Positions 1-64,000 of a stretch of 64,000 nt of DNA are shown one piece after another. A program made the position numbers and the translations under genes. A model generated the notes under the pieces. It was not told where the DNA came from, searched no databases, and was given only the letters and a program-made list of their open reading frames with translations. This DNA comes from Dehalococcoidia bacterium (GTDB lineage Bacteria > Chloroflexota > Dehalococcoidia > GIF9 > UBA5629): contig JBEKIW010000006.1 in the NCBI GenBank assembly GCA_050011565.1, positions 27,848 through 91,847 on the forward strand, written 5' to 3'. How positions within the stretch are numbered: the stretch's first letter is position 1; the number at the start of each line of letters is the position of its first letter.

Positions 1-1362
1 ACCATTGCTGACAGAAACGTTGAGCATTTCGGCCAGCTCGTCGATGAAGCTGCCAGTTCCGGCGGCACAGGCCTTGTTCATCTGGTAGTCAACCACGACG
101 CCGTTCCTTTTGATAACCAGCTTGGAGTCCTGACCTCCTATTTCGATTATGTCAGCATCGGCATCGATATCGGCGGCGGCTCTGGTCTGTGCCGTAATCT
201 CATTTTTAATGAGGTCGGCGCCTATGAAGCTGCCTACCAGGTATCTGCCGGAGCCGGTAACGCCTACGCCGGCTATTTTTACCTTGTCCGCGCCGCAGCA
301 GAGCAGGTTTCTAAAGACCTCTTTAACGGCATCGATAGGTCGCCCGGCGGTCATGAGGTAATGTTTTGCCAGCACCTTCCGGCCGGCTTCATCCATTATC
401 ACCGCCTTGGTGCTGGTAGAGCCGACATCGACACCTAGATATCCGGTGCACGGGTTCTTTACGTTCAGGTCTGCCCTAATTTCCTGAATCGACGCCGCCT
501 CCAGCGCCGGCATTTGATAATAGCGCTGGCCGGCACCCGCTTCCAGCAGTGTGACAGAGTTCGGTCGTTTGCCTTTAGACAGCAGTGCAGCGCCGATGGC
601 ACCCAGATGCATGTAATGTTCAGGAATAGCAACAGTTGTCGCCTGCCCGTTTCTGACTGAAAGCACATCGTTAAGTGCCTTCACTATAGCGCGGTTGGAA
701 GCCACGCCGCCGACAAAATAGACGGGCTGTCGAAAAGGGCCTTTCTTGATGGAGGTGACCATCCGGGCTACGCTTTCGCACAGCGCGTACAGCATCGACT
801 CTACCGGAACGCCTTTTTGCTGGAGATGAATGAGGTCTGTCTTGGCGAAGACGCTGCATCTGGCGGCTATTCTGGGCGCGGCGCCGTTGCATTTCATCGC
901 CAGACCGGATAATTCGTCCATGCTGATGCCGAGCCGGTACGCCTGCTGCTCCATGAAACGTCCGGTGCCGGCGGCACACAGTGGATTAGACGCCAGCTTC
1001 CACGGTTTCCTTAACCCATCCTCCAGCTCAATGACCAGCGAACTCTGGCCGCCTATCTGTATAACTGTCATAGCCTCAGGATGATAGTGAAGCAGACCGG
1101 CGGCAGTGGCTAGCGGGCTGCCATACTCTCCCCAGTTGAGCTCTTTGGGTATCACAGCCCTGCCCGAGCCTGTTACTCCGGCTGAAGCAACCTCCTCTAA
1201 GTTAAAGTCCCGGGCGAGTCTGGAAATTAGTGAGTTCAAGGCGGCTCTGGGGCTCGAGGTCACCTTCTCTATGTCAAGCCTGAGTATTTCGCCGCCGTCA
1301 TCGATAAGCGACAGCTTGGCATTGACAGAGCCGATGTCTACCCCCAGAAGATAAGAAGCCAT
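1..1362 (-). CDS. 2-hydroxyacyl-CoA dehydratase activase-like protein with tandem BadF/BadG/BcrA/BcrD ATPase domains (3'-partial, runs off the left edge)
   Basis: Not in the ORF track because no stop lies in the window. Manual translation from ATG at 1362 gives MASYLLGVDIGSVNAK...NPLCAAGTGRF...ARCSVFAKTD...YLGVDVGSTSTK...EIGGQDSK...NKACAAGTGSF, i.e. two ASKHA ATPase/[4Fe-4S] repeats. Confidence 0.88.
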   Translation of the reverse strand, partial: MASYLLGVDIGSVNAKLSLIDDGGEILRLDIEKVTSSPRAALNSLISRLARDFNLEEVASAGVTGSGRAVIPKELNWGEYGSPLATAAGLLHYHPEAMTVIQIGGQSSLVIELEDGLRKPWKLASNPLCAAGTGRFMEQQAYRLGISMDELSGLAMKCNGAAPRIAARCSVFAKTDLIHLQQKGVPVESMLYALCESVARMVTSIKKGPFRQPVYFVGGVASNRAIVKALNDVLSVRNGQATTVAIPEHYMHLGAIGAALLSKGKRPNSVTLLEAGAGQRYYQMPALEAASIQEIRADLNVKNPCTGYLGVDVGSTSTKAVIMDEAGRKVLAKHYLMTAGRPIDAVKEVFRNLLCCGADKVKIAGVGVTGSGRYLVGSFIGADLIKNEITAQTRAAADIDADADIIEIGGQDSKLVIKRNGVVVDYQMNKACAAGTGSFIDELAEMLNVSVSNG

Positions 1363-1408
1363 TTTCAAAGCCTAAACTTTAATGGAAAACCAGCCGTGAT
1401 TTAAAACT

Positions 1409-2191
1409 TCAATGCTTGGACACGAATTCGAGGAGTATGGCATTGAACTCCTCCGTACGTTCCCTGGGCGCGGAATGCCGCGAATTATTTATCACTACGA
1501 GCTCGGCACAGGGCATTTTAGAGGCATACCCCTCCTTAATAGATACCGGCACAAAGTCCTCATCGCTGGTAATCATCAGCGTCGGGCATTTAATGGTATC
1601 CAAACGGTCGGCAACGCTCCACTTTACCAGCGCCCCGAACGCATTGGCATAGGCTAGCTTGTTGGTCACCGCCATGCGCTGAATCACCGACTGATGCGGG
1701 CGTTCCTGGCCGGATGCGGGCAGCAGTTCTCCACCGTTATTCTGTCGCCTATGCCTGATGCCATTGAATTGCAGTCCTACCAGGTGCTTGATACACTCCA
1801 CGCCGTTGTTGAACGTACGCATAGAGCCTTCGGGGCAGCAGTTCACAGCCACCAGGCTCCTGACCAGTTCCGGGGCGTCTACTGCCAACTGGAAGGCAAC
1901 CATGCCGCCCATGGAGAACCCGACCACGTGTGCCGACCTTATTCCAAGCGCTCTCAGCAGCTCCCGGGTATCGGCAGCAAACAGCTCGATGCTGTAGGAT
2001 TCAATATGTTTGTCCGAGCGACCGTGGCCGCGAATATCGAACGTAATCACACGGTAGTGTTGAGAAAAAAGAGGCACCTGCTTTTTCCAGCTCCGGCTGC
2101 TCGAAGCCAGACCATGGATGAACAGTAACGGCTCGCCCTGCCCCGTCACCTCACAGTAGATACCGGTATTATTGACACGCAGCTTTGGCAT
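1409..2191 (-). CDS. alpha/beta hydrolase (3-oxoadipate enol-lactonase-like)
   Basis: FIHGL oxyanion motif, DIRGHGRS, GFSMGG nucleophile elbow, C-terminal His (SRHS). Confidence 0.85.
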   Translation of the reverse strand: MPKLRVNNTGIYCEVTGQGEPLLFIHGLASSSRSWKKQVPLFSQHYRVITFDIRGHGRSDKHIESYSIELFAADTRELLRALGIRSAHVVGFSMGGMVAFQLAVDAPELVRSLVAVNCCPEGSMRTFNNGVECIKHLVGLQFNGIRHRRQNNGGELLPASGQERPHQSVIQRMAVTNKLAYANAFGALVKWSVADRLDTIKCPTLMITSDEDFVPVSIKEGYASKMPCAELVVINNSRHSAPRERTEEFNAILLEFVSKH

Positions 2192-2264
2192 TTATGTTTT
2201 CTGTAATTATTGTGCTACAAAAATGCCTGAGGATTCAAGTTTCAGAAATCCGGTAACCAATCAC

Positions 2265-3578
2265 CTACTCTTGAGGATGAGAGAAGGACGCCAACCTATT
2301 GGAAAGTTTCTGCATAAGCCCATCGGCTGTTGCTATACCTTGGATTATACGTGCAAAATCCGGTCCGCCCAGCAAAGCCTGCCCGCCGCCGCTTACAAAA
2401 TCTGCCGCGGCATCGGCAATTTTGATACAACTCGACAGTACTTGCTCAAATTCACTCCTGGCCTCGCGTAATTCCTTATCCTTGGGTTTGGATAGTTTTT
2501 TAGATCGCTCCAGCATTGGACGAAGCTTTAACCCCTCCATCAAGTCCAGCGGTGAAGCCGGCATGCCATCAGTGCTCTTTCTGGTAACAACGTTTATAAT
2601 AGGTGACGCCTGTTCATAGACCGCCATAAATTCGCTTGGCCATTCACTTTTCTTCGCTTCCGGCTTCTCTGCTAAGGCTACAGTTTTTTGTTTCTCCGGT
2701 TTGGGGGGCTTAACACTCTTTTGCTTCTCTGATTTGACTAACGCTGGACTTTCTTGCTTCTGAGCCTGTGGTGCTATTATAGGAACGTCGCCCCGCTTAT
2801 CCCAGCAGTTGCGGCATATAGGATGAGTCCCGGTCACATAATTGCATTCATTACAGACATACTGCTTGCACCTGGAACATAAATTAACGGCATCCGCCCC
2901 GGGATGATAGAAACACCTTATCACCGCTCCGGCATCATCCAACAAGATCGGCAACTTTAACCGCTCCGTACTAACCGCCCTCTCCGTCACTTTTTCTGGT
3001 GCAGGAGCTTCTTCGCTGGCGGCGCCGGCGACGCCGACATCACCGATGTCGCTGACATCCTTGGTAACTCCAACATCTTTTGTATCCCGACTATCCACTA
3101 TATCCAGGACATTCTTATTAGGAGTGTAATCGAGCTCTTTTAGTTGCCGGTCATTAGGCGCACTGTATGGTCCCGTATCCGGCCATCGGTTGGTTACTGG
3201 TTCGCCCTCAAAGTCGCCGCCGTAGCCGATTGCCTTATTCTCTAAGAGTAGCAGGACAATAAATCCAAATGGAACGAAGAGTAAAAGTAATAACCACTTG
3301 TTCCTTGCCTTTCGACCAAGATACCACCACGTTATAATACAGGCAAATATAAGCAATACGAATCCGACAATAAAAAATACAACCGCGTATTGCATAGCTA
3401 TACTTAATATATATGCCATGATTTCCGATTTTCCGGCACCAGAAGCAACAAGACTTAAAAGTCCACTATAAAGTTGTGGTAAAAATATCAAATACAAAAT
3501 AAACGATACGATAGATGGAAAAAGATAGACTCCTAGAAAATAACTCCAGTTGAGATGTTTTTCAAACCAGTTCATCAC
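2265..3578 (-). CDS. membrane protein with N-terminal TM helices, a B-box-like Zn finger and a C-terminal helical domain
   Basis: Hydrophobic N-terminal ~115 aa; CFYHP-x6-CSRC-x4-CNEC-x9-CRNC cluster; Lys/Pro/Glu-rich linker. Confidence 0.65.
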   Translation of the reverse strand: MMNWFEKHLNWSYFLGVYLFPSIVSFILYLIFLPQLYSGLLSLVASGAGKSEIMAYILSIAMQYAVVFFIVGFVLLIFACIITWWYLGRKARNKWLLLLLFVPFGFIVLLLLENKAIGYGGDFEGEPVTNRWPDTGPYSAPNDRQLKELDYTPNKNVLDIVDSRDTKDVGVTKDVSDIGDVGVAGAASEEAPAPEKVTERAVSTERLKLPILLDDAGAVIRCFYHPGADAVNLCSRCKQYVCNECNYVTGTHPICRNCWDKRGDVPIIAPQAQKQESPALVKSEKQKSVKPPKPEKQKTVALAEKPEAKKSEWPSEFMAVYEQASPIINVVTRKSTDGMPASPLDLMEGLKLRPMLERSKKLSKPKDKELREARSEFEQVLSSCIKIADAAADFVSGGGQALLGGPDFARIIQGIATADGLMQKLSNRLASFSHPQE

Positions 3579-3866
3579 CAGCTCCTGTGCACTTCAATAG
3601 CCAGCATCCATTGTCTCGATTATACGACAACTAAACATAAAATAAAATACCCTCGGCTTCGCTACGGCTATCCGACAAAAGGACTAGGCAAAGTGGCCGA
3701 TAACCGCAGCCGTTAGTCTTAAGACCAATCTACGACCCAAAATCATACAGGTGCCCGATTCACTTCAAGCGATATTAGGTAGATAATATATTCAGAAATC
3801 GATAACCTAAACCAATTTAGCTTAAAATCGTTATAAATAGTAGAGAGGCAACAAGGAGGTAAAGAA

Positions 3867-3998
3867 ATGAAGAAAATAAACAAATTCACCGCCGTTATCT
3901 CTCATGACAGACAGCTTATAAGCCTGTTCAGCGGCATGGTCCTCTCCTGTATAGGACTGCTTGGCGTGGTAGTTACCGCCTGTGTCTGGTACCTGTAA
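3867..3998 (+). CDS. small single-pass membrane protein, 43 aa (MKKINKFTAVISHDRQLISLFSGMVLSCIGLLGVVVTACVWYL)
   Basis: Below the ORF-track cutoff. Strong SD AAGGAGGT 6 nt before the ATG, basic N-terminus, hydrophobic C-terminal helix, followed by a terminator hairpin. Confidence 0.6.
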   Translation: MKKINKFTAVISHDRQLISLFSGMVLSCIGLLGVVVTACVWYL

Positions 3999-4040
3999 TT
4001 AGCGTTGTCAATCAATTGAATCGGAACCTGCGTAATAATT

Positions 4041-4083
4041 AATCGGGGCCTGTGCTATTAACACAGACCCCGATTTCTTTTTT
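4041..4083 (+). terminator. intrinsic terminator between convergent genes
   Basis: AATCGGGGCCTGTG / CACAGACCCCGATT stem (one mismatch) followed by TCTTTTTT. Confidence 0.75.
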
Positions 4084-4098
4084 AACTCAACCTTAGAC

Positions 4099-5247
4099 TT
4101 AAATCTTCCCGCTTTTCAACGTTTTGGTCGGCTCAAACGTCTTAATGCCAAACTTCTTAGCCAATTCCTCTAATCTTTTAGCCAGTTTGTCATAGCCTAT
4201 ACCCTTGGCAAGCTGGAACGGGCCAAACGCAGAGCCACCCCCATTAATCATGGCTTTGTCAATCTCATCCGCGCTCTTTACTACACCTTCCTCAAGCAAC
4301 TTCGTGGCTTCATTGACCTGTATGGCAATCATGTCGGTCGGGTCGAAGTCCTCTTTTGCCTTGGACAAGTCTATCTCAGGTCTTCCCTTGGACCAATCGA
4401 AAATACCTTTTCCTGACTTCTTGCCCAGGGTCTTGGCATCAATCAAATCCTTCAGCCATTTATGCGGCTTATAATCCGGTGACAACACGCCGGCAAAGTA
4501 AAGACTGCCATGATAGAAAACGTCCAAGCCGACATAGTCCATCAGTTCGTACGGCCCCATAGGCATGCCGATTTTTCTCATCTTGGCGTCGATTTCCTCA
4601 GGTGTAGCCAGCTTCCTTTCGATTATTTCACCGAGATAGATTCCAGTAGGGGCATTAACCCTATTGTAAACAAAACCTGGAGAGTCTTTTTCAACCCTTA
4701 CCGGAACCTTGTTCATCTTCAATGCCAGGTCGTAGGTCACTTTCATCGTCTCCTCGCTGGTCTTATTGCCCTTTATAACTTCAACCAGCTTCATCAGAAC
4801 GGCGGGATTAAAAAAGTGCATACCGACAACCTGTGCCTGTCTCTTGGTATGCTCGGCGATCTCCGAAACGCTCATATTGGAGGTATTTGAAGCCAGAATC
4901 GCATGTTTCGGCGCCGCCTTATCCAGCGCCTCGAAAACCTGTTTCTTCAGTTCCATAATTTCCGGAACGGCTTCGATGACAAAATCAGCATCTTTAACGG
5001 CTTGGGCTACATCGACAAAGGTCTCAACGTTAGCCAGCATCACTTGTTTATTGGCTTCGGTTATTTTCTGCTTCTCAGTAAGTTTCTCCAGGCTCTCCTT
5101 AATTCTGGTAAGTCCCCTATCGACAAATCTCTGTTCGATGTCCCGCAAAGCCACTTTGTAGCCGGCGAGTAACGCCACCTCGGCGATACCGTGGCCCATA
5201 TCACCCGCACCCATGACTGCAATCTTTTTAATGTCCTCTACTTTCAT
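4099..5247 (-). CDS. 3-hydroxyacyl-CoA dehydrogenase with duplicated C-terminal dimerisation domain
   Basis: GAGDMGHG Rossmann motif, EAVPE, ASNTS, GMHFFNP...LVE catalytic His/Glu, PMGPYEL and a second GPFQL repeat. Confidence 0.92.
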   Translation of the reverse strand: MKVEDIKKIAVMGAGDMGHGIAEVALLAGYKVALRDIEQRFVDRGLTRIKESLEKLTEKQKITEANKQVMLANVETFVDVAQAVKDADFVIEAVPEIMELKKQVFEALDKAAPKHAILASNTSNMSVSEIAEHTKRQAQVVGMHFFNPAVLMKLVEVIKGNKTSEETMKVTYDLALKMNKVPVRVEKDSPGFVYNRVNAPTGIYLGEIIERKLATPEEIDAKMRKIGMPMGPYELMDYVGLDVFYHGSLYFAGVLSPDYKPHKWLKDLIDAKTLGKKSGKGIFDWSKGRPEIDLSKAKEDFDPTDMIAIQVNEATKLLEEGVVKSADEIDKAMINGGGSAFGPFQLAKGIGYDKLAKRLEELAKKFGIKTFEPTKTLKSGKI

Positions 5248-5290
5248 GTGAAAATCTCCTTTCTATTTATTATATACCGCTTTACGGCGG

Positions 5291-6067
5291 CTATTCACCT
5301 GTAAATACCGCCTCCCGCTTCTCAATAAAGGCTATGATCCCTTCCATGGCATCCTTTGTCTTCGCCACCCGCTGGGAACCCGCCAGCTCAATCTTGATTC
5401 CTTCCTCGGTAGTTGTTTCCAGTCCGCGAGTTACCGCGTCCAGAATTACCTCTACGGCAACGGGGGCCTTCTTCGCCAGTGCTCTGGCGAGCTCTTTGGC
5501 GTCCTTCATCAGCTCCTCTGATTTAGATACCTTGGTCACCAGGCCGATTCTTAGAGCCTCGGCGGCCCCGACTCTTGTTGACAGCAGCAACATTTCCAAT
5601 GCCTTAGTCTTACCCACTAATCTGGGCAATCTCTGAGTACCACCCCAGCCTGGTATGATACCCCGATCTATCTCAGGTTGGCCCATGAATACCTTTTCGG
5701 AATCAGCGATTATCCTGAAGTGGCACGCCATAGACAGTTCACAGCCCCCACCCAACGCAAAGCCGTTTATGGCTGCAATCACGGGCTTGGGGTATTTCTC
5801 AATCTGGCTAAATACCACCTGGCCTTTGTCCATGGCTTTGGTACCCTCCGGGGTACCGCCGATCTTTAAATCGAATCCTGCTGAGAAACCCTTTTCGCCG
5901 GCGCCGGTGATGATTAAGGCTCTTACTGCCTTATCCTTTCGAAACTCATTTAGAACCGCTTCAAGTTCATCGAGGACAGTAAGGTTTATCGGGTTAGCCG
6001 GCGGTCGGTTTAGCGTGATTACCGCGATGTTCTCGTCTCGTTCAACAATTAAAGTCTCATAAGCCAT
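5291..6067 (-). CDS. enoyl-CoA hydratase (crotonase family)
   Basis: TLNRPPAN, FSAGFDL, AINGFALGGGCEL, GQPEI with both catalytic Glu. Start placed at MAYETL behind a GGAGGA SD. Confidence 0.92.
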   Translation of the reverse strand: MAYETLIVERDENIAVITLNRPPANPINLTVLDELEAVLNEFRKDKAVRALIITGAGEKGFSAGFDLKIGGTPEGTKAMDKGQVVFSQIEKYPKPVIAAINGFALGGGCELSMACHFRIIADSEKVFMGQPEIDRGIIPGWGGTQRLPRLVGKTKALEMLLLSTRVGAAEALRIGLVTKVSKSEELMKDAKELARALAKKAPVAVEVILDAVTRGLETTTEEGIKIELAGSQRVAKTKDAMEGIIAFIEKREAVFTGE

Positions 6068-6189
6068 AGTATCCTCCATTATTGAAATTATTGTACTGTG
6101 TCATGATTGTGCTATTAAAACTCCGTACTCTACAGCCTCCTTTCAGCTCGGGAGTTATCGGGATACTTTTGCACTAACACAACAAAGAA

Positions 6190-6218
6190 ATGTTAACACC
6201 TATAGCTGTAGCTGTCAA
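6190..6218 (-). promoter_or_regulatory. sigma70-type promoter for the crotonase/dehydrogenase operon
   Basis: Minus strand TTGACA-17 nt-TAACAT. Confidence 0.55.
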
Positions 6219-6243
6219 CGTACTTTAAGTCTAATGATACCTA

Positions 6244-6272
6244 TTGATTTATTGAACGCGGAAACATATACT
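6244..6272 (+). promoter_or_regulatory. sigma70-type promoter for the 6305 gene (divergent partner)
   Basis: TTGATT-17 nt-TATACT, followed by AAGGAGGT SD. Confidence 0.5.
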
Positions 6273-6304
6273 AAGGGACAAAAACAGGAAGGAGGTGACC
6301 TCGA

Positions 6305-6556
6305 ATGCCAGAAGTTGAAATCGGGCACGTAAGCGATTTCTTTGCCCGGCCTGTGGTTGCCGGCATAACGCTAACCGGCACCTTAAAAGTAGGCGATAAG
6401 GTTCACATCAAAGGCCATACTACAGACCTTGAAATGACGGTTGATTCCATGCAAATCAACAATTTAAACGTAACCGAAGGTAAGGCCGCAGATGCTATTG
6501 GCGTTAAAGTAACCGACCGCGTCAGACCCGGCGATAAAGTTTACAAGGTTACTTAA
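6305..6556 (+). CDS. small translation elongation factor domain-II-like beta-barrel protein
   Basis: IGHVSDFF...[17 protein letters not shown]...VDSMQI...[16 protein letters not shown] pattern; strong SD. Confidence 0.75.
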
Positions 6557-7028
6557 CTTCTAAAACGATGGCTTTAAGCAAATTCGCCATTTCTATGGCG
6601 TTCGATGCTGCCATAAAGCCACGATTGCCTGCCTTAGCTCCAGCTCGCTCGATGGCCTGTTCCAGAGTATCCGCAGTTATTATGCCTTGAATTATGGGCA
6701 CACCGGTATCCAGGCTTACCCGGGAGATGCCGCGGTTCACCTCGGAAGCCACATACTCAAAATGTGATGTGCCGCCCCGAATCACTGCTCCAAGACAAAC
6801 GACAGCATTATATTTGCCGCTTTCGGCAAGCCTTTTGGCTACCAGCGGAATTTCCAGCGCACCCGGCGTCCAGGCAACATCGATATCGAGCTCACCAACG
6901 CCGTGACGCAGAAAAGCGTCTTTGGCTCCATCGAGCAACCTCGCCGTTATAACTTCATTGAAACGCGATACAATCACACCGAATTTCAGCCCTTTGCCTA
7001 ATAGCATACCTTCGTAATTCTTTACCAT
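6549..7028 (-). CDS. ribH: 6,7-dimethyl-8-ribityllumazine synthase
   Basis: [38 protein letters not shown]. Confidence 0.97.
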
Positions 7029-7054
7029 ATACCTTACCCTCCTTAACTCACAAA

Positions 7055-8272
7055 TTACGCTTTATCGTCTTCGTCTACGTCTAACATGTGCCCGAGCTTC
7101 TTCTGTTTCGTCTTCAGGTACTCCAGGTTGTACGGATTCGGCGGCGTTTGTAAATCGACAATCTCCACTATGTGAAGTCCGTAGCTCTCCAGCCCGATTA
7201 CCTTCTTCGGGTTATTGGTCAGCAGTCGAATCTTATGTAAACCTAAGTCGGCCAGAATCTGAGCCCCGATGCCGTAATCTCTCAAATCGGCATCAAAGCC
7301 CAGTGCCAGATTGGCTTCCACGGTATCCAGACCCTGGTCCTGGAGAGCATAAGCCCGCAGTTTGTTATGGAAACCTATCCCCCTGCCTTCCTGCCGCATG
7401 TAAAGAAATACGCCACGCCCCTCGGCAGTAATCTTCTCCATTGCCAGGGCGATTTGGCCACCACAATCGCAGCGCAGGCTGCCGAAAACATCACCGGTAA
7501 GACATTCACTGTGGACCCGTACCAACACCGGTTCTTCACCCGTTATATCGCCTTTAACCAAAGCCACGTGCTGGTCCGGGTCAACCTTGCTCCTGTAGGC
7601 AATAACAACGAACTCACCATACCTGGTGGGCAGTTTGGCTTCGGCTACCCTTTCCACCAGCTTCTCATGGCGGCGGCGGTACGCTATCAAATCGGCTATA
7701 CTCATAATTTTAATTCCGAACTTATCTGCCATGTCTTCAAGCTGGGGCAACCGGGCCATGGTGCCGTCTTCATTCATAATCTCACAGACAACTCCTGCAG
7801 GATAAAGCCCGGCGAATTTAGCCAGGTCCACTATAGACTCGGTGTGTCCGGCGCGCACCAGCACGCCGCCTTCTTTAGCCCGGATGGGGAACATATGGCC
7901 GGGACGGGCTAAATCGTCAGGCTTAGTATTGGGGTCGAGAATAGCCTTTACCGTTGCCGCACGGTCATGAGCTGAGATACCGCTCGATGTTTTATGCTTG
8001 GCTTCGATAGATACGGCAAAAGCGGTTGAGAACTTCGCCGTATTCTCCTGAACCATCAGGGGTATTTTCAACTCATCTAACCGATAGCCGATTATAGGCA
8101 GGCATATCAGTCCGCGAGCATGCCTGGCCATGAAATTAATTGCCTCCGGATTGACCTTCTCCGCAGCAATTGCCAGGTCTCCTTCATTCTCACGGTTCTC
8201 ATCATCAACTATGATGATGAATTTGCCGGCTTTTATATCCTCAATTGCTTCAGGAACGGTAGCAAACACCAT
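7055..8272 (-). CDS. ribBA: bifunctional DHBP synthase / GTP cyclohydrolase II
   Basis: [56 protein letters not shown]. Confidence 0.97.
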
Positions 8273-8278
8273 TAAACC

Positions 8279-8911
8279 TCACCTCGCTTTTAAGAAACCC
8301 TGCTCTTCCAGGAAATCCAGCATCACACCACGTTTATCTCTTTGCTGGAGCCTTTCCACGTATTTAGCCATTATGTCCACCTCAAGATTAACTACATCAC
8401 CCGGCCTAATTATACCTAATGTGGTGTGCTTTCGCGTAAAATCTACCAAAGAGACGGAAAATGAAAAATCATCGCAATCGATAACAGTCAGGCTGACGCC
8501 ATCGACGGCGATAAAGCCTTTGCTCACCACATACGGCATCAAATGAGGCGGCGCTGAAATCCTGGCAATATAGGCCCCCTCTTCGGGCTTCACTGATAGG
8601 ACTTTTCCCACGTCGTCAACATGCCCCTGCACAAAATGACCGCCGAAACGCCCATCGGCCGGCACCGCTCTTTCTAAATTCACCCTGTCTCCATAATGAA
8701 GCCTGCCCAGATTGGTACGTCGAATCGTCTCCGGCATGACCTCTGCGCTGAAGTCATTTTTACTTGTTGAAGTCACCGTTAAGCAAGCTCCGCTTACGGA
8801 TATGCTGTCACCCGGCTTGGTTCCCTCGACTACCTTATTGGCCTCGATATTCAGCCGCCCGGGACCAAGCTCTTTGACCTTGCCGATTTCCTCAACAATG
8901 CCGGTAAACAT
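8279..8911 (-). CDS. ribE: riboflavin synthase (alpha chain)
   Basis: MFTGIVEE N-terminus, [23 protein letters not shown]. Confidence 0.97.
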
Positions 8912-10026
8912 TATTCTTTTCCATTAACATAGCCACTGATTAAGACATCGTCACCGAATTCGAGCATTTTAACCCGCTTCAAACGAAGCGCATCGGCAAT
9001 TTTCCTGACGCCGTTGCCACCGACAGCGCTCTTAGCTTGATCCCCACCTACTATAATAGGTGACACGAAAGCCAGAACCTTATCTACCAGGCCACCATCG
9101 AACAGCGAGCCGAAGAGCCCACTTCCACCTTCTACCAAAACACTGGTGACCTCTCGCCTACCCAGAACAGTCAAAAGCTCCTTTAAATCTATTACATCCT
9201 TTTCAGCCGGCAATTCGACAATTTCGGCACCGGTCTTTCCAAAGCGATCAGCCGCTTTGGCATTAAAGGGTTTAGCCACAGCCAAAAGTGTTTTTCCCGG
9301 CTCCTTAAAAACCTTTGCTGATATCGGTGTTCGCCCCCGGCCGTCGACAATTACCCTTAAAGGTTGCAGCTTGGTCTTACCACCTTTTCCGCTGCATCCC
9401 CTGGCTGAAAGCTGAGGGTCATCGGCTATCACGGTATTCGCCCCCACCATAACGGCGTCAACGATATGACGCAGATAATGCACAAACTTCAACGATTCTT
9501 CGCTGCTTATCCATTTGGAATCGCCGGTTTTAGTAGCAATTTTGCCGTCAAGGCTCATGGCAAATTTGGCGATGACAAACGGTATACCGGTAGTTATATA
9601 TTTTATGTAACCTTCGTTTAACTCTTGAGCTCTGTCTTCATACTGGCCGACAAAGGTCTTGATGCCGGCGGCTTTCAATGTCTTTAATCCTTTTCCCGAG
9701 ACTAGGGGATTCGGGTCAATCAAAGCCATATGAACTTCAGAAATACCGGCATCGATTACCGCCTGCGTACAGGGAGGCGTATGCCCGTGGTGGCAGCAGG
9801 GCTCCAGCGTAACATACATTGTTGCCCCTTTAGCCCTTTGTCCCGCCTGTCTAAGCGCCATTATCTCAGCATGTACAGAACCGGGAGGCTGCGTATGCCC
9901 CAATCCCACCACAACTCCGTCTCTAACCACCACGGCACCGACCGCCGGATTAGGGCTGGTATAGCCTAAAGCTAAACCTGCCAATGATAAAGCGGATTCC
10001 ATAAAGTCTTTAGGACGAGCTAACAC
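8911..10026 (-). CDS. ribD: riboflavin biosynthesis deaminase/reductase
   Basis: PNPAVGAV, HAE, TLEPCCHHGHTPPC Zn motif, SLDGKIA, VEGG. Confidence 0.96.
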   Translation of the reverse strand: MLARPKDFMESALSLAGLALGYTSPNPAVGAVVVRDGVVVGLGHTQPPGSVHAEIMALRQAGQRAKGATMYVTLEPCCHHGHTPPCTQAVIDAGISEVHMALIDPNPLVSGKGLKTLKAAGIKTFVGQYEDRAQELNEGYIKYITTGIPFVIAKFAMSLDGKIATKTGDSKWISSEESLKFVHYLRHIVDAVMVGANTVIADDPQLSARGCSGKGGKTKLQPLRVIVDGRGRTPISAKVFKEPGKTLLAVAKPFNAKAADRFGKTGAEIVELPAEKDVIDLKELLTVLGRREVTSVLVEGGSGLFGSLFDGGLVDKVLAFVSPIIVGGDQAKSAVGGNGVRKIADALRLKRVKMLEFGDDVLISGYVNGKE

Positions 10027-10602
10027 TTAAGTCCCCTTCACAAAGTTTTCATGGTACTTACTGGCGGTTGGCTCAGTCTGACCTTGATATTTGCTTCCCA
10101 GCTCCGCCGCCCCGTACAATCTGTCTACAGGAGAGGTTAGTCTAAGAAAAGAGATTTGTCCAATCTTCATCTTGTAATAAAGAGTAATCGGCAATTTAGC
10201 GACATTGGATAGCTCGAGTGTGAGGTGACCCTGCCAGCCCGGATCTACATAGCCGGCGGTTGAGTGAATTAAAAGCCCGATCCTGCCCAGAGAGCTTTTC
10301 CCTTCAAGCCTGCCAACTATATCATCGGGCAGTGTAATCGATTCCAAAGTGCTGGCTAAAACGAATTCACCGGGATTAAGAAAAAAGGCGTTGTCCTCTT
10401 CAATCTCCACGAGTTCATTTAAATGGTCCAAACTACGCCTGACATCTATATACGCCGGATATCGCTGCGACTTAAAGACCAGGAGTTTTTTATCTAAATG
10501 AAGGTCGACACTGGCCGGCTGGATGCAATCCGGACTAAGAGGCTCGATAATGATTCTGCCCCTGTTAATTTCCTCTCTAATTGTCCTGTCGCTGAGCACC
10601 AT
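10027..10602 (-). CDS. dcd: dCTP deaminase
   Basis: MVLSDR start, QPASVDL, EGKSSLGRIGL..HSTAGYVDPGW.G.LTLE, KYQGQ. Confidence 0.95.
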   Translation of the reverse strand: MVLSDRTIREEINRGRIIIEPLSPDCIQPASVDLHLDKKLLVFKSQRYPAYIDVRRSLDHLNELVEIEEDNAFFLNPGEFVLASTLESITLPDDIVGRLEGKSSLGRIGLLIHSTAGYVDPGWQGHLTLELSNVAKLPITLYYKMKIGQISFLRLTSPVDRLYGAAELGSKYQGQTEPTASKYHENFVKGT

Positions 10603-10844
10603 AGCTTCGAAAGACATTTTAGCATCTAGCTTCTTTGCAGTGCAAACGAGAGGACATCAATTAAATTCTCAAATATCATCCTCCGTCTGCATGTGGGGCG
10701 AACTCAACCTGACGTTGACAGCTACCAAGGCAGATGCTAACATCTGAGAAGCTATCTCATAGACAAATCTCACTTTGTCCGCATAATGTTCAGACGTAAT
10801 CGCGCCAATCAAAACTGCCTCTAAGGAAACCTTAAAGTAACCCA

Positions 10845-12620
10845 ATGGATACGCAAGAGCTAATAGCTTTCATAGACTCAAAGTTCCAGGTCCCCATAGT
10901 TGAAGGGGAAGATAAGCTCTGCCCCCTCGATGAAGCCATACGGAGGCATGTCAAGAAAGGAATGAGCATACATTTCGCCGGGCGTGGCGGAGCTTTATTC
11001 TATCAACTGGTAAGGGAATTCTGGGGCAAAAAGCCCGACTTCACAATCATAAACAACAGCGTAGCTGCCACTGTAATCTCTTTAATTCAAGGAAGAATGG
11101 TAAAGAAAATCATAGCCAGTTTCGCCGGAGATGGTTACCCAACGTCCGGACCAAATCCTGTCGTTCAGAAAGCCTATTTGTCCGGTGAGGTGGAGTTCGA
11201 GAATTGGACGATGCTTACCATCCCACAAAGGCTTCTGGCAGGGGCTATGGGCTGGGGTTTCACCCCTACCAGGTCACTCGTAGGCAGCTCCATGGAAGAG
11301 GATAACAAGGAATCGTTTGCTGTAATTTCCGACCCATTCGACCCGGGGAGAAAAATCGGACTGATGAAAGAACTAAGGCCCGATATAGCCCTGGTCCACG
11401 GCATAGCTGCCGACCGCTGCGGTAATTTAATAATGACCTATCCGCTGGGACCTGACGTCTTCGGAGCCTGGGGGTCGAAAAACGGAGTGATCGTCAGCGC
11501 TGAAAAAATCGTCCCCACAGAATATATACGTAACCACTCACATCTGGTCCGGATTCCATCATACATGGTCAAGGCAGTATGTGAGGTGCCTTACGGCGCT
11601 CATCCCGGTGGCATGACAAACTGCGGACTGCCCGAATTCGAGCATTACTTCGATGACTACGATTTTGTCACTGATGTCAGAAATGCCTCCAGAGACGAGG
11701 AAAAATTTCTGAAGTGGATAAAATACTGGATACTCGACTGCAAAGACCACAATGAGTACCTTGCCAAAGTCGGTAGAGACAGGCTGCTTTATCTCAAAGG
11801 AAAGGCCCATTCGGACTCATGGAAAGCTGAAATAATGGCTGAAATACCTAAGATGGATTTTAATAGACAGGCAAATTCCATGGAGACAATGGTGATAACC
11901 GCGGCACACGTCACCGCCGAGAAATTCATTACTGGAGGATATAAGACTCTATTAACCGGTGTCGGACTTTCGAATCTGGCCTCGTGGCTGGCTATTCACA
12001 GGCTTAAAGAAACAAGCCACGAGGTGGATTTAATGGCGGAAATAGGTATGTACGGCTATTTACCCAGGGCCTCAGACCCAACCATATTCGGCTACTATAA
12101 TATGCCGACATGTAAAATTTTGAACAATATCGATACAATGCTTGGTGTCTTCGTCAGCGGCCCCACAAATCAATGTATAGGCGTTTTGGCGGCGGGTCAG
12201 GTAGATAAATTCGGAAATGCGAACTCGACATTAATTCCAGGTGTGACCTACCTCGTCGGCTCGGGAGGAGCCAACGACATAGCTACCAGTAATCGGGAAA
12301 CTATAGTCGTCATCAACTCGGGCAAATCGAGGCTTGTTGAGAAAGTGCCGTATATTACCTTCCCCGGAAAAAATGTAAAGACACTCGTTACAGATGTCGG
12401 CGTCTTCGAGAAGATTGGGGATAAGGAAGCCTTCACGCTGACGTCCTATATTCCCTCAAAAACAAAACAGAAAGTAGAAGACGCGATATCCGAGATAAGA
12501 GAAAAGGTCGGTTGGGAACTCGACATAGCTCCGAACTTAAAGAAAGCCGAGCCGCCCACTGAAGAGGAAGTAACGCTGCTCAGGCTATTTGACCCCAGAG
12601 GGTTTTACATAGGGTCGTAG
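10845..12620 (+). CDS. family I CoA-transferase with alpha and beta subunits fused (glutaconate CoA-transferase-like)
   Basis: PDIALVH..ADRCGN, VCEVPYGAHP; beta half has MAEIG (catalytic Glu), GQVDKFGNAN, GSGGAND, VTDVGVF. Confidence 0.85.
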   Translation: MDTQELIAFIDSKFQVPIVEGEDKLCPLDEAIRRHVKKGMSIHFAGRGGALFYQLVREFWGKKPDFTIINNSVAATVISLIQGRMVKKIIASFAGDGYPTSGPNPVVQKAYLSGEVEFENWTMLTIPQRLLAGAMGWGFTPTRSLVGSSMEEDNKESFAVISDPFDPGRKIGLMKELRPDIALVHGIAADRCGNLIMTYPLGPDVFGAWGSKNGVIVSAEKIVPTEYIRNHSHLVRIPSYMVKAVCEVPYGAHPGGMTNCGLPEFEHYFDDYDFVTDVRNASRDEEKFLKWIKYWILDCKDHNEYLAKVGRDRLLYLKGKAHSDSWKAEIMAEIPKMDFNRQANSMETMVITAAHVTAEKFITGGYKTLLTGVGLSNLASWLAIHRLKETSHEVDLMAEIGMYGYLPRASDPTIFGYYNMPTCKILNNIDTMLGVFVSGPTNQCIGVLAAGQVDKFGNANSTLIPGVTYLVGSGGANDIATSNRETIVVINSGKSRLVEKVPYITFPGKNVKTLVTDVGVFEKIGDKEAFTLTSYIPSKTKQKVEDAISEIREKVGWELDIAPNLKKAEPPTEEEVTLLRLFDPRGFYIGS

Positions 12621-12747
12621 CACTGCTCAGGTAAAAACACCGTCAAAATCCGGATATTTCACTCATTTTATACCAGGAATAAGAACGTATCCAGCCACAT
12701 AGAGTGAGAAGAAAGACTAATTAAAAACAAAGGGGGTAAATGAATAT

Positions 12748-13944
12748 ATGGCAAAAAGAGTTGGCATTGTGGGTGCGGCCATAACACCTTTTAAAGGCAG
12801 ATGGTATCAAAAAACGTATTATGAACTGGCCCAGATGGCCACCAGGGAGGCAGTCGCTGACGCAGCCATTTCTATCAAGGATGTGGATGCCGTTTTTTAT
12901 GGAATATACAACGACATTTTCGAAAGAGCCTGCATTCCGGAGAGTCCGCTGCAGGGCATACTGGGCATGCAAAATAAGTTTGGTATTCGCATCTCCAATG
13001 GCGGCGCCACAGGTGCTTATACCATATCAGCCGCCCACGCTTACCTGACAGGAGAAAGGTTTAAAACAGCTCTGGTTCTGGGCGTGGAAAAGGCAACTGA
13101 TTGCTTTGACTTTTCATCTATGTCAGCAACACCGGAAGTCATTAAGAGTATCGCCTGGTCAGGTGACAGTTACTTTGAACAAAACATAGGCTGGAGCGCT
13201 TCAGACAGCTATGCCGAAATAGTGCTTGGCTATATGGATGAATATCCCGGCACACTGAAACCGGAGGTTACCGCTCAGATATCCGCCTTGCTCAGCCGGA
13301 TGGCGAAGACTAATCCCTATGCCCAAAGGCAATTCGACCAGGTGACCCCTGAAGAAGTGATGAACTCAAGATATATAGTCTATCCCTTTAAAGAGCTGGA
13401 GATATGCGTCTACAGTGAAGGCGCCGCGGCTTTAATTCTGGCTGAGGAGGAAACAGCCAAAGCCATAGCTAAAAATACCGGAAAGCCAATTATCTGGATA
13501 ACAGGTGTCGGGGAAGCCAACGAACATTCTTTTGCCGGAAAGAATCAGAAGGACATGTCTCACATAGTCTCCGATTTCCTGGGCGCTCATCGCGCCTACG
13601 ACATGGCCGGCATAAAAGACCCGGCAAAAACGGTACAGGTAGTCGAACTTCATGATGCCTTCATTCATCAGCTTGAAATCAGTATGGCGGAGTTCGGCCT
13701 GGTGCCTTACCAGACTGTCGACTCTCTTATAGAAGACGGACTTATGTTGCCCGGTGGTAAATATCTGGTAAATCCATGCGGCGGCCTGACTTACTGCGGT
13801 CATGCAGTCGGCGCCAGCAACATCATGTCGGCCTGGTCAGCCAGAAAAGAGCTGACTGAAAGAAATCTTAAAACCGCGTTGATACATGGCACGGGAAGCA
13901 CTGTGGCACAGTACACGGCCTGTGCCGTATTGGAACATGAATAA
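12748..13944 (+). CDS. SCP2/archaeal-type thiolase-family protein lacking the nucleophilic Cys
   Basis: Thiolase fold with VELHDAF, NPCGG and GHAVGAS; the usual ENAC motif reads RISNGGATG. Confidence 0.8.
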   Translation: MAKRVGIVGAAITPFKGRWYQKTYYELAQMATREAVADAAISIKDVDAVFYGIYNDIFERACIPESPLQGILGMQNKFGIRISNGGATGAYTISAAHAYLTGERFKTALVLGVEKATDCFDFSSMSATPEVIKSIAWSGDSYFEQNIGWSASDSYAEIVLGYMDEYPGTLKPEVTAQISALLSRMAKTNPYAQRQFDQVTPEEVMNSRYIVYPFKELEICVYSEGAAALILAEEETAKAIAKNTGKPIIWITGVGEANEHSFAGKNQKDMSHIVSDFLGAHRAYDMAGIKDPAKTVQVVELHDAFIHQLEISMAEFGLVPYQTVDSLIEDGLMLPGGKYLVNPCGGLTYCGHAVGASNIMSAWSARKELTERNLKTALIHGTGSTVAQYTACAVLEHE

Positions 13945-13960
13945 TTGAGGAGGTGTAAAA

Positions 13961-14968
13961 ATGTCAGAAAAGAAACGGAAGGTTATACCGGACGAGTTCA
14001 TACCGGAAGTAAGCAGTAGAGTGGTAACCATCGATAATCAAGATTACTTACTACAGAACGATGCTATGTTCACCTTCTATCAGCGAAGTGCAGGCGAGCT
14101 ATCACCCTTCTTTCTGGCTATTAAAAACGAGAGGAAAATCCTTGGCTGTAAATGTTCCAAGTGCGGCCTGGTCAGGGTTCCACCGATGATGACCCACTGC
14201 CCTGACTGCGAGTTCGCACCAACAAAGCTAGTAGAAGTCGGTCAAGCGGGTAAGATGAACTCGACCCCACCAATCACCTATTTCGCCACTTCATTGTTTA
14301 TGGACAAAGCACCCTTTGGTCGTGGGCGGGTCATACTGGAAGGTGCCGATACGGCTTTGAGCGTTATGCTTTACACCACGACGGGTATACTGGTGCCTGG
14401 ATTAATCAAGAAAGGCACTCAAGTCAAGGTGGTTTTCAGAGACGAGCGCGTAGGTCAAATATCAGATATATACTGCGTGCCCGCTTCAGAACTAACTGCA
14501 GAGCAAATTGCTAAGAAAGGTCTACTGGAGTCTGAAATAAATTGGGAGGCGCCGAAAGAACCTAAATTCCCGAAGCCAACGGAAAAGGATACGGCTGATT
14601 TCAAACAGTCTATTAAAGAGATGCAAGCTCTGGCAGTAAAAATGAGTCAATCAAAACGAGCTCGTAGGGCCATCGAAGGCTGGAAACGGAATATCGCTGT
14701 TAAGACAAAAGCCGGCGAGTTTGCCATGTATATCGATGACGGTGATTTCAAGATTGAAGAAAAGAAAATGGCGTCACCTGATTTCGTTATGGCATGTGAA
14801 GACCCAAAAACTCTTCTTGATGGGCTGATGTATAAAGGTGCTATCACCGATTCGGTCATAATGAAAAAGTTATGGATAAGCAAGAACCTGGAGTTCAACA
14901 CTATCTTTAAACTGGACAGGTTGGCCCGGTTCCTGGTTATGGAGCAGAAAGAGAGAAAGCCAAGATAG
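13961..14968 (+). CDS. DUF35-type Zn-ribbon/OB-fold protein fused to an SCP2 (sterol carrier) domain
   Basis: GCKCSKCGLVRVPPMMTHCPDC Zn ribbon, OB fold (GTQVKVVF); C-terminal ~115 aa with IDDGDFKIEE..PDFVM typical of SCP2-like domains. Confidence 0.75.
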   Translation: MSEKKRKVIPDEFIPEVSSRVVTIDNQDYLLQNDAMFTFYQRSAGELSPFFLAIKNERKILGCKCSKCGLVRVPPMMTHCPDCEFAPTKLVEVGQAGKMNSTPPITYFATSLFMDKAPFGRGRVILEGADTALSVMLYTTTGILVPGLIKKGTQVKVVFRDERVGQISDIYCVPASELTAEQIAKKGLLESEINWEAPKEPKFPKPTEKDTADFKQSIKEMQALAVKMSQSKRARRAIEGWKRNIAVKTKAGEFAMYIDDGDFKIEEKKMASPDFVMACEDPKTLLDGLMYKGAITDSVIMKKLWISKNLEFNTIFKLDRLARFLVMEQKERKPR

Positions 14969-15006
14969 CACTTATATACTGCTACTGGGGACCGCCAAAA
15001 TACCTG

Positions 15007-15573
15007 CTAGTTGAATTGTAAAGTATGTACTATTTCTGAAAATAGCGTTTCGTCGTATTTTGCCAGCAGTGACGCAGTAGTTACCGCAACTATAATCCAC
15101 TTGCCGTCTTTCTGTACGCCCAAGGCAAAAGTGTTAGCACTTAAGCCTTGAGCCTTCCATTTAACCGCAGCTTCAGTAGCTGGAGTACCATCCGCTAGAG
15201 TTGTTGCTCGCTCAGCTGTAATATTAATATCGGAGCCCTCAACCATCAGGGTGGCAGTAAGTGCCTCGGCAAAGGTGGCGCTATCTTGCACGGAAATACT
15301 TATTGCAGGAACTCTTTTCGCGGCAGCAGCAAGAAATAGAGTAGTCGCCTCCGTACTCGTTTGCTCCTTCCAGTCCTTAGGATATTTTACAGAGAAGCCA
15401 TAATCTGTGCTCACATACTCGGCAGCTTCAAATGTGAGCGCACCTCCGGCTAGTTGCTCCGGTGGAGTCGTCTCTGTTGTATTCTGGCAGGTACAGGCAG
15501 GCAGGGTAAGACCTAGAATGAGCAGCACAAGAATAAACGGCATCACGAACCTGTGTGTTTTGTTTACCATCAC
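15007..15573 (-). CDS. lipoprotein with PsbP-like domain
   Basis: Signal peptide ending in lipobox LPAC; YGFSVKYPKDW motif. Confidence 0.7.
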   Translation of the reverse strand: MMVNKTHRFVMPFILVLLILGLTLPACTCQNTTETTPPEQLAGGALTFEAAEYVSTDYGFSVKYPKDWKEQTSTEATTLFLAAAAKRVPAISISVQDSATFAEALTATLMVEGSDINITAERATTLADGTPATEAAVKWKAQGLSANTFALGVQKDGKWIIVAVTTASLLAKYDETLFSEIVHTLQFN

Positions 15574-15804
15574 GCCTCCTTTAAAATGTCAATCATGACA
15601 TTATATCGATACATTGTACAGCCTCTGTCAAGCACCCGTATATTTACATGTCGTAAGAATTGAACAACCGGCTGTTAATATGTTAAGCTTTTGCCTTGAG
15701 ACACCTTCTCAGATTTCGAGTAGATTGCCTTTTAGCCTAAAGTGATTTGTTTTCTTTTGTCAGAAAAACCTTCAAATAAACACTAAGATGCAAGGAGGCT
15801 GCTT

Positions 15805-17232
15805 ATGTCCGGAATAATCTCTTATGGGGCTTACGTACCGATTTGGCGTCTGAATCGGGATGCTATAGGTGCCGCCTGGGGAAGGCCATCTTTCGGCGGC
15901 GAGCGAAGCGTGGCTAACAACGACGAAGACACCGTGACAATGGCAGTGGAAGCGGTGCTGGACTGCCTCGCCGGAATCGACCGCGACAGCATTGATGGCT
16001 TATATTTTGCGTCCACTACGGCACCTTTTCAGGAGAAGCAATGTGCCGCGATGATAGCAGGAGCCGCCGACTTGAAACCGGATATAATCACGGCCGACTT
16101 CGGTAACAGCTTACGAGCCGGGACCTCTGCATTAAGGGCAGCATTGGATGCAGTGAATAGCGGCTCGGCGGAGAACATAATTGTCACCGCCGCTGACTGT
16201 CGCCTCGGCTATCCCCGTTCGGATTATGAACAAAACTTCGGTGATGCCGCAGTGGCTTTGTTGGTAAGCAAGAAAGGCAAACCAATCGCCAATGTTAAAG
16301 CCAGCCACACAATATCTAACGAGATGTACGATGTCTGGAGACTGGATAAGGACACCTTCGTGCAATCCTGGGAAGACCGCTTCATAATCGAGCGTGGCTA
16401 TATTGAAAACATGTCTAAAGCAATCACCGGTTTAATGAAAAAGCAGAACCTCACGCCCGCGTCTATCACTAAAGCAGTGCTTTACGCATCGACCGCCCGA
16501 ACTCAACAGCAGCTTGCCAGGCAGCTGGGTTTCGACCCGAAAACGCAACTTCAGGACTTGTTGGCTGCTAATTTAGGTGTCTGCGGCTGCGCCCACACCT
16601 TATTACTGATGGTGGCAGCGTTAGAGGAAGCCAAAGGTGGTGATAACCTCCTTATCGCCAGTTACGGTGACGGCAGCGATGCCTCTCTTATCGAGGTCAC
16701 GGCTGAGGTAGACAAAATAAAAACTGGAAGGCGCGGAGTCAAGGGCTTCTTAGCTTCCCGTCTGGCACTACCGACCTACGAGCGGTACCTCAGCTATCGT
16801 GGCATACTGGAACCGCAACCCGGAGAAGCCTTCCGTCTCTTCCCCTCAGCCAGTGTTAGCTGGCGAGAGCGCAACTGGTCTCTTCGCTTCCACGGCAGCA
16901 AATGCAAGAGCTGCGGACTGGTTACATTCCCGATACAGCGGATATGCTACCAGTGCCAGTCCAAGGATGATTACGAAGAGGTAAGGTTATCGGATAAGAG
17001 AGGAAAAGTATTCACCTTCTCTTTGGATAATCTCGCCGGCAGAAGCGACGACCCGGTAATCCCCCAAATAGTCATCGAGTCCGATCTGGAAAAAGCACGA
17101 ATATACTCCATAATGACCGACTGCGACCCCAAGCTGATAAAAATAGGCATGCCCGTAGAAATGACTTTTCGAAGGATTTATGAAGGGGGCGGCATGTATA
17201 ACTACTTCTGGAAATGTCGACCCGTAAGATAG
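15805..17232 (+). CDS. HMG-CoA synthase/KAS III-like domain fused to a DUF35 Zn-ribbon/OB-fold domain
   Basis: GIISYGAYVP, DEDTVTMAVEA, GDAAVA, SYGDG; C-terminal CKSCG...RICYQC and IGMPVEMTFR. The catalytic Cys position reads SLRAG. Confidence 0.85.
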   Translation: MSGIISYGAYVPIWRLNRDAIGAAWGRPSFGGERSVANNDEDTVTMAVEAVLDCLAGIDRDSIDGLYFASTTAPFQEKQCAAMIAGAADLKPDIITADFGNSLRAGTSALRAALDAVNSGSAENIIVTAADCRLGYPRSDYEQNFGDAAVALLVSKKGKPIANVKASHTISNEMYDVWRLDKDTFVQSWEDRFIIERGYIENMSKAITGLMKKQNLTPASITKAVLYASTARTQQQLARQLGFDPKTQLQDLLAANLGVCGCAHTLLLMVAALEEAKGGDNLLIASYGDGSDASLIEVTAEVDKIKTGRRGVKGFLASRLALPTYERYLSYRGILEPQPGEAFRLFPSASVSWRERNWSLRFHGSKCKSCGLVTFPIQRICYQCQSKDDYEEVRLSDKRGKVFTFSLDNLAGRSDDPVIPQIVIESDLEKARIYSIMTDCDPKLIKIGMPVEMTFRRIYEGGGMYNYFWKCRPVR

Positions 17233-17244
17233 GAGGCAAGAGAA

Positions 17245-18450
17245 ATGGAAAGCATTAAAGATAAAGTCGCCATAGTAGGTATGGGGTGCACCAAGTTCGG
17301 TGAGCGCTGGGATTCCGGTCTTGACGACCTGGCTATTGAGGCAGCCTATGAAGCCTATGAAGACGCCGGCATCGCACCCAAGGATATTCAAGCTTGCTGG
17401 TTTGGAACGGTAACTGCGCCGGCAACAGGCATAGGAGCTACCCATGCCGCCAACTCTTTGAAGCTGCGCATTCCCATGACCCGCGTGGAAAACTGGTGCA
17501 TTACCGGACATGAGACCTTAAGGAACGCCTGCTTTGGCGTGGCTTCCGGAATGTACGATGTAGTACTTGCCCTGGGCGTGGAAAAGCTCAAGGATACCGG
17601 TTTTCCCGGGCTGGGCACCGGTCGGGGCATGGGACCGGTATGGGAAGCCCGACGTACCTCACCCGGCAGCTTTTCACTTATCGCTACCAGATATTTCTAT
17701 ACTTATGGACTAAGCCCGGAGGAAGGCAAGAAAACTATCGGCAAAATAGCCGTCAAAAACCATAACAACGGCAGCATGTCCCCCAAAGCCCATTTCCGCA
17801 ACAAGATCACCCTGGAGCAGGTAATGAATGCGCCAATCATCGCCTGGCCTCTGGGTCTCTTCGATTGCTGCGGTAACAGCGATGGCGCCGCCGCTGCCAT
17901 ACTGGTCCCGGCCAGCCAGGCAAAGAAATTCAGGCCTGACCCGGTTTACATCAAAGGCCTGGGGCAATCCTTCGACCCGCTGCTGCCACATGCCCGCCCC
18001 AATTTCGACTGGATAAACTGGGACGCCCTGCAAAACTCATCCCGTCAGGCTTATGAGCAAGCGGGCATACGGAATCCCCGTGAAGAGCTCGATATCGCCG
18101 AGGTCCACGACTGCTTCACCATCACCGAGCTTGCTATTTACGAGAACTTCGGCTTCAGTGCGAAAGGCAAAGCTAAAGAGGACATAGATGCCGGCTTTTT
18201 CGAGCTTTCGGGAGGATTGCCGGTAAACGCCGACGGCGGCTTGAAGTGCTTCGGACACCCGGTAGGCGCCAGCGGCCTGAGAATGACCTACGAAGTCTAT
18301 AAACAAATACAGGGCAAGGCTCAACTGCCGGAGCGGCAACTGAAGGACGTGAAACTGGGTCTGTCACACACTTTCGGCGGCCCGCCACAGGTAAGCGCCG
18401 TAGCCATTCTGGGCAGGGATTTGGACAAAAGTAAGGCTAAATCCAGATGA
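17245..18450 (+). CDS. acetyl-CoA acetyltransferase (SCP2/archaeal-type thiolase)
   Basis: RVENWCITG (nucleophilic Cys), EVHDCF, NADGGLKCFGHPVGASG. Confidence 0.9.
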   Translation: MESIKDKVAIVGMGCTKFGERWDSGLDDLAIEAAYEAYEDAGIAPKDIQACWFGTVTAPATGIGATHAANSLKLRIPMTRVENWCITGHETLRNACFGVASGMYDVVLALGVEKLKDTGFPGLGTGRGMGPVWEARRTSPGSFSLIATRYFYTYGLSPEEGKKTIGKIAVKNHNNGSMSPKAHFRNKITLEQVMNAPIIAWPLGLFDCCGNSDGAAAAILVPASQAKKFRPDPVYIKGLGQSFDPLLPHARPNFDWINWDALQNSSRQAYEQAGIRNPREELDIAEVHDCFTITELAIYENFGFSAKGKAKEDIDAGFFELSGGLPVNADGGLKCFGHPVGASGLRMTYEVYKQIQGKAQLPERQLKDVKLGLSHTFGGPPQVSAVAILGRDLDKSKAKSR

Positions 18451-18466
18451 GCTAGCCGGTTTTTTG

Positions 18467-18808
18467 TTATTCTACCTCGATATCTTTTACTCGAAACTCT
18501 GTCCCGCTGACAGTCTCTATATCTTCACTCCGGCATTTGGTGCAGAGATAGCGATAATCTTTCACAACAAATTGCTCCTGGCACTTCCTGCATCTGCCCA
18601 CTACCGGAGTTATCTCCAGGTTGAGATAGGCTCCGCTGGCGATGGTATTCTCCGCCATCAGTCCAAAGTTAAAGACGAGTTGCGCTGGTACAATTCCCCT
18701 CAGTTCCCCCGCCACCACGTTGACCCTGGTAATCTTTCGGGCGCCTTCTTTCTCAGCGGCAGCAACGGCAATATTGACTATATTTCTGGCTATTGCCATC
18801 TCATGCAC
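18467..18808 (-). CDS. hypA: hydrogenase nickel metallochaperone HypA
   Basis: MHE N-terminus, two CxxC (CRKC, CTKC), SGTEFRVKDIEVE. Confidence 0.95.
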   Translation of the reverse strand: MHEMAIARNIVNIAVAAAEKEGARKITRVNVVAGELRGIVPAQLVFNFGLMAENTIASGAYLNLEITPVVGRCRKCQEQFVVKDYRYLCTKCRSEDIETVSGTEFRVKDIEVE

Positions 18809-19472
18809 GCGTTTTGGTCCCGAACTTCTTTTGGTAATGCTGATTAAGCCATGATATCCAATCTGCTATCCCCTCATCGGTCACGCAAGAGATATCGATG
18901 ATATCTAAATCCGGATGGACCTGACGCGCATTTGCCTTAGCTTCCTTTAAGTTGAAATTGGTATATTTCAGCAAATCGATTTTGTTTATTAGAAGCAGCG
19001 AAGATTCGTGAAACATCAGCGGATACTTAAGCGGCTTCTCATCGCCTTCGGTCACGCTGAGCATCATGATCTTGTAATCCTCCCCCAGCTTGAACTCGGC
19101 AGGACAGACAAGATTGCCTACGTTCTCAATAATCAAAATGTCAATTTTCTTTAGGTCAATATGAGGCAGAGCTGAAGCAACCATATTGGCATCGAGATGA
19201 CAGGCACTGCCTGTGGTCAATTGAACTACAGGAAGCTTATGCTTTTCCAATCGCTCCGCATCGCGAGAGGTCTCGATGTCACCGGCAATTACACCCAGAC
19301 GGAGCTTGCCCTTGAGTGCCTCACCTGTTTTCTCCAGCAAGGTTGTCTTACCGGCTCCCGGTGAGCTCATCAGGTTAAAAACCAGATTCCGATTCTTATT
19401 GAAGACATCACTATTGACAGCAGCAATGCGGTCATTGGCTTCAAGAATGTCAGTCATCACGTTGATTTTCAT
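18801..19472 (-). CDS. hypB: hydrogenase nickel incorporation GTPase HypB
   Basis: SSPGAGKTTLLE, ACHLDA, IENVGNLVCPAEF, EGDEKPLKYP, NKID. Confidence 0.96.
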   Translation of the reverse strand: MKINVMTDILEANDRIAAVNSDVFNKNRNLVFNLMSSPGAGKTTLLEKTGEALKGKLRLGVIAGDIETSRDAERLEKHKLPVVQLTTGSACHLDANMVASALPHIDLKKIDILIIENVGNLVCPAEFKLGEDYKIMMLSVTEGDEKPLKYPLMFHESSLLLINKIDLLKYTNFNLKEAKANARQVHPDLDIIDISCVTDEGIADWISWLNQHYQKKFGTKTRA

Positions 19473-19538
19473 TTGTCACTCCTCGTGTCATCTGCTTCAG
19501 TGTAACATCATGTGCAAACCCGTGCAAAAGCAGCTAAC

Positions 19539-20408
19539 TCAACTTTGCGATTTATACTCATAAAACCCCCGCCCGGTCTTCCTGCCCAGGTCTCCGGCCT
19601 TAACCTTCATAATCAGGCATCTTGGCGGCCTGAATTGTTCCCGCATTAATTCCCGGTAGTGTGTAGTGGTGCTGGCTATACCGATATCAAGGCCAACCAT
19701 ATCACGCAGTTCAAAAGGTCCCATCCTGAAATTATAGGCCGACTTTAAAGCCGTATCTATGTCCTGCGGTTCAGCTATGCCTTCATCGTACATATTTAAG
19801 CCCTCGTTGTACCAAATTTGGAGAAGCCTGTTGACAACAAATCCAGGCGAGTCCTGGCATACGCCTGGCTCTTTGCCCAGCTTTTTGCATAAGTCCACTA
19901 TTGTATCCCGTGTCTCTTTAGAGGTCTTGTCGTGAACAACGACCTCTATGCCCCGCATAAGTTGCGCCGGATTGAACCAGTGCATACCAATGAACTTGTC
20001 AGGTCGTTTAGTTACCATTGCCATCTCAGTTATGGATTGGGCTGACGTATTAGAGGCAAATATGGTATCCGGGCGGCACATCTGGTCGAGCTCTTTATAC
20101 ATGTCCTTCTTAATAGTAATGTCTTCAACTATGACCTCGATGACCAAATCGACATCCTTGACTGCTTCTTTCAGATCGGTCATGCCTCTAATCCGGCCCA
20201 ATATAGCATCGGCTTCAGCTTGAGTTATTCTCTGGCGCTCGACGCCGCCGCTGAGGAATTTCCGAATTTTGCCTATACCCGATTGCACGAACTCGTCTTT
20301 AATATCCCGCAAATTAACTTCGTACCCTGCCTGCGCGCAGACCTGGGCGATTCCATGCCCCATGACCCCAGCCCCTAGTACTGCAATCTTTTTGATTTCC
20401 ATATTCAT
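19539..20408 (-). CDS. 3-hydroxybutyryl-CoA dehydrogenase-like
   Basis: GAGVMGHG, ASNTS, GMHWFNP...IE, GFVVNR, MGPFEL, GRKTGRGFY. Confidence 0.92.
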   Translation of the reverse strand: MNMEIKKIAVLGAGVMGHGIAQVCAQAGYEVNLRDIKDEFVQSGIGKIRKFLSGGVERQRITQAEADAILGRIRGMTDLKEAVKDVDLVIEVIVEDITIKKDMYKELDQMCRPDTIFASNTSAQSITEMAMVTKRPDKFIGMHWFNPAQLMRGIEVVVHDKTSKETRDTIVDLCKKLGKEPGVCQDSPGFVVNRLLQIWYNEGLNMYDEGIAEPQDIDTALKSAYNFRMGPFELRDMVGLDIGIASTTTHYRELMREQFRPPRCLIMKVKAGDLGRKTGRGFYEYKSQS

Positions 20409-20429
20409 ACCTCCAACATTTTTCGGATG

Positions 20430-21167
20430 CTAGCTATATAAATGGAATCCTCTACCCGTCTTCTTACCCAACCAGCCGGCATCGACCATTCTCCTCAACA
20501 AGAAACAAGGCTGATATTTAGGCCCAAGTTGCTGCGCCATTGAGTCCAAGATCTCGACTACCCTGTCCACGCCCATGTTGTCGGCAAATTCGAACGGCCC
20601 CATAGGCCAGTTCACACAGACTTTCATCATGTTATCGATGTCCTCTTTGGTTGCCAGCTTCGACGAATACATTACAGCCGCCTCGTTGACTATCGAAGCA
20701 ATCACCCTATCCAGAATGAACCCCGGCGTCTCCTCTAGTGGCACCGCAGTAATCCCCACAGTTTCTAGCAACTCCATCACCGCCCGGACAGTCTCATCGG
20801 AAGTCTGCAGCCCCTTGACTACCTGAACCAGGTATTTATCCTCGAACGGATTTTTGGTGAAGTTTATACCGACAACTTTATCCTGCCTTTTGGTCCCCCC
20901 GGCTAACTGCGTCACCCACGGATTCGATGTTGTCGTGGCCAGTATCGTCTCTTTACGGCATTTGGCCTCACAGCTCTTGAATATTTTCTTCTTGGCAGCC
21001 AAATCTTCAGGAGCTACCTCAAGGACTAAATCAGACTCGCCCACCTGCTTGGCATAGTCCTCCTTCAAGTTAGCTATAAAGACCTTTAAGTTCGCTTTAC
21101 TTAGAAGCTCTTTGAGCTTGTCCGCCAGTTCCCCCTCTCCGATAACGCTGACCGTACTTATTTTCAT
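20430..21167 (-). CDS. 3-hydroxyacyl-CoA dehydrogenase homolog with degenerate active site
   Basis: C-terminal domain intact (PGFILDR, PMGPFE, GKKTGRGF). The NAD motif reads GEGELA and the His/Glu dyad reads GINF...LVQ. Confidence 0.8.
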   Translation of the reverse strand: MKISTVSVIGEGELADKLKELLSKANLKVFIANLKEDYAKQVGESDLVLEVAPEDLAAKKKIFKSCEAKCRKETILATTTSNPWVTQLAGGTKRQDKVVGINFTKNPFEDKYLVQVVKGLQTSDETVRAVMELLETVGITAVPLEETPGFILDRVIASIVNEAAVMYSSKLATKEDIDNMMKVCVNWPMGPFEFADNMGVDRVVEILDSMAQQLGPKYQPCFLLRRMVDAGWLGKKTGRGFHLYS

Positions 21168-21194
21168 ATTTGTCCTCCTTAAAACTAAAAATTA

Positions 21195-21223
21195 AGCATA
21201 AAAAAGCGCAAGTCTATTGTCAA
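21195..21223 (-). promoter_or_regulatory. sigma70-type promoter for the dehydrogenase pair (and possibly hypBA)
   Basis: Minus strand TTGACA-17 nt-TATGCT, then AAGGAGGA SD. Confidence 0.6.
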
Positions 21224-21278
21224 CCTGGGTCCGGCTTCTACCACATGCCCACTTAGACGGCTAAGCCGGCGGAGAAAT

Positions 21279-22169
21279 TCAGCTTTCGATAAACTCCCGG
21301 ATATAGGAATTAACCAGCGCCGGCTTCTCGTGAATGACCCAATGCGAGCCATCGGGAATGCGCTTGATGGTCAGGTGGGGTACGTACTTTTCGAGACCTT
21401 CCAGATTTCCGGTGAGCAGCCACTTATCTTGCTCGCCCCATATCACGAGCGTCGGCACCTTGACCGTAAACAATGAAGCGTTTGCCGACAATATATCGTC
21501 GCTTTCACCCGTAAACAGGCCGAGACGGGCGGCTCTATAATAATTAAGACCGCCGGTGAGCGAGCCCGGCTGCGACCAGGCTTCTATATACGCTTTCCTG
21601 TCTTCTTCCGTGAAGTAGCCCTGCTTTAGGCCTTCCTCCAGTAGATTGCTAGCCGGTAAAGCGTAGTTGTTTCGAGACAGTATCTCCTCAGCTTCAGGAG
21701 TTCGATACACGAGAATATACTGGCTGGCTTTCCGCTGCTCCGGGTTATCACGGAGTTCGCGAGTAAAGGTAACCGGATGTGTGCCGTTTATTATAATGAG
21801 CTTTTCCAGATAATCTGGATGGCGTATGGCAAACGGCCACGCCACTCCCGCGCCCCAATCATGAGCCACCAGGAAAAACTTCTTATAACCCAGGTACTCA
21901 GCAAGAGCACGTATATCCTCAATCAGATACTTCATTCGATACTGCTCGACATCGGCAGGCTTCGATGAGAGATTGTAGCCCCGCATATCCGGAGCCACGG
22001 CCTGGTAATCTCGCCCGAACTCGGCAAGCTGGTTCTTCCACTCATACCAGAACTCAGGAAAACCGTGGAGGAACATTATCAATCTCCCCTTGCCCACAGT
22101 CACATAGTGAATACTTATGTTGTTCACATCAGCATATTTATGTTGGAACATGTTTTTTCGCCGCGCCAT
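21279..22169 (-). CDS. epoxide hydrolase-like alpha/beta hydrolase
   Basis: HGFPEFW, AHDWGA (Asp nucleophile), SQYI and LNYYRA lid tyrosines, GSHW. Start placed behind a GAGGAG SD. Confidence 0.85.
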   Translation of the reverse strand: MARRKNMFQHKYADVNNISIHYVTVGKGRLIMFLHGFPEFWYEWKNQLAEFGRDYQAVAPDMRGYNLSSKPADVEQYRMKYLIEDIRALAEYLGYKKFFLVAHDWGAGVAWPFAIRHPDYLEKLIIINGTHPVTFTRELRDNPEQRKASQYILVYRTPEAEEILSRNNYALPASNLLEEGLKQGYFTEEDRKAYIEAWSQPGSLTGGLNYYRAARLGLFTGESDDILSANASLFTVKVPTLVIWGEQDKWLLTGNLEGLEKYVPHLTIKRIPDGSHWVIHEKPALVNSYIREFIES

Positions 22170-22300
22170 GGGGTTTCTCCTCAATCCAGCAGTATACTCA
22201 AACCGATATCATTATGTCTAACTTTAAAATGTGTGGACAGAACTGAATTCCTGTTGTTGCTTTTAGCTTTTTGATAAGATCAATTTACGGCATGGATAAG

Positions 22301-22519
22301 ATGGCTAAGACGCAACAGCAGTTGGAAACCGAAGGCTGGAAGATAGCCTCGGTCACCGGAGGCACGCATCTCAAGAGAATTTTGGGGATGTACCGCGAAC
22401 TCGGGATTGAGGTTTATCTTGAGAAAGTAAAGCCTGAAGAATGTGAAGGTTGCACCCAATGCTTTACGGAAAACAACGAGGCTATTTACAGAATCTACAC
22501 CAGACCGTATTCTACATGA
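22301..22519 (+). CDS. small hypothetical protein with a CxxCxxC motif
   Basis: ORF with protein-like composition (LETEGWK...YRELGIEVYLE...ECEGCTQC...IYTR). Start uncertain (22271, 22292 or 22301). Confidence 0.6.
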   Translation: MAKTQQQLETEGWKIASVTGGTHLKRILGMYRELGIEVYLEKVKPEECEGCTQCFTENNEAIYRIYTRPYST

Positions 22520-22583
22520 CTAAAACCGATAGGCTAGATCAGGTACTTCCCGTTTTACCTTACCGGTACCGGACAATCTGATA

Positions 22584-22961
22584 TCATTTCCCCGCCTTCT
22601 TAAGAAACTCCTCAACCTTAGCCACCAGATCCCTCGGCTTAATAGGCTTGGAGATATACTCAGAAACATCAAAAGCAAACGGCTGGCCAAGCGACTCTGA
22701 AAAGCTGGTCAGTGCTAAAACAGGTACCTTGGCAAGCGACGGGTCTTTACGAAATTGGTCGGCAAACGTAAAACCATCGGCTACCGGCATCAATATGTCC
22801 AAAACGACTAAATCGGGCTTCTCTTTCTTTGCTTTTTCCAAGCCTTCCAGCCCGTTATAGGCTACAATCACCTCAAAAGCTTTGCTTTCCAAAGCTCCCC
22901 TCATCACTGTTACCAGGTCGACATCGTCGTCGACAAGCAAAATTTTTGGCCTCTGTTTCAT
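22584..22961 (-). CDS. single-domain response regulator (receiver only)
   Basis: ILLVDDD, DLVVLDILMP, LTS, YISKP; AAGGAGGT SD before MKQRP. Confidence 0.92.
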   Translation of the reverse strand: MKQRPKILLVDDDVDLVTVMRGALESKAFEVIVAYNGLEGLEKAKKEKPDLVVLDILMPVADGFTFADQFRKDPSLAKVPVLALTSFSESLGQPFAFDVSEYISKPIKPRDLVAKVEEFLKKAGK

Positions 22962-23013
22962 GTTAGTTACCTCCTTAATTATTTCCGTGAGACCCAACTA
23001 GCTATTGTATTGA

Positions 23014-24450
23014 CTACTTTTCAGCTACGAGCGCTCTATTTTTCGGCAAAGTAAAAGTAAATTTGCTTCCCTTACCCGTTTCAGCATCAGGACTCTCAGC
23101 CCAAATGCTACCTCCATGAGCTTCTACTATCCTCTTGGATATAGATAATCCTAAGCCCGTTCCCTTGGCTCCCACATTGCTACCCCGGAAGAAGTCATCA
23201 AAGAGTCGAGGCAGGTCATCAGGTGGTACACCAATTCCGGAATCTATTACTTCAATTCGGACTTCATTGTCACCATCTGCAGCTCTGACGAGTACGGTAC
23301 CTTCGCGAGTATAATTGATAGCATTGCTTGTCAGATTAGTTACCACCTGCTGTAGCCTCCGGTTGGAAGCGTAGACACTAGGAGAACTTTCGGGTAATTC
23401 AACTCTCAGCGTTAATCCCTTCTGTCTGGCTAAGTTATCCAGGCCATCCGTCGCCTGCTTTACCACATCGTTTAATGAGATCTCTCTCATCTCGCGATTA
23501 AGCTGCCCGGCTTCAATTCGAGGTATGTCCAGCAGGTCGGTAATCAATGTCAGCAGCCCATCGATTCTTCTGATGCCTCTTTGCATCAGGTCTTTTTGCC
23601 CATCGGTTATCTCACCAGTATACCCATCCACAATATAGGATAGCAAACTCTGAGTTGCCACAAGAGGAGACTGAAGGTCATGTGCGACAACGCTGAGGAA
23701 GCGGACAAAGCGACGCCGCTCTTCTACTAATTTGACCACTTCACCAGAAATCTGCTCCAACTCTACCTTCCTTTGTTCAAGAAGCTGGTCTTTCAATACC
23801 ACGACTTCTCGCTGCCGCCGTCTCAACTCACCGACAATAGCCGTGGCTACGTAAACTGTGGCATAGGCTAAGGTGACTAAAGCAACCAGAGCAGAGATAA
23901 CAACGCCCAGATCTTTGTATCGATCCGGAGGTACGAATCCCTCTAGATTTACATGCGGTATTGTCCCCCGATATTCCATGAGAACGAGAGCTGTAACCAT
24001 TACCATGGCAAAGGTGGTCAGTATATATACTCTACGTTTGGAAAGGAATATAGCTGCCGCATTGGTATGAATTATATACAGAAACAGAAACGGGTTTTCT
24101 ACTCCCCCGGTAAAGTGTATAATTGCCGTGAGCATTACCAAATCAAGAACGACCTGTATGTAGCCATAGGCCTCAGCTTTTCTGACTACCGAGTCAGGTT
24201 CTTGTTTCTCCAGACCTCTTGCCAAAAGAAAAAGCCAAAAATTATAGCCGGCGATAATTGCGCAAATAATATAAACAGGCAGGGTGGGAAAACCAACGTG
24301 AAATATCAGGGATGCTACGAGGGTGGCAATAACGATTGCCGGAATGGCAAGCCATCTCAGATTGATATAAACCCTGAGCCGCAGTACCAGTGCGCGCTGT
24401 TCAGGGGAATAATCCGTCGTTTTGCCTGCTTCAGAGGATGTACTATTCAT
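23014..24450 (-). CDS. membrane-bound sensor histidine kinase
   Basis: About 6 TM helices with LRWLA and TGGVENPF; H-box VAHDLQSPL, N-box NLTSNAINYT, DSGIG, GTGLGL. Confidence 0.93.
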   Translation of the reverse strand: MNSTSSEAGKTTDYSPEQRALVLRLRVYINLRWLAIPAIVIATLVASLIFHVGFPTLPVYIICAIIAGYNFWLFLLARGLEKQEPDSVVRKAEAYGYIQVVLDLVMLTAIIHFTGGVENPFLFLYIIHTNAAAIFLSKRRVYILTTFAMVMVTALVLMEYRGTIPHVNLEGFVPPDRYKDLGVVISALVALVTLAYATVYVATAIVGELRRRQREVVVLKDQLLEQRKVELEQISGEVVKLVEERRRFVRFLSVVAHDLQSPLVATQSLLSYIVDGYTGEITDGQKDLMQRGIRRIDGLLTLITDLLDIPRIEAGQLNREMREISLNDVVKQATDGLDNLARQKGLTLRVELPESSPSVYASNRRLQQVVTNLTSNAINYTREGTVLVRAADGDNEVRIEVIDSGIGVPPDDLPRLFDDFFRGSNVGAKGTGLGLSISKRIVEAHGGSIWAESPDAETGKGSKFTFTLPKNRALVAEK

Positions 24451-24659
24451 CTTGAGGATTCTTCAGATAGACTTAGTACATAATGACCTCATTTTACACC
24501 GTACGTCAGATATTCTAGTGCAAAACTCGGACAATCCTCGCCGCGCCCAAACTTTATTTCAAATGGGTTTAAAGCCAGCGATTAAGTTACCCAAACTGTC
24601 GCCCACTGCGAACCAAATGATAACTCTGAACGAGGTCCAGTGCAACCCCTAAAACAGTA

Positions 24660-26123
24660 TTAAGGTCTCTGCACCGTCCGTATCAGGCTGCCATTCCTGT
24701 CCCTTATATTCACTTCAAGGGGCATGTTGCCCGGCAAGGCATGAGTGGCGCAGCCCAAACACGGGTCATAAGCTCTGAACGCCATCTCTACCATATTAAG
24801 TAAACCTTCCTTCACCTCGGGCCCCTTAACAAATTCCATGGCTGCTTTTTTAACGGATAAACATATCGGGGCCGCATTATGCTGGGTGGCTACTATGAGA
24901 TTCACTTTTGTAGTTTTGCCTTCAGCATCTGCCTCATAATGGTGAATCAAGGTTCCGCGTGCTGCCTCCACGCAGCCAATCCCGACCTTGCCCAATTTGA
25001 GATTCATATTCCGTATATCTTTACTGGTCAGCAAGGGGTCATTAACTATCCTCTGCATGTGTTCTGCGGCTTGAAGAGCCTCAATCAATCTTGCCCAATG
25101 ATAAGCCAGGGTGTGATGACTGGGCTTACCCCCGAGTATATCAAACATCGCCTCATATTCTTTCTGCGCCAGAGGCGTATACATGCTCTCAGCTACATTC
25201 AATCTCGCTAACGGCCCAACTCGGTAAAGCGAAGTTCCCTTATCATCGTTCAGCCCATTCCACCCCACTTTCCTCAGGTGAGTCATTCTTATATATGTCC
25301 AGGGTTCAATCCACTCACCTATGTGGTTTATGTAATCATGATAGTCGAACAAAGCAAATTCCTCGCCCTTTGGATTGACAACCCGCAATTTACCTTCGTA
25401 AAAGTTTACCCGCTTATTTTCATCAACCAGCCCCATATAATATGTGTTCAATTTATAGGCATCATTCAGTACCAGATTTAGATACTCCTTATTGTCCAGG
25501 ACAACCTGTTTGAACAATTCCAGCGCAAACTGAGTAAATTCAACAGAGAAGTCAGCAGTGTCCCTCATCCATTTTCGGTCCTCCTCTGTAATACCCCTGG
25601 ACACCCCTCCGGGTAACCCACCTTCAGGATGAGGAGGCTTGCTGGCGATATATCTGATTATCTCCCGGCACCTTTTCCTTACTTCAATAACTTTGCCGCC
25701 GATTTCTAACCCCACTTTGTTCACTACGCCGAGGATATTCCGTTCTGCAGGGGCGGCATTTGGCCCCAGCACAAAGTCCGGTCCGGCGAGAATAAAGAAA
25801 TGCAGTAAATGGTCTTCCACCATAAATGCATTATAGTGGAGCCCTCTTATCAGCTTTGCCGTAGGCGTTGGCTCCACCCCATAGAGGTCGTCTAATGCCT
25901 TGACTGACGCCATATTGTGAGGCGTGGGACAAACACCGCAAATATTAGGCATAATTCGCGGCAGTTCCTCCACAGGTCTACCCAGGCAAAACCTTTCAAA
26001 ACCTCTTAGCTCAACTACCTGCCAGTAGGCGTCGTCTACATTACCCTTATCGTCCAGGAAGATCTCAATTTTTCCATGTCCTTCAAGTCTGGTTATCGGG
26101 TTTATGGTTATCTTTTCGGTCAC
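24660..26123 (-). CDS. mvhA: [NiFe]-hydrogenase large subunit, Mvh/Vhu type (group 3c-like)
   Basis: TRLEGHG, RGFE, L1 NICGVCPTPH, L2 RAYDPCLGCATH plus cleavable C-terminal extension; neighbours mvhD/mvhG. Confidence 0.88.
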   Translation of the reverse strand: MTEKITINPITRLEGHGKIEIFLDDKGNVDDAYWQVVELRGFERFCLGRPVEELPRIMPNICGVCPTPHNMASVKALDDLYGVEPTPTAKLIRGLHYNAFMVEDHLLHFFILAGPDFVLGPNAAPAERNILGVVNKVGLEIGGKVIEVRKRCREIIRYIASKPPHPEGGLPGGVSRGITEEDRKWMRDTADFSVEFTQFALELFKQVVLDNKEYLNLVLNDAYKLNTYYMGLVDENKRVNFYEGKLRVVNPKGEEFALFDYHDYINHIGEWIEPWTYIRMTHLRKVGWNGLNDDKGTSLYRVGPLARLNVAESMYTPLAQKEYEAMFDILGGKPSHHTLAYHWARLIEALQAAEHMQRIVNDPLLTSKDIRNMNLKLGKVGIGCVEAARGTLIHHYEADAEGKTTKVNLIVATQHNAAPICLSVKKAAMEFVKGPEVKEGLLNMVEMAFRAYDPCLGCATHALPGNMPLEVNIRDRNGSLIRTVQRP

Positions 26124-26149
26124 ATTTCACCTCTTTCCTGTCTAATTCC

Positions 26150-27112
26150 TTAACCTCTTTTTTTCTTCAATCTTGAAGTTGGCACCGAGAATCTATACAG
26201 GTATCCTGCAAGGTCGGTAATCTGGTCCGCAATTCGGGTAATGTCTGCATCACTCTGTGCATCCATAATTGATGCTAAAGCAGAAACAAACTTAGCTCCC
26301 GAATCGGCTACTCCTTCCACTGGACCAAAGCATCCCCGGCATGGGACGTTGATATTTATGCAGGATTCTCCACAGCCATCCCTGGTGGCAGGGCCCAGGC
26401 AAATTATTCCTTGAGCTAGAAAACAGGTATCAGGGACAGCCTCCACCTCGTGAATCCTCTTAATTTCCCTTATCGCTAACCTTTCCGGCTTTGATTTATT
26501 TCGCTTGCAGCTATCACATAAAGCCCTCTGAGGCGCCAGGGTTGAGCCTTTAGGCGGAAGCTTATTTTCGAGGACTGCACTCAAGGCATACATCACCGAG
26601 TAAGGTGGAGGCGGGCATCCAGGTAAATAATAGTCGACATTGATTATGTCATTCAGTGCATAGACACGGTCATAGAATTCTGGGAGAGTGAGCTCTTTTC
26701 CGTTGACACGACTTTTTGTCTGTGGATATACCTTATCCGGATTGACCACTGTTGGAGCATCACGATAGACCCAGTTGAATATATCTTCTTTCGTGGTGAG
26801 GTTGGCTAATCCGGGTGTTCCTCCAAGGCAAGCGCAGGCACCAAAGGCGAGAATAATCTGAGATTTTTCCCTTAATAGCTTGGCTACCTCCTCCTGCTCA
26901 GAGTTTCTGACATTTCCGTTTATTATACTCAATGCGATATCGCCATCCTTTAGGGCTTTGATGCTGTCGTACTTAAAGTCCAGTGCCACCGGCCACAGAA
27001 CTAAATCAACCGCTCCAGCTACGCTGAGAATTACTTCGTTTATATCAACAACTGCCTCGTCACAGCCGCCACAACCCCCCAACCAGCAAATTGCAACTTT
27101 TGGCTTAGCCAT
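26150..27112 (-). CDS. mvhG: [NiFe]-hydrogenase small subunit, MvhG-like
   Basis: GCGGCD, FGACA, YLPGCPP, C-terminal CDSC...CFL..G..CLGPAT..GC...C....PCRGCFG. Confidence 0.88.
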   Translation of the reverse strand: MAKPKVAICWLGGCGGCDEAVVDINEVILSVAGAVDLVLWPVALDFKYDSIKALKDGDIALSIINGNVRNSEQEEVAKLLREKSQIILAFGACACLGGTPGLANLTTKEDIFNWVYRDAPTVVNPDKVYPQTKSRVNGKELTLPEFYDRVYALNDIINVDYYLPGCPPPPYSVMYALSAVLENKLPPKGSTLAPQRALCDSCKRNKSKPERLAIREIKRIHEVEAVPDTCFLAQGIICLGPATRDGCGESCININVPCRGCFGPVEGVADSGAKFVSALASIMDAQSDADITRIADQITDLAGYLYRFSVPTSRLKKKRG

Positions 27113-27113
27113 C

Positions 27114-27563
27114 CTATTTCCTCCCCCCAGCTTTAACCGCTTCTTTTTTGGATGTTTTCCGCACTTCTGTGCTCCTCTTCGGCGGTCCCAACTTTGCCAG
27201 GTCCTCCATCATCTCCTTAGCTAATTGCTGAATTCTGATACCTTCCGGGTCAACGGATAGCTCTATCCTGATCCTTTCCTTCTCTATACCAATTGACTCC
27301 AGCAGCCTGCGAAGGAGATATACCCTCTTTTTCGCCTCGAAGTTACCGTCTTGATAGTGGCAGTCACCTTCCGGACAGCCGAGTATCAAGATTCCATCCG
27401 CCCCTCTTTCAAATGCATCAATCATGTGCGTGGCATCAATTTTTCCTGTGCAAATAATAGGTATCCAATTATCTATCTGGTTGGAAAGGCTAGTTTCGTC
27501 TGTCAGATAACCCCAACCAAATTTGCAAGAGAAACACACTAATTTGGGTTTATATTGGCTCAA
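27114..27563 (-). CDS. mvhD: MvhD/FlpD-like [2Fe-2S] subunit
   Basis: KLVCFSC, ICTGKID, AFERGADGILILGCPEGDCHY..GN, GIEKERI. TTG start chosen from AAGGAGG SD spacing (track start is 27593). Confidence 0.88.
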   Translation of the reverse strand: MSQYKPKLVCFSCKFGWGYLTDETSLSNQIDNWIPIICTGKIDATHMIDAFERGADGILILGCPEGDCHYQDGNFEAKKRVYLLRRLLESIGIEKERIRIELSVDPEGIRIQQLAKEMMEDLAKLGPPKRSTEVRKTSKKEAVKAGGRK

Positions 27564-27598
27564 TGTCATCCTCCTTGATAATACTTTACTCAAAGCAT

Positions 27599-29392
27599 CT
27601 ATGATAAGGCCGCATACACGCTGGCTATCCTCTCAGCCGTATCGTCATCAACCATTTTTCTGGCCTGAGATGGACAAGCGACAACACACATACCACATGA
27701 CTTGCACTTAAACATATCCGTTTCAGAAACGATTTTATCACCGCGATTAACTAATCGAGATGCGTAATAGTTACAGGTATAGACACAATGGCCGCAGCCG
27801 CTACATTTGGCGATATCCACCTCAACCGGACTTAGAGATTTCTGAAATCCAATCGATACGCATGCTTTACAGGACAAACAGGGGCCGCAAGTAACACATC
27901 TTTTCGCTTCCTCTATTGCCTCTTTTAATGTCAAGCCCTTTTCAAAAAGTTGGAAATGCATTCTGTTTTCAGGTGGTATCCACAGTACCTCAGGTTCAGG
28001 CTTGTAGTCTCTCCTAACCGGTATCGTGTATCCCTCGTAGTCCCTTCTGCGGCCCTCCTTCATATCCACGCCCCTTAAACACCTGTCAATCGATTCGGCA
28101 GCCACAAGCCCTTCGGCCATAGCTTCTATCATAAAGCCTACCCTCCTCACATCACCGCCAATGAATAGCCAGGGCTTACTTGCACTTTGCAGTGTTAAAT
28201 GGTCCACATCAAGCCTGCCCCGTTCATTCAAAAGATTTTCCTTCTGGAGTAACGGCCTGTCCGGAGCCTGTCCCACAGTGATTATAAGCACGTCCCCTGC
28301 CAAATCAATGCAATCAGTACACTCGAACTTCGGATTGAAACCCTGTTCATCAAACACACTAACACATGTTGGGCATTCGATTCCCTTGAACTTCCCATTC
28401 TGCCCCATAATCTTTCTCACCCCGCGGCTATAGACTATTCTTACACCCTCTTCCCAGGCTCCCCGGATTTCCTCTTCATCAGCAGGCACACCGTCTCTAT
28501 GGTCCTTGTCCTCTCGTTCAAGCGCTACGACGGTCACATCCCCACCCTGCCTCCTGGCTGATCTGGCCACGTCAAAAGCCACGTTTCCACCTCCGGTGAC
28601 TATGACTTTTTTACCCTTGAAATAATTTGAGGCGATATTGTTGTGGCTGACTTCGTAAAGATAAGTGTGGCCATACATCACACCCGACAGGTCCTGCCCC
28701 TCCACAAATTGTCCTTCAAAGGTTAATACTCTAGGATATGGCAATCCAGTTGCCAGAAAAACTGCCTTATAGCCCTCATTCTTCAATCTTTCCAGCGTCA
28801 GTCTCCCTTCCCCAAGACGGCTTTTATACCTGACATCTATGCCGGCAATCCTAATCAGGTTCTCGACTGTAGTCTGGAGAATATCCTTCGGCAGGCGGTA
28901 GTCTGGTACCAGCCATAAGGCGCCGCCAAGCCGGTCAGAGGCTTCAACTATCGTTACCCGGTATCCTCTCTTGCTTAAATCGTAGGCACACATTAGCCCG
29001 CCCGGCCCGCCGCCTACGACAGCCACATTTTCCTTGTTTTTGGGTATCTCTAATTCCTCTTGCTCCTTTAAATGTTCAGTATATACATCCGAAAGGAATC
29101 TTTTTAGCAGTCTCCTCTTGATTGCGCCACCCTTCTTGCCATAATTACACTCCAGTTCGCAAATACCGCAAATGTAACCACAAATGTTGAAGAAAGGGTT
29201 CTTTCCATAGAGATATTCACTAATCTGGATGACACCATTTTTCGCCAAATCCGGGTCTTCCGGGAGAAGAGAAATCAGCACATTTGTCCGCTGAATATCC
29301 TCATTTATCGGGCATTTGATTTGGCACGGCGGCAGACACTGTCTTACCGCTGTCTCCACATGCGTCACCCCGGTAGCTTCAGTTTTCCACAT
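27599..29392 (-). CDS. GltD/NfnB-like FAD/FeS oxidoreductase with a C-terminal HdrA-like 2x[4Fe-4S] domain
   Basis: PPCQIKCP...CGYICGICELEC, GGGPGG, IP-type PDYRLP, GGGNVAFD, GGD, AKRCVTCGPCLSCKAC, then CSGCGHCVYTC and CKSCGMCVVACP. Start ATG 29392 behind AAGGAGGT. Confidence 0.85.
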   Translation of the reverse strand: MWKTEATGVTHVETAVRQCLPPCQIKCPINEDIQRTNVLISLLPEDPDLAKNGVIQISEYLYGKNPFFNICGYICGICELECNYGKKGGAIKRRLLKRFLSDVYTEHLKEQEELEIPKNKENVAVVGGGPGGLMCAYDLSKRGYRVTIVEASDRLGGALWLVPDYRLPKDILQTTVENLIRIAGIDVRYKSRLGEGRLTLERLKNEGYKAVFLATGLPYPRVLTFEGQFVEGQDLSGVMYGHTYLYEVSHNNIASNYFKGKKVIVTGGGNVAFDVARSARRQGGDVTVVALEREDKDHRDGVPADEEEIRGAWEEGVRIVYSRGVRKIMGQNGKFKGIECPTCVSVFDEQGFNPKFECTDCIDLAGDVLIITVGQAPDRPLLQKENLLNERGRLDVDHLTLQSASKPWLFIGGDVRRVGFMIEAMAEGLVAAESIDRCLRGVDMKEGRRRDYEGYTIPVRRDYKPEPEVLWIPPENRMHFQLFEKGLTLKEAIEEAKRCVTCGPCLSCKACVSIGFQKSLSPVEVDIAKCSGCGHCVYTCNYYASRLVNRGDKIVSETDMFKCKSCGMCVVACPSQARKMVDDDTAERIASVYAALS

Positions 29393-29853
29393 GTAAAACC
29401 TCCTTAGAAAGTTCGGAACTCTTAAAAAACAATGCATTAAAGAATAGTAGGAAGGTACTTCGGCTAGCATTCCAGGTCATAGCTGCAATGTCACCTTTGT
29501 TTTGAATTGTGGTCTCTTCACGAAAAAACCAAGCAATTATACCTATAATTGACTAAAGAAACAAGTAATTGCAATCGCGCAGCTAGGCCTTTTTTGTAAA
29601 TAAGCTGTATATCAATATAGAACTGATGCAATCAACGAGTGTAATCCTTTTGATGCTCATATTGCTATATGCTATAATTCAGCGGTTTTGTCTATGGCCA
29701 CGCAAATTTTTCTCCACCAATCAAGCGATTATCATTTCACAACATGGCAAAGTCCGTATCAGAACCAGGCCAAAGTCCGATGCCGGCCAAACAGGCAAAC
29801 TGTTAAAATATCGTACTAGATACTCCGAAATAGTTACAATTTAGGAGGTGTCC

Positions 29854-30366
29854 TTGAAGCAAGCAAAGAAACCTACGACAACCAAGTCAAAAACCGGCAA
29901 ACAGCTCACCAGCAAAACACTCCAGCAAATCAGAAAGATAGTCGAAGCCACTGATGGCAGGGCTGGGGCTCCAATTCGAGTGCTGCAGCAAGTGCAGGGG
30001 CTGGTCGGCTATCTACCACCCGAAGTTTTAAGAACTGTCTCCAAGGAGATGGGGATCCCACTGAGTGAAATATACGGCATAACCAGCTTCTATTCCTTTT
30101 TCTCGATGGTACCGAAAGGTAAATATGTCCTTCAAGTCTGTCTCGGCACCAGTTGCTACGTAAAAGGGGCCGAAAGGATTCTAAAGACGATGAAGAAGGA
30201 CTACAGCCTTGAGTCGGGTGGAATTACTTCCGACGGAAAATTCTCGCTGGAGACAGTAAGATGCCTGGGCTGTTGCGGTCTATCTCCGGTTATGGCAATA
30301 AAAGAAAATGTCTATCGAAAGGTAAAACCAAGCCAGATAAAAGACATCCTGACTTCATATAAATAG
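29854..30366 (+). CDS. NuoE/HydC/HoxE-like [2Fe-2S] subunit
   Basis: GYLPPE, VCLGTSCYVKG, RCLGCCGLSP. TTG start 5 nt after AGGAGG. Confidence 0.9.
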   Translation: MKQAKKPTTTKSKTGKQLTSKTLQQIRKIVEATDGRAGAPIRVLQQVQGLVGYLPPEVLRTVSKEMGIPLSEIYGITSFYSFFSMVPKGKYVLQVCLGTSCYVKGAERILKTMKKDYSLESGGITSDGKFSLETVRCLGCCGLSPVMAIKENVYRKVKPSQIKDILTSYK

Positions 30367-30375
30367 GAGAATGAG

Positions 30376-33300
30376 ATGAAACCACTTGCATCTGTAAAAG
30401 AACTGACACAGCTTAGAGGTAAAATACAAGAGAGGCTAGCCAAACAAGAGAAGAAGATCCAAGTTAAGGTTCATCTTGGCACGTGCGGTATATCCTCAGG
30501 AGCAAACAAGGTCCTTCAAGCTTTTCAACAGGGAGTGAAAAGCAACAAATTATCGGATGTCTCCGTGCTTAAGGCAGCATGCATCGGTTTGTGCGACCGA
30601 GAGCCGGTAGTTACCGTCGTGCATCCCGCAACCGGAAAAACTATTTATTACGACGTCACCGAGGACAAAGTCTCCAAAATTATCGAGAAACATCTTATTC
30701 GCAATAAGGTGGTCGATGAATGGAAGCTGGACACTACTGACCCGCTGCTCAAGCTACAGGAGATACGGGTAATGCATAACCAGGACCTCGACCCGATGAA
30801 TATAGATGAGTACATTGCCCGGGACGGCTACCAGGGGTTAGCTAAGGCTCTTGCCCAAATGAAGCCGGATGAAGTCATCTCAGAAATCGGGAAGGCTGGC
30901 CTGAGAGGCCGTGGAGGAGCAGGCTTCCCCACAGGCACGAAATGGACATTCGTTCGCAGCGCGGCTGGTGATGAAAAATACGTTGTCTGCAATGGCGACG
31001 AGGGTGACCCGGGTGCTTATATGAACCGAGCCGTCCTTGAAGGAAATCCGCACTCAATAATCGAAGGAATGGCAATAGGAGCTTATGCCATAGGCAACGT
31101 ACTCCAGGGCTACGCGTATGTCCGTGCCGAATACCCCCTGGCCATCGAGACATTAAATCATGCCATAACCAAGGCTCGAGAATACGGCCTGCTGGGGAAG
31201 AACATACTCGGTACCGGCTTTGAATTCGACCTGGATATATTCCCCGGCGCCGGCGCTTTCGTCTGCGGCGAGGAGACTGCCCTTTTAACCTCAATCGAAG
31301 GCAAACGAGGTAATCCACGCCAGCGACCGCCGTTCCCGGCTAACAAAGGACTTTTTGATAAACCGACTACGTTAAATAATGTGGAAACCTGGTCAAACGT
31401 TCCACAGATAATCTGGAAAGGGGCCGATTGGTTTGGAAGTGTCGGCACTGCAAGCAGCAAAGGTACAAAGACACTGTGTCTGGTTGGAAAGGTCAATAAC
31501 ACCGGGCTGGTTGAGGTTCCGTTGGGCACCAGCCTGGGTAAAATTGTATTTGACATAGGCGGTGGCATACCGAAAGGAAAGCAGTTCAAGGCAGTGCAGA
31601 TAGGTGGGCCTTCGGGTGGAGTTATTCCCATCGAACATCTGAACACCCCCGTCGACTATGAAGCTGTAACCGCCCTGGGTGCAATTATGGGTTCAGGTGG
31701 GCTTGTAGTCATGGATGAGGATAGTTGCATGGTCGATGTGGCTAAATTCTTCCTGCAGTTCACCAGGGACGAGTCATGTGGTAAATGCACTCCATGCCGG
31801 GCAGGAATACCAAAGATGCTTGCTTTCCTGACCAAGATAACCGAAGGTAAAGGAACAATGGAAGACCTGAATATACTTTCGGAGCTGGCTGACATGGTGT
31901 GCTCCGCATCCATCTGCGGCCTGGGACAAACAGCTCCCAATCCAGTTCTGACCACACTGCGCCATTTCAGAGATGAATATGAAGCCCACATAATAGACAA
32001 GAAGTGCCCGGCTGTAGTCTGCCAGGCCCTGTTCAGGGCTCCATGTCAGGGAACATGCCCTGTAGGGCTCGATGCACCGGGTTATATCGCTTTCATTAAG
32101 GAGAATAATTTCGAACAGGCTTGCCGAGTTATTATGCAGCGGCTGCCATTACCCTTAAGCGTAGGGCGGGTATGCCCTCACCCGTGCGAAAGTAAGTGTC
32201 GTCGAGGCCAAGTAGAAGAGCCGATAGCCATCAGACAACTACACAGGTTCGCTACCGATTACGCTTTTGAGCATGGATTCGAATATAAACCGGATATTAA
32301 AGAGCGGAAGAAAGAAAAGATAGCTATCATCGGCGCGGGGCCGGCAGGATTATCCGCAGCCTGGGACCTCGCCCACGAAGGATACCAGGTTGCCATATTT
32401 GAAGCATTGCCTGTAGCCGGCGGCATGTTGGCCGTCGGTATCCCTGAGTACCGGCTGCCGAAGGACCTGCTTAAAAAAGAGATTGATATCATCCAGAAAC
32501 TCGGCGTAGAAATAAAATTGAATACGCGGGTAGAAGATATAGAAGCCCTGTTAAAAGAGAATAAATATCAAGCCGTATTCATTGCTACGGGTGCCCACAA
32601 GGGAGATAAGATGAAGATTCCGGGCGAAGACCTGGCTGGAGTCTTCGACGCTATCAACTTTCTGAGAGAGCTGAATCTGGGAAAGAAAATAAAGGTGGGG
32701 CAGAAAGTAGCTGTCATTGGTGGCGGCAACTCTGCCATCGATGCAGCTCGAGTAGCTTTGAGAGAAGGTGCCAAAGAGGTACACATTCTCTACCGGCGGG
32801 AGAGGAAAGATATGCCGGCACTGACGGATGAGGTAGTAGCGGCTGACGAGGAAGGCGTTCAAATCCACTGTTTGACAGCCCCTACCAAGATTCTGGGTAA
32901 TAACGGCGTAGTCACCGGACTCGAATGCATCCGCATGGAACTTAAAGAGTTCGATACCAGCGGAAGAAGGACTCCCAACCCCATTAATGGGTCTGAGTAT
33001 ACAATGAATTTCGACACGGTTATTGAAGCCACGGGACAAAGACCGGATACTTCATTTTTGGGTGGGGACGGTATTGGCACGGCCAAGGGCGGAACAATAG
33101 CAGCCGACCCGAGAACCCTCGCCACCAATCGCGAAGGCGTTTTCGCCGGAGGAGACGCAGTTACCGGCGCAGCAACAGTAATCGAAGCTATTGCCGCCGG
33201 ACAGAGGGCAGCCTCATCCATAAAAAGATATCTCCGCGGCGAGAAACTCTCGCCGTTGGTAGAACGCAACGGCTATCAGCCAATTGCCATCCCTCCCATA

Positions 33301-33468
33301 CCTCCTACTGAGGAGGAACTGAAAGAAAGGCCGAGGGTAGCAATGACAGAGGTAGGCAGCTCACAAAGAAAAGGCTCTTTTAAAGAGGTAGTCTTGCCCT
33401 ACAGTCCGAAGGAAGCGAAAAGCGAAGGTAGCCGCTGTCTTAGATGTGATCTTGAGGTAGGAGAATAA
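30376..33468 (+). CDS. NuoF/HydB-like FMN/NADH subunit fused to a GltD/NfnB-like FAD/NAD(P)H module
   Basis: N-terminal thioredoxin-like FeS domain, GLRGRGGAGFPTG, CNGDEGDPGA, GAGAFVCGEETAL, ESCGKCTPCR, CGLG; then APCQGTCP, GRVCPHPCESKC, GAGPAG, GIPEYRLP, GGGNSAID, YRR, RCLRCD. Confidence 0.9.
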   Translation: MKPLASVKELTQLRGKIQERLAKQEKKIQVKVHLGTCGISSGANKVLQAFQQGVKSNKLSDVSVLKAACIGLCDREPVVTVVHPATGKTIYYDVTEDKVSKIIEKHLIRNKVVDEWKLDTTDPLLKLQEIRVMHNQDLDPMNIDEYIARDGYQGLAKALAQMKPDEVISEIGKAGLRGRGGAGFPTGTKWTFVRSAAGDEKYVVCNGDEGDPGAYMNRAVLEGNPHSIIEGMAIGAYAIGNVLQGYAYVRAEYPLAIETLNHAITKAREYGLLGKNILGTGFEFDLDIFPGAGAFVCGEETALLTSIEGKRGNPRQRPPFPANKGLFDKPTTLNNVETWSNVPQIIWKGADWFGSVGTASSKGTKTLCLVGKVNNTGLVEVPLGTSLGKIVFDIGGGIPKGKQFKAVQIGGPSGGVIPIEHLNTPVDYEAVTALGAIMGSGGLVVMDEDSCMVDVAKFFLQFTRDESCGKCTPCRAGIPKMLAFLTKITEGKGTMEDLNILSELADMVCSASICGLGQTAPNPVLTTLRHFRDEYEAHIIDKKCPAVVCQALFRAPCQGTCPVGLDAPGYIAFIKENNFEQACRVIMQRLPLPLSVGRVCPHPCESKCRRGQVEEPIAIRQLHRFATDYAFEHGFEYKPDIKERKKEKIAIIGAGPAGLSAAWDLAHEGYQVAIFEALPVAGGMLAVGIPEYRLPKDLLKKEIDIIQKLGVEIKLNTRVEDIEALLKENKYQAVFIATGAHKGDKMKIPGEDLAGVFDAINFLRELNLGKKIKVGQKVAVIGGGNSAIDAARVALREGAKEVHILYRRERKDMPALTDEVVAADEEGVQIHCLTAPTKILGNNGVVTGLECIRMELKEFDTSGRRTPNPINGSEYTMNFDTVIEATGQRPDTSFLGGDGIGTAKGGTIAADPRTLATNREGVFAGGDAVTGAATVIEAIAAGQRAASSIKRYLRGEKLSPLVERNGYQPIAIPPIPPTEEELKERPRVAMTEVGSSQRKGSFKEVVLPYSPKEAKSEGSRCLRCDLEVGE

Positions 33469-33470
33469 GC

Positions 33471-35459
33471 ATGAAAGAGATTACACTAACAATCGATGGT
33501 AAGCAGGTCAAGGGGAAAGAGGGCGATACTGTCCTCGAGGTCTGTCAGGCTAACAATATCGATGTGCCAACTCTCTGCCATTCAAAGGGACTGACGGACG
33601 TCGGCGCTTGCCGTATGTGCGTCGTCGATATAGAAAGAGAAAGACGACCTGTCCCGGCGTGTACCTACCCGGCACGAGAAGGTTTGGTAGTACAGACCCA
33701 AAATGAAAAACTGGAGAAATATCGCCGGCTGGTTCTAGAACTCATGTTCACCGAACGAAACCATCTCTGTGCCCAGTGCGTAGCCAGTGGCGACTGCGAA
33801 TTACAGCAACTAGGCTACCGGTATCAAATGGATAATACGCGATATCCCTATTCATGGCCTTCTCTGCCGGTTGATTCGCAGCACGAATACCTGGTCATCG
33901 ACCACAACCGGTGCATCCTCTGCGGCCGATGCATAAGAACGTGCGATCAAATTGTAGGTGTTCATACACTCGATTTCGGGTACCGCGGCTGGAAAGACGT
34001 AGTAGTAGCTGACCTTAATCAACCTCTGGGAAAGTCCACCTGTATTTCTTGCGGCGCTTGTTTTCAAGCTTGCCCAACAGGTGCCATCTTTTCCAAGAAG
34101 AGCGCCTACAAGGGCAAACGTCCGGATTCACAGGAGATAACCACTGTTTGCCCCATATGTGGTATCGGCTGTACGATTCAAGCGTTCGTCAAGAACAACA
34201 TGTTGATAAGGATAGACAGCCCCGACGCTTCCCAACACGATGGTCTACTCTGCTATATGGGGCGTTTTGGTCCCTTAAGTCAGAGTCAAGCCAGAGTAAA
34301 GACACCGATGATGCGAAATGCCCGCGGTAAGCTGGAGCCCTGCACATTGAATGAAGCTGTTGATATGGTATCTAAGAAGCTCAGCCAGCTTAAAGCGCAT
34401 AATGGGGGCGGCAGCATAGCCGGAGTGGCTTCAAGTCAGGCCAGTAGCCAGGCACTGAAAGCATTCAAGGAATTAATTACAGGAGCCCTGGGTAGTAAGT
34501 TTATGGATAGTCTCGACGGAGATGAGTATAGGGCCGTTATCAAAGGTATCGGCGCTTTCCAGGATAAGGCGGATTTAAGTACTGAAACGCCACTGGAAGA
34601 TATTTTTAATGCTGACTGTGTGCTCCTGGTCGGTGCCGACCCGTTCAAAAGCCATCCTGTAGCCGGGTCTTATATCGTTAGAGCGGTCAGACAGAACAAG
34701 GCAAAGCTCATCATTCTTGACCCAACACAAAATGTTTTACCGGATTATGCGGCGCTGTGGTTGAAGCCAAAGAAGGGTAAGGAAGCTCTGACTCTTAATA
34801 GTCTGGCTAAAGCTATAATAGACAATGGTTTGACTAAAAATTCCGCACAGGTAAAGAAAATTGCTGCTGCACTAAACAAAGTCAATATTAAGCAGGATGC
34901 TGTAGCCGCTGGAATTAATTATAAAAAGCTCATTGAGGCAGCTGAAACACTCGGCAAAGCCAAGAGCAGCGTCGTCGTCTACGGTGAAGGCATTCTAAAA
35001 CATCAAAATTCGGGGCTAATAACCGCCATATACAACCTGGCGGCTGTTTCCGGCGGACGGAACGGTGGCAAGCCGGGAATCATATCTCTAAAGTCCAAGG
35101 GAAATAGCCGGGGTGCCTGGGACATCGGTATAGCCAATAGTTCCGTTTCTGTTATAAATAACTTAGCTCAAAACGGTATAAAGGCATTATATCTGCTTTT
35201 AGCCGATGACCAGGTTGAGGCAAAAGAATTACCGGGACTGCTCAAAGGAGTGGATTTCCTGGTCGTTCAAGCCAGTTATCTATCGCCACCGGCCCAAAAA
35301 GCCAATGTAGTTTTGCCGTCACCAACCTGGACAGAAATAAGCGGAAATTACAGCACTCTGGATGGTTCGCCCATATCAGTATCGCGCTTAGTAAAGCCGC
35401 CAGAGGGGATAAGGGCAGATTGGGAAATCATCAACGAAATCGCCAAGCGCTTCAAGTAA
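33471..35459 (+). CDS. NuoG/HydA-like FeS subunit with a cofactor-less molybdopterin-oxidoreductase domain
   Basis: [2Fe-2S] (CH..GACRMC..C), HxCxxCxxxxxC, CILCGRC..C, CISCGAC..CP, CPICGIGC...LCYMGRF. The Fdh-like body has GSKFMDSLDG where formate dehydrogenases carry the Mo/W-ligating Cys/Sec. Confidence 0.85.
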   Translation: MKEITLTIDGKQVKGKEGDTVLEVCQANNIDVPTLCHSKGLTDVGACRMCVVDIERERRPVPACTYPAREGLVVQTQNEKLEKYRRLVLELMFTERNHLCAQCVASGDCELQQLGYRYQMDNTRYPYSWPSLPVDSQHEYLVIDHNRCILCGRCIRTCDQIVGVHTLDFGYRGWKDVVVADLNQPLGKSTCISCGACFQACPTGAIFSKKSAYKGKRPDSQEITTVCPICGIGCTIQAFVKNNMLIRIDSPDASQHDGLLCYMGRFGPLSQSQARVKTPMMRNARGKLEPCTLNEAVDMVSKKLSQLKAHNGGGSIAGVASSQASSQALKAFKELITGALGSKFMDSLDGDEYRAVIKGIGAFQDKADLSTETPLEDIFNADCVLLVGADPFKSHPVAGSYIVRAVRQNKAKLIILDPTQNVLPDYAALWLKPKKGKEALTLNSLAKAIIDNGLTKNSAQVKKIAAALNKVNIKQDAVAAGINYKKLIEAAETLGKAKSSVVVYGEGILKHQNSGLITAIYNLAAVSGGRNGGKPGIISLKSKGNSRGAWDIGIANSSVSVINNLAQNGIKALYLLLADDQVEAKELPGLLKGVDFLVVQASYLSPPAQKANVVLPSPTWTEISGNYSTLDGSPISVSRLVKPPEGIRADWEIINEIAKRFK

Positions 35460-35478
35460 TTGATAAGGAGTAAATAAT

Positions 35479-36015
35479 ATGGCAAAAGTGAAGGTAGCTT
35501 CGGTCTGGCTGGAAGGCTGTGCCGGATGTCATATGTCATTTTTAGACATCGATGCAGCCATAATTGATTTAGCCAACGTGGTTGAATTCACCAGGACTCC
35601 TATTACCGATATAAAGGAGTTCCCACAGGTAGACGTCGGCATCGTGGAAGGCTCTGTGGGTAATACCGAAGAGGAGGAAGTCCTCAAAGACCTCAGGGCT
35701 CATTGCAAAATTCTTATGGCCTGGGGCGACTGTGCCTGTTTTGGCGGCGTGTGTGCTATGCGCAGTACCCTTGACAAAGAAGATGTGCTAAGGCGCGCCT
35801 ATATCGAGTCTGAGAGCACTTTTGAGGGCAAAATACCGCGCCCGCCCGGTGTACCGGCACTTCTGGACCAGGTAAAACCGATAAATAATATCGTGAAAGT
35901 TGACTGTTACGTTCCCGGCTGCCCGCCGGAACCTAAAGCCATCTTGTATGGCTTAAATGAACTGCTGGCAGGTAGGATACCTGTTTTGCCCCCAGACATG
36001 ATGCGCTTTGATTAA
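35479..36015 (+). CDS. hoxY: [NiFe]-hydrogenase small subunit, HoxY type (single proximal cluster)
   Basis: [24 protein letters not shown]; 178 aa. Confidence 0.88.
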
Positions 36016-36032
36016 ATCTGAGAGGTGTTGCT

Positions 36033-37484
36033 ATGGTTTCTGAAGTTAAAAAGGCAAATGCCAAAAGAACAATTGAGATAAACCCGGTTAGCCGGATTGA
36101 AGGACACGGCAAGGTGACTATCCAATTGGATGAGGCGGGCAATGCCATTGATGCCAAGTTCAATGTAACGCAGTTTCGAGGCTTCGAGAAGTTCTGCGAG
36201 GGCAGGGTACTCTGGGAAATGCCCTCCATTACGCCCAGAATCTGCGGAATCTGCCCGGTAAGTCATCATCTGGCCGCAGCTAAAGCCTGCGATGCGATAT
36301 TAGGCGTGGAACTAACTCGTCCGGCTAAATTACTTCGTGAGCTGATGCACATGGGACAATATATCCAGTCCCATGCTCTTCACTTCTTCCATTTAGCCAG
36401 CCCTGATTTGCTATTGGGTCTGGATGCCGACCCGGCAATAAGAAACGTAATCGGGTTAATTGGTGTGAACCCGGAGCTGGCAACTAAAGGTGTATTGCTT
36501 CGCAGCTTCGGGCAAACAATCATCCAGAGTCTCGGCGGTAAAAAGGTCCACCCCAACGGCGCTGTACCCGGCGGTATGAACACACCGCTGTCAACGGCCG
36601 ACCGTGACCATTTTCTCAAGCAAATAGATTGGGCGATTGCCGATGCCGAAACCGCAATCAACATACTTAAACAGTACTACGACCAACACAACGAATTCGT
36701 TTGTAGCTGTGCCAGCTTCCCAACAGGTTATCTTGGATTGGTCGACAAAAACAACAATCTAGAGTTGTACGATGGTAAATTAAGGCTGATCGATTCCAAG
36801 GGCAAAGTACTTGAAGACCAGTTCAACCCTTCCAACTATCTCGATATCATCAATGAGCATGTGGAGGACTGGTCTTACCTTAAGTTCCCGTTTTACAAGA
36901 AGCTCGGCTATCCAGCCGGTACATACCGCACTGGCCCGCTCGGCCGACTAAACGTTTGCCAGGGAATATCAACGCCTCGAGCCAATGCCGAACTTAAGAA
37001 TTTCAAGAAAATTGGCAATGGTGGCCCTGTAGAAGGCTCGCTATATTACCACTATGCCCGACTGATAGAATTACTTTATTCGCTGGAGAGGGCCCAACAG
37101 CTCTTAGAGGACCGGGATATTTGTTCCACCGACCTGATAGTGACATCGAACAAATTTAATGAACAAGGCGTCGGTGTCTTAGAAGCTCCGCGTGGAACTT
37201 TATTCCACCATTACTGGGTAGATGACAGCGGTAAAATAACCAAGGTAAATCTCATAGTAGCTACCGGGAATAATAATGCAGCCATGAACAAGGCTGTGTA
37301 TACAGTGGCTAAAGAATTCATAAAGAATAATAAAATCACCGAAGGAATTCTTAATCGAGTCGAGGTTGCTATCCGTTGCTATGACCCCTGTCTTTCCTGC
37401 TCGACCCATGCTTTGGGTCAAATGCCGTTCCGAATCGAAGTCATCTCGGCTGACGGTAAGGTAGTTCAAGAAATAACCAGATAG
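36033..37484 (+). CDS. hoxH: [NiFe]-hydrogenase large subunit, HoxH type (group 3d-like)
   Basis: [49 protein letters not shown] plus C-terminal extension. Confidence 0.9.
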
Positions 37485-37525
37485 ATTATCCTGTATTCGA
37501 CACGTAATTCGTCAGTAGCAAACCT

Positions 37526-37564
37526 TAGTAGGGGCCACCAACAAAGGGAGCCCCTACTATTTTT
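37526..37564 (+). terminator. hairpin plus T-tract after hoxH (GTAG-REP-like palindrome)
   Basis: TAGTAGGGGC-14 nt-GCCCCTACTA perfect 10-bp stem followed by TTTTT. Confidence 0.65.
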
Positions 37565-37675
37565 ATACAATCCAGTTGAAAATCCCCAGCCTTTGAATCT
37601 AACGGCTAAAATTAGTAAACTTAGTAATCCACTAAGGCCAGGGGAAATGAAATATACACGCAAGGAGCTAAATTC

Positions 37676-38689
37676 ATGATAACCGAGCAGCAAGTAAATA
37701 AAAGCATGGAAGAAGTCCTGGTTCCCGGTGTTATGCGCAGCTTGGTGAAATTAAACTTAGTCCGGCAAATCGCAGTCACTGACCAGAAAGTTGACATCAC
37801 CCTCGCCTCTGCCGCCCTGGACTCAAGCGCAGAAGACTGGCTGAAATCCAAAGTCAGTGATACCGTCGGGCAATTGGCCGGTGTCAGTCAGACAAATGTA
37901 AACTTCGTTCCGACTGCACCGAAAGAAGTTAACGACGTTGGAAACGTGGTCGCTGTCATGAGCGGCAAAGGTGGTGTCGGCAAATCACTGGTGGCAGCCC
38001 TGCTCAGTATGGCGCTCGCCCGCCAGGGAAAAGAGGTCGGCATACTCGATGCTGACATCACAGGCCCCAGTATACCCAAGATATTCGGCCTGAGCGGAAC
38101 TCGACCACGCAGCAGTGAGTCCGGCATTTTACCGGTATTGTCAAAATTAGGCATCAGTGTTATGTCCATCAATCTGCTGCTGGAACATGAGGATGATGCT
38201 GTCATCTGGCGCGGACCTATTATCAGCAGAGTCATTCAACAATTCTGGGAAGATGTGCTCTGGGGTAAGCTCGATTATCTCATAGTCGACCTGCCGCCGG
38301 GCACTGCCGATGCTCCTTTAACAGTATTACAAACCATTCCAACGTCTGGCATCGTCATCGTATTCAGCCCTCAGGAACTGGCAGTCATGGTGGTAAAGAA
38401 GGCAGTCAGAATGGCACAACAGATGAAAATCCCTATATTGGGAGTGGTGGAAAATATGAGCTACTTTACCCCACCCGGGAGCAAAAAGAAGCTGGAACTA
38501 TTTGGCAAGAGCCGGAGCCAGGAAATGTCGGAGGCAGCAGGAGCGCCTCTCTTAGCCCAGATACCCATTGACCCCGAGCTGGCTAAGCTTTGCGACGAGG
38601 GCAAAATCGAGCGGTACAGCTCGGAAATATTTGACAGCCTCAGCCGGAACTTTATTCAAGCGCTGCCAATAAAGGCAAAACAAACATAG
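37676..38689 (+). CDS. Mrp/ApbC/NBP35-family ATPase with N-terminal DUF59-like domain
   Basis: SGKGGVGKS, DADITGPS, VIWRGP, DLPPGTAD, GVVENMS. Confidence 0.9.
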   Translation: MITEQQVNKSMEEVLVPGVMRSLVKLNLVRQIAVTDQKVDITLASAALDSSAEDWLKSKVSDTVGQLAGVSQTNVNFVPTAPKEVNDVGNVVAVMSGKGGVGKSLVAALLSMALARQGKEVGILDADITGPSIPKIFGLSGTRPRSSESGILPVLSKLGISVMSINLLLEHEDDAVIWRGPIISRVIQQFWEDVLWGKLDYLIVDLPPGTADAPLTVLQTIPTSGIVIVFSPQELAVMVVKKAVRMAQQMKIPILGVVENMSYFTPPGSKKKLELFGKSRSQEMSEAAGAPLLAQIPIDPELAKLCDEGKIERYSSEIFDSLSRNFIQALPIKAKQT

Positions 38690-38701
38690 CGGGGACACGA
38701 T

Positions 38702-39151
38702 ATGACCGACGAATTCGACGAACTTGAAAAAGAAATACTAGAAACAATGAGGAAAATATATTCCGAAACGGTAATCGACCATGCCATGAATCCCCGAAAT
38801 GCGGGCAAAATCCCGAATCCCGATGGCTTCGGTTCCACTGCCAGCGCTTGCGGTGAAACCATGGAGATGAGGCTCAAGGCAAAGGACGGCAAAATAACGG
38901 ACGCCGCTTTCTGGACAAATGGCTGCAGCACCACAGTTGCCTGTGGCAGCATGGCATCGGAGTTAATAAAAGGTGAAGACGTGTCACAGGCGTTGGCTAT
39001 CAGCCAAAATGACATACTGGAAGCCCTGGGTGGCTTACCTGAGGGCAATCATCACTGTGCCCTTTTAGCCGCCAACGCGGTCAAAGCCGCCGTACTCGAC
39101 TACATAGCCATAAGAAAGGAGCCGTGGAAAAAGGCCTATAGAAAATGCTAA
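38702..39151 (+). CDS. NifU/IscU-like FeS scaffold
   Basis: YSETVIDHAMNPRNAG, ACGET, GCSTT, LGGLP...HCA. Confidence 0.9.
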   Translation: MTDEFDELEKEILETMRKIYSETVIDHAMNPRNAGKIPNPDGFGSTASACGETMEMRLKAKDGKITDAAFWTNGCSTTVACGSMASELIKGEDVSQALAISQNDILEALGGLPEGNHHCALLAANAVKAAVLDYIAIRKEPWKKAYRKC

Positions 39152-39678
39152 AGCCCAACCTTAGTTTAGGCTTCCACCGCTGTGAATTATGCCTCCCCAT
39201 ATCAATCGTTGGTGAATCCAAATCGGGGAAGACCACGCTCATTGAAAAGCTAATTTCGGAGCTGAAATCGAGGGGCTATCGCGTGGCTACAATCAAACAC
39301 TCCATACACAGTCTAAGTTTTGATAAACCAGGCAAAGATAGCTGGCGTCACATTCAAGCCGGCAGCGCCGCCACAGCCATCGTTTCCCCCGACCAGGTTG
39401 TGCTAATCAAACCCCTTACTGGAGAGCCCGACCTGAACGAGATAGCTCGTCTCCTCGGTGAGGACTACGATATTATCCTCGCTGAAGGCTTCAAGCAGAG
39501 CCAGGCGCCTAAGGTGGAGGTTCACCGTAAGGCAGCCGGCCCGCCCCTTAGCCGAATAAGTAACCTCATTGCTATAGCCACTGACGAGCCTCTGGAGGCC
39601 AGTACCAGACAGTTTCCACTGAATGACATCAAAGCATTAGCCGATTTTTTGGAGAGCGGTTTTATAAAGTCCAAATAA
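39145..39678 (+). CDS. mobB: molybdopterin-guanine dinucleotide biosynthesis protein B
   Basis: SIVGESKSGKTTLIE, VATIKH, DKPGKDSWRH..AG, LAEGFK. Confidence 0.9.
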   Translation: MLKPNLSLGFHRCELCLPISIVGESKSGKTTLIEKLISELKSRGYRVATIKHSIHSLSFDKPGKDSWRHIQAGSAATAIVSPDQVVLIKPLTGEPDLNEIARLLGEDYDIILAEGFKQSQAPKVEVHRKAAGPPLSRISNLIAIATDEPLEASTRQFPLNDIKALADFLESGFIKSK

Positions 39679-39691
39679 GAGGAGCAACAAC

Positions 39692-40360
39692 CTGTTAACG
39701 TTAACCATTGATGGCATCGAGGTCAAGGCCAGGGCAGGAACCAGCATACTCTGGGTAGCCCTAGATAATGGACTTTACATTCCTAATTTGTGCGCTATCA
39801 GAGAAGCCGGCACGCCCTTCGCTTCCTGCCGCCTCTGCTTTGTGGAAATAGAAGGCAGAAGTGCCCCCATTACCGCTTGCACTGAGCCGGTCAGCGATGG
39901 CATGGTAGTACACCTGAATACGCCAAAAGTTAAGAGACTTAGAAATACCGCCTTTGAGCTTCTGCTCAGCCACCATAATCTAGACTGCGTCCATTGTGCC
40001 AAAAATAAAAACTGCGGACTGCAGAAAACCGCCGCTAACCTCAAGTTAAAGCTGAAGCCTAAGAGGTTTAGACGCATACCACGAAATTTACCGATAGATT
40101 CCAGCCATACCCTGTTTACCTACGACCCAAACAAATGCATTGTATGTGGCAAATGCATTTGGGTGTGTCAACAGCAAGGTTCAGGCATACTCGATTTCGC
40201 TTACAGAGGCATTGACACAGTGGTCAGCACTTTCTCGGGTATGCCGCTGGCTGAGGCGGGCTGTACCTCCTGCTTGGCCTGCGTCACCGTCTGTCCGGTA
40301 GGCTCACTGACGGTTAAGTCCGGTGTGGGCACTATCTTTATTCCCAGGGCAGGTATTTGA
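39692..40360 (+). CDS. stand-alone NuoG/FdhA N-terminal-like FeS protein ([2Fe-2S], His-ligated and 2x[4Fe-4S] sites), probable CTG start
   Basis: Frame is open from 39668. Upstream of the track start it reads LTLTIDGIEVKARAGTSILWVALDNGLYIPNLC. Also SCRLC, HNLDCVHC, CIVCGKC, CTSCLACVTVCP. GAGGAG SD 7 nt before CTG at 39692. Confidence 0.8.
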   Translation: MLTLTIDGIEVKARAGTSILWVALDNGLYIPNLCAIREAGTPFASCRLCFVEIEGRSAPITACTEPVSDGMVVHLNTPKVKRLRNTAFELLLSHHNLDCVHCAKNKNCGLQKTAANLKLKLKPKRFRRIPRNLPIDSSHTLFTYDPNKCIVCGKCIWVCQQQGSGILDFAYRGIDTVVSTFSGMPLAEAGCTSCLACVTVCPVGSLTVKSGVGTIFIPRAGI

Positions 40361-40378
40361 GATTGCCACGCTTCGCTA
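40359..40378. repeat. fragment of the GTCATTGCGA...GCAATCTC palindromic miniature element
   Basis: GAGATTGCCACG is the reverse complement of CGTGGCAATCTC at 46420-46431; it lies between convergent genes. Confidence 0.5.
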
Positions 40379-40387
40379 GACGAACTA

Positions 40388-41023
40388 TTACTCTTCCCAG
40401 GCACCAGGTCCGATAAGCGGTACGAAGCGGCAGCCACCCAGATTTTTGACCAGATGTTTCCTTTTTCTCTTGGTGACCTTGAGCAAGTCCTGTTCCCATC
40501 GCGACCCTACGGGAATTACCATTCGCCCCCCCGGCGCCAACTGCTCCAGCAAAATATCGGGGATATGCGGGGCGCCGGCAGTTACTATTATGGCATCGTA
40601 GGGTGCGCCGTCCGGCCAGCCCAGTGTCTCACCGGCGCTGTGAATCTCAACATTATTGCAATCCAGTTTATCAAGGACCCTCTTCGCCGACTCTGCCAGT
40701 TTATCAATGCGCTCGATGCTGACTATCCGTTTCGCCAGTTTGGCTAGTATGGCTGTCTGATAGCCGCTTCCGGTACCTAATTCCAGAACCTTGTCATCTC
40801 CTTTGAGTTTTAAAGCCTGTGTCATCAAAGCCACAATGAAAGGTTGAGAAATAGTTTGCCCGAAACCAATGCTCAGGGGCATGTCTTCATAGGCGGCATA
40901 GTAATAATCGGCTGATACGAAAAGCTCTCGAGGCACGCACGATATGGCTGACAGCACACGTCTATCGCGAATTTCGTGTCTCAGACTTTCAAGCAGTCTG
41001 GTTCGGGCTGCCTCTAAACCCAC
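40388..41023 (-). CDS. pcm: protein-L-isoaspartate O-methyltransferase
   Basis: VPRELFV, AYED.PL.IG.GQTISQP, VLELGTGSGYQ, APYDAIIVTA, CRFVPL. Confidence 0.96.
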   Translation of the reverse strand: MGLEAARTRLLESLRHEIRDRRVLSAISCVPRELFVSADYYYAAYEDMPLSIGFGQTISQPFIVALMTQALKLKGDDKVLELGTGSGYQTAILAKLAKRIVSIERIDKLAESAKRVLDKLDCNNVEIHSAGETLGWPDGAPYDAIIVTAGAPHIPDILLEQLAPGGRMVIPVGSRWEQDLLKVTKRKRKHLVKNLGGCRFVPLIGPGAWEE

Positions 41024-41042
41024 GCACTTATACCTTAAGGCT

Positions 41043-41318
41043 TCAATGTAGAATAAAAGCTAATACAAAGAGTATTAAAAACAAAGCACCGGCGATGATT
41101 CCTATTTGTCGCATCTCTGGTACCACGTATTGATAGCGGTTGGCCTGAGCGGGCGTTACAGCGGATTGAACCGAAGCCGCTACAGCTCTAGGTTCAGCCG
41201 AGGGTTTAGCCATCGGCGTAGCCATCGGTTTTGCCTGATAGACCGGTTGGACTGGTGCTCTTTGTGCTAGCCTGGCAGCTGCTCGAAGTTTAGCTTTACG
41301 TCGTGATTTTTTCCCCAT
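41043..41318 (-). CDS. small hypothetical membrane-anchored protein
   Basis: Basic N-terminus, Pro/Ala linker, YQYVVPEMRQIGIIAG followed by a C-terminal TM helix. Confidence 0.65.
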   Translation of the reverse strand: MGKKSRRKAKLRAAARLAQRAPVQPVYQAKPMATPMAKPSAEPRAVAASVQSAVTPAQANRYQYVVPEMRQIGIIAGALFLILFVLAFILH

Positions 41319-41363
41319 ATTATTGCTCCAAAAAATACAGCATTACATATTCTATAGTCAAGG

Positions 41364-42233
41364 TCAAGGGCGAAGCTCCACCTGAGTATATGCCCGCGTA
41401 GTCGAAATATGGGCATGACCCAGTAGCTCCTGAACAGACTGTAAGTCGGCACCGCTCTTCAGTTTATGCGCCGCAAAGCTGTGACGCAGGCTGCGAGGCG
41501 TGACCTTGCCGCTGAGCTCGACCTTATCGGCATAGCCCTGAACAATCTGCCAGAAGCCTTGCCGGGTGAGCCGTTCACCGCGGCGGTTAAGGAACAAAGC
41601 GGTCTCTTTCTCATCGCTCAATAACTCAGGTCGAACGACGTCGATATATTCTTTAACCAGCCGGGCCACAGGTGAGTCAAAAGGAACCACTCGGGTTTTA
41701 GAACCAGACCCCAGGCACCGCACCGTGTTTCTCTTGGTGTCGATATCCCGCGTGTTCAGGGACATCAACTCACTGGCTCTCAAGCCAGTGGCATAGAGCA
41801 ACTCCAACATCGTTTTATCTCTCTTGGCGTCGACGGTAGAACGCTTGGCCGGCTCCGATAACAATCGCCGGACCTCGGCAACAGATAGAGGTTTGGGCAG
41901 AGGTTTGCTTACCTGAGGTGAAGCCAGGTTCGGCGCTAAATCGCTTCTCAGCTTTCCCCTGTCAACCATAAATTTAAGGAAGGATTTAGCTGCGGCTATC
42001 TTGCGCGCCACGGTAGATGGTGTGTACCTTCTGACTCGCAGACTATGCAGGTAACCTGACAGAATCTCAGCGGTCAACCTCGACCCCGAAAGCTCAGAGC
42101 CGGAAGTTGAGCCCTGTGATTTCACATACTCAGCCAGCTGGCTTAAGTCGTTCTTATAAGCCGCCAAAGTGTTTTTGGAATACTTCTTTTCGCTGGTTAC
42201 ATAATCCAAGAAGGACTTTATGTCTTCTTCCAT
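41364..42233 (-). CDS. xerD: XerD-like tyrosine recombinase with substituted catalytic residues
   Basis: SKNTLAAYKNDL, LLYATGLRASEL, LFLNRRGERLTRQGFW, LRHSFA, VQELLGHA.ISTT..Y. Confidence 0.8.
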   Translation of the reverse strand: MEEDIKSFLDYVTSEKKYSKNTLAAYKNDLSQLAEYVKSQGSTSGSELSGSRLTAEILSGYLHSLRVRRYTPSTVARKIAAAKSFLKFMVDRGKLRSDLAPNLASPQVSKPLPKPLSVAEVRRLLSEPAKRSTVDAKRDKTMLELLYATGLRASELMSLNTRDIDTKRNTVRCLGSGSKTRVVPFDSPVARLVKEYIDVVRPELLSDEKETALFLNRRGERLTRQGFWQIVQGYADKVELSGKVTPRSLRHSFAAHKLKSGADLQSVQELLGHAHISTTRAYTQVELRP

Positions 42234-42355
42234 TTTCAAACGCCCACGATATTCTATCACAATCGAGCCTGTCAAAGCTACGCATATGATAAGATTTTAA
42301 AAACTTTTTGTCTACTTTTCCCGCTCAATGATACAATAAATTGTAGCAGAACGAT

Positions 42356-44161
42356 ATGCCTCTTAAGGAACAGCTAAAAATATTACCCGCCAAACCCGGC
42401 GTCTATCTCTTCAAAGACAACCTGGGCAAGGTCATTTACGTTGGTAAAGCATCCAGCCTGCGTAATCGGGTTGGAAGTTATTTCAGCTCGAGTGCCAAGC
42501 TATCATCCAAGCTGGAGCGCCTGGTGGACCGGATAAGTGACCTTGAAGCCATAGTTACCGACTCGGAATACGAAGCCCTGATTCTGGAAAACAACCTTAT
42601 TAAAAAATACCGCCCTACTTACAATGTGCTCCTGAAAGACGACAAGACCTTTCCCTATCTCAAGATAGACCTTAAAAATGACTGGCCGACCGTTCGCATT
42701 ACCCGCCGTTTTCACAAGGATGGGGACAGGTATTTCGGCCCTTATATTAGCGCCTATTCCTTGAAACAGACGATGAAGTTAATAAGGAAAATCTTTCCTT
42801 TCCGCTCTTGCAACAGGACAATCACCGGGAAAGATGCCAGGCCGTGTCTTGAATATCACATCAAAAGCTGTCTGGGACCATGTATAGGCGCTATAAGTCA
42901 GGAAGATTATTACGACGTAATAAAACAGGTCGTCCTGTTTCTTGAAGGTAAGCAGGAGCTGCTGATTCAAGACCTGAAGCACAAAATGGAAGAAGCCTCG
43001 CGGCAGCTTCAATACGAGAAGGCGGCTTTGCTTCGCGACCAGATACAAGCCCTAGAAAATGTTGTTGAAAACCAGAGGATTGCGGTCACCGTTAGAGGTG
43101 ACGAGGATGCTATCGCCCTGGCACAAACCAAGGACCTGGCTTACATGGAGATTTTCTTTATCCGTAACAACAAACTCATGGGGCGTGACTATGTTCTGCT
43201 CGATGGTGTCCGCGATGAAGAGCCAGACCAGATAATGACCAGCTTCGTTAAGCAATACTATTCGTCGACTTCGTCAATACCACCTCTAATCCTACTCCAG
43301 TTTCCTATTGATGAGCCTGATGTCATCTCCAGATGGCTGTCCAATCAAAGAGGAGCATCAGTAAAGTTGCGCGTGCCACAACGTGGAATCAAGAAACAGC
43401 TTATAAACATAGTCGAAGAGAATGCCCGGCAGGGGCTGGCCTTATACCAGGCCAAACAGTCAAAAATCATCGAATCGGCCCTCGTTCTGGAGGAGCTAAA
43501 GGATAGACTTGGCTTGCCCCGAATGCCGCTGCGGATAGAGGGCTACGACATATCCAATATTCGTGGCAATCAGGCAGTGGGCAGCATGGCGGTCTTCAGT
43601 AAGGGCCTGTCCAAACGGGCACACTACCGGCGATTCCGAATAAAGTCGGTATTCGGCATAGACGACTACGCCATGATACAGGAGGTGTTACATCGGCGGT
43701 TCAAGCGGTCGCTAGCGGCTGACGACAAATGGTCGGCAACGCCCGACCTCATTCTCATCGACGGCGGCAAAGGTCACCTCAATGCCGGCCTGGAGATACT
43801 TAAAGAACTGGGGCTAGACTCAATCCCCGCCGCCAGCCTGGCTAAAGAAAAGGAAGAGGTATTCGTACCCGGCAGGTCTGAGCCGCTTAATATTCCCCGA
43901 ACTTCGGCCGCGCTCCACCTGCTGCAGAGAGTCAGGGATGAAGCCCATCGCTTCGCTTTAGGCTATCATCGAAAGCTGCGGCACAAGGAGAGCATAGCTT
44001 CGGCGCTGGACAGCATCCCCGGCATCGGCCCCAAGCGGAAAAGAGCCCTGCTTAAAAAATTCGGCTCGGTACGGAGCATCAAAGAGGCATCTATAGACGA
44101 GCTTTCCCGGGTACCCGGAATAACCGGCAAACTGGCTGAGAAAGTGAAGGAATACCTTTAA
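42356..44161 (+). CDS. uvrC: excinuclease ABC subunit C
   Basis: GIY-YIG (PGVYLF..VIYVGKA), CLEYHIKSCLGPC, UVR domain, IEGYDISN, DDYAM, LIDGGKG, RDEAHRFA, HhH. Confidence 0.98.
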   Translation: MPLKEQLKILPAKPGVYLFKDNLGKVIYVGKASSLRNRVGSYFSSSAKLSSKLERLVDRISDLEAIVTDSEYEALILENNLIKKYRPTYNVLLKDDKTFPYLKIDLKNDWPTVRITRRFHKDGDRYFGPYISAYSLKQTMKLIRKIFPFRSCNRTITGKDARPCLEYHIKSCLGPCIGAISQEDYYDVIKQVVLFLEGKQELLIQDLKHKMEEASRQLQYEKAALLRDQIQALENVVENQRIAVTVRGDEDAIALAQTKDLAYMEIFFIRNNKLMGRDYVLLDGVRDEEPDQIMTSFVKQYYSSTSSIPPLILLQFPIDEPDVISRWLSNQRGASVKLRVPQRGIKKQLINIVEENARQGLALYQAKQSKIIESALVLEELKDRLGLPRMPLRIEGYDISNIRGNQAVGSMAVFSKGLSKRAHYRRFRIKSVFGIDDYAMIQEVLHRRFKRSLAADDKWSATPDLILIDGGKGHLNAGLEILKELGLDSIPAASLAKEKEEVFVPGRSEPLNIPRTSAALHLLQRVRDEAHRFALGYHRKLRHKESIASALDSIPGIGPKRKRALLKKFGSVRSIKEASIDELSRVPGITGKLAEKVKEYL

Positions 44162-44186
44162 ATGAAGCAGCACCACATCCATATTG

Positions 44187-44332
44187 CCCCACAAAATCCA
44201 AAATCCTAAGCATCAAATACTAAACAAATTCAAATCTCTAATACTCAAATGTTAATTAGCCAAACCATTTTTAAATTTGGAGAATTTGAATTTTGGTATT
44301 GTCTGTGATTTAGTATTTAGTATTTAGGATTT
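44187..44332. repeat. AT-rich long imperfect inverted repeat built from ~7-nt AAATNCN units
   Basis: AAATCCTAA(44201)/TTAGGATTT(44324) and AAATACTAAA(44215)/TTTAGTATTT(44309) pair; a related half-copy lies at 46237-46292. Confidence 0.7.
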
Positions 44333-44348
44333 CTAATAGAAGCCGCAC

Positions 44349-44374
44349 GGGTGAGGCTAAAGCCTCGCCCCTAC
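44349..44374 (-). repeat. GTAG-type REP-like palindrome overlapping the DUF72 stop codon
   Basis: Minus strand GTAG-GGGCGAGGCT-TT-AGCCTCACCC. Confidence 0.6.
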
Positions 44375-45096
44375 TGTACTAAAAACCTTCTTAATGTCCT
44401 GGCATTATTCAGGGCATAACCGCCGGCATCGTTGTTGAAATAGATATAAACCGCCTTAAGATTTTCGCCTAACTTAGTGATTTTCTTTGCCCAGCTGTAA
44501 AGTTCCTTATCGCTGTAGTTGCTCCAGTATAAGCCGCTACTGCCGTGAAAACGTACATACGCGAAGTCGGCCGTAGCTACCACCGGGCTGGTAAAGTCCG
44601 GCATATCGAAGACGCACCAGCCGGCATTGTATCTCTTCAAAATATTAAAAACGCCATCATCAGACCACGACTCGTGGCGAAACTCGAAGACATGGCGATA
44701 CATGCCGGGCAATATAGCCAAAAAAGCCTCCAATCTCTCGTCATTGCGCTTCATATTCGGTGGTAGCTGGTAAAGTAACGGCCCGAGCTTGTCCTTCAGT
44801 AAATCAGCTCTCTCTAAAAAGTTCTGCAGCGGCTCTTCTACGTTCTTCAGCCTCTTTATGTGCGTGATGAACCGACTGACTTTAACCGCGAAAATAAAAC
44901 TTTCTGATGAAGCTTCCCACCAGTTAATGAAGGCTTTTTCCGAAGGCAGACGATAGAAGCTGTTATTTAGCTCTACCGTAGTAAAATGCCGGGCATAGAA
45001 TTCCAGCCACTTCGACTTGGCCAGTTCCTCAGGATAAAAAAGCCCACGCCAGTCTTCGTAATGCCAGCCGCTGGTTCCGACGAAATACTCAGGCAT
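44371..45096 (-). CDS. DUF72 family protein
   Basis: GTSGWHY..W..FYP, VELNNSFY, FAVKVSRFITH, LYQLPP, EFRHESW, YVRFHG, YFNND. Confidence 0.93.
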   Translation of the reverse strand: MPEYFVGTSGWHYEDWRGLFYPEELAKSKWLEFYARHFTTVELNNSFYRLPSEKAFINWWEASSESFIFAVKVSRFITHIKRLKNVEEPLQNFLERADLLKDKLGPLLYQLPPNMKRNDERLEAFLAILPGMYRHVFEFRHESWSDDGVFNILKRYNAGWCVFDMPDFTSPVVATADFAYVRFHGSSGLYWSNYSDKELYSWAKKITKLGENLKAVYIYFNNDAGGYALNNARTLRRFLVQ

Positions 45097-45135
45097 TGGA
45101 CTTCAGCGCCACCCCACAGCTATAATTAATTACCA

Positions 45136-45402
45136 ATGAAACAGCCTGACAGCCAATCAAAACTTCCCGTTCCCGTAAATCCGCCGAAGCTGCTCAACCA
45201 GGGCTTCCTCTGGATACGCAGCCGCGGCAGCTCTATCAAAACGCGAAGGTTCTCCGGAATCTCCTCGGTCTTAATGGCACCCGTCTTCATGCTGGAATTC
45301 CTGTTCCTGGCCCTGCTTATAGGCATAATATTGCTCATCTTTGGACTTTATGTAATGTTCAACCTGCTGGTTTCCCTACCCCGGCTGAAAAAAGGCACTT
45401 AA
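45136..45402 (+). CDS. small hypothetical membrane protein
   Basis: Fills the gap between two minus-strand genes; long hydrophobic C-terminal half. Confidence 0.45.
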   Translation: MKQPDSQSKLPVPVNPPKLLNQGFLWIRSRGSSIKTRRFSGISSVLMAPVFMLEFLFLALLIGIILLIFGLYVMFNLLVSLPRLKKGT

Positions 45403-45405
45403 CGC

Positions 45406-46185
45406 CTATTGCTCGTCCAACTTTGCTAAATCAAACTTCATTCCGTCACGGGCCGCTATAACCTTGATGCCCGTTTCTTCGCTCAGCTTCTGGGCTAATT
45501 CCCAGGGCTTGGACCGCCATATCGACATGCCGAAATGAGTCAGTATGGCAGCCTTAGGTTTGACTTCCTCGATTATTTGCCTGGCTTCGACAAGAGACAG
45601 GTGATCGACCGGGTCCCTGGGCTCCATCAAAACCACGTTTATAACCAGCAGCTCAGCCCGATAGAAGCCAGCCAGCTCGGGAAAGTACTTGGTGTCGGTA
45701 ATCCAGGAAAAAGTATGCCTCGGCGTCTTGAAAACAAATCCGTAGGTCTCAACCGGATGCCTGTGCCTGACCGGAGTTACAAAAGAGACGCCGTCTACGG
45801 AATAAGACCCGCCCTCAGATAAAATTTCTATCTTCTGCGGAAAATTTCGCAGGTACGGAAAAATCACCGCATCTTTATTCAGCGCATCGGATGGTGCGAA
45901 CAGTACACCCCTTTGCCTCCGGCCACCTTCGGTCATGGCTTCAATCATAATGTTAATATCGCCGGAGTGGTCCAGATGCTTGTGAGACAGGATAATAGCC
46001 TTGAGCTTCAAGGCATCCAGCTTTCTTTTCACGCTCTGGACCAGGCAGCCGGGACCGGGGTCAAGAAGTATCTGGGTGCCACCCAGATTCAGCCAGGCGC
46101 CTCCCGAAGCCAGAAACTGCTTGGTCACCACAAACCGCGCGCCCGCTGTGCCCAGAAAGGTTATGGTATCCGACAGCTCTTCCAC
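45406..46185 (-). CDS. metallo-beta-lactamase-fold hydrolase (RNase Z/PhnP-like)
   Basis: FLGTAG, DPGPG, SHKHLDHSGD, HPVETYG, TDT, HLS, LTHFG. Confidence 0.9.
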   Translation of the reverse strand: MEELSDTITFLGTAGARFVVTKQFLASGGAWLNLGGTQILLDPGPGCLVQSVKRKLDALKLKAIILSHKHLDHSGDINIMIEAMTEGGRRQRGVLFAPSDALNKDAVIFPYLRNFPQKIEILSEGGSYSVDGVSFVTPVRHRHPVETYGFVFKTPRHTFSWITDTKYFPELAGFYRAELLVINVVLMEPRDPVDHLSLVEARQIIEEVKPKAAILTHFGMSIWRSKPWELAQKLSEETGIKVIAARDGMKFDLAKLDEQ

Positions 46186-46236
46186 AGCCCCTAATTATAT
46201 CAAGAAAACCAGCCATATCCCCACACCCTACTAACA

Positions 46237-46292
46237 CCCCACAAATCCGAAATTCCAAACATCAAATCCCAAACAATATCCAATTTCAAAAT
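46237..46292. repeat. left-arm copy of the AT-rich repeat at 44187-44332
   Basis: CCCCACAAATCCGAAATTCCAAACATCAAATCCCAAACAATATCCAATTTCAAA aligns with CCCCACAAAATCCAAAATCCTAAGCATCAAATACTAAACAAATTCAAATCTCTAA. Confidence 0.6.
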
Positions 46293-46328
46293 CGGATAAA
46301 CAAAAAATGTAGCGTAAAAGTAAGTACC

Positions 46329-46431
46329 TGTCATTGCGAACCCTTCGCGCTGGGTCATTTCGATCCCATCCCCGCTCATTCTGAGCCTGTCGAAGAATCT
46401 CCACTCAGGATAAACTCCGCGTGGCAATCTC
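46329..46431. repeat. composite palindromic miniature element (GTCATTGCGA...GTGGCAATCTC with nested CATTCTGAGCCTGTCGAAG / CTCAGGA motifs)
   Basis: Outer ATTGC/GCAAT dyad plus inner CTTCG/CGAAG and CTGAG/CTCAG dyads. Resembles intergenic palindromic repeats common in anaerobe genomes. Confidence 0.6.
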
Positions 46432-46506
46432 ACGGCCATCCTCTAGCTTACATATCATGTTTCTGTTAAAATTGGCGCAGCCTCACCACTAAGAAAAAGA
46501 AATCAA

Positions 46507-47424
46507 ATGACCACACTACAGGACGAAATCGCCCAGTTCCTCAGGAAATACCAGGCAAAAACCGGTAAGCTGCTGACCATCGGCACCGTCGAATCGGCTA
46601 CCGGCGGCAGAATCAGCGACAAGATAACCAATGTCCCCGGCAGCTCCGACTATTTCAAAGGCTCAATCGTCTCATACAGCAATGAAGCCAAGACGAATAT
46701 CGTCGGTGTCAAAAAACAGACACTCAGGAAACATGGCGCCGTCAGCCGCCAGACAGCCATAGAGATGGCTAAAGGCGGTAGGAAACTGCTCAGGGTAGAT
46801 GTCTGCCTGTCCGACACCGGAATCGCCGGGCCCACCGGTGATATGCCCGGAAAGCCCGTAGGATTATTCTATATCGGTCTCTCCGCTAAAGACAGCAATC
46901 TGGCTAAGGAGCACCGTTTCCAAGGCAATCGCGAGGAAAACAAGCAAAAAGCGGCTGAAATGGCGCTGACCATGTTGATAGATTATTTACAAAAGCGCGT
47001 CAGCGAATCAGCCGATAGCACCATGGACGAGAAACATGTGGTTACCTGCTTCCTGGAGCATGGCCGAAAAATCTTGATTTTAAGGCGCAGCAGCAAAGTT
47101 GGCACTTACCGTCGAAGCTGGGCTGGCGTCAGCGGCTACATCGAGACGAACGACATCGACCAGGCTTTCACCGAGATAAGACAGGAAACACAACTTTATC
47201 AAAAAGACCTGAAATTAATAAAAAAGGGCGCGCCGTTGGAAGTCATCGATAAGAACCTGAACCGCAAGTGGATAGTCCACCCCTTCCTTTTCCACGTAAA
47301 GGCGCCGGACAAAATCAAGATTGACTGGGAGCATACCGAGTCTAAGTGGATTAAACCGTCGGAACTGAAAAAATACGACACCGTTCCCGGACTGGCCAAA
47401 GCCCTGGCACGGGTGAATAAATGA
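46507..47424 (+). CDS. PncC/CinA C-terminal NMN deamidase fused to a Nudix domain
   Basis: VESATGG, PGSSDYF, YSNEAK, HGAVS, TGIAGP, KPVG; C-terminal VTCFL..ILILRRS..WAGVSGYIE...IDWEH.E..W. Confidence 0.88.
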   Translation: MTTLQDEIAQFLRKYQAKTGKLLTIGTVESATGGRISDKITNVPGSSDYFKGSIVSYSNEAKTNIVGVKKQTLRKHGAVSRQTAIEMAKGGRKLLRVDVCLSDTGIAGPTGDMPGKPVGLFYIGLSAKDSNLAKEHRFQGNREENKQKAAEMALTMLIDYLQKRVSESADSTMDEKHVVTCFLEHGRKILILRRSSKVGTYRRSWAGVSGYIETNDIDQAFTEIRQETQLYQKDLKLIKKGAPLEVIDKNLNRKWIVHPFLFHVKAPDKIKIDWEHTESKWIKPSELKKYDTVPGLAKALARVNK

Positions 47425-47466
47425 AACGCGTCTGCAATTCCCCTTTTACCAGACCAGGAGCTGAAC

Positions 47467-47569
47467 ATGCTGGCTAAAGTAATGAGCTGTGCCGTAGTCG
47501 GGCTGGAGGGAGCCATCGTTGAAGTCGAGGTTGATATCTCTCCCGGGCTGCCCGCATTTACAATTGTTG
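47467..47569 (+). pseudogene. comM: 5' fragment of comM/yifB (Mg-chelatase-like AAA+ ATPase), interrupted by an integrated element
   Basis: CAGGAG SD then MLAKVMSCAVVGLEGAIVEVEVDISPGLPAFTIV. The family's next residues (GLPD) are replaced by VSPYRNCLLESNLQ, stop at 47611-47613. Not in the ORF track. Confidence 0.88.
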
Positions 47570-49075
47570 TATCACCTTATCGAAATTGCCTATTGGAATC
47601 AAACCTTCAATAATAACTGTAAGTCTATCAATCCAGATTTTGACCTGTAGTGCCTGCATCGCCAATCGCTTCTGCACAAAGCCAAAATCATCTATGTTTT
47701 GGGCTGCCATTTCACAAAACCTCTTTATCCCATTCTCATTTATCTCAGCTTGTTTTGCTGTCTCCATTTGCATCTCCAGCTCATCAATTGCCTGTTCAAT
47801 CCTTGCTCTCTGGTCGTAAATTCTCTGAAGTTCTGCCAATGTTTTTTCTTCGGACCTACCGGCATATAGTCGCAACCGTATAGCCCGAGTCTCAGCCTCA
47901 TCCAAATTTCCTAGTCGACTCTGGTTACGTTGCAATTCCTCCTCTATGTACTTAACTTCTGTTTTCGCTTCACGCCGGCGCTTCAATTCGTGCAATAGCA
48001 GGTCTGGATTTTGCAATGTCTCTTTTACACGGTTCCAAACGATTGTCTCCAACCAATCAGCATTTACGCGATAGTTGCGACATGGCTCTGGAGACACAAC
48101 CCTGCTCCGGCCCGGACATCGATAATAGCGGTATCGCTTATGCTCTGGTTCTCCACAATAACGTCGTTCACAATGGCGGCAAAAAACCAAACCCCTTAAT
48201 AGCCACTGGTACTTCTGGTCTCTTGATGCTAATCCGACATTCATTTTAAGCTGTCTCTGTGCTGCCTGAAAGGTCTCTTTAGTTATTATTGGAGGTGTTG
48301 CATCCGGTAGCTCAATCCATTCTTCTCTGGGTCGCGGTTCCCGACGCGAGCCCACAGCCCTCATTATGTAGCTATATGTTTCCCCACAATAAACAGGGTT
48401 TCGCAATATTCGCCCTACTGTTGTTCTTCCCCAACGGACTCCACCTTTTGGTGCTGGAATACCTCTTACGACTAACCTTCGGCAAATCTCATTACAGGAA
48501 CATTATTCTTCAATAAGCCACCTAAACATCATCGCTACGACGCTAGCTTGATAATCGTTCACTTTTCTTTTACCAGTTGTTGAGTCATAATCATATCCGT
48601 AGAGATTGACACCACCTGTTGGAAGTTTGCCCATCTGAGCTCTGCTTTTCCTACCTCTTGTTGTCCTTTCTCTTATCTTCTCTGCTTCCAATTTAGCAGC
48701 GAAGCCCTTTATATAAACTACTAACTTCCCTAGGTCAGAACTTTCTATTGTTTCAGTAACTAGGTCGAGCACAACACCTGCTCTGTTTATCTCCTCTTGT
48801 AGAATAATAAAATGACCTGGGTCGCGAGTTAGGCGGTCTAATGTGTAAGCAATAACAATATCCACATCTTTATCCTTCACCCACTGCCTAAGTTCAGATA
48901 GTTTAGGTCTATCGAGGGCCAACCCAGAGAATGTCTCCAGAACAATGAACTCGTCCGGCACCTCATAGCCAAGCTCAAAAGCTTTCTTTAGACAACCGTC
49001 TTTTTGGCTCTGTAACGATGTGCCTTCTTTTTGTTGGTCATCGGTTGATACTCGGCAATAAATTGCAGCCTTCAT
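47558..49075 (-). pseudogene. large serine recombinase (resolvase + recombinase + Zn ribbon + coiled coil) with one in-frame TAA at 48503-48505
   Basis: The two track ORFs are in the same frame, separated by TAA plus 32 sense codons (WLIEE*CSCNEICRRL...WGRTTVGRILRNPVYCG). Motifs YCRVST (catalytic Ser), SG...RP, DRLTR, CRHC...YYRC...C. Confidence 0.9.
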
Positions 49076-49308
49076 TAACTACCTCCTCGAAATGCGTCGT
49101 TCATCAACTGATGCCAAGCCACTTTCTGAGCATGTGTTGGAATAGGGAAACAGACTTCAGAATAATTGGGGCAATTCGTACAATCTCGACTACAAGCCTC
49201 ATCTCGTCGCCCCTTTAATGACATAACGACCAGCTTTTCATCCTCTGGGGTACTGAAAAGCTGCCTGTATGCTTCCGCTAATGTTTCTGCCTGCTTCAGT
49301 TTTTGCAT
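49075..49308 (-). CDS. 77-aa Cys-cluster hypothetical protein translationally coupled to the integrase
   Basis: AAAGGAG SD; TAATG stop/start overlap with the recombinase; CSRDCTNC-x6-C motif. Confidence 0.65.
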   Translation of the reverse strand: MQKLKQAETLAEAYRQLFSTPEDEKLVVMSLKGRRDEACSRDCTNCPNYSEVCFPIPTHAQKVAWHQLMNDAFRGGS

Positions 49309-49349
49309 ATCAGCTCCTTTCTAAAATCAAACAGGTCCTTGCCTCAGTC

Positions 49350-49829
49350 TTAGTCTGGCGAGAATGAGGCATCCCTACATTTTAGCCGCATTTGAATCTT
49401 TGTTGGTTGTAAGTACTTTTGCCCTCCATTTTCAACCATTTCTGTCTCTACTCGATAAACCTCATACCCGGGATTTTCCTTTTCCAGCTGTTCATAAAAT
49501 CTCGGTGCTAACATTGTATAGGAACTAACAACGTCAGCATCGTCACCAACCGGAATTATCTCCCGAGTCTCGACTTCCTTGAGATGTAGAAATTCTGCTT
49601 GAATTTGTCTTAGGCTTTTACCTTCACGTTGCAATCGCCTAATATGCTGAATCTGTTCCAGTGTACAGCTTGGATAGTAAGTCACAGACCCGTTTCCTCC
49701 AAGCCCCTCCCTCCTCAGGGGTCGAGGTAGCAACCCTAGCCCCTTGTATTTCTGGAAGGTGGCAGGAGAAACAGCCGCGCTCTGAATTATCTCTTGGAAG
49801 GTTATTTCACTATCTGTTGGCAGTCTCAT
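49350..49829 (-). CDS. MerR-family HTH DNA-binding protein
   Basis: ITFQEIIQSAAVSPATFQKYKGLGLLPRP...YYP...LEQIQHIRRLQREGKSLRQI. Start moved to MRLP because the promoter overlaps the longer track ORF. Confidence 0.75.
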   Translation of the reverse strand: MRLPTDSEITFQEIIQSAAVSPATFQKYKGLGLLPRPLRREGLGGNGSVTYYPSCTLEQIQHIRRLQREGKSLRQIQAEFLHLKEVETREIIPVGDDADVVSSYTMLAPRFYEQLEKENPGYEVYRVETEMVENGGQKYLQPTKIQMRLKCRDASFSPD

Positions 49830-49836
49830 GTAGTAT

Positions 49837-49865
49837 ATCATATCATATCCTATATACTTTGTCAA
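49837..49865 (-). promoter_or_regulatory. strong sigma70-type promoter giving a probably leaderless merR-like transcript
   Basis: TTGACA-17 nt-TATGAT; the ATG starts 8 nt after the -10 box and there is no SD. Confidence 0.65.
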
Positions 49866-49928
49866 ATTACCCATTTGTTCTCAGAGAGGCTCCCAGTAAG
49901 CCAAATACTAGTGGGAAAGTGCAGGAAA

Positions 49929-50128
49929 CGTTATCTGTGGTTCTCTATGGTTCTCTAAGGTTACCTATGGTTCTCTAAGGTTCTCTATGGTTCTCTAAGG
50001 TTACCTATGGTTCTCTAAGGTTATCACGGTTATCTATGGTTCTCTATGGTTCTCTATGGTTCTCTATGGTTCTCTATGGTTATCGCGCTATGGTTACCTG
50101 TGGTTATCTATGGTTATCTGTGGTTCTA
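49929..50128. repeat. tandem array of ~20 10-bp units (GGTTCTCTAT / GGTTCTCTAA / GGTTACCTAT / GGTTATCTGT)
   Basis: Read directly. Includes an exact 40-bp duplication (49941-49980 = 49981-50020). Confidence 0.95.
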
Positions 50129-50142
50129 TGCAACCCTATGCC

Positions 50143-50182
50143 GATTCCAAGTGATTCCAGATGATTATCGATGATTCCTGAT
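50143..50182. repeat. second 10-bp-period array (4 x GATT-initial units)
   Basis: GATTCCAAGT GATTCCAGAT GATTATCGAT GATTCCTGAT. Confidence 0.7.
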
Positions 50183-50501
50183 AACTGTGGAAAAGACTCA
50201 CGTGGAATCGTTAGTGTTTACAGCTGCGACCTCAACACCGGGAAAGGATGATGGTAGGATCATTATCTCTTGCCGTGTTGTTCGACAAAGCAATGGCTGA
50301 TATTTAGGGTGTTATCTCCTACATCGCTTGAGGATATGAACACACTGCCATAATGTGTTTATACAAATCAGCGACAAAGGGGTAAAACAAAATTGCACCT
50401 TACAGGCAAATGTTCAACAACTGCACATTCTGAGCTTCTGTTGCTCAAGTGCTGTTACAGGTTTTCAGTATGTTCTATGCTCTCGTGTGTATAGTATGGT
50501 C

Positions 50502-51323
50502 TTATTTTTTGAAGGGAGTCTTAATAACCACCTTAACCCCTGAAATAGTTCCAGAGACGGCTTTTGTGACGGATTGTGAAGCAGCTTCGCTAACTTCACG
50601 GGCAGCCTTCACTGCACCAGTGGCTGCTGCTGACGCAGCATCCTCAGCGCTTACGGAAACCTCTTTGGCAGCCTCGATAGCTCCAACTACTACGTTCTTG
50701 GCAACTGTGGACAAATCGCCGCCAACATTTGCCGTCCACTTTATCAAACCACTTGACATGTGCTGTACAGCCTGAATCACATCGCCACCTGTTTCCTTGG
50801 CGCCAATTATGGTTCCCTTGATAGTAGCTCTGGCAACGGTTCCGATATCTGCTCCTATGTCCTTGGCGCCGTGAATCGCTCCTCTGGCGATGCTAGATGT
50901 TGCATCTTCTATATCCAGGCCGACACTTTTAGTAGCTGTCAAGGCGCCGTGAGCAGCACCTTGAGTTGTTTTAGTTACATCGCCGCCAACTTCGGAGGTA
51001 CCCTTTATAGCCGCCCGGATAATATCGCTTACTTCATCCACTGTTACCTTCGTAACCTCGCCTACTCCCCGTATTGTACCGACGACCGCCCCTTTGGCAA
51101 CAGAGCCAAGTTCGCCACCAACCTGACCGGCTGCATGTATAATACCGGCTACAACGTCCCCTGCCAGTGCTGATGCCTCCGTTCCAATATCTCTTGCACT
51201 ACGAAGACCATCTGCAACATTACTGCGGGCAACCTCTATTGCGCTTTTACCGACATCTCCTGCACCCTTTGCCGCTTGAACAAAAGCTTGGCTAACCTTC
51301 TTCCCCGGATTTCCCAGTGGCAT
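50502..51323 (-). CDS. Ala/Gly/Val-rich protein built from 22-aa amphipathic repeats
   Basis: AAGGAGGG SD; at least 8 consecutive 22-mers such as AKDIGADIGTVARATIKGTIIG. Confidence 0.8.
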   Translation of the reverse strand: MPLGNPGKKVSQAFVQAAKGAGDVGKSAIEVARSNVADGLRSARDIGTEASALAGDVVAGIIHAAGQVGGELGSVAKGAVVGTIRGVGEVTKVTVDEVSDIIRAAIKGTSEVGGDVTKTTQGAAHGALTATKSVGLDIEDATSSIARGAIHGAKDIGADIGTVARATIKGTIIGAKETGGDVIQAVQHMSSGLIKWTANVGGDLSTVAKNVVVGAIEAAKEVSVSAEDAASAAATGAVKAAREVSEAASQSVTKAVSGTISGVKVVIKTPFKK

Positions 51324-51604
51324 ACTATCACCCTCCTTATACTAAGATTTTCTATACTTTAGCACGCCAAACCTTACAAAGTCATAAAATCGGCATGATA
51401 ATGGTTACAAAGCTATCTCATTTTCTCTAGGCGATATAAGAAATTGGTGCCACACCGGAATCAGCCCCTTTTTCTCAAAGAGAAGTTCGGAAACTGTCCA
51501 GCAAGTCCTATTGACTAGGTGCCAGTCAGTACTCATTGCACCTTACGCTATATTGTTGCCTTCCGTTTCATGTTGCGCATCTGAGTGAATGATATAATTA
51601 AATT

Positions 51605-52156
51605 ATGGAGACAGAAAAACCAGATAATTTGCATCATTCACTCGACCTCTCCACATATAGGGAATACTGGACTAGTCGAGATGGGAGAACCGTAATATTA
51701 AGATCGATAACATCAGAGGATAAGCGAATAGAGAAAGAGCTTATCGACGGACTGTCGCGTCAATCATCTAGATACAGATTCCTCCACGCGATTAAAGAAG
51801 CCACTGAGGAAATGGTCAATCAATTTTGCGATATCTCTTATAAGAATGAGATTGCTATCATAGCTGAATACACTTCAAATAATAAGAAGCGAAACGTCGG
51901 TGTTGTTAGGCTTTGTATTGACCCCGGTCTACAAACCGGCGAATTCGCCATATTAGTAGCTGATAACTTCCAGGGCAGTGGTTTAGGCACGAAATTCATG
52001 GAGACCTTGATTGATATAGGACGGGAAAAAGGATTGAAAAGTATATACGGTATAGTGCTAGCAGACAATAACAGAATGCTGACTCTTGCGAAAGAGTTTG
52101 GTTTTAGTATTGGCGCAAATTCATACGGTGAAGTCAGAATTGTCCGGCAACTTTAG
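51605..52156 (+). CDS. GNAT acetyltransferase (Pat/protein lysine acetyltransferase GNAT-domain-like)
   Basis: RDGRTVILRSI...D, SRYRFL, GEFAILVADNFQGSGLG, VLADN..ML.LAKEFGF. Confidence 0.85.
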   Translation: METEKPDNLHHSLDLSTYREYWTSRDGRTVILRSITSEDKRIEKELIDGLSRQSSRYRFLHAIKEATEEMVNQFCDISYKNEIAIIAEYTSNNKKRNVGVVRLCIDPGLQTGEFAILVADNFQGSGLGTKFMETLIDIGREKGLKSIYGIVLADNNRMLTLAKEFGFSIGANSYGEVRIVRQL

Positions 52157-52369
52157 TTCGATAAATAGTGAACAAACATCAGGATATCTGTGCAAATGCA
52201 GACATCAAGTTTGGCAGTAAGCTAAACGAAAACGAAAGCACTCACAACTCATAAGTCCAGAATCTTATTATTTCCTTCTTCGAAGGTCACAAAATGAGTT
52301 ATTGTTAGCCGGCGGGTTCCGCATCCATCGGGTCGAGAAAACTAAGATTCTGATGAGAAGTTTGCACTA

Positions 52370-53044
52370 TCAATAAAACTTCGCCACCTTCTCCAACGGC
52401 TCGCGTGCGGAGCGGAATTTGGTTGCCGGGTGGTCCCAGTCGGGGTAACCGATGGGTATGCCTACCACGAAGAGCTTGTTATCAGGAAGCCCCAGCACCT
52501 TGCGCAGGACGTCCGGGTAGAGCACAGGTAGGATAGCTGGTAAGCTGCCCAGGCCGTGCTCTACAGCTAGCAGCATAATAGTCTGAGTGACTAAACCGCA
52601 ATCGAAGATATTCAGCGAATTGGGGATTTCGCTTGCGTTGTAGAAATTCTTATCAATGAGCACGTAAATGCAACTGGGAGCACCCCACAGCTTCATGCCC
52701 CACAGGTTCCAATCGGCACGCTTCTGCTTGTCCTCGCGGGTTATGCCCAGCTTTTCCTGCATGCCATGCATTACGGCGCCGTACCGAGAACGCCAGGGTT
52801 CGGGATAGTTCATGGAGCTGGGGATATCCATTTTGGGCATCAGGGAGGCAGCAGCCAGCGTTGCTGCTTTGACATCGTCGAGCTTAGCGCCGCTTACTAC
52901 TGCATATTCGCAGGGCTGGCTGTTGCCGGCGGAAGGGGCACGCAGAGCGGTCTCAACTATCTTTTTCAGGATATCCTCAGGAACTGGATCGGGCTTAAAG
53001 GCCCGGATAGACTGACGTTTAATGACAGCTTCGTTGACGTTCAT
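52370..53044 (-). CDS. nitroreductase family protein
   Basis: RQSIRAFKPDPV, APSAGNSQP, DCG...Q.IMLLA..GLGS, IGYPD, R.R.P. Confidence 0.92.
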   Translation of the reverse strand: MNVNEAVIKRQSIRAFKPDPVPEDILKKIVETALRAPSAGNSQPCEYAVVSGAKLDDVKAATLAAASLMPKMDIPSSMNYPEPWRSRYGAVMHGMQEKLGITREDKQKRADWNLWGMKLWGAPSCIYVLIDKNFYNASEIPNSLNIFDCGLVTQTIMLLAVEHGLGSLPAILPVLYPDVLRKVLGLPDNKLFVVGIPIGYPDWDHPATKFRSAREPLEKVAKFY

Positions 53045-53325
53045 TTTCTCACCTATTCTTCGTGTAGTAGCCTTTGATTATACCATGGATTGATCACCCT
53101 GCCCTCTCGCCATGCCGAATCCATCGCATCCTTTAATCTGTGCTCAGCTTCCTAATAAATACACGGCATATTTCATCAAAAAGAACCGATTATTAAACCA
53201 TACGATCCCTCATTACCTCATCCCATCCACCGGACTGAACTTACTATGCTAGCTGGTAAAAGGATGGAGAATATCGGAAATGGTCAAAGCAGTAGGTGGA
53301 TGGAGTTAAACAAAACGTCACATTG

Positions 53326-53353
53326 TTGACAGGGATTAGTCCTGTTGTACAAT
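53326..53353 (+). promoter_or_regulatory. sigma70-type promoter with a dyad (possible operator) in the spacer
   Basis: TTGACA-16 nt-TACAAT with ACAGG-N7-CCTGT overlapping the -35 box and spacer. Confidence 0.5.
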
Positions 53354-53387
53354 GGGGGCAGCGCTATTCGTAAAGGAGGTGTCAATA

Positions 53388-54095
53388 ATGGGTATGTATG
53401 AATATACGCTGGATGAACATGTGGCCTTGCTTACAATGAATGAGACCAGATTCAATATAGATTCCGTTACCGCGTTTCTATCGGTGTTGGACCAAATAGA
53501 AAAAGACACTGATGCTAAGGTACTGATAGTCCGCTCTAGCGATGCGAAGATATGGTCCAACGGTATCGACCTTGAATGGCTATTGCCGTTTTATCAGAAA
53601 GGCGAAAAAAGCGTCACCGATATGTTCACTGCTAAACTGAACGAACTGCTCAAACGTATTCTTTTCTATCCTATGATTACTATTGCTGCTATTACAGGCC
53701 ACGCCTTTGCCGGCGGAGCTATAATGGCATGTTGTTTCGATTTCCGCTTTATGAGGAAAGATCGCGGCTATCTTTGCTTTCCCGAGGTCGATCTGGGCAT
53801 ACCATTTGTCCCCAGCATGACTGCCATGATTAAAAAAGCTATGCCGATGGATTTAGTAGAAGATATGCAGCTAACTGGAAGGAGGCTTACTGCTGACGAG
53901 TGCGAAGCACGCCATGTCATACGGAAAGCCTGCACTATGGACGAACTGATGGGTGAAGTTATATCCTTTGCCAAGGGACTGAACAAGGAAAGATCGATAG
54001 TTGCTAAACTGAAGAATGTGATGCATAAGGATATATTGAAAGTCATAGAGGTTGATGACCCGGCTGCTTTAAAATCATTGTACCTTGGTTCCTGA
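53388..54095 (+). CDS. enoyl-CoA isomerase/hydratase family (delta3,delta2-isomerase-like)
   Basis: WSNGIDL, AAITGHAFAGG (first Glu absent), CFPEVDLG; AAGGAGGT SD. Confidence 0.85.
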   Translation: MGMYEYTLDEHVALLTMNETRFNIDSVTAFLSVLDQIEKDTDAKVLIVRSSDAKIWSNGIDLEWLLPFYQKGEKSVTDMFTAKLNELLKRILFYPMITIAAITGHAFAGGAIMACCFDFRFMRKDRGYLCFPEVDLGIPFVPSMTAMIKKAMPMDLVEDMQLTGRRLTADECEARHVIRKACTMDELMGEVISFAKGLNKERSIVAKLKNVMHKDILKVIEVDDPAALKSLYLGS

Positions 54096-54192
54096 GTCTT
54101 CGGTATTGTTGACTTTAAAGTAGAGAGTGTCCTTGATATGGGAAGCCTCGGATACCCTTGAACAAAAAGCCAAAAGGTGTTTTCTTATTCCC

Positions 54193-54432
54193 TCAGCCGA
54201 CCCGGATGCATAGGCAGGTAACCGTTCTATTGATGCCTGAGATATTATGTATCTTTGTAGCAACAACGTTACCTATGGTGTTAAGGTCGGCTCCTTCAAT
54301 CGTGACAATAATGTCATAGGGTCCAGTCACTGTGTCAACGCTCTTTATCGCCGCTAGTTTTTGCAAAGCACTAAAGACTTCTTTGGTCTTACCCACTGCT
54401 GTTTCAATTAGGGCAAAAGCCTTTGCTTCCAT
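54193..54432 (-). CDS. stand-alone Lrp/AsnC ligand-binding (RAM) domain protein
   Basis: KAFALIE...GK...V...L, VTGPYDII, I..ISGI.RTVT; 79 aa with no HTH. Confidence 0.85.
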   Translation of the reverse strand: MEAKAFALIETAVGKTKEVFSALQKLAAIKSVDTVTGPYDIIVTIEGADLNTIGNVVATKIHNISGINRTVTCLCIRVG

Positions 54433-54750
54433 ACTACCTCGCCTCCTTGATTGTGATAACTTGCTATTTCCAGTTGATACGCTATTATGGCCCCATTTAC
54501 TGGACAAATGCAATGGTGATATGTCTCATGACTGTTACAAGCCCAAATACTGCAACCCTCGTAATCCATTACAAGCCTTTTGGGCAGGGATTTCAATCGT
54601 AAACTCAACATTTCATCGTAATGTGCAGTGAACAAAACGATGTAATGTGTAATCCTGTGCCTTGTCCCGACTTTGGTAATAATCTATACTTTGTTGTATG
54701 ACTGAAGTTAATCCTGAAAATGGTAATTAAATTACATTTGGAGGTACAAG

Positions 54751-54951
54751 ATGGCCAGAGACCCAGTATGTGGAGTAGAGGTGGATGAGAAAAAAACAAG
54801 ATTTACCACAACCTATAAAACTAGGACCTACTATTTCTGTAGTGAAGTATGCAAGACTAAATTTGATAACGCAGTAAACAATCTTAAAAAAGCTGGTGGT
54901 GGTATCTGCTTCGGTGTCCGTATCGAGGAAGAAAAGGCAGCCAAGGAATAG
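54751..54951 (+). CDS. YHS/TRASH-domain small protein
   Basis: DPVCG..VD, Y...TYYFCSEVCK.KF; GGAGG SD. Confidence 0.85.
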   Translation: MARDPVCGVEVDEKKTRFTTTYKTRTYYFCSEVCKTKFDNAVNNLKKAGGGICFGVRIEEEKAAKE

Positions 54952-55239
54952 CCGAACAGCTATATAATTCGGTCGTGCCTACAAGAACCTCAGTGCTATG
55001 CATTGAGGCACTATTGAATGTAGAACAACGCAATGTTAACGACGACACAAGATGACGGTTTGTTCAATTTCTGGTTGACCTAACTCATTGTAAACAGATT
55101 GATTATGTGATGCTGCTTTATTCTTCATAGATCTCTATGTTAATCTTCGACTAGTTTAGACAAAGGGGCCTGATGTGCAATAATACCAATGATTTTCTTC
55201 GATGATAATTAGAGACTCAAACATCACAAGGAGGAAACA

Positions 55240-56835
55240 ATGAGCGACAAAAAGACCGTAGAGCCCAACGAAATCCGTCCCGATCTGGCCGAGGTGATCC
55301 AGCGCCATGAAACCACGCTGGACAGGGCGCGTCCCGAAATGGTGGAGAAGCGCCGGAACAGAGGGCATCGAACAATACGGGAGAATATCGCCGATCTATT
55401 GGACCCGGATGACTCCATCGAATACGGATCACTGATGCTGGCCGCGCAGCGGCGCCGCATACCCATGGATGAGTTAATCAAAACAACCCCTGCAGACGGA
55501 CTTGTCGCCAAGATAGGGTCTGTCAATGGCCATCTGTTCGATCGCTCCCAGACCAGGTGTCTGGTGTTAGGATATGATTACTCCGTCTTGGCCGGCACCC
55601 AGGGCATGTTCAACCACAAGAAAAAAGACCGCATGCTCCAACTCGCCTACAAGCATAAACTACCCACGGTGCTCTTTGCTGAAGGTGGAGGGGGGCGGCC
55701 GGGAGACGTAGATACCATGGATTTTGTCGTGGCAGGGCTTGATTGCATGGCATTCGCGCACTACGCCAGGCTCAGCGGCCTTGTCCCTGTGGTAGGGATC
55801 GTGACCGGTTATTGCTTTGCCGGGAATGCGGCACTTCTGGGCCAGAGCGACGTGATCATCGCCACCAAAGACTCAAATATCGGGATGGCCGGCCCGGCAA
55901 TGATTGAGGGGGGTGGCTTGGGTGTATTCAGACCGGAGGAGATCGGTCCCATGCCGGTACAGTCGCAAAACGGTGTTGTCGATATCCTTGCTGAGGATGA
56001 CGCTGATGCGGTGCAGAAGGCTAAACAGTATATCTCCTACTTTCAAGGGAGCATTGGAGACTGGGAATGCGCGGACCAGCGCTTCTTACGTCAGATGATC
56101 CCGGAAATGCGCCGCAGGGCATATGATGTCCGCAAGATCATCGATACCCTGGCGGATACGGGTTCTGTTCTGGAGCTCCGCCCGCAGTTCGGGGAGGGCA
56201 TAGTCACGGCACTTGTTAGAGTCGAAGGACGCCCCTTCGGGCTGATAGCAAACAATGTGAAACACCTTGCAGGGGCCATAGACGCGGATGGCGCAGACAA
56301 GGTCTCCCGTTTTATTCAAATTTGCGATGCTTTCGACATCCCCGTTGTTGTTCTTATCGACACGCCTGGATTCATGGTTGGCCCGGACGCAGAGAAGACA
56401 GCTCAGGTGCGTCACTTCTGCCGTATATTCACCAATGCCGTCAATGCAACTATCCCGATCTTTAGCGTGGTATTGCGCAGGGGATACGGTCTCGGCGCCC
56501 AGGCCATGGCAGGGGGAAGTTTCCATATCTCCGACTTCATCGTATCATGGCCGACAGGCGAGTTTGGCGGCATGGGGCTGGAGGGTGCTGTTCGGCTCGG
56601 CTTCAGAAAAGAACTTGACGCCATCGAAGATCCTGAGAGACGCAAGGCGCGATTCGAAGAGTTGTTAGCCATGCATTACGAGCACGGAAAGGCAATCAAT
56701 ATGGCTGCTACCCTCGAGATCGACGATGTTATCGACCCGGCGGAGACCCGCCACTGGATTATGTGCGGCTTGCATTCTATGCCCGGACCTGAACGGCGCA
56801 GCGGTAAAAAACGGCCGAATATCGACTGCTGGTAA
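55240..56835 (+). CDS. acyl-CoA carboxylase carboxyltransferase domain protein
   Basis: TPADG, YDYSVLAGTQG, AEGGGGRPGD, CFAGNA, GMAGPAMIEGGG, DTPGFMVG, GYGLGA. Confidence 0.92.
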   Translation: MSDKKTVEPNEIRPDLAEVIQRHETTLDRARPEMVEKRRNRGHRTIRENIADLLDPDDSIEYGSLMLAAQRRRIPMDELIKTTPADGLVAKIGSVNGHLFDRSQTRCLVLGYDYSVLAGTQGMFNHKKKDRMLQLAYKHKLPTVLFAEGGGGRPGDVDTMDFVVAGLDCMAFAHYARLSGLVPVVGIVTGYCFAGNAALLGQSDVIIATKDSNIGMAGPAMIEGGGLGVFRPEEIGPMPVQSQNGVVDILAEDDADAVQKAKQYISYFQGSIGDWECADQRFLRQMIPEMRRRAYDVRKIIDTLADTGSVLELRPQFGEGIVTALVRVEGRPFGLIANNVKHLAGAIDADGADKVSRFIQICDAFDIPVVVLIDTPGFMVGPDAEKTAQVRHFCRIFTNAVNATIPIFSVVLRRGYGLGAQAMAGGSFHISDFIVSWPTGEFGGMGLEGAVRLGFRKELDAIEDPERRKARFEELLAMHYEHGKAINMAATLEIDDVIDPAETRHWIMCGLHSMPGPERRSGKKRPNIDCW

Positions 56836-57214
56836 AGTCGCTTGTTGTCCCATCAGATACAGTGAAGTGGTGGAATGCACCCACAACAGGGATTGATGAG
56901 AACGAGCACAACATCACCAGTACCACAATGAACTCAATGACGAATTATGTAGTGGTATGTTATCCGGTTGTGCTGATCTACCCCACTCCTGCTTAATCTC
57001 CAGTCTAACATTAATACTGGACTCATCTTCGGGAGAGTAGATCTCGGAAGTCACAGAAGGCTTCCCAAAACTCCCAATGTGGGGGGAAGATGGAGAGAAT
57101 TCATTACCTCAGGACGATTGATAGTTAAATAAGCCACATTATTATCTTTCTTCTCATAGATAAGATACTTAAAATCCATGATAACCTTCTTTGAATTTTA
57201 AATACATCTCTACA

Positions 57215-58423
57215 TTATCTTTGTAAATTATCGATGACTGTGGCAACACCCAATCCGCCACCGCAGCAAGAACTGAAGAAGCCATATCTCCCACCGGTCC
57301 GGATTAAATGACGCAAGGCGAACATACAGATTCTAGCCCCGGAAGCGCCATTGGGATGACCATAGGAAATAGCACCGCCTAACGGGTTCCATTTTCCGCG
57401 ATCCACTTTTTCGCCCGTCTGTTTTTCAAGTTCTTTAATGACTGCCAGGTTTTGTACGGCAAATGCTTCGTTACATTCCATATGGTCGAAATCTGAAAGC
57501 TTCAAGCCCGCTCGCTTCATAGCTATAGGAATAGCATACGCGGGGGCAATGCCCATAATCTTAGGATCGACACCGTAATCACCACCGGCAAGCCATTTCG
57601 CCATCGGTTGATATCCCAATTCATTGGCTTTTTCCGCACTCATCATTAAAACAAAAGCACCCCCGTCATTTTGACCGGAAGAATTCCCGGCCGTTACCGT
57701 ACCGCCCTGTTTGAATACAGCCGGAAGTTTGGCCAGACCTTCCAATGTAGTGTCAGGTCGGGGATGTTCGTCTATATCAAAAATCCTGTCAGGGGTTTTC
57801 CTATCGCCTTTAATGGTTACCGGGACGAGCTCGTCTTTAAAATAATTGTTTTCCATAGCCATCTTGGTTCTCATCTGGCTCTGGTAGGCAAATTCGTCTG
57901 ATGCTTCGCGTGGAATATTGTACATGACCTGTAGATTTTCTGCCGTCAGGCCCATGCCTATAGACTCTTCCGGCACGGGGGATAACTCGCCCCGAATGGC
58001 TGCGGGCGGGATCAATTTGTAGGGTTGTGTGGACATAGGAAATTTTGCAAACACCTGGCTGTATGATTCCATCCCACCGGCAATGATTACATCTGCATGG
58101 TTAGCCAAAATTCTCCACGCTGCGTGATTGATTGAGTCAATGGCGGAACCACACTGCATTTCTATATAAGATGATGGTGTCTCTTTGGGTAATCCTGCCG
58201 CAAGAGTCATCCATCGTGCGGGATTCAATGCATGAGAACAATGGGCTGCTGACCCCGCAAAAACACAGTCCACCCTACCTCTTTGGGCAATTTCGGTTTT
58301 CTCGATCAATCCTTTCAGAGCAAAAGTAGCCACTTGTGATGCAAAGAAACTACGTAGTGATCCGCCCATTCTTCCAAAGGGAGTCCTCACACCATCTATA
58401 AAAACAACTTCTCTATCTGCCAT
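57215..58423 (-). CDS. acetyl-CoA C-acyltransferase (canonical thiolase)
   Basis: RTPFG, QCGS, GGMES, DEHPR, TAGNSS..NDG, NEAFA, GGAI..GHP.GASG, CCGGGLG. Confidence 0.94.
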   Translation of the reverse strand: MADREVVFIDGVRTPFGRMGGSLRSFFASQVATFALKGLIEKTEIAQRGRVDCVFAGSAAHCSHALNPARWMTLAAGLPKETPSSYIEMQCGSAIDSINHAAWRILANHADVIIAGGMESYSQVFAKFPMSTQPYKLIPPAAIRGELSPVPEESIGMGLTAENLQVMYNIPREASDEFAYQSQMRTKMAMENNYFKDELVPVTIKGDRKTPDRIFDIDEHPRPDTTLEGLAKLPAVFKQGGTVTAGNSSGQNDGGAFVLMMSAEKANELGYQPMAKWLAGGDYGVDPKIMGIAPAYAIPIAMKRAGLKLSDFDHMECNEAFAVQNLAVIKELEKQTGEKVDRGKWNPLGGAISYGHPNGASGARICMFALRHLIRTGGRYGFFSSCCGGGLGVATVIDNLQR

Positions 58424-58885
58424 TGTATCTCCTAAAATTTATTTATATTTAACTGATTTTACTATTTATTTTTGTTAATAGCAGCCATCTGTTGACCACG
58501 ATCATTATGCTATTAGCCTTTTCTCAGTTCAGATTTGCCATACCACGTTGTTTCCATAACAGCAGACACGGATAATTGTTATGATTCTACCATCACTCCT
58601 AGTGTAGTACAATAAACTATTGTGATTTGGCGTTGCACTTTACTGACTATTGTGCACTTCCTATCCATTGAACAAGAACTCTGAATGTGCAAATTGCGAC
58701 AACTTTATTGTAACTTAAAGAAATGGAATAACTATTGGCGACAGATCAACGGCAATAAAGACGGGATTGCGTTTCCCATCATGCTATCGTAAAAGACAAG
58801 ACAGCATCTCATGAATTAAGAGAGGCATGAATAGTAGAGTATGGTTTGATAGAGTAAAGCGCTGTACAAGCACTCAATGCCTGCC

Positions 58886-59968
58886 TCAGGTGGGACTCCA
58901 GGACGGCGTAGTCGGTAATCCTGTGGCTGACTGACCAGGGATTACTATAATATAAGCCGTCATAGTTGAACTGCTAGAACTGTTGGCTGCAGTAAGAGTG
59001 TACATAGTGCTCACATAGGGCGACACTGTTATCGTACCAGCCGAACATACTGTGCCAATACCCTGATCAATAGAAACTGATGTTGCTTGCATTACATCCC
59101 ATTTCAGAGTTGAAGGTTTCCCCGCGTCAACAATATGCGGATCCAAGGAAAAATCGTTAATAATAGGGGGGCCTGCCATTGCCACGGTTACTGTAGCTGT
59201 AGCAGTTGTTGAGCCAGCACTGTTAGCGGCAAAGAGATTGTAGGTAATATTTGTGGTGGGTGTTATTGACAGCGTTCCCTTAGAAGAGACAGTGCCTATA
59301 CCCTGATCGATAGTGACTGATGTTGCTCCCGTGATATTCCACTGTAATGTTGAACTTTGCCCTGCGGTAATACTACCCGGGTTTGCGATAAAACTAGTTA
59401 TAACCGGCAGACTCTGCGGGGTTACCATATTCGGGGTTACTATAACCGTGGCTGAGGAAGTTGTTGAACCAGCGTCATTAGTTGCATTAATGGTATACGT
59501 AGTGCTGGTGCTCGGGGCTACAGACTGTGTGCCGGCAGAAGACGTGGCGCCGATGCCTTGGTCTATCGAAACTGACTTTGCTCCGCCGACATCCCATTGC
59601 AAAGTTGCTGTTTGACTCTGCGTGATCGCCGAAGGGTTAACATCAAACGATTTCACTACAGGTGGCTTGAGCGTATTGAAGATAGCCCCATTTGCAGCAA
59701 GGGCAATTCCAACTATGATCAGCAAAATAAGCCCTGCTACTGGTAATGCAAAGCGTACCACCGACCTTTTCCTTTGAGGGGTGGTCCCTGAATAGTCAGA
59801 CATAGATTGATGCTGTTCGGGATACTGATGTCCGTATCGATTTTGGGATGAAGGCGGTGATCCCCTTTTTGATGCAGGCCAGTTTAGCTTCTTACCACAA
59901 TTAGGACAAAATTTTTGACCATAACCAACGAGCGCTGAACAGTAAGGGCAGGAATACATTTGTTGCAT
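58886..59968 (-). CDS. zinc-ribbon membrane protein with three extracellular Ig/PKD-like repeats
   Basis: CPYC...FCPNCG, one TM helix, three repeats of P.I.SF..NP..I..G..STL.W.V.GA.SV.IDQGIG. Confidence 0.82.
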   Translation of the reverse strand: MQQMYSCPYCSALVGYGQKFCPNCGKKLNWPASKRGSPPSSQNRYGHQYPEQHQSMSDYSGTTPQRKRSVVRFALPVAGLILLIIVGIALAANGAIFNTLKPPVVKSFDVNPSAITQSQTATLQWDVGGAKSVSIDQGIGATSSAGTQSVAPSTSTTYTINATNDAGSTTSSATVIVTPNMVTPQSLPVITSFIANPGSITAGQSSTLQWNITGATSVTIDQGIGTVSSKGTLSITPTTNITYNLFAANSAGSTTATATVTVAMAGPPIINDFSLDPHIVDAGKPSTLKWDVMQATSVSIDQGIGTVCSAGTITVSPYVSTMYTLTAANSSSSSTMTAYIIVIPGQSATGLPTTPSWSPT

Positions 59969-60328
59969 AAATACTATCTTCTTTTCTACGAACCAATACT
60001 CAACCTGCTTGCTTATATAATGTACATGTGAAAACTACCATTACATTGGATTATATCACTAAAAGACTAAATGACAATTTGAGCTATGGCATGCATGTTT
60101 TTCAACACGCAGGATTTGAGAACCATTCAGCAAATACAGGTTTAATTGCACATTCTAGCGTTTTGTGCACTATATAATGCGATGAATAGTTTATGTCATT
60201 AATTCACAATTGGGGTGGAGTGGTTGTCAATTCACTGCGCTGATGCGATGCTAACCGGTGCTCTGTCTGAGTGCTAGTACCTATTGAGATGGTTAACAAT
60301 CAGTCAGGAGAACGTGAATTGAAGGATA

Positions 60329-60357
60329 TTGACATAAACTGATCTAAAGGCTAGCAT
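60329..60357 (+). promoter_or_regulatory. sigma70-type promoter
   Basis: TTGACA-17 nt-TAGCAT upstream of 60450. Confidence 0.45.
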
Positions 60358-60449
60358 TTTAGTAGGGTCGATTTGTCTGAAACGACTTAACCACTACAGT
60401 TTTATTTGGACTGAATATGAGATTAACGAGATAGAAAACTCTATCCAAG

Positions 60450-61766
60450 ATGACTAAGCTATCAAAGGATTTTTACCTTGCCTCAACCGTAGGTGGTTTC
60501 GCGTTGGGATTTATTCTTACCATCGTCGGAAGCATGCTCTATTCTACAGGTTTGGTGGTGATTGGGTTACTTCTTATTCTGATTGCTATCCCTATGTACA
60601 TTTACAGCTTCGTTGTAGGGAGTCTGCTTGTCTACCGGATGTGGGAATCTATCCAGGACGGTTATGTCAGAGCTACTCCAGCTAAGGCTGTTGGGTTTCT
60701 TTTTGTTCCGTACTTTAACCTTTATTGGATATTTCAAGCATTATGGGGTTTTTCCAAGGACTGCAATCAGTATATCGATCGCCATCAAGTTACCGTTCGT
60801 AAACTACCTGAAGGACTTTCCCTGGCCTTTTGCATAGTGTCCCTTTTATCGTTTTTAGTACCGCCTATTATCGAAGTCCCGATAATTGGCGCCCTTATGA
60901 TAACAGGGATTTCCCTGGCCTTTTACATAGTGGCCTTTTTGTCGTTTTTAGTATTGCCGATTATCGCAGACTTGATAATTGGCGCCCTTCTGATAAATCG
61001 TGTCTGTGACACTGTAAATCAGTTGCCTCAACCAAGTAACATCGTGCCAAGGAGGCGTTCAGAGATGATTGGCAATAATAAATCTCTGCACAATTATCTT
61101 GCAAGACGATGGATACGTAGAGTTCCGGAATTACTTCTGTTTAATGTGTTTATGGGGATCGGCTTTCTAGTAGTAATTGCGTCGCCATTTATCCCGGTTA
61201 CAGCTACAACTGGTTGGGCTGCCTTCACATTAGCATTCATAAGAGCTACGAGCAATGTTCTCGCTATCATACTTCTTTCTTTTGTATATCTCGATCTTCT
61301 TGGATGGCGCGGTTTTTTGGCTGGAATACTAATGGGAATTGTCGTTTTGGTCTACAACTATAATGCAACTAGTCCCACAATTTACGTAACAGCGTGGTTA
61401 TTTTATATTATTTTCTGGGTATATATGAACATTGATTATATAAAATATAAAAGATTGGCGAAGGAAAGGATTGATGCCATCGCTGAAGAAGCCTCTCCTA
61501 GTATTGACCAAACACTTGAAAAAGGCATACTACAGCAGATCATTTTGAGACAAAACGAGCGCGCAATTGCGACTCTGAGACCTGTCCTGTCTGTGGAAGG
61601 AGGAGATGCTCTGCTTTGGTATCTCACCGGTGTTGCCTTTGCAAATATGAAAATGTATTCTGAGGCTTTGTCTGCATTTGATAAGGCCATGGAGGCTTCT
61701 CCCGATGCAAAAACAGTGAGTAAGATTAATAGAAGCCGACGCATTGCACGACGCAGAATGCGATGA
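60450..61766 (+). CDS. multi-pass membrane protein with C-terminal TPR
   Basis: TPAKAVGFLFVPYFNLYW motif, many TM segments, LWYLTGVAFANMKMYSEALSAFDKAMEASP TPR. Confidence 0.7.
   Translation: MTKLSKDFYLASTVGGFALGFILTIVGSMLYSTGLVVIGLLLILIAIPMYIYSFVVGSLLVYRMWESIQDGYVRATPAKAVGFLFVPYFNLYWIFQALWGFSKDCNQYIDRHQVTVRKLPEGLSLAFCIVSLLSFLVPPIIEVPIIGALMITGISLAFYIVAFLSFLVLPIIADLIIGALLINRVCDTVNQLPQPSNIVPRRRSEMIGNNKSLHNYLARRWIRRVPELLLFNVFMGIGFLVVIASPFIPVTATTGWAAFTLAFIRATSNVLAIILLSFVYLDLLGWRGFLAGILMGIVVLVYNYNATSPTIYVTAWLFYIIFWVYMNIDYIKYKRLAKERIDAIAEEASPSIDQTLEKGILQQIILRQNERAIATLRPVLSVEGGDALLWYLTGVAFANMKMYSEALSAFDKAMEASPDAKTVSKINRSRRIARRRMR
60813..60995 (+). repeat. 93-bp (31-aa) intragenic tandem duplication
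   Basis: TTTCCCTGGCCTTTT at 60817 and 60910; GLSLAFCIVSLLSFLVPPIIEVPIIGALMIT vs GISLAFYIVAFLSFLVLPIIADLIIGALLIN. Confidence 0.85.
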
Positions 61767-62025
61767 CAATCTTAAATAAGAAAATCTTTAATACATCTAG
61801 GTATCTCTCTATTTCTGACTCTCGTTCAATGACCATGTCCTGAACAAAAGTCCAGATTGTTCAGCGACTGAGATTTCGTTTTATGCTCTTCAATCGGAGG
61901 TTAAGGGATTAAAACTCCGTCATTCCGACCTGTGCAACGAACTTCTATATCCACCAAATAACCGATAGGCATAACTGAAAGTATGATCAGAAGTCATCAT
62001 ATTAGCCTGCATAAAACCACTATTA

Positions 62026-62916
62026 ATGACGATGTACTTTCTCCAGTTTGCAGGTAAACTTGATAATATGAGAAACCATGAATACGCTATAGCTAATACA
62101 ATATTACCAAATGCTAAAAAAGGGGGGCTGAGAAGGAAAGAAATACCGGTTGTCTTTGGTAGTCATGGCATAAGACTGCAAGGCAAAATCATGCTTCCTG
62201 AACGCGCAGATATCAATAATCCGGTTCCCGGTGCAGTTCTCTGTCATGGATTCGGTGCAGACTGTAACGTCATGGAGTCCAGCGCCTTACTCCTGGTAAA
62301 AAAGGGGATAGCTACTATCATCTTTGATATGCGTGGTCATGGTCTGAGCGGCGGCTATCTCGATGGTAAGTCCTATGAAGATGTCATTGATGCCTGGAGA
62401 ATTCTCACCAGTTTGCCTGAGATCGATAGTTCACACGTTGCCCTCATCGGTCATAGTCTTGGTGCTATGTCATCTATTCTAGCCACAAGAAAAATAAAGA
62501 AGCCGAAGGTAATAGTAGCTCTTTCATGTCCTTCTGAAATAGATGGAGCAGTGTTTAGAGATCCTTCTCACAAAGCCCACTCATTGGCTAGATGGTTAAT
62601 TACATGTGTTTGGAAACTTACTGTTTGGTTCAGCCGTCTGAAAGTAAGAGTTGATTGGGAAAAATTCCTGGAGTCGTGGCCTAAGATAAAACTCACGCCC
62701 ATACTTGCGGAACTTGGTGAATGTGCCAAACTCTTTGTCTTTAGCGCAAGCGATCGGTTATCCCCTTATAAAAGGTTCGCTCCATTTTATGAAAAAGCTC
62801 CCGGACCTAAGAAAACAATGTTGACCAGAGGGTCTCATGTAACTCCCATTGAAGCCGAGATTCTCCGTTTCGAGTGGGTTGGCTGGGCTGTGTCTGCGTT
62901 GACTCTTTCAAACTGA
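62026..62916 (+). CDS. alpha/beta hydrolase
   Basis: LCHGFG, FDMRGHGLSGG, GHSLG, D and GSH near the C-terminus. Start uncertain. Confidence 0.85.
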   Translation: MTMYFLQFAGKLDNMRNHEYAIANTILPNAKKGGLRRKEIPVVFGSHGIRLQGKIMLPERADINNPVPGAVLCHGFGADCNVMESSALLLVKKGIATIIFDMRGHGLSGGYLDGKSYEDVIDAWRILTSLPEIDSSHVALIGHSLGAMSSILATRKIKKPKVIVALSCPSEIDGAVFRDPSHKAHSLARWLITCVWKLTVWFSRLKVRVDWEKFLESWPKIKLTPILAELGECAKLFVFSASDRLSPYKRFAPFYEKAPGPKKTMLTRGSHVTPIEAEILRFEWVGWAVSALTLSN

Positions 62917-63357
62917 TTGCATTAACTGAACGTTTGCCTGTTTTGTGTAATGGGCTGCTCTCCGGATAGGCTGAAGCGAAGACGAGTTCTGTCTATTGTA
63001 CACTTAGGCCCACCATCCAATCAGGTAATATCATTACCACAAATTAGCTTCAATTCAAACCAAGAAGGTCTAGTTTTCTTATTTTTCCTTCGCAAAGGTG
63101 GTGATGTTATTACCTAAAATGACATAGCATATGGCACATGTGTCGTATGTCCAAAGGTTGTTCATAACATCCAGATATATGCTGAAGGAAGAGATGGGCA
63201 GCAGGCAGTACACGAGCATAGATAGAAGGCAAAATTCTAATAAACCGTTTTATTAGAATGTCACTGTCTACAACGATTGTTAATTTCCCGACGAAGCAAA
63301 TAGAATTCACCCAGACTTCCTTCTGGATAGTTGTAGCCGCCTTCGCCAAACGGGTCA

Positions 63358-63999
63358 TTACTTCAGAGACCTCTCGTGCCTCGCGAGGAGCTCTTCGCGG
63401 TTCTGACTTAGGTCCATTCCGGTCGATGCGGCGGGATAAGGTTGACTGCTCATCAACGCTGTCCAAAGGATGCGATTGTAGGTCGGGAAATCCATCTTGT
63501 CTGCGGAGGTAAAGTCCACCCCTTTCGTGACCTCTGCCCAGTATTCCGCGTCGTGCGTTGGCTTGGGCACGATCAGGCTGGCCGGCTTGGGAGGCAGCGG
63601 CAGTTTTGTATTGTAGAGAGCCGGTGAGGGAGCGGCGGTAAAGCTCCACTTGCTCGGCGTCGTGTTGAAGACATCAGCCATGGGTTTCCCGAGTGCGTCG
63701 TTCAGGTTCATCGGCGGGAGGCCCAGGACCATTTCTATCGTGCGCAAAAAGTCGATGGTGTTGTACTGCGTGGAGACCAGTGTACCCTGCTTCACATAAG
63801 CACCGGCGATGAACGCAGGGCTGCGATGCGAATCGACGTGATCAGGTCCATCCTGGGAGTCGTCTTCAATGACAAAGATCAGCGTGTTGTTGGCGTACTT
63901 GCTGTCTGCGATCTTTTGAATCAGCAGACCAACCGCATAGTCGTTGTCAGCTTGTTGCAGCTCCGGAGTATTCACGCCGTCAATTGCGGTGGCAAAGTT
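63358..63999 (-). CDS. phosphoesterase/alkaline-phosphatase-superfamily protein, C-terminal part (5'-partial)
   Basis: Frame is open to the window edge (NFATAIDGVNTPELQQADNDYAVG); FVIEDDSQDGPDHVDSHRS, LRTIE..LGLPPM..ND. Confidence 0.8.
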   Translation of the reverse strand, partial: NFATAIDGVNTPELQQADNDYAVGLLIQKIADSKYANNTLIFVIEDDSQDGPDHVDSHRSPAFIAGAYVKQGTLVSTQYNTIDFLRTIEMVLGLPPMNLNDALGKPMADVFNTTPSKWSFTAAPSPALYNTKLPLPPKPASLIVPKPTHDAEYWAEVTKGVDFTSADKMDFPTYNRILWTALMSSQPYPAASTGMDLSQNREELLARHERSLK

Positions 64000-64000
64000 T

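Follow-up and report, generated by a model that had tools for sequence, protein, structure and literature searches.

It is documented that, in the Mvh-Hdr complexes, the C-terminal ferredoxin domain of HdrA is the site fed by MvhD (PMC9012536). HdrL is described as an HdrA with a GltD/NfnB insert (PMC2702500), as are HdrA9-11 of ANME-1 in the account given in PMC9012536. The GltD-like domain of StnC and NfnA is portrayed as a simple NADPH:FeS entry module that does not bifurcate (PMC10482914, PMC12018979), and DsrL, by its published description, consists of an N-terminal FeS domain, FAD/NAD(P) domains, a linker of ~100 aa and a C-terminal 2x[4Fe-4S] domain (PMC7596348). In this study, we propose that a Dehalococcoidia bacterium encodes a soluble group-3c-type [NiFe] hydrogenase with an NfnL/GltD/DsrL-like flavoprotein as redox partner in place of HdrABC. 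No description and no laboratory study of this arrangement were found in the literature.

The window, that is, the whole stretch of 64,000 nucleotides that was analysed, contains the cassette on its minus strand at positions 24660-29392, in the order flavoprotein (FLAV)-mvhD-mvhG-mvhA and with intergenic gaps of 5, 1 and 26 nt (Table 1). The ATG of FLAV is favoured over a longer start at 29470 because of the AAGGAGG that precedes it by 6 nt and because the homologs begin with the same MWKTE. Counted from its TTG start MvhD has 159 aa, although, as orthologs suggest, translation may in fact begin at the Met at residue 9. The open reading frames of the locus include no ferredoxin gene within the operon.

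Table 1. Features of the FLAV-mvhDGA locus (window positions) and Hdr loci on other contigs of the genome
Feature	Position	Strand	Remarks
FLAV	27599..29392	-	597 aa; stop codon included; first gene of the operon
Shine-Dalgarno AAGGAGG	29399..29405	-	6 nt 5' of the FLAV ATG at 29392
FLAV aa 18-106, divergent N-terminal FeS domain	29075..29341	-	Fer4_20 and invariant Cys
FLAV aa 120-445, FAD Rossmann and embedded nucleotide-binding domain	28058..29035	-	Pyr_redox_2, alignment
FLAV aa 446-517, linker	27842..28057	-	invariant columns
FLAV aa 518-597, C-terminal 2x[4Fe-4S] domain	27602..27841	-	HdrA C-terminal type
mvhD	27114..27593	-	[2Fe-2S] adaptor subunit; FlpD match
mvhG	26150..27112	-	small subunit, 320 aa; three-cluster Cys pattern
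mvhA	24660..26123	-	[NiFe] large subunit, 487 aa
Histidine kinase	23014-24450	-	downstream of cassette; NCBIfam match
Stand-alone receiver protein	22584-22997	-	downstream of cassette; NCBIfam match
hdrC-hdrB-hdrA-mvhD (contig C1)			hdrA read through one in-frame TGA
hdrBC-hdrA-mvhD-mvhG-mvhA-protease (contig C1)			canonical; follows hdrCBA-mvhD
2-oxoacid oxidoreductase, HdrL, mvhD, hdrBC, HdrA-MvhD fusion (contig C2)			HdrL of 1160 aa

The mvhD product matches FlpD (104.4 bits), with C23, C48, C73 and C78 invariant in 43 sequences, and MvhG gives a full-length match to VhuG (196.6 bits); the Hdr-linked MvhG encoded elsewhere in this genome shares 46% identity with it and has its Cys at matching positions. 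MvhA matches VhuA with 382 bits and 5odc_F with 363 bits, and shares 54% identity with the Hdr-linked MvhA encoded in this genome; its L1 motif is NICGVCPTPH and its L2 motif DPCLGCATH, followed by a 26-aa C-terminal extension. The L1 signature N[IV]CG was present in all 69 FLAV-linked MvhA proteins, against RICG in the paralogs. The first-pass annotation, made from the letters and the open reading frames, had read an Mvh-type hydrogenase in this gene order, and both points stand, given MvhD, a three-cluster MvhG, an MvhA close to the Hdr-linked paralog and the family assignments of all four genes.

FLAV is an NfnL/GltD-type FeS-FAD protein carrying a single flavin (FAD). Pfam models matched were Pyr_redox_2 (110.7 bits, aa 122-428), Fer4_7 (aa 529-577) and, weakly, Fer4_20 (26.7 bits, cut-off 25.8). 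The top NCBIfam match was PRK12771, 'NAD(P)-binding protein', at 315 bits and thus under its cut-off of 516, and the HdrA models reached only ~36 bits against cut-offs of 1100-1300. The core matches 5jca_L (NfnL) with 173 bits in a PDB sequence search, and the structures closest to the AF2 model (pLDDT 86.7, pTM 0.83) are NfnA and StnC (Z 41-42), then NfnL (Z 35). The earlier label 'GltD/NfnB-type' is therefore borne out as GltD/NfnL-type, and the strings quoted with it (GGGNVAFD, VALERED, CSGCGHC...CKSCGMCVVACPSQA and ERIASVYAALS) are all in the translation. The N-terminal domain has six clade-invariant Cys (C23, C27, C71, C75, C78 and C82), and the upstream CxxC that canonical NfnB has is missing from it in the alignment. 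Conserved as it is, this domain could offer electrons another way out to ferredoxin, like that in NfnL. The motif GGGPGG...VE marks the FAD Rossmann domain and GGGNVAFD the embedded nucleotide-binding domain. The linker contains the clade-invariant motif R-C499-x2-C-x2-C-x2-C-x2-C511 and aligns weakly with NfnA 552-601 (domain 2, 4.9 bits); structural alignments with NfnA/StnC extend to about residue 505 of the model, and pLDDT is low at 506-517.

The tail had been said to resemble the extreme C-terminus of HdrA, and for the last ~80 aa this is so. Its best single-domain PDB match is HdrA (5odc_A 577-633, 43.4 bits, ungapped), the next single-domain match staying under 33 bits, and HdrA is also its best non-self match in its own genome (48.8 bits), a small gap above a generic ferredoxin-domain ORF (43.8 bits). 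With a tail HMM, HdrL C-termini scored up to 55.8 bits and the genome's own HdrA 48.8 bits, whereas StnA/NuoG-type proteins scored at most 20.5. On the strength of the account in PMC9012536, with which the earlier statement that MvhD couples MvhAG to HdrA next to this domain agrees, and of natural Fdx-MvhD fusions, we infer that the tail is the docking site of MvhD.

An acidic residue at the end of strand beta2 is a classical NAD signature. In FLAV this strand ends in ALEREDKDHRDG, and the clade shows LE[C/R/S]ED, together with a clade-specific 5-residue insert, where NADPH-type relatives have YRR. The cofactor is probably NAD(H), since the acidic end (LERED) stands in place of YRR, which the description of DsrL treats as an NADP(H) marker (PMC7596348); the hint of NAD(H) previously taken from VALERED is thus reasonable. 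A site of the '(C)LE' type occurs in about half of the related HdrL and GltD-Fdx-MvhD proteins, and the genome's own HdrL has YRR. The 5-residue insert and the lack of YRR also count against a NAD(P)-linked enzyme, as nucleotide binding may have been lost. GGGNVA, D274 and R277 are invariant in ten clade members, so selection acts on the nucleotide domain.

The cassette is widespread in uncultured anaerobes, with 80 loci that by record label comprise 60 from Chloroflexota, 12 from Thermodesulfobacteriota and 8 other or unlabelled. The arrangement far exceeds what chance would give: among the 61 related loci that extend 3400 bp or more downstream, 60 keep the gene order when a strict positional rule is applied, and in the 61st, L094, D, G and A also follow in order. 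Where 450 bp or more of downstream sequence is present (73 loci), MvhD follows FLAV in 72, all but L094, and the objection that homologs might not be conserved beside mvhD thereby fails. Moreover, two relatives (P0123, 44% identical, and the fragment P0125, 57%) are FLAV-MvhD fusions, and GltD-Fdx-MvhD fusions, which in relatives stand upstream of MetV/MetF genes, make up 20 of 150 representatives. The reference genes searched around the 80 loci recurred in two cases only, each in fewer than half of the loci with enough flank: the kinase/receiver pair downstream, which often accompanies the cassette (a kinase follows in 24 of the 48 loci that extend 6500 bp or more beyond it), and a neighbouring Bfu-type hydrogenase operon upstream (linked in 21 of 56). 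Sister-clade FLAV-like proteins were found without any hydrogenase.

Whole-genome searches found neither a CCG domain nor an HdrA match at E<=1e-10 on C6, the contig holding the window, consistent with the earlier remark that the window has no hdrA/B/C. The phrase 'instead of HdrABC' is accurate at the FLAV locus but not genome-wide, as the canonical Hdr-Mvh is kept (Table 1). HdrA is encoded in all five FLAV-carrying genomes checked, and for this reason the FLAV hydrogenase may cross-talk with Hdr. The first-pass annotation had further derived FLAV from an HdrL by removal of the HdrA core. This is not supported: no HdrL is sister to the FLAV clade in the core tree, where the clade has as successive outgroups non-hydrogenase FLAV-like proteins, a stand-alone 595-aa protein and a GltD-Fdx-MvhD fusion. 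A layout of GltD core, ~100-aa linker and C-terminal 2x[4Fe-4S] is already known from the description of DsrL (PMC7596348).

With the usual partner, heterodisulfide reductase, replaced by a glutamate-synthase-like flavoprotein, H2/NAD(P)H interconversion is the most likely function. We give slightly better than even credence to FLAV, MvhD, MvhG and MvhA forming one soluble complex, a non-bifurcating H2:NAD(P)+ oxidoreductase that is probably NAD(H)-specific. The NiFe site of MvhA would split H2, and the electrons would move one at a time, first along the three [4Fe-4S] clusters in MvhG, then over the [2Fe-2S] cluster in MvhD, and enter FLAV by the C-terminal 2x[4Fe-4S] domain. Within FLAV they would reach its only FAD by way of the N-terminal clusters, the linker Cys site or both; having gathered two electrons, the FAD would deliver a hydride to the NAD(P)+ that the embedded Rossmann domain binds. 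The entire path would be reversible, with the net reaction H2 + NAD(P)+ = NAD(P)H + H+ and no bifurcation. Since a NAD/Fd-type hydrogenase is already encoded nearby, a plain NADH hydrogenase looks redundant, which counts against this reading.

It is possible, but unlikely, that the enzyme is bifurcating or confurcating, its FAD acting like the bifurcating FAD of NfnL in what would be an Nfn with the hydrogenase replacing NfnS. NAD(P)H would give a hydride, of which one electron would leave via the N-terminal clusters to ferredoxin while the other would reach H+ by way of the tail, MvhD and MvhG. Run backwards, the reaction would reduce NAD(P)+ with H2 and reduced ferredoxin. The NfnL-like core (Z 34.7), the two separate FeS arms with clade-invariant Cys in both, the linkage to the Bfu-type operon, and the fact that MvhD and the HdrA-type domain otherwise belong to bifurcating Hdr complexes are all in keeping with this scheme. 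However, StnC and NfnA, the closest structures, have the same fold and do not bifurcate, the clade lacks the NADPH motif and the operon a ferredoxin gene, and by our estimate NADH is too weak a donor for H2 plus reduced ferredoxin save at very low H2. To our knowledge, single-FAD bifurcation from H2 to NAD+ and ferredoxin has no precedent in the families compared. The missing CxxC is, in the numbering of PMC7596348, a ligand source for the distal, ferredoxin-facing cluster of NfnB. The earlier wording 'possibly bifurcating' was thus overstated, positive evidence for bifurcation being nil.

Somewhat more doubtful is a loss of pyridine-nucleotide binding by the second Rossmann domain, with FLAV then relaying electrons from H2 through its FeS clusters and FAD to a different acceptor, for example ferredoxin, a thiol/disulfide or sulfur carrier or a partner enzyme, much as DsrL serves DsrAB. 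The architecture equals that of DsrL, described as passing electrons to a partner protein (PMC7596348), and the insert and loss of YRR at the nucleotide site, the sister-clade proteins that occur without hydrogenase and a CCG-domain (HdrD-like) gene immediately upstream of FLAV in one locus (L032, genome G024) would fit such a role. Against it, the nucleotide site keeps its invariant residues and an acidic, NAD-type beta2 end, '(C)LE' is a normal variant of the site since about half of the HdrL and GltD-Fdx-MvhD relatives have it, and no further partner gene recurs beside the kinase/receiver pair and the hydrogenase operon among the reference genes searched. That FLAV is incidental and MvhADG docks on HdrABC encoded elsewhere, as an ordinary heterodisulfide-reductase-linked group 3c enzyme, is very improbable despite three Hdr systems in the genome and HdrA in every FLAV-carrying genome checked, as the canonical hdrA adjoins its own mvhDGA, the FLAV-mvhDGA order is kept over two phyla, FLAV-MvhD fusions exist and the FLAV-linked MvhA has its own L1 signature.

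Compared with MvhADG-HdrABC and VhuADG-Hdr of methanogens (group 3c; 5ODC, 9SW2, 9SFI), the locus has the same three hydrogenase subunits and, in FLAV, an HdrA-type C-terminal ferredoxin domain as likely MvhD acceptor; in contrast, it lacks the HdrA flavin core, HdrB and HdrC, its flavoprotein is of the NfnL/GltD type, and its MvhA has Asn in the L1 motif where the paralogs have Arg. Core fold and cofactor motifs match those of NfnL/NfnB of NfnSL and of the GltD-like domain of StnC/NfnA of the Bfu transhydrogenases (5JCA, 4YLF, 8OH5, 9N5U, 9BOV; Z 35-42, 400-473 aligned residues, 31-34% identity), and NfnA/StnC share the post-core linker up to about residue 505. Yet the partner of FLAV is MvhD with a hydrogenase and not NfnS or a BfuBC core, its tail is HdrA-type and not NuoG-type, LE.ED with a 5-aa insert replaces YRR, and the N-terminal CxxC is missing. 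DsrL, the NAD(P)H:acceptor oxidoreductase of sulfur metabolism, has the identical domain order by its published description (PMC7596348), whereas the gene context of FLAV is mvhDGA and not dsr. HdrL resembles FLAV in having a GltD-type module together with a ferredoxin domain of the HdrA C-terminal type, and in the MvhD encoded beside it (mvhD is next in line to the HdrL of this genome), but FLAV lacks the HdrA thioredoxin-reductase core. Finally, the [FeFe] group A2 hydrogenases, listed in HydDB as 'glutamate synthase-linked (putative)', embody the same concept of a GltD-like neighbour and a proposed H2-NAD link, although they belong to a different hydrogenase superfamily, have neither MvhD nor an HdrA-type tail, and are described with a putative function (PMC5037454).

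In the window, the flavoprotein gene heads an operon with mvhD, mvhG and mvhA, the intergenic gaps being 5, 1 and 26 nt. The 597-aa product (here FLAV) proposed in the first-pass annotation is borne out, and is preferred over a 623-aa ORF because AAGGAGG lies 6 nt 5' of the ATG at 29392 and homologs start with the same residues; all sequence strings quoted in that annotation are present in the translation. Pfam and NCBIfam searches of FLAV gave Pyr_redox_2 at 110.7 bits and, near the C-terminus at aa 529-577, a dicluster domain; the NCBIfam model PRK12771 'NAD(P)-binding protein' reached 315 bits, which is below that model's cut-off. Neither promoter-like sites (14 vs 11.1 in shuffled sequence) nor terminator-like sites (7 vs 6.6) exceed the shuffled level.

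Features of the flavoprotein-hydrogenase locus and its surroundings (positions in the window)
Feature	Position	Strand	Basis
FLAV flavoprotein, 597 aa	27599-29392	-	ORF; Pyr_redox_2, PRK12771
mvhD	27114-27593	-	FlpD/MvhD 104 bits
mvhG	26150-27112	-	VhuG, full length, 196.6 bits
mvhA	24660-26123	-	VhuA 382 bits
Bfu-type NiFe hydrogenase operon, five genes, divergent from FLAV operon	29848-37484	+	family searches, PDB match
Histidine kinase and stand-alone receiver protein, downstream of mvhA	22584-24450	-	family matches

By its predicted subunit content the enzyme is a group-3c-type hydrogenase. MvhA has both NiFe ligand motifs, NICGVCPTPH (L1) and DPCLGCATH (L2); MvhG aligns to positions 4-284 of the 286 of the VhuG model and has the same Cys pattern as the Hdr-linked paralog, and four Cys of MvhD are invariant. 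Identity to the genome's Hdr-linked pair is 54% for MvhA and 46% for MvhG, and MvhA shares only 40% with the neighbouring HydL. Against PDB sequences, MvhA scored 376 bits with 7t2r_D, 363 with MvhA 5odc_F, 302 with HoxH 5xf9_D, 117 with FrhA and 94 with SH1. The Arg of the nickel-binding RxCGxC in L1 is replaced by Asn, as N[IV]CG[VI]CP, in all FLAV-linked MvhA sequences (69/69), and is kept in both paralog types, as RICGVC in the Hdr-linked paralog and as RICGIC in 17/17 HydL. The association with HdrABC that is a feature of group 3c is absent at this locus, with no hdr gene in the operon or the window.

FLAV is a member of the NfnL/GltD family with a DsrL-like layout, and is not HdrA, HdrL or the NfnA of Bfu enzymes. 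In its predicted fold, a Rossmann domain for NAD(P) is embedded in the one for FAD, as in the NfnL/NfnB/GltD family. Searched against PDB sequences, the FLAV core scored 177 bits with NfnA 9n5u_A and 173 bits with NfnI-L 5jca_L, and the matches to StnC 8oh5_C and to 9bov_A cover residues 18-574. The AlphaFold2 model (51 sequences; pLDDT 86.7, pTM 0.83) is best matched by NfnA and StnC (Z 41-42, 460-473 aligned residues, rmsd 2.6-3.2), then by NfnL 5jca_L (Z 34.7 over 405 residues, rmsd 2.5); in three of the four top chains these rigid alignments cover FLAV only to about residue 505. The thioredoxin-reductase-like core of HdrA, with the N-terminal and inserted ferredoxin domains that belong to it, was not found in FLAV: apart from the tail, the HdrA models of NCBIfam align just with the FAD dinucleotide motif (36.4-36.5 bits vs cut-offs of 1100-1300), and with the genome's own HdrA as query neither FLAV nor any other part of the contig that holds the window gave a match at E<=1e-10.

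The C-terminal 2x[4Fe-4S] domain of FLAV (the tail, aa 518-597) had been said to resemble the extreme C-terminus of HdrA, and the likeness stands up. When the last 100 residues were searched alone against the PDB, the best single-domain match was the C-terminal ferredoxin domain of HdrA (5odc_A 577-633; 43.4 bits, ungapped), and MvhB came top overall only as the sum of five weak domains, the best at 20 bits. We built a tail HMM from 40 full-length orthologs and the window FLAV and ran it on the 15,303 genome ORFs of at least 50 aa. After FLAV itself, it ranked the C-terminus of an HdrA (48.8 bits), a 276-aa uncharacterised ferredoxin-domain ORF (43.8) and the second HdrA (43.4), the remaining ORFs scoring 34 bits or less and the C-terminus of the genome's own HdrL 28.9. 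Among representative relatives, the extreme C-termini of HdrL proteins reached 55.8 bits and the nearest fusion, P0123, 55.1; the GltD-Fdx-MvhD fusions had a median of 28.8 bits, and StnA/NuoG-type proteins did not exceed 20.5. These rankings therefore place the tail in the HdrA-C-terminal, MvhD-adjacent class of ferredoxin domains, with a modest margin over generic ferredoxins.

MvhAG is known to pass electrons to a flavin through MvhD and an HdrA-type ferredoxin domain (PMC9012536), and the GltD-like domain of StnC/NfnA is a plain NADPH:FeS module (PMC10482914, PMC12018979). Combining the two leads us to regard the complex as a linear wire that would join the NiFe site to the one FAD of FLAV, and this FAD would exchange hydride with NAD(P). 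On balance we favour the view that the complex works as a reversible H2:NAD(P)+ oxidoreductase, probably specific for NAD. The first-pass annotation had allowed for bifurcation, and a variant in which a hydrogenase arm stands in place of NfnS is possible though unlikely. The NfnL-like core of FLAV speaks for it; the closest structural matches, NfnA and StnC, are non-bifurcating and speak against it. That FLAV itself is an NfnL-type single-flavin bifurcating module, with the arm of tail, MvhD, MvhG and MvhA replacing NfnS, we likewise consider improbable. If it were, NAD(P)H, ferredoxin and H2 would be coupled reversibly by the complex, which would make it a fifth type of electron-bifurcating hydrogenase with no relation to HydABC/Bfu or to Mvh-Hdr. 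More broadly, on this improbable reading 'GltD-Fdx-MvhD' would be a portable pyridine-nucleotide adaptor for hydrogenases, MetVF and other enzymes, replacing HdrABC in anaerobes. The N-terminal domain of NfnB binds two [4Fe-4S] clusters through about 7 Cys plus Glu. In FLAV this domain is barely significant as Fer4_20 (26.7 bits vs a cut-off of 25.8) and has six invariant Cys, without the upstream CxxC of canonical NfnB, so that the distal cluster may be differently ligated or absent. The linker before the tail (aa 446-517) has a clade-invariant C499-x2-C-x2-C-x2-C-x2-C511 that aligns weakly with a Cys motif after the GltD domain in NfnA; more speculatively, it may bind a further cluster bridging to the tail, in a stretch of low pLDDT.

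A relay from the hydrogenase to a non-nucleotide acceptor is quite unlikely. Both the FAD fingerprint and GGGNVAFD, the second glycine motif, are conserved, and G267, G268, A272, D274 and R277 are invariant in 10 members of the FLAV clade. As to the specificity of the favoured H2:NAD(P)+ oxidoreductase, FLAV reads ALEREDKDHRDG at the position of the YRR of NADP(H)-specific family members, and by a motif rule YRR is absent from all 10 clade sequences, of which nine are acidic there and one is other (L084, FGCED). After strand beta2 the clade has LE[C/R/S]EDKxx[R/K]DG, with a 5-residue insert, and YRR follows beta2 in the genome's own HdrL, in HydB-GltD, in an NfnB-like protein and in P0123. Among the HdrL and fusion relatives, about one in two has a '(C)LE' site, which is thus a regular variant. 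In the classical Rossmann rule an acidic end of beta2 indicates NAD(H), and by this rule the nucleotide site of FLAV points to NAD(H).

The earlier claim that the window lacks hdrA/B/C holds, no hdr genes having been found at the locus or elsewhere in the window. The organism does have Hdr, its genome (2.0 Mb, 8 contigs, 99.2% complete) carrying Hdr sets on contigs C1 and C2. Whole-genome searches gave five MvhD copies, twelve CCG-domain matches and HdrA-like matches at four genes, with no CCG or HdrA match on C6, the contig of the window. On C1, hdrC-hdrB-hdrA-mvhD, in which the hdrA frame crosses one TGA, is directly followed by a canonical hdrBC-hdrA-mvhD-mvhG-mvhA-protease set, and C2 has a 2-oxoacid oxidoreductase, a true HdrL (1160 aa), mvhD, hdrBC and an HdrA-MvhD fusion. 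A search for FLAV-Mvh genomes without HdrA found HdrA in all five checked, and so offered no example of independence from Hdr. Such sets could serve cross-talk in which the window hydrogenase works with an Hdr encoded elsewhere, a reading that we hold to be very improbable, and FLAV stands where HdrABC would be expected. In a separate observation, the second hdrA (C1, about 336343-338684; locus L002, and L018 10727-12685), and probably also its mvhD, each have a single in-frame TGA, which was seen in the hdrA orthologs of four other genomes as well; these TGAs are likely selenocysteine codons.

Of the 7999 candidates scored in a word-indexed search, 1839 proteins reached E<=1e-20, and among the 120 matches listed identity to FLAV is 74-94% and length almost always 596-597 aa. 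In a 50%-identity library the family is narrow, with only P0121 (56%), P0123 (44%), P0124 (39%) and fragments standing out from a background of at most 41% identity, mostly HdrL-like proteins of ~1500 aa. Scanning one genome per species gave 193 relatives, of which the best 80 loci (64-99% identity) were kept; the record labels give 60 Chloroflexota and 12 Thermodesulfobacteriota, the other 8 having a different label or none, and single odd taxon labels among them may be binning errors. MvhD comes next after FLAV in 72 of the 73 loci with at least 450 bp downstream, so the pairing with mvhD is indeed kept across related loci. All of mvhD, mvhG and mvhA follow on the same strand in 60/61 loci with at least 3400 bp downstream, and FLAV fills the usual place of HdrABC in these 60 and in the exception, L094, which has the same genes but a split FLAV match. 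A kinase comes after the cassette in 24 of 48 loci with enough downstream DNA. Within the genus, an intact ortholog is present in 10 of 13 other genomes, in one of which (G004) it is split by contig ends. G007 has a FLAV copy of 73% identity with 8 in-frame stops (C16:155261-157030), and from this apparent pseudogene it follows that the cassette is dispensable in some lineages; no FLAV was seen in two genomes of the genus that are each 77% complete. Sampling the class evenly at 301 genomes gave 21 that match at E<=1e-150, 12 with at least 61% identity and 9 with 53-55%, so the cassette is patchy. A 68%-identical locus (L032 2910-10559, genome G024) has a 545-aa Fer4 + CCG (HdrD-like) gene directly 5' of FLAV and hypA/hypB after mvhA; the HdrD-like protein may be an HdrBC-like acceptor for the FLAV module. 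Beyond the kinase/receiver pair, two further loci (L049 and L050, about 13700-15790) carry another mvhD-mvhG-mvhA set, which is divergent and has 32-33%, 46-47% and 59% identity, respectively, to the window genes.

The annotation had also derived FLAV from an HdrL by removal of the HdrA core, an origin for which we find no support. The core tree (160 rows, 8 of 168 having been dropped as short matches; quick IQ-TREE, SH-aLRT support only) unites the ten MvhDGA-linked FLAV proteins in one clade with support 100. The outgroups to this clade are, in turn, a group of two FLAV-like proteins that have no mvh genes beside them and the receiver-fused P0121 (98), then P0124 (96), then P0123, which is a fusion (100, stem 0.49). 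HdrL and HydB-GltD of the window's genome are placed elsewhere. The clade is sister to no HdrL in this tree, in which 60 of 157 inner branches are open and deep branches poorly resolved, and HdrL and fusion proteins are interleaved in it, the two architectures requiring 22 and 13 changes, respectively. This interleaving and the outgroups argue against a simple 'HdrL minus HdrA core' origin, and the favoured reading of the tree is repeated reshuffling of the GltD module with the Fdx-MvhD unit. The 150 representatives comprise 20 GltD-Fdx-MvhD fusions, 45 HdrL-like, 4 GltD-HdrBC and 4 StnA-like proteins, and 77 without a panel match; P0123 (labelled Nitrospiraceae) and the fragment P0125 are FLAV-MvhD fusions. 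In three loci (L035 5648-9096, L036 5701-9396, L037 9730-13440), the genes directly after GltD-Fdx-MvhD fusions of ~710 aa are those for MetV (DUF5981) and for MTHFR or DUF3786, an arrangement that resembles a methylene-THF reductase connected to a pyridine-nucleotide module and not to HdrABC. The cassette also points to MvhD plus the HdrA-type ferredoxin domain as a reusable docking unit, which in related genomes is fused to a GltD core before MetV/MetF genes. A hydrogenase link for the P0124 type, labelled Candidatus Desulfofervidus auxilii, was rejected, with no mvhD, G or A in the flanks of the 12 metagenome loci analysed of 18 returned. P0121, from the sister clade, combines a FLAV-like flavoprotein with a receiver domain in one protein, and this, with the kinase/receiver downstream, is a hint that two-component control may act directly on the flavoprotein. 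A specific link between the receiver of P0121 and the stand-alone receiver of the window was discarded, the identity being just 23% over 95 aa, which is generic.

Since a Bfu-type operon runs divergently from FLAV-mvhDGA, two cytoplasmic hydrogenases lie back to back. Its products are a NuoE-like and a NuoG-like protein, a fusion of NuoF and GltD with 1030 aa, and the large and a short small subunit; the NuoE/NuoF genes near FLAV belong to this operon. The large subunit scored 614.8 bits with 7t2r_D, the HydL of the solved electron-bifurcating NiFe-HydABCSL, whose source is given as A. mobile (PMC12018979). The NuoF-like subunit has a GltD/NfnL domain with a YRR (NADPH-type) site at its C-terminus. 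Of the 56 loci with 4500 bp or more upstream of FLAV, 21 have such an operon there, in divergent orientation in 15 and on the FLAV strand in 6, and the fusion is kept in these 21 at 63-96% identity. Beyond the Bfu-type hydrogenase, at 37676-40360 (+), are Mrp/ApbC-like, NifU-like and MobB-like genes and a gene for a 190-aa HoxU/NuoG-N-terminal-like FeS protein, which may be hydrogenase assembly factors or extra wiring.

Group 3c hydrogenases in metagenomes are routinely labelled 'heterodisulfide-reductase-linked, bifurcating'. It seems that a sizeable conserved subset, in 12 of 301 sampled Dehalococcoidia species and in Thermodesulfobacteriota, is wired to a pyridine-nucleotide-type flavoprotein, and under that label H2 flow would therefore be mis-assigned in models of peat, sediment and subsurface anaerobes. 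With four subunits and a single flavin, the complex is a clean biochemical target for the question of a ferredoxin requirement.

DsrL begins with an FeS domain, continues with the FAD/NAD(P) domains and ~100 aa of linker, and ends in a 2x[4Fe-4S] domain (PMC7596348). By the criteria given there FLAV has the same domain order, and since this layout is already published, the 'chimera' of the first-pass annotation is not a new architecture as such; the FLAV locus has mvhDGA, not dsr, and we do not file FLAV as a DsrL. The NfnA/StnC proteins of Bfu enzymes carry a NuoG-like domain after the GltD module and go with a BfuBC (NuoF/NuoE) core, whereas FLAV is without both, neither a NuoG nor a Molybdopterin domain having been found in it by domain search. 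Our full-text literature search gave no description of a GltD/NfnB/DsrL-like protein with mvhDGA, though supplementary gene tables for Dehalococcoides or sulfate reducers may list the gene uncommented. The nearest published concept found for the FLAV-Mvh cassette is the [FeFe] group A2 of HydDB, a putative 'glutamate synthase-linked' hydrogenase (PMC5037454).

What the first reader, a model, noticed from the sequence alone, without database searches (positions are those of the whole stretch)
29854..37484. HydABCSL-like [NiFe]-hydrogenase whose NuoF subunit swaps its ferredoxin tail for a second flavin/NADPH module
Seen: the order is NuoE-like, a 1030-aa NuoF-like, a NuoG-like with an Fdh-like body lacking the metal ligand, HoxY and HoxH. 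After HIIDKKCPAVVCQAL the NuoF subunit does not continue into a 2x[4Fe-4S] domain. It continues into a full GltD/NfnB module with GGGNSAID...LYRR. Established: this five-subunit layout matches the electron-bifurcating NiFe-HydABCSL of Acetomicrobium mobile, where HydB's C-terminal clusters form the ferredoxin branch, and YRR marks NADP(H) use in GltD/NfnB. Inference: one complex has both an FMN/NADH and an FAD/NADPH site and could link H2, NAD(H) and NADP(H) as a hydrogenase-transhydrogenase. NuoF-GltD fusions are known in other anaerobes; their biochemistry with a NiFe module is what looks open.
Basis: partly seen in the sequence, partly recalled or inferred. Interest (0 to 1): 0.75.

Follow-up and report, generated by a model that had tools for sequence, protein, structure and literature searches.

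The report
NiFe hydrogenase with NADPH output arm
Five intact genes encode a soluble nickel-iron hydrogenase whose flavoprotein carries an NADPH-binding module where its relatives dock ferredoxin, so it probably links hydrogen gas to both NADH and NADPH, a wiring already noted in iron-only hydrogenases but, as far as I could find, never tested.

Summary
Observation confirmed. The operon is a HydABCSL-type (NiFe-Bfu) hydrogenase of a Dehalococcoidia genome. In HydB the B3/B4 ferredoxin domain is replaced in frame by an FAD/NADP(H) module (residues 554-1025). One correction: the module is the circularly permuted NfnA/StnC type, whose FAD does not bifurcate, and not NfnB. The FAD-proximal cluster ligand is Lys in 64 of 69 fusions, His here, and Glu in none. 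The FMN core keeps the bifurcating-type A-x-M motif, HydC and the Zn hinge; four tail-less HydB copies carry T-F-K instead. A model docks the module at the hinge where the ferredoxin domain normally sits. Best reading (0.5): gated coupling 2 H2 + NAD+ + NADP+ = NADH + NADPH, without ferredoxin. Main rival: an ungated branch from cluster B1, since FMN-less B1+module proteins occur without HydC. The fusion is in print for [FeFe] enzymes (PMC11406978, 'sub-type I BfuB'). This scan noted it before on other genomes, NiFe versions included. I found no paper on the NiFe form and no biochemistry. New variant of a known kind; interest 0.52.

The parts
29854..30366 (+). HydC/BfuC (NuoE-like, 170 aa) carrying the mobile C1 [2Fe-2S] cluster
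   Evidence: PF01257; best PDB hits 8a6t_C and 7t2r_C; four Cys in 20 of 20 NiFe-type loci; start from the Shine-Dalgarno position
30376..33468 (+). HydB/BfuB fused to an NADP(H)/FAD module, 1030 aa, one ORF
   Evidence: AlphaFold2 with 115 sequences, pLDDT 89.3, pTM 0.87; no solved chain covers both halves (best TMq 0.52)
30445..30690 (+). [quoted passage not shown]
   Evidence: PF01257 at residues 24-105; C69 and C73 in 69 of 69 fusions
30781..32022 (+). NuoF core: FMN/NAD(H) site with A214-x-M216, SLBB domain, B1 [4Fe-4S] (C468, C471, C474, C514), Zn-type B2 hinge (C451, H538, C544, C549; T489 in place of A. mobile C476)
   Evidence: alignment to 7t2r_B; conservation counts; metal assignment inferred from PMC12018979 and PMC8880783 passages
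32035..33450 (+). Circularly permuted NfnA/StnC-type module: distal [4Fe-4S] (C557, C608, C1021, C1024), proximal [4Fe-4S] (C561, C600, C604, H623), FAD Rossmann fold, NADP(H) site (GxGxxA at 782, YRR at 806)
   Evidence: aligned end to end with 9bov_A 101-567 and 8oh5_C 101-566; H623 aligns with StnC K170 and with the NfnL Glu; ligand counts; the assignment of Cys to the two clusters is inferred from recalled NfnB spacing
33471..35459 (+). HydA/BfuA: clusters A1-A5 and a catalytically dead Fdh-like body
   Evidence: best PDB hit 7t2r_A over residues 1-660; all 20 cluster ligands checked are invariant in 20 of 20 loci
35479..36015 (+). HydS (HoxY-like small subunit, one [4Fe-4S])
   Evidence: 7t2r_E, 205 bits; four Cys in 20 of 20
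36033..37484 (+). HydL [NiFe] large subunit with RxCxxC and DPCxxCxxH and a C-terminal extension
   Evidence: 7t2r_D, 615 bits, against 462 for HoxH 5xf9_D; motifs in 20 of 20; a maturation protease gene lies elsewhere in the genome
37676..39151 (+). Mrp/Nbp35-like ATPase and NifU-like scaffold, probable Fe-S assembly helpers
   Evidence: Pfam; the same two genes follow HydL in L001 and L003 only

Best explanation
A soluble five-subunit [NiFe] hydrogenase that couples H2 to NAD(H) and NADP(H) without ferredoxin: 2 H2 + NAD+ + NADP+ = NADH + NADPH + 2 H+. Electrons run NiFe-S1-A3-A2-A1-B1-FMN, as in A. mobile (path from the paper, cofactor ligands shown here). The B1-FMN-C1 site sends one pair to NAD+. 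The mobile HydC domain carries the lower-potential pair to the distal [4Fe-4S] of the fused module, which sits on the Zn hinge in place of B3/B4 (inferred). From there the electrons pass through the His/Lys-ligated cluster to a non-bifurcating FAD and NADP+ (inferred from StnC/NfnA, where the same module runs as NADPH input). With cellular potentials from the literature the coupled reaction is at equilibrium near 100-200 Pa H2, against 3-7 kPa for NADP+ alone and 3-14 Pa for NAD+ alone. Above that pressure it would make NADPH from scarce H2; below it, NADPH would help the cell dispose of NADH as H2. The direction in vivo is not determined.
For: Shown: all ligands of both flavin modules are conserved in fusions down to about 48% identity. 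A214 is kept in 67 of 69 and M216 in 68 of 69; PMC9304861 names these residues as absent from non-bifurcating enzymes. Four of four tail-less HydB copies in related NiFe operons carry TFKD instead (L025; L173, L174, L177). A HydC gene lies within 1.2 kb upstream in 64 of 70 fusions, and three of the misses start within 160 bases of a contig end. Hinge C549 is kept in 69 of 69 fusions and in 30 of 32 representatives with a NuoF core, but in 2 of 23 FMN-less B1+module proteins. A model of the two halves supports docking: score 0.70, best of 3 controls 0.00; the mark was reached by 116 of 157 solved and 2 of 215 mismatched pairs (roughly, own alignment); runs agree in at least 92% of contacts, partner pLDDT at least 87. 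Its contacts put residues 554-560 and 606-611 against the hinge (448-449, 540-548) and the 858-863 hairpin against SLBB (386-423). In T. sibiricus NfnABC, C1 cannot reduce ferredoxin without B3/B4, and ferredoxin binds beside the ubiquitin-like (SLBB) domain. The thermodynamics are computed.
Against: No activity, expression or cluster distance was measured, and no coordinates were available. FMN-less proteins made of the B1 domain plus the same module sit beside an [FeFe] HydA-type gene with no HydC hit in 5 of 5 loci (H-cluster domain confirmed for 3 of 3 scanned), so a direct B1-to-module wire looks workable in this domain order. The hinge motif is also kept in 3 of 4 tail-less copies, so it does not prove gating. 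A-x-M may be inherited without use. The docking model is of two halves of one chain, which tend to pass, and unlisted residues are no evidence of no contact. The roughly 100 mV gap between the NAD and NADP pools is small compared with the NAD/ferredoxin gap these enzymes normally span. The genome already has NfnSL for NADPH.
Confidence: 0.5

Rival explanations
1. Ungated branch: B1 passes electrons directly to the module, so the enzyme is a plain H2:NADP+ (and H2:NAD+) oxidoreductase, possibly with loose NADPH:NAD+ transhydrogenase activity, and does not bifurcate.
For: A family of roughly 600-680 aa proteins has the B1 domain plus this module and no FMN domain. Five of 5 such loci have a HydA-type neighbour and no HydC hit. 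The spacing from C544 to C557 is 13 residues in at least two of them, as here. The NADPH-only formate dehydrogenase of M. thermoacetica uses an SfrB-type beta subunit; that SfrB has this domain order is recalled, not tested.
Against: FMN-less proteins have mostly lost hinge C549 (kept in 2 of 23), which fits a freed tether. The model docks the module at the hinge end, one 15-residue helix away from B1 (inference). An open wire would drain NADPH into NAD+. Fusions keep A-x-M while tail-less copies lose it.
Confidence: 0.24
2. Four-substrate enzyme: the distal cluster stands in for B3/B4 and still exchanges electrons with ferredoxin, as the distal cluster of NfnL does (recalled), with NADP(H) as an extra substrate on the low-potential arm.
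For: Two [4Fe-4S] sites remain on the same tether, 8 residues after the hinge in 70 of 70 fusions. The genome has five short ferredoxin-like ORFs.
Against: The proximal ligand is Lys/His, which in StnC is thought to raise the potential relative to Glu. The modelled hairpin covers the SLBB surface near which ferredoxin binds in T. sibiricus (inference). Reduced ferredoxin would run downhill to NADP+ unchecked.
Confidence: 0.14
3. The FAD is a second, NfnB-like bifurcation centre (the proposal of PMC11406978 for sub-type I BfuB, and the first reader's 'b-FAD' lead).
For: R693 is conserved in 69 of 69. Three of 32 more distant representatives with a NuoF core do have Glu at the ligand position.
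Against: Glu in 0 of 69 fusions from loci (K 64, H 3, R 2). The topology and best scores match StnC/NfnA, whose FAD is described as non-bifurcating. No NfnS-like partner lies in the operon; the genome's own NfnL has Glu and its own NfnS next door.
Confidence: 0.06

Closest known systems
NiFe-HydABCSL (Type 3 NiFe-Bfu) of Acetomicrobium mobile, PDB 7T2R/7T30, PMC8880783
   Same: Five subunits; best PDB hit for A, B, S and L; dead Fdh-like body with A1-A5; A-x-M motif; B1, hinge and C1 ligands.
   Different: No B3/B4 ferredoxin domain; a 477-residue FAD/NADP(H) module instead; Thr in place of C476, so a Zn-type hinge is expected; His in the B5 site.
[quoted passage not shown]
   Same: The same swap: B3/B4 replaced by DPD_II plus an FAD/NAD(P) domain; genome-only, untested.
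   Different: Here the input is a [NiFe] module through a dead Fdh-like HydA. The paper proposes FAD bifurcation, which the Lys/His ligand argues against. I read passages, not its supplements.
Nfn-Bfu / StnABC transhydrogenases (PDB 8OH5, 9BOV, 9N5U; PMC10482914, PMC12018979, PMC11829005)
   Same: The same permuted module with a non-Cys, basic fourth ligand, YRR and GxGxxA; the same BfuBC core.
   Different: There the module sits in subunit A as mid-potential NADPH input and B keeps B3/B4 for ferredoxin. Here it sits on B's low-potential tether and H2 is the input.
NfnSL (NfnAB), PDB 4YLF/5JCA
   Same: Homologous FAD/NADP(H) fold with two [4Fe-4S] clusters.
   Different: Unpermuted, Glu-ligated, needs NfnS, and bifurcates at FAD.
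FMN-less B1+GltD proteins (about 600-680 aa; beside [FeFe] HydA, or named formate dehydrogenase beta subunit)
   Same: B1 bundle followed by the same permuted, Lys-ligated module (23 of 23 Lys).
   Different: No FMN/NAD domain, no HydC hit in 5 of 5 loci, hinge C549 mostly lost.

Membership tests
Bfu family / NiFe-Bfu (PMC9304861) | BfuB with FMN/NADH, SLBB and B1 domains | tested here: met
Bfu family / NiFe-Bfu (PMC9304861) | BfuB C-terminal ferredoxin domain with B3/B4 (IPR017896) | tested here: not met
   no CxxCxxCxxxC motif, no Fer4 hit; replaced by the module
Bfu family / NiFe-Bfu (PMC9304861) | B2 hinge ligands (3 Cys + His) and B5 site | tested here: met
   C451, H538, C544 and C549 in 69 of 69; B5 site H33/C37/C69/C73; metal identity not testable
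Bfu family / NiFe-Bfu (PMC9304861) | Signature residues F182, A202, M204 of A. mobile | tested here: inconclusive
   A202 and M204 align with A214 and M216 (met). By my count of the PDB chain the nearby Phe is F180, aligned with F192, so the paper's F182 could not be matched exactly
Bfu family / NiFe-Bfu (PMC9304861) | BfuC with C1; BfuA with A1-A5; S and L subunits | tested here: met
Bfu family / NiFe-Bfu (PMC9304861) | Coupled reduction of NAD+ and ferredoxin | not testable with these tools
   needs purified enzyme; the loss of B3/B4 argues against it
NfnSL-type bifurcating NfnB/NfnL | Glu ligand on the FAD-proximal cluster | tested here: not met
   H623; K 64, H 3, R 2, E 0 of 69
NfnSL-type bifurcating NfnB/NfnL | NfnS partner gene adjacent | tested here: not met
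   none in the operon; a separate NfnSL pair lies on contig C1
NfnSL-type bifurcating NfnB/NfnL | Arg hydrogen-bonded to FAD N5 | not testable with these tools
   R693 is present, but so is StnC R239, which does not bond N5
NfnA/StnC-type NADP(H) module | Permuted topology, basic fourth ligand, GxGxxA and YRR | tested here: met
   His rather than Lys in this protein
Sub-type I BfuB architecture (PMC11406978) | B3/B4 replaced by DPD_II + FAD/NAD(P) domain | tested here: met
Sub-type I BfuB architecture (PMC11406978) | Part of a group A3 [FeFe]-hydrogenase | tested here: not met
   HydA has no H-cluster domain; NiFe S and L follow

The most novel reading that the evidence does not exclude
A Bfu-type enzyme that bifurcates between two pyridine-nucleotide pools with no ferredoxin at all, NADP(H) serving as the low-potential partner, built on a plug-in tail that has been exchanged with the ferredoxin domain several times and is used with NiFe, FeFe and formate inputs. 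It would be a new reaction type for the family, and a handle on how little driving force the B1-FMN-C1 gate needs.
Probability: 0.45. Interest if true: 0.75.

Novelty: new variant of a known kind. Interest (0 to 1): 0.52.

Why it matters
Every characterised Bfu enzyme in the papers I read uses ferredoxin on its low-potential arm, and the mechanism of the FMN site is still open. An enzyme whose low arm ends in NADP+ would test whether the gate depends on ferredoxin-level potentials, with small-molecule substrates only. It would also explain how low-energy anaerobes could make NADPH at about 30 to 50 times less H2 than a plain NADP-hydrogenase needs, or shed NADH as H2 at higher pressure. Surveys that define BfuB by the ferredoxin domain miss this branch. 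Annotations that call it 'NuoF' or assume ferredoxin bifurcation would be wrong for many sediment Chloroflexota.

Tried and rejected
Artefact (misassembly or frameshift join): rejected; the fusion is in frame in 70 loci. Degenerate second site: rejected; the FAD, NADP and cluster motifs are intact in 20 of 20 NiFe-type fusions. Active Fdh in HydA: rejected; no catalytic Cys motif. Single origin of the fusion: rejected on the NuoF-half tree, 6 state changes (4 forced by starred branches), AU p = 0.0002. Caveats for that test: 45 of 121 rows, picked after seeing the FastTree tree, LG+G4 quick mode, and gain cannot be told from loss or recombination. A fold without alignment was useless (pLDDT 35). 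Cluster distances could not be measured because no coordinates reach the script box. No RNA holder was listed for the stretch, so no reads were laid. The promoter/terminator scan gave counts at or below shuffled levels (8 against 12.2, 11 against 13.9). Covariation of the modelled contact residues (F859, G388, N423 together in 34 of 69, all absent in 30) follows one lineage and is not counted as independent support. The 5843 hits were not taken as a count of fusions, since GltD-only matches could reach that threshold. The reductive dehalogenase search was blank, but so were its controls. I could not confirm the domain order of SfrB from papers. Supplements of PMC11406978 and PMC9304861 were not read and may list NiFe-linked fusions.
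Full report
Observation. The five genes are present, intact and closely spaced (gaps of 9, 2, 19 and 17 bases). Pfam and PDB searches split the 1030-aa protein into a HydB part (residues about 3-553; best hit 7t2r_B, 683 bits) and a flavoprotein module (554-1025; best hit 9bov_A 101-567). A, S and L also match A. mobile HydABCSL best (438, 205 and 615 bits), and C second best. Close relatives are named Dehalococcoidia. The genome is 2.0 Mb and 99.2% complete.

Anatomy of HydB. I aligned 69 distinct full fusions from 121 loci (70 found, one duplicate dropped). The four B1 Cys are present in 68-69 of 69, the hinge ligands C451/H538/C544/C549 in 69 of 69, both Glu of CGEET in 69 of 69, A214 in 67 and M216 in 68. 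T489 replaces A. mobile C476, which the T. sibiricus paper links to Zn at this site. The module is circularly permuted relative to NfnB: the N-terminal RCLxC of 4ylf_B and 5jca_L aligns with the C-terminus here, as in NfnA/StnC. H623 aligns with StnC K170 and with the NfnL Glu. The column reads K 64, H 3, R 2, E 0; among 32 more distant representatives with a NuoF core it reads K 20, H 7, E 3, other 2. PMC10482914 and PMC12018979 describe the Lys-type FAD as non-bifurcating. GxGxxA and YRR are intact in 20 of 20 NiFe-type fusions; NADP specificity is inferred from these motifs and NAD specificity of the FMN site from likeness to HydB.

Partners. Twenty distinct fusions, window included, are followed by a 640-702 aa HydA, HydS and HydL, and all ligands checked in C, A, S and L are invariant in them. 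I labelled 28 others Fdh-linked by the length of the neighbouring gene (catalytic motif found in 9 of 15 checked); 21 could not be assigned. A phylum-wide search with HydA matched 12 of 301 genomes at E <= 1e-110. Five loci from outside the class show the same A-S-L module with three kinds of HydB: ferredoxin tail (L176), NADPH tail (L175, a second lineage, 53% identical in the NuoF half), or a canonical copy plus a tail-less TFKD copy (L173, L174, L177). In the NuoF-half tree fusions are not one clade (caveats under Tried and rejected). L092 joins a NuoF half of the NiFe clade (79%) to a module of the Fdh clade (47%). The tail behaves as an exchangeable plug-in.

Where the module sits. AlphaFold2 folds the whole chain with pLDDT 89.3 and pTM 0.87, and no solved chain spans both halves. 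Folding the halves as separate chains gave score 0.70 against 0.00 for the best of 3 controls; the mark was reached by 116 of 157 solved and 2 of 215 mismatched pairs (roughly, own alignment), with at least 92% agreement of contacts and partner pLDDT of at least 87. Halves of one chain tend to pass, so I use only the location of the contacts: the cluster domain against the hinge (448-449, 540-548) and a hairpin against SLBB (386-423). That is the side where the ferredoxin domain is tethered and where HydC swings out to within 10.4 A of B3/B4 in T. sibiricus NfnABC. The B1 ligands are not among the listed contacts, which the tool says is no evidence either way.

Mechanism. Shown: two complete nucleotide modules, a complete NiFe wire, HydC and the bifurcating-type signature. 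Inferred: C1 delivers the low-potential pair to the distal cluster and on to NADP+, giving 2 H2 + NAD+ + NADP+ = NADH + NADPH. Using -280/-300 mV and -370/-380 mV (PMC9304861, PMC6288185), the equilibrium lies at 98-213 Pa H2, against 3.3-7.1 kPa for NADP+ alone. The strongest result against this reading is a large family of FMN-less B1+module proteins. Five of 5 loci examined have a HydA-type neighbour and no HydC hit (H-cluster domain in 3 of 3 scanned), so a direct B1 wire looks workable in this domain order. They differ by losing hinge C549 (kept in 2 of 23, against 30 of 32; 67 of 150 representatives spanned the junction, 12 were unclear, and at least one FMN-less protein fell in the wrong class). 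Also against: three tail-less copies keep the hinge motif, so the hinge alone proves nothing. I give gating 0.5, the ungated branch 0.24, retained ferredoxin use 0.14 and FAD bifurcation 0.06.

Genome context. The genome has four canonical HydB paralogues with ferredoxin tails (beside Fdh, Por and CODH/ACS genes), an NfnSL pair with a Glu-type NfnL, HdrA/HdrL proteins and a hydrogenase protease. No RnfD and no PntB were found, while the controls rang in 4 of 14 genomes each. The organism thus keeps this variant beside ferredoxin-linked ones, which fits a distinct job but also means NADPH supply does not depend on it.

Literature. PMC11406978 (passages read) reports this domain swap in [FeFe] group A3 'sub-type I BfuB' and proposes a second, FAD-based bifurcation centre; it reports no biochemistry in the passages seen. 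PMC9304861 (parts 1-3 of 9 and passages) defines BfuB by domains that include the ferredoxin domain, so this protein fails strict membership while working parts are shared. Also read: PMC11829005 (part 1 of 8), PMC12018979 (passages and section 8), and passages of PMC8880783, PMC10482914, PMC7483475, PMC13040438, PMC6288185, PMC5736913, PMC10327494, PMC6085437 and bioRxiv 10.64898/2026.04.10.717634. PMC7325909 was seen as a listing only. Searches found no description of a NiFe-linked form and no assay of any such fusion. The library lacks most subscription journals and I read no supplements. Earlier notes of this scan describe the same fusion on other genomes, NiFe forms included; they are leads, not support.

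Verdict. Real, conserved, and a variant of a known kind. The architecture of the subunit is in print; the NiFe context, the non-bifurcating type of the module and its repeated exchange are what this study adds. The enzyme's reaction is untested and worth testing. Interest 0.52.

Noticed in passing
window 24660-29392 (- strand): A divergent operon: MvhA, MvhG, MvhD and a 597-aa GltD-like flavoprotein (likely start 29392) with a Lys ligand, a C-terminal ferredoxin domain and an acidic residue in place of YRR, suggesting NAD(H). It lies beside the fusion operon in L001, L003, L004, L016 and L092. Already followed up in this scan (e1-6663226).
   Followed up: partly
window about 39692-40360 (+): A HoxU-like gene (A1, A4, A2/A3 clusters only), probably starting at a CTG behind GAGGAG; similar genes follow the operon in L001, L003, L007, L086, L088 and L091. 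It could be an alternative A-type adaptor.
   Followed up: partly
window 22584-24450 (-): A membrane histidine kinase and a stand-alone receiver downstream of the Mvh operon, also seen in L003, L004 and L016.
   Followed up: no
L092:6929-10057: A chimeric fusion: NuoF half 79% identical to the window's, NADPH module from the Fdh-linked clade (47%), in a NiFe operon.
   Followed up: partly
L173, L174, L177, L025: NiFe A-S-L operons carrying two HydBC pairs, one bifurcating-type (ferredoxin tail, or the NADPH tail in L025) and one tail-less TFKD copy; they may be exchangeable heads on one hydrogenase.
   Followed up: partly
L156-L160: Two-gene units: an FMN-less B1+GltD protein (616-627 aa) and an [FeFe] HydA-type gene, with no HydC hit; candidate simple NADP-dependent hydrogenases.
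   Followed up: partly
L124:11039-14521 (G000 contig C2): An HdrL-like protein of 1161 aa whose GltD module also has His at the fourth-ligand position and YRR.
   Followed up: no
L121 (G000 contig C1, 394-405.5 kb): Two BfuBC pairs in tandem with a split Fdh, a 574-aa NuoG/GltD-like protein lacking YRR, and NfnSL directly downstream.
   Followed up: no
window 19539-21167 (-): Two adjacent ORFs that look like 3-hydroxyacyl-CoA dehydrogenases by eye (not scanned), a possible NADH source near the hydrogenases.
   Followed up: no

Follow-up and report, generated by a model that had tools for sequence, protein, structure and literature searches.

The 64,000-nt window analysed here, a stretch of a Dehalococcoidia genome, most likely carries the left part of a mobile island of about 21.6 kb that lies in codon 32 of comM and was placed there by a large serine integrase with the dinucleotide AC as its crossover site. 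Comparison with related elements supports the view that, in this family, the integrated and excised states encode different integrase C-termini, as the difference could be rebuilt in all six attL/attR pairs and two forms of the protein occur within one cluster. A preliminary description of the window had already placed attP inside the 3' end of the integrase gene with a different C-terminus for each state, and its reading of comM starting at 47467 and facing a convergent serine recombinase that ends in DKVIQQL with a TAA at 47560-47558 was borne out (Table 1). The remainder of comM, which it expected elsewhere in the assembly, is on contig C8 with GLPD at C8:3190, where the match to TIGR00368 scores 606 bits. 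Two features had escaped that description: a stop at integrase codon 191 and a degenerate comM 5' piece in the attP arm.

Table 1. Features at the left end of the comM island and in its host flank (window positions).
Feature	Position	Strand	Remarks
cinA-NUDIX gene, host flank upstream of comM	46507..47424	+	Pfam CinA, NUDIX
comM codons 1-31, host, B arm of attL	47467..47559	+	
Large serine integrase, 505 codons	47558..49075	-	Pfam Resolvase, Recombinase, Zn_ribbon_recom
Crossover dinucleotide AC (Thr32), attL core	47560..47561	+	Partner core C8:3181-3182 (attR)
P' arm of attL, from the element; its minus strand codes for the final integrase residues	47562..47586	+	
In-frame premature TAA, integrase codon 191	48503..48505	-	
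77-aa ORF overlapping the integrase start, putative directionality factor	49075..49308	-	No Pfam match
MerR-like helix-turn-helix ORF	49350..49874	-	Weak match, E 4.7e-4, under the Pfam cut-off
10-bp tandem array, 19.5 copies	49930..50127		
83-bp segment	50335..50417		Inverted copy at C8:1998-2080, 91.6%
Probable cargo	50502..64000		GNAT, nitroreductase, enoyl-CoA hydratase, carboxyltransferase, thiolase, TPR, hydrolase, phosphoesterase 3' end

Comparison with other comM-targeting serine integrases revealed 11 that abut comM at the same codon, so the junction in the window is not a chance one; all 12 attL junctions of these related integrases, the window's included, fall at Thr32 (L094 was left out of the 11 because its printed junction is identical to that of L092). 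Both att sites were available in six pairs. In G186 (about 9.9 kb) and G120 (about 12 kb) they share one contig, and the other four pairs, this genome's included, were joined from separate contigs of draft assemblies. Outside the six pairs stand G016, in which attR was lost along with an IS-like insertion and a deletion, G097, in which the contig is cut, G113, where a separate contig bears an intact comM whose sequence differs, and G577-G580. Only two dinucleotides, AC at offset 0 and GT at offset 6, are common to all six pairs. With AC as the core, the rebuilt attB reads F-T-I-V-G in 6/6 pairs and inverted symmetry of attP reaches 70 of 120 positions, while the next best of 31 offsets reaches 43 and GT only 24; in this copy the P' arm and the arm on C8 are symmetric at 10 of 20 positions. 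Since AC is shared by all six pairs, restores F-T-I-V-G and centres the symmetry, the core is AC at 47560-47561. The rebuilt sites thus have a 2-bp core with inverted-repeat arms, as in large serine integrases of the phiC31/TP901-1/SPbeta type.

The preliminary description had comM running on to the GTTG at 47566-47569. Host sequence instead ends at the AC of 47560-47561, a correction of 8 bases, and a junction at GTTG, or at GT, was rejected as it puts K, N or E after the Thr in five of the six rebuilt attB sites. In intact comM genes, Thr32 is followed by I or V in all 30 cases; the remaining 11 attL sites have, directly behind this Thr, K, K, K, D, K, N, N, E, M, N and V. Bases 47562-47569 are accordingly element arm that happens to encode I-V. 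As the host ends at the AC of Thr32, two of the three bases of the integrase stop derive from the host Phe31 codon and the first is part of the core, so that the earlier placement of this stop in comM-derived sequence stands for two bases but not for the remaining one.

It is extremely unlikely that the crossover in this genome was instead within CATT (47555-47558), which would make the stop element-encoded and leave the C-terminus unchanged upon integration. Taken by itself, this genome does have a 4-bp in-register identity between attL and attR at that place (offsets -5 to -3), and the host of L065 does have Leu at the comM position concerned. However, a CATT core gives Leu where intact comM has Phe in 28 of 30 genes and Leu in none, it is unshared in half of the pairs (offset -3 is common to 3/6), and the symmetry about it is 25 compared to 70 for AC. 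A scan of 401 genomes of the class for the attR-type junction motif returned three matches, this genome and two intact comM alleles (T-M-T). Other positions in comM are also used by related integrases, near codon 345 by L086 (G188:C19) and a few codons past 32 by L065, and these two integrases likewise get their stop at the junction.

With AC as the core, the end of the integrase gene depends on the state of the element. Read backwards, the Phe-Thr codons are TAA or TGA in 28 of the 30 intact comM genes, and the integrase stops at the junction in 11 of the 12 attL sites. Correspondingly, 95 of the best 120 protein homologs have no residue past the last column of the window integrase. Where the host is without the Phe codon, the integrated integrase runs through 31-33 comM codons in antisense (L096/P0087, P0029 and P0060), so the integrated end looks like filler. 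In the attP rebuilt from each of five relatives, the frame stays open for a tail of 19-24 codons. IPF occupies positions 11-13 of this tail and is part of a motif, I-P-F-x-[LI], that is kept in the relatives. In tail codons 9-18, which lie outside the near arm, identity at the first, second and third codon positions is 0.61, 0.73 and 0.28; in codons 1-8 it is 0.75, 0.82 and 0.80. Of the six reading frames, that of the integrase scores highest for conservation in this region, at 24.4, followed by its antisense mirror frame at 14.1, a coding signature that comes from five related sequences and is to be taken as a pattern and not as a statistic. Proteins of both lengths occur in one 90% cluster, which contains the tailed P0055, P0126 and P0127 (523 aa), the partial P0128 and the tailless P0129 (504 aa). 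The 523-aa proteins may derive from tandem junctions rather than free circles; a search of viral contigs for free elements of the comM-32 clade returned eight loci, the best 40% identical. A similar IPF tail ends a serine recombinase of G121 (L166:12554-14098) that is 27% identical, and its own five homologs all stop short of that tail.

Given this coding pattern, we consider it probable that the tail belongs to the integrase proper, with the circle making the full enzyme and the integrated element a clipped, weaker form that favours staying in comM. Under this scenario, an incoming circular element would encode the complete integrase with its 19-24-residue tail, and integration would clip about 20 residues off the end of the second DNA-binding domain, an immediate stop usually being supplied by the host Phe-Thr codons read backwards. 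If the tail is needed for full activity or stability of the integrase, the clipped form would be weaker and further recombination would be damped, keeping the element in comM, as reported for Mx8. Because the clipped integrase of integrated relatives must still excise the element, the clipped form would not be simply dead. The copy in the window is grounded, both by the nonsense codon at 191 and by the captured comM 5' piece that interrupts its tail.

There is some chance, though a low one, that the overlap is neutral. The integrase would then need nothing beyond residue 504-505, and what follows would be conserved as DNA, whether as the far attP arm, a promoter or a site for an accessory protein. 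In favour of this, most of the best 120 homologs are tailless, and such forms have to be capable of excision; at other targets, the ends of related integrases vary and derive from the target; and in this genome the tail is disrupted. Conservation of DNA alone does not sit well with third codon positions that vary while first and second positions are kept, nor with the integrase frame ranking first of six, and the disrupted tail in this genome says little as the copy is a pseudogene. We regard it as distinctly unlikely that the tail serves to mark the protein for degradation or inhibition and so makes the free-element form short-lived and the integrated form stable, the same logic as in the integration-dependent immunity that Broussard et al. 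reportedly described in mycobacteriophages. A short hydrophobic C-terminal extension confined to the attP state is what such a tag might look like; yet the last residue of the tails is K, T or Q while the tmRNA tag of this genome ends in Ala-Ala, and the conserved motif is internal rather than terminal.

A tail that belongs to the enzyme might also set the direction of recombination, the tailed integrase integrating and the tailless one, with or without a small recombination directionality factor (RDF), turning toward excision or silence, but this seems unlikely. Were it true, direction would be set by rewriting the integrase's own gene, beyond coiled-coil geometry and the RDF alone. Serine integrases exchange strands at a 2-bp core with direction set by coiled-coil contacts and the RDF (PMC11722253), and the portion of that structure paper available to us explains directionality with no mention of such a tail.

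The integrase in the window is itself a pseudogene copy, while its relatives are intact. Its catalytic domain matches PF00239 with an E-value of 1.5e-29, PF07508 and PF13408 are found as well, and the nucleophile Ser10 is present in the window integrase and in 117 of 120 homologs, the remaining three having gaps there. Matches to PDB sequences are confined to the N-terminal 340 residues or less. The reading frame has two stops, at codon 191 (TAA, 48505-48503) and at codon 506 (TAA, 47560-47558). The first divides the gene into a 190-aa piece and a 314-codon piece, so that the domains are not in one ORF, at a position where all 120 homologs have a residue and 104 of them Gly. A sequencing error was considered and is ruled out, as the same TAA is in the metagenome locus L064, which is 100% identical over 16,729 bp, and in contigs of the runs X1, X2 (a possible source) and X3. 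In a quick tree, from which no order of events was drawn, the window integrase branches within the group that is sister to the main comM-32 clade.

The attR arm of this copy is also unusual. In the attP rebuilt for this genome, the tail is 71 residues long and IPF is shifted from position 11 to position 36. Read in antisense, the extra 25 tail codons correspond to a degenerate comM 5' piece at C8:3094-3180 (L165, C8:3085-3180), which matches the host comM at 12 of 29 residues, ungapped and in register with the core, with a score reached by none of 20,000 codon shuffles. The other five attR arms match the host comM at just 1-4 positions, and none of them has the piece. It is nearest to the comM alleles L030 and L031 (14-15 of 29). 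We infer that an imprecise excision from an earlier host may have taken the comM start along. The piece is in frame with the 3' part of comM and may once have given the host a repaired comM. At present it is preceded by ATG-CCG-TAA, and there is thus no intact start at the usual place; a GTG start on C8 opens a comM frame of 497 aa, and no sigma-70-like promoter was found at C8:2800-3300.

This anomaly raises the question of whether the junction on C8 belongs to the window element. It could have come from another element of a tandem array, or from the neighbouring tyrosine recombinase restoring comM with a 5' piece of its own, in which case the attP of the window integrase differs from that rebuilt here; we think this quite unlikely. 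The attL and attR sites are on different contigs, a small tyrosine recombinase adjoins the C8 arm, and a comM-like 5' piece is in that arm and in 0/5 others, as would be expected of a foreign junction. Against this origin, the C8 arm has the near-core consensus and symmetry of the serine-integrase family along with its IPF motif, if displaced. Moreover, there is no match to comM near the loci of the tyrosine recombinase's 19 relatives or near its C4 copy, and a tblastn search of the genome turned up no other close serine integrase, the next best and the other serine recombinases being only about 24% identical to the window integrase.

An ATG or TTG in frame directly precedes the core in all six attR arms (L001, L084, L085, L087, L088 and L163). 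It is possible that translation of the 3' part of comM restarts there, giving a ComM without its first 31 residues; the same ATG or TTG also lies within the arm consensus.

The preliminary description further held that excision would restore comM. Precise excision at AC would do so, as the rebuilt attB in the six pairs indicates, but for this copy it is doubtful. Runs X1 and X2 each cross attL in a single unbroken contig, and X3 bridges attL without differences; the junctions listed for these runs include no alternative one. Neither an empty attB nor a circular attP, both of which had been suggested as a sign of excision, was found among the junctions listed for the X1-X4 contigs, which drop rare variants; the listing leaves aside 142 loose ends and 348 pieces. 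The stop at 191, the disturbed tail and the unbroken attL contigs together make excision and the restoration of comM unlikely here. Since contigs lose rare variants, they may still be compatible with low-level excision in this population. The frames of comEC and dprA are intact in this genome, and loss of comM could, by analogy, lower transformation in this host.

The overlap of an integrase gene with its target has been described before in the same bacterial class. In the ssrA islands of Dehalococcoides, the reverse-strand serine recombinase DsiB always overlaps the 3' side of attL with its stop outside the island, and McMurdie et al. (2011, PMC3146451), in the sections of the paper seen, propose that DsiB may reach full function only in the circular form and suggest a possible regulatory role for the overlap. 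The window integrase is like DsiB in that its 3' end overlaps attL and its stop is outside the island, a likeness of layout. Unlike the DsiB islands, the target is codon 32 of comM rather than ssrA (the tmRNA gene of this genome is on C4), the integrase terminates right at the junction and not some 70 bp inside the target, and the six-gene module that has dsiA, parB and mom beside attL is not seen, as there are no such Pfam domains among the island ORFs scanned, the gap of about 2 kb excepted. The tail rebuilt from attP and its coding signature go beyond what is described for DsiB in those sections.

Mx8 provides the tested precedent for an attP within int (PMC6070905, PMC4383910); there integration gives int a new 3' end and alters integrase activity, described in the text consulted as a "molecular switch" (PMC6070905). 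The family studied here shares the attP within the integrase gene and the new 3' end after integration. Mx8 Int is a tyrosine recombinase that uses tRNA genes, and the segment it swaps is much longer, whereas here the enzyme is a serine integrase, the target codes for protein and the tail is about 20 residues. The overlap layout was already described in Dehalococcoides, and the window element is neither a DsiB island nor a member of the Mx8 integrase family.

The integrase/target overlap looks common across the wider clade. Related integrases overlap what we take, from translated motifs, to be dnaN, radC-like, IS and tRNA-like targets in addition to a second comM site, and one sister clade overlaps what is presumably a dnaN-like 3' end (L046, L048, L052, L115, L118, L123, L127, L128, L131, L132, L135-L137 and L140). 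In this sister clade, the integrase stop is inside the last codons of the host gene.

The preliminary description was right that comM/yifB is a recurrent integrase target. According to Durrant et al. (PMC10083194), 12.4% of the site-specific serine integrases that they predict insert into genes for Mg-chelatase/ATP-dependent protease (comM/yifB), which makes these a top target, and the integrases studied here use the same target family. An attP inside the integrase gene and this Dehalococcoidia clade are not discussed in the sections of that paper seen; its supplements may list such sites. Disruption of comM by mobile elements and its bearing on natural transformation are reviewed in PMC12378983. 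Like the cases in the part of the review seen, comM here is interrupted by a mobile element while comEC and dprA have open frames; unlike them, the 3' part is here joined, in frame, to a degenerate 5' piece that resembles comM. No description of the comM-32 clade was found in the literature searched, the scope of which did not extend to supplements, subscription papers or Mageeney et al. 2020 (TIGER).

Whether the overlap of integrase and att site matters was left open by McMurdie et al., as far as the sections seen go, and the comM-32 clade makes the question testable. The core has been mapped to 2 bp in six of its elements, the conserved tail is short, and one enzyme occurs naturally at both 504 and 523 residues. 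As integrases mined from integrated genomes for engineering would be cloned in the clipped form, poor performance of some might reflect the missing tail. The window copy, a dead island, adds little to this beyond the captured comM 5' piece.

The extent of the island was estimated from its cargo, which most likely continues across a gap of about 2 kb into C8:1-3180. The gene fragments at the right end of the window and at the left end of C8 are opposite ends of a single gene of about 1,000 codons, and the same gene spans the 1,992-bp gap in the loci of 4/4 relatives. The join to C8 is not unique, as the other end of C6 bears a 96.6% copy of the same 3' piece. Both C6 ends have the 3' 814 bp of the phosphoesterase-like gene (96.6% identical, inverted), and its single assembled 5' end is on C8. 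Cargo genes were found, by gene-by-gene presence only, in 10 of 13 genomes of the genus. On the host side, the cinA-NUDIX flank adjoins comM in several relatives' loci too. There are no tRNA genes within the 64-kb window and no Rfam match in positions 44,000-64,000 or in C8:1-4700.

Several smaller features were seen in the island. The 10-bp array is upstream of the integrase operon and is possibly a protein-binding array. The 83-bp inverted repeats flank most of the cargo, and the segment between them could be invertible. The copy on C8 adjoins the gene for the 250-aa tyrosine recombinase, which has a zinc ribbon (C8:2299-3051), and this stretch has DNA matches, mostly to the recombinase gene, in 45 of 201 genomes of the order. 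Lastly, a 459-bp segment at 54161-54619, covering a small ORF with an Lrp/AsnC domain, is duplicated at C1:509337-509795 with 99.6% identity.
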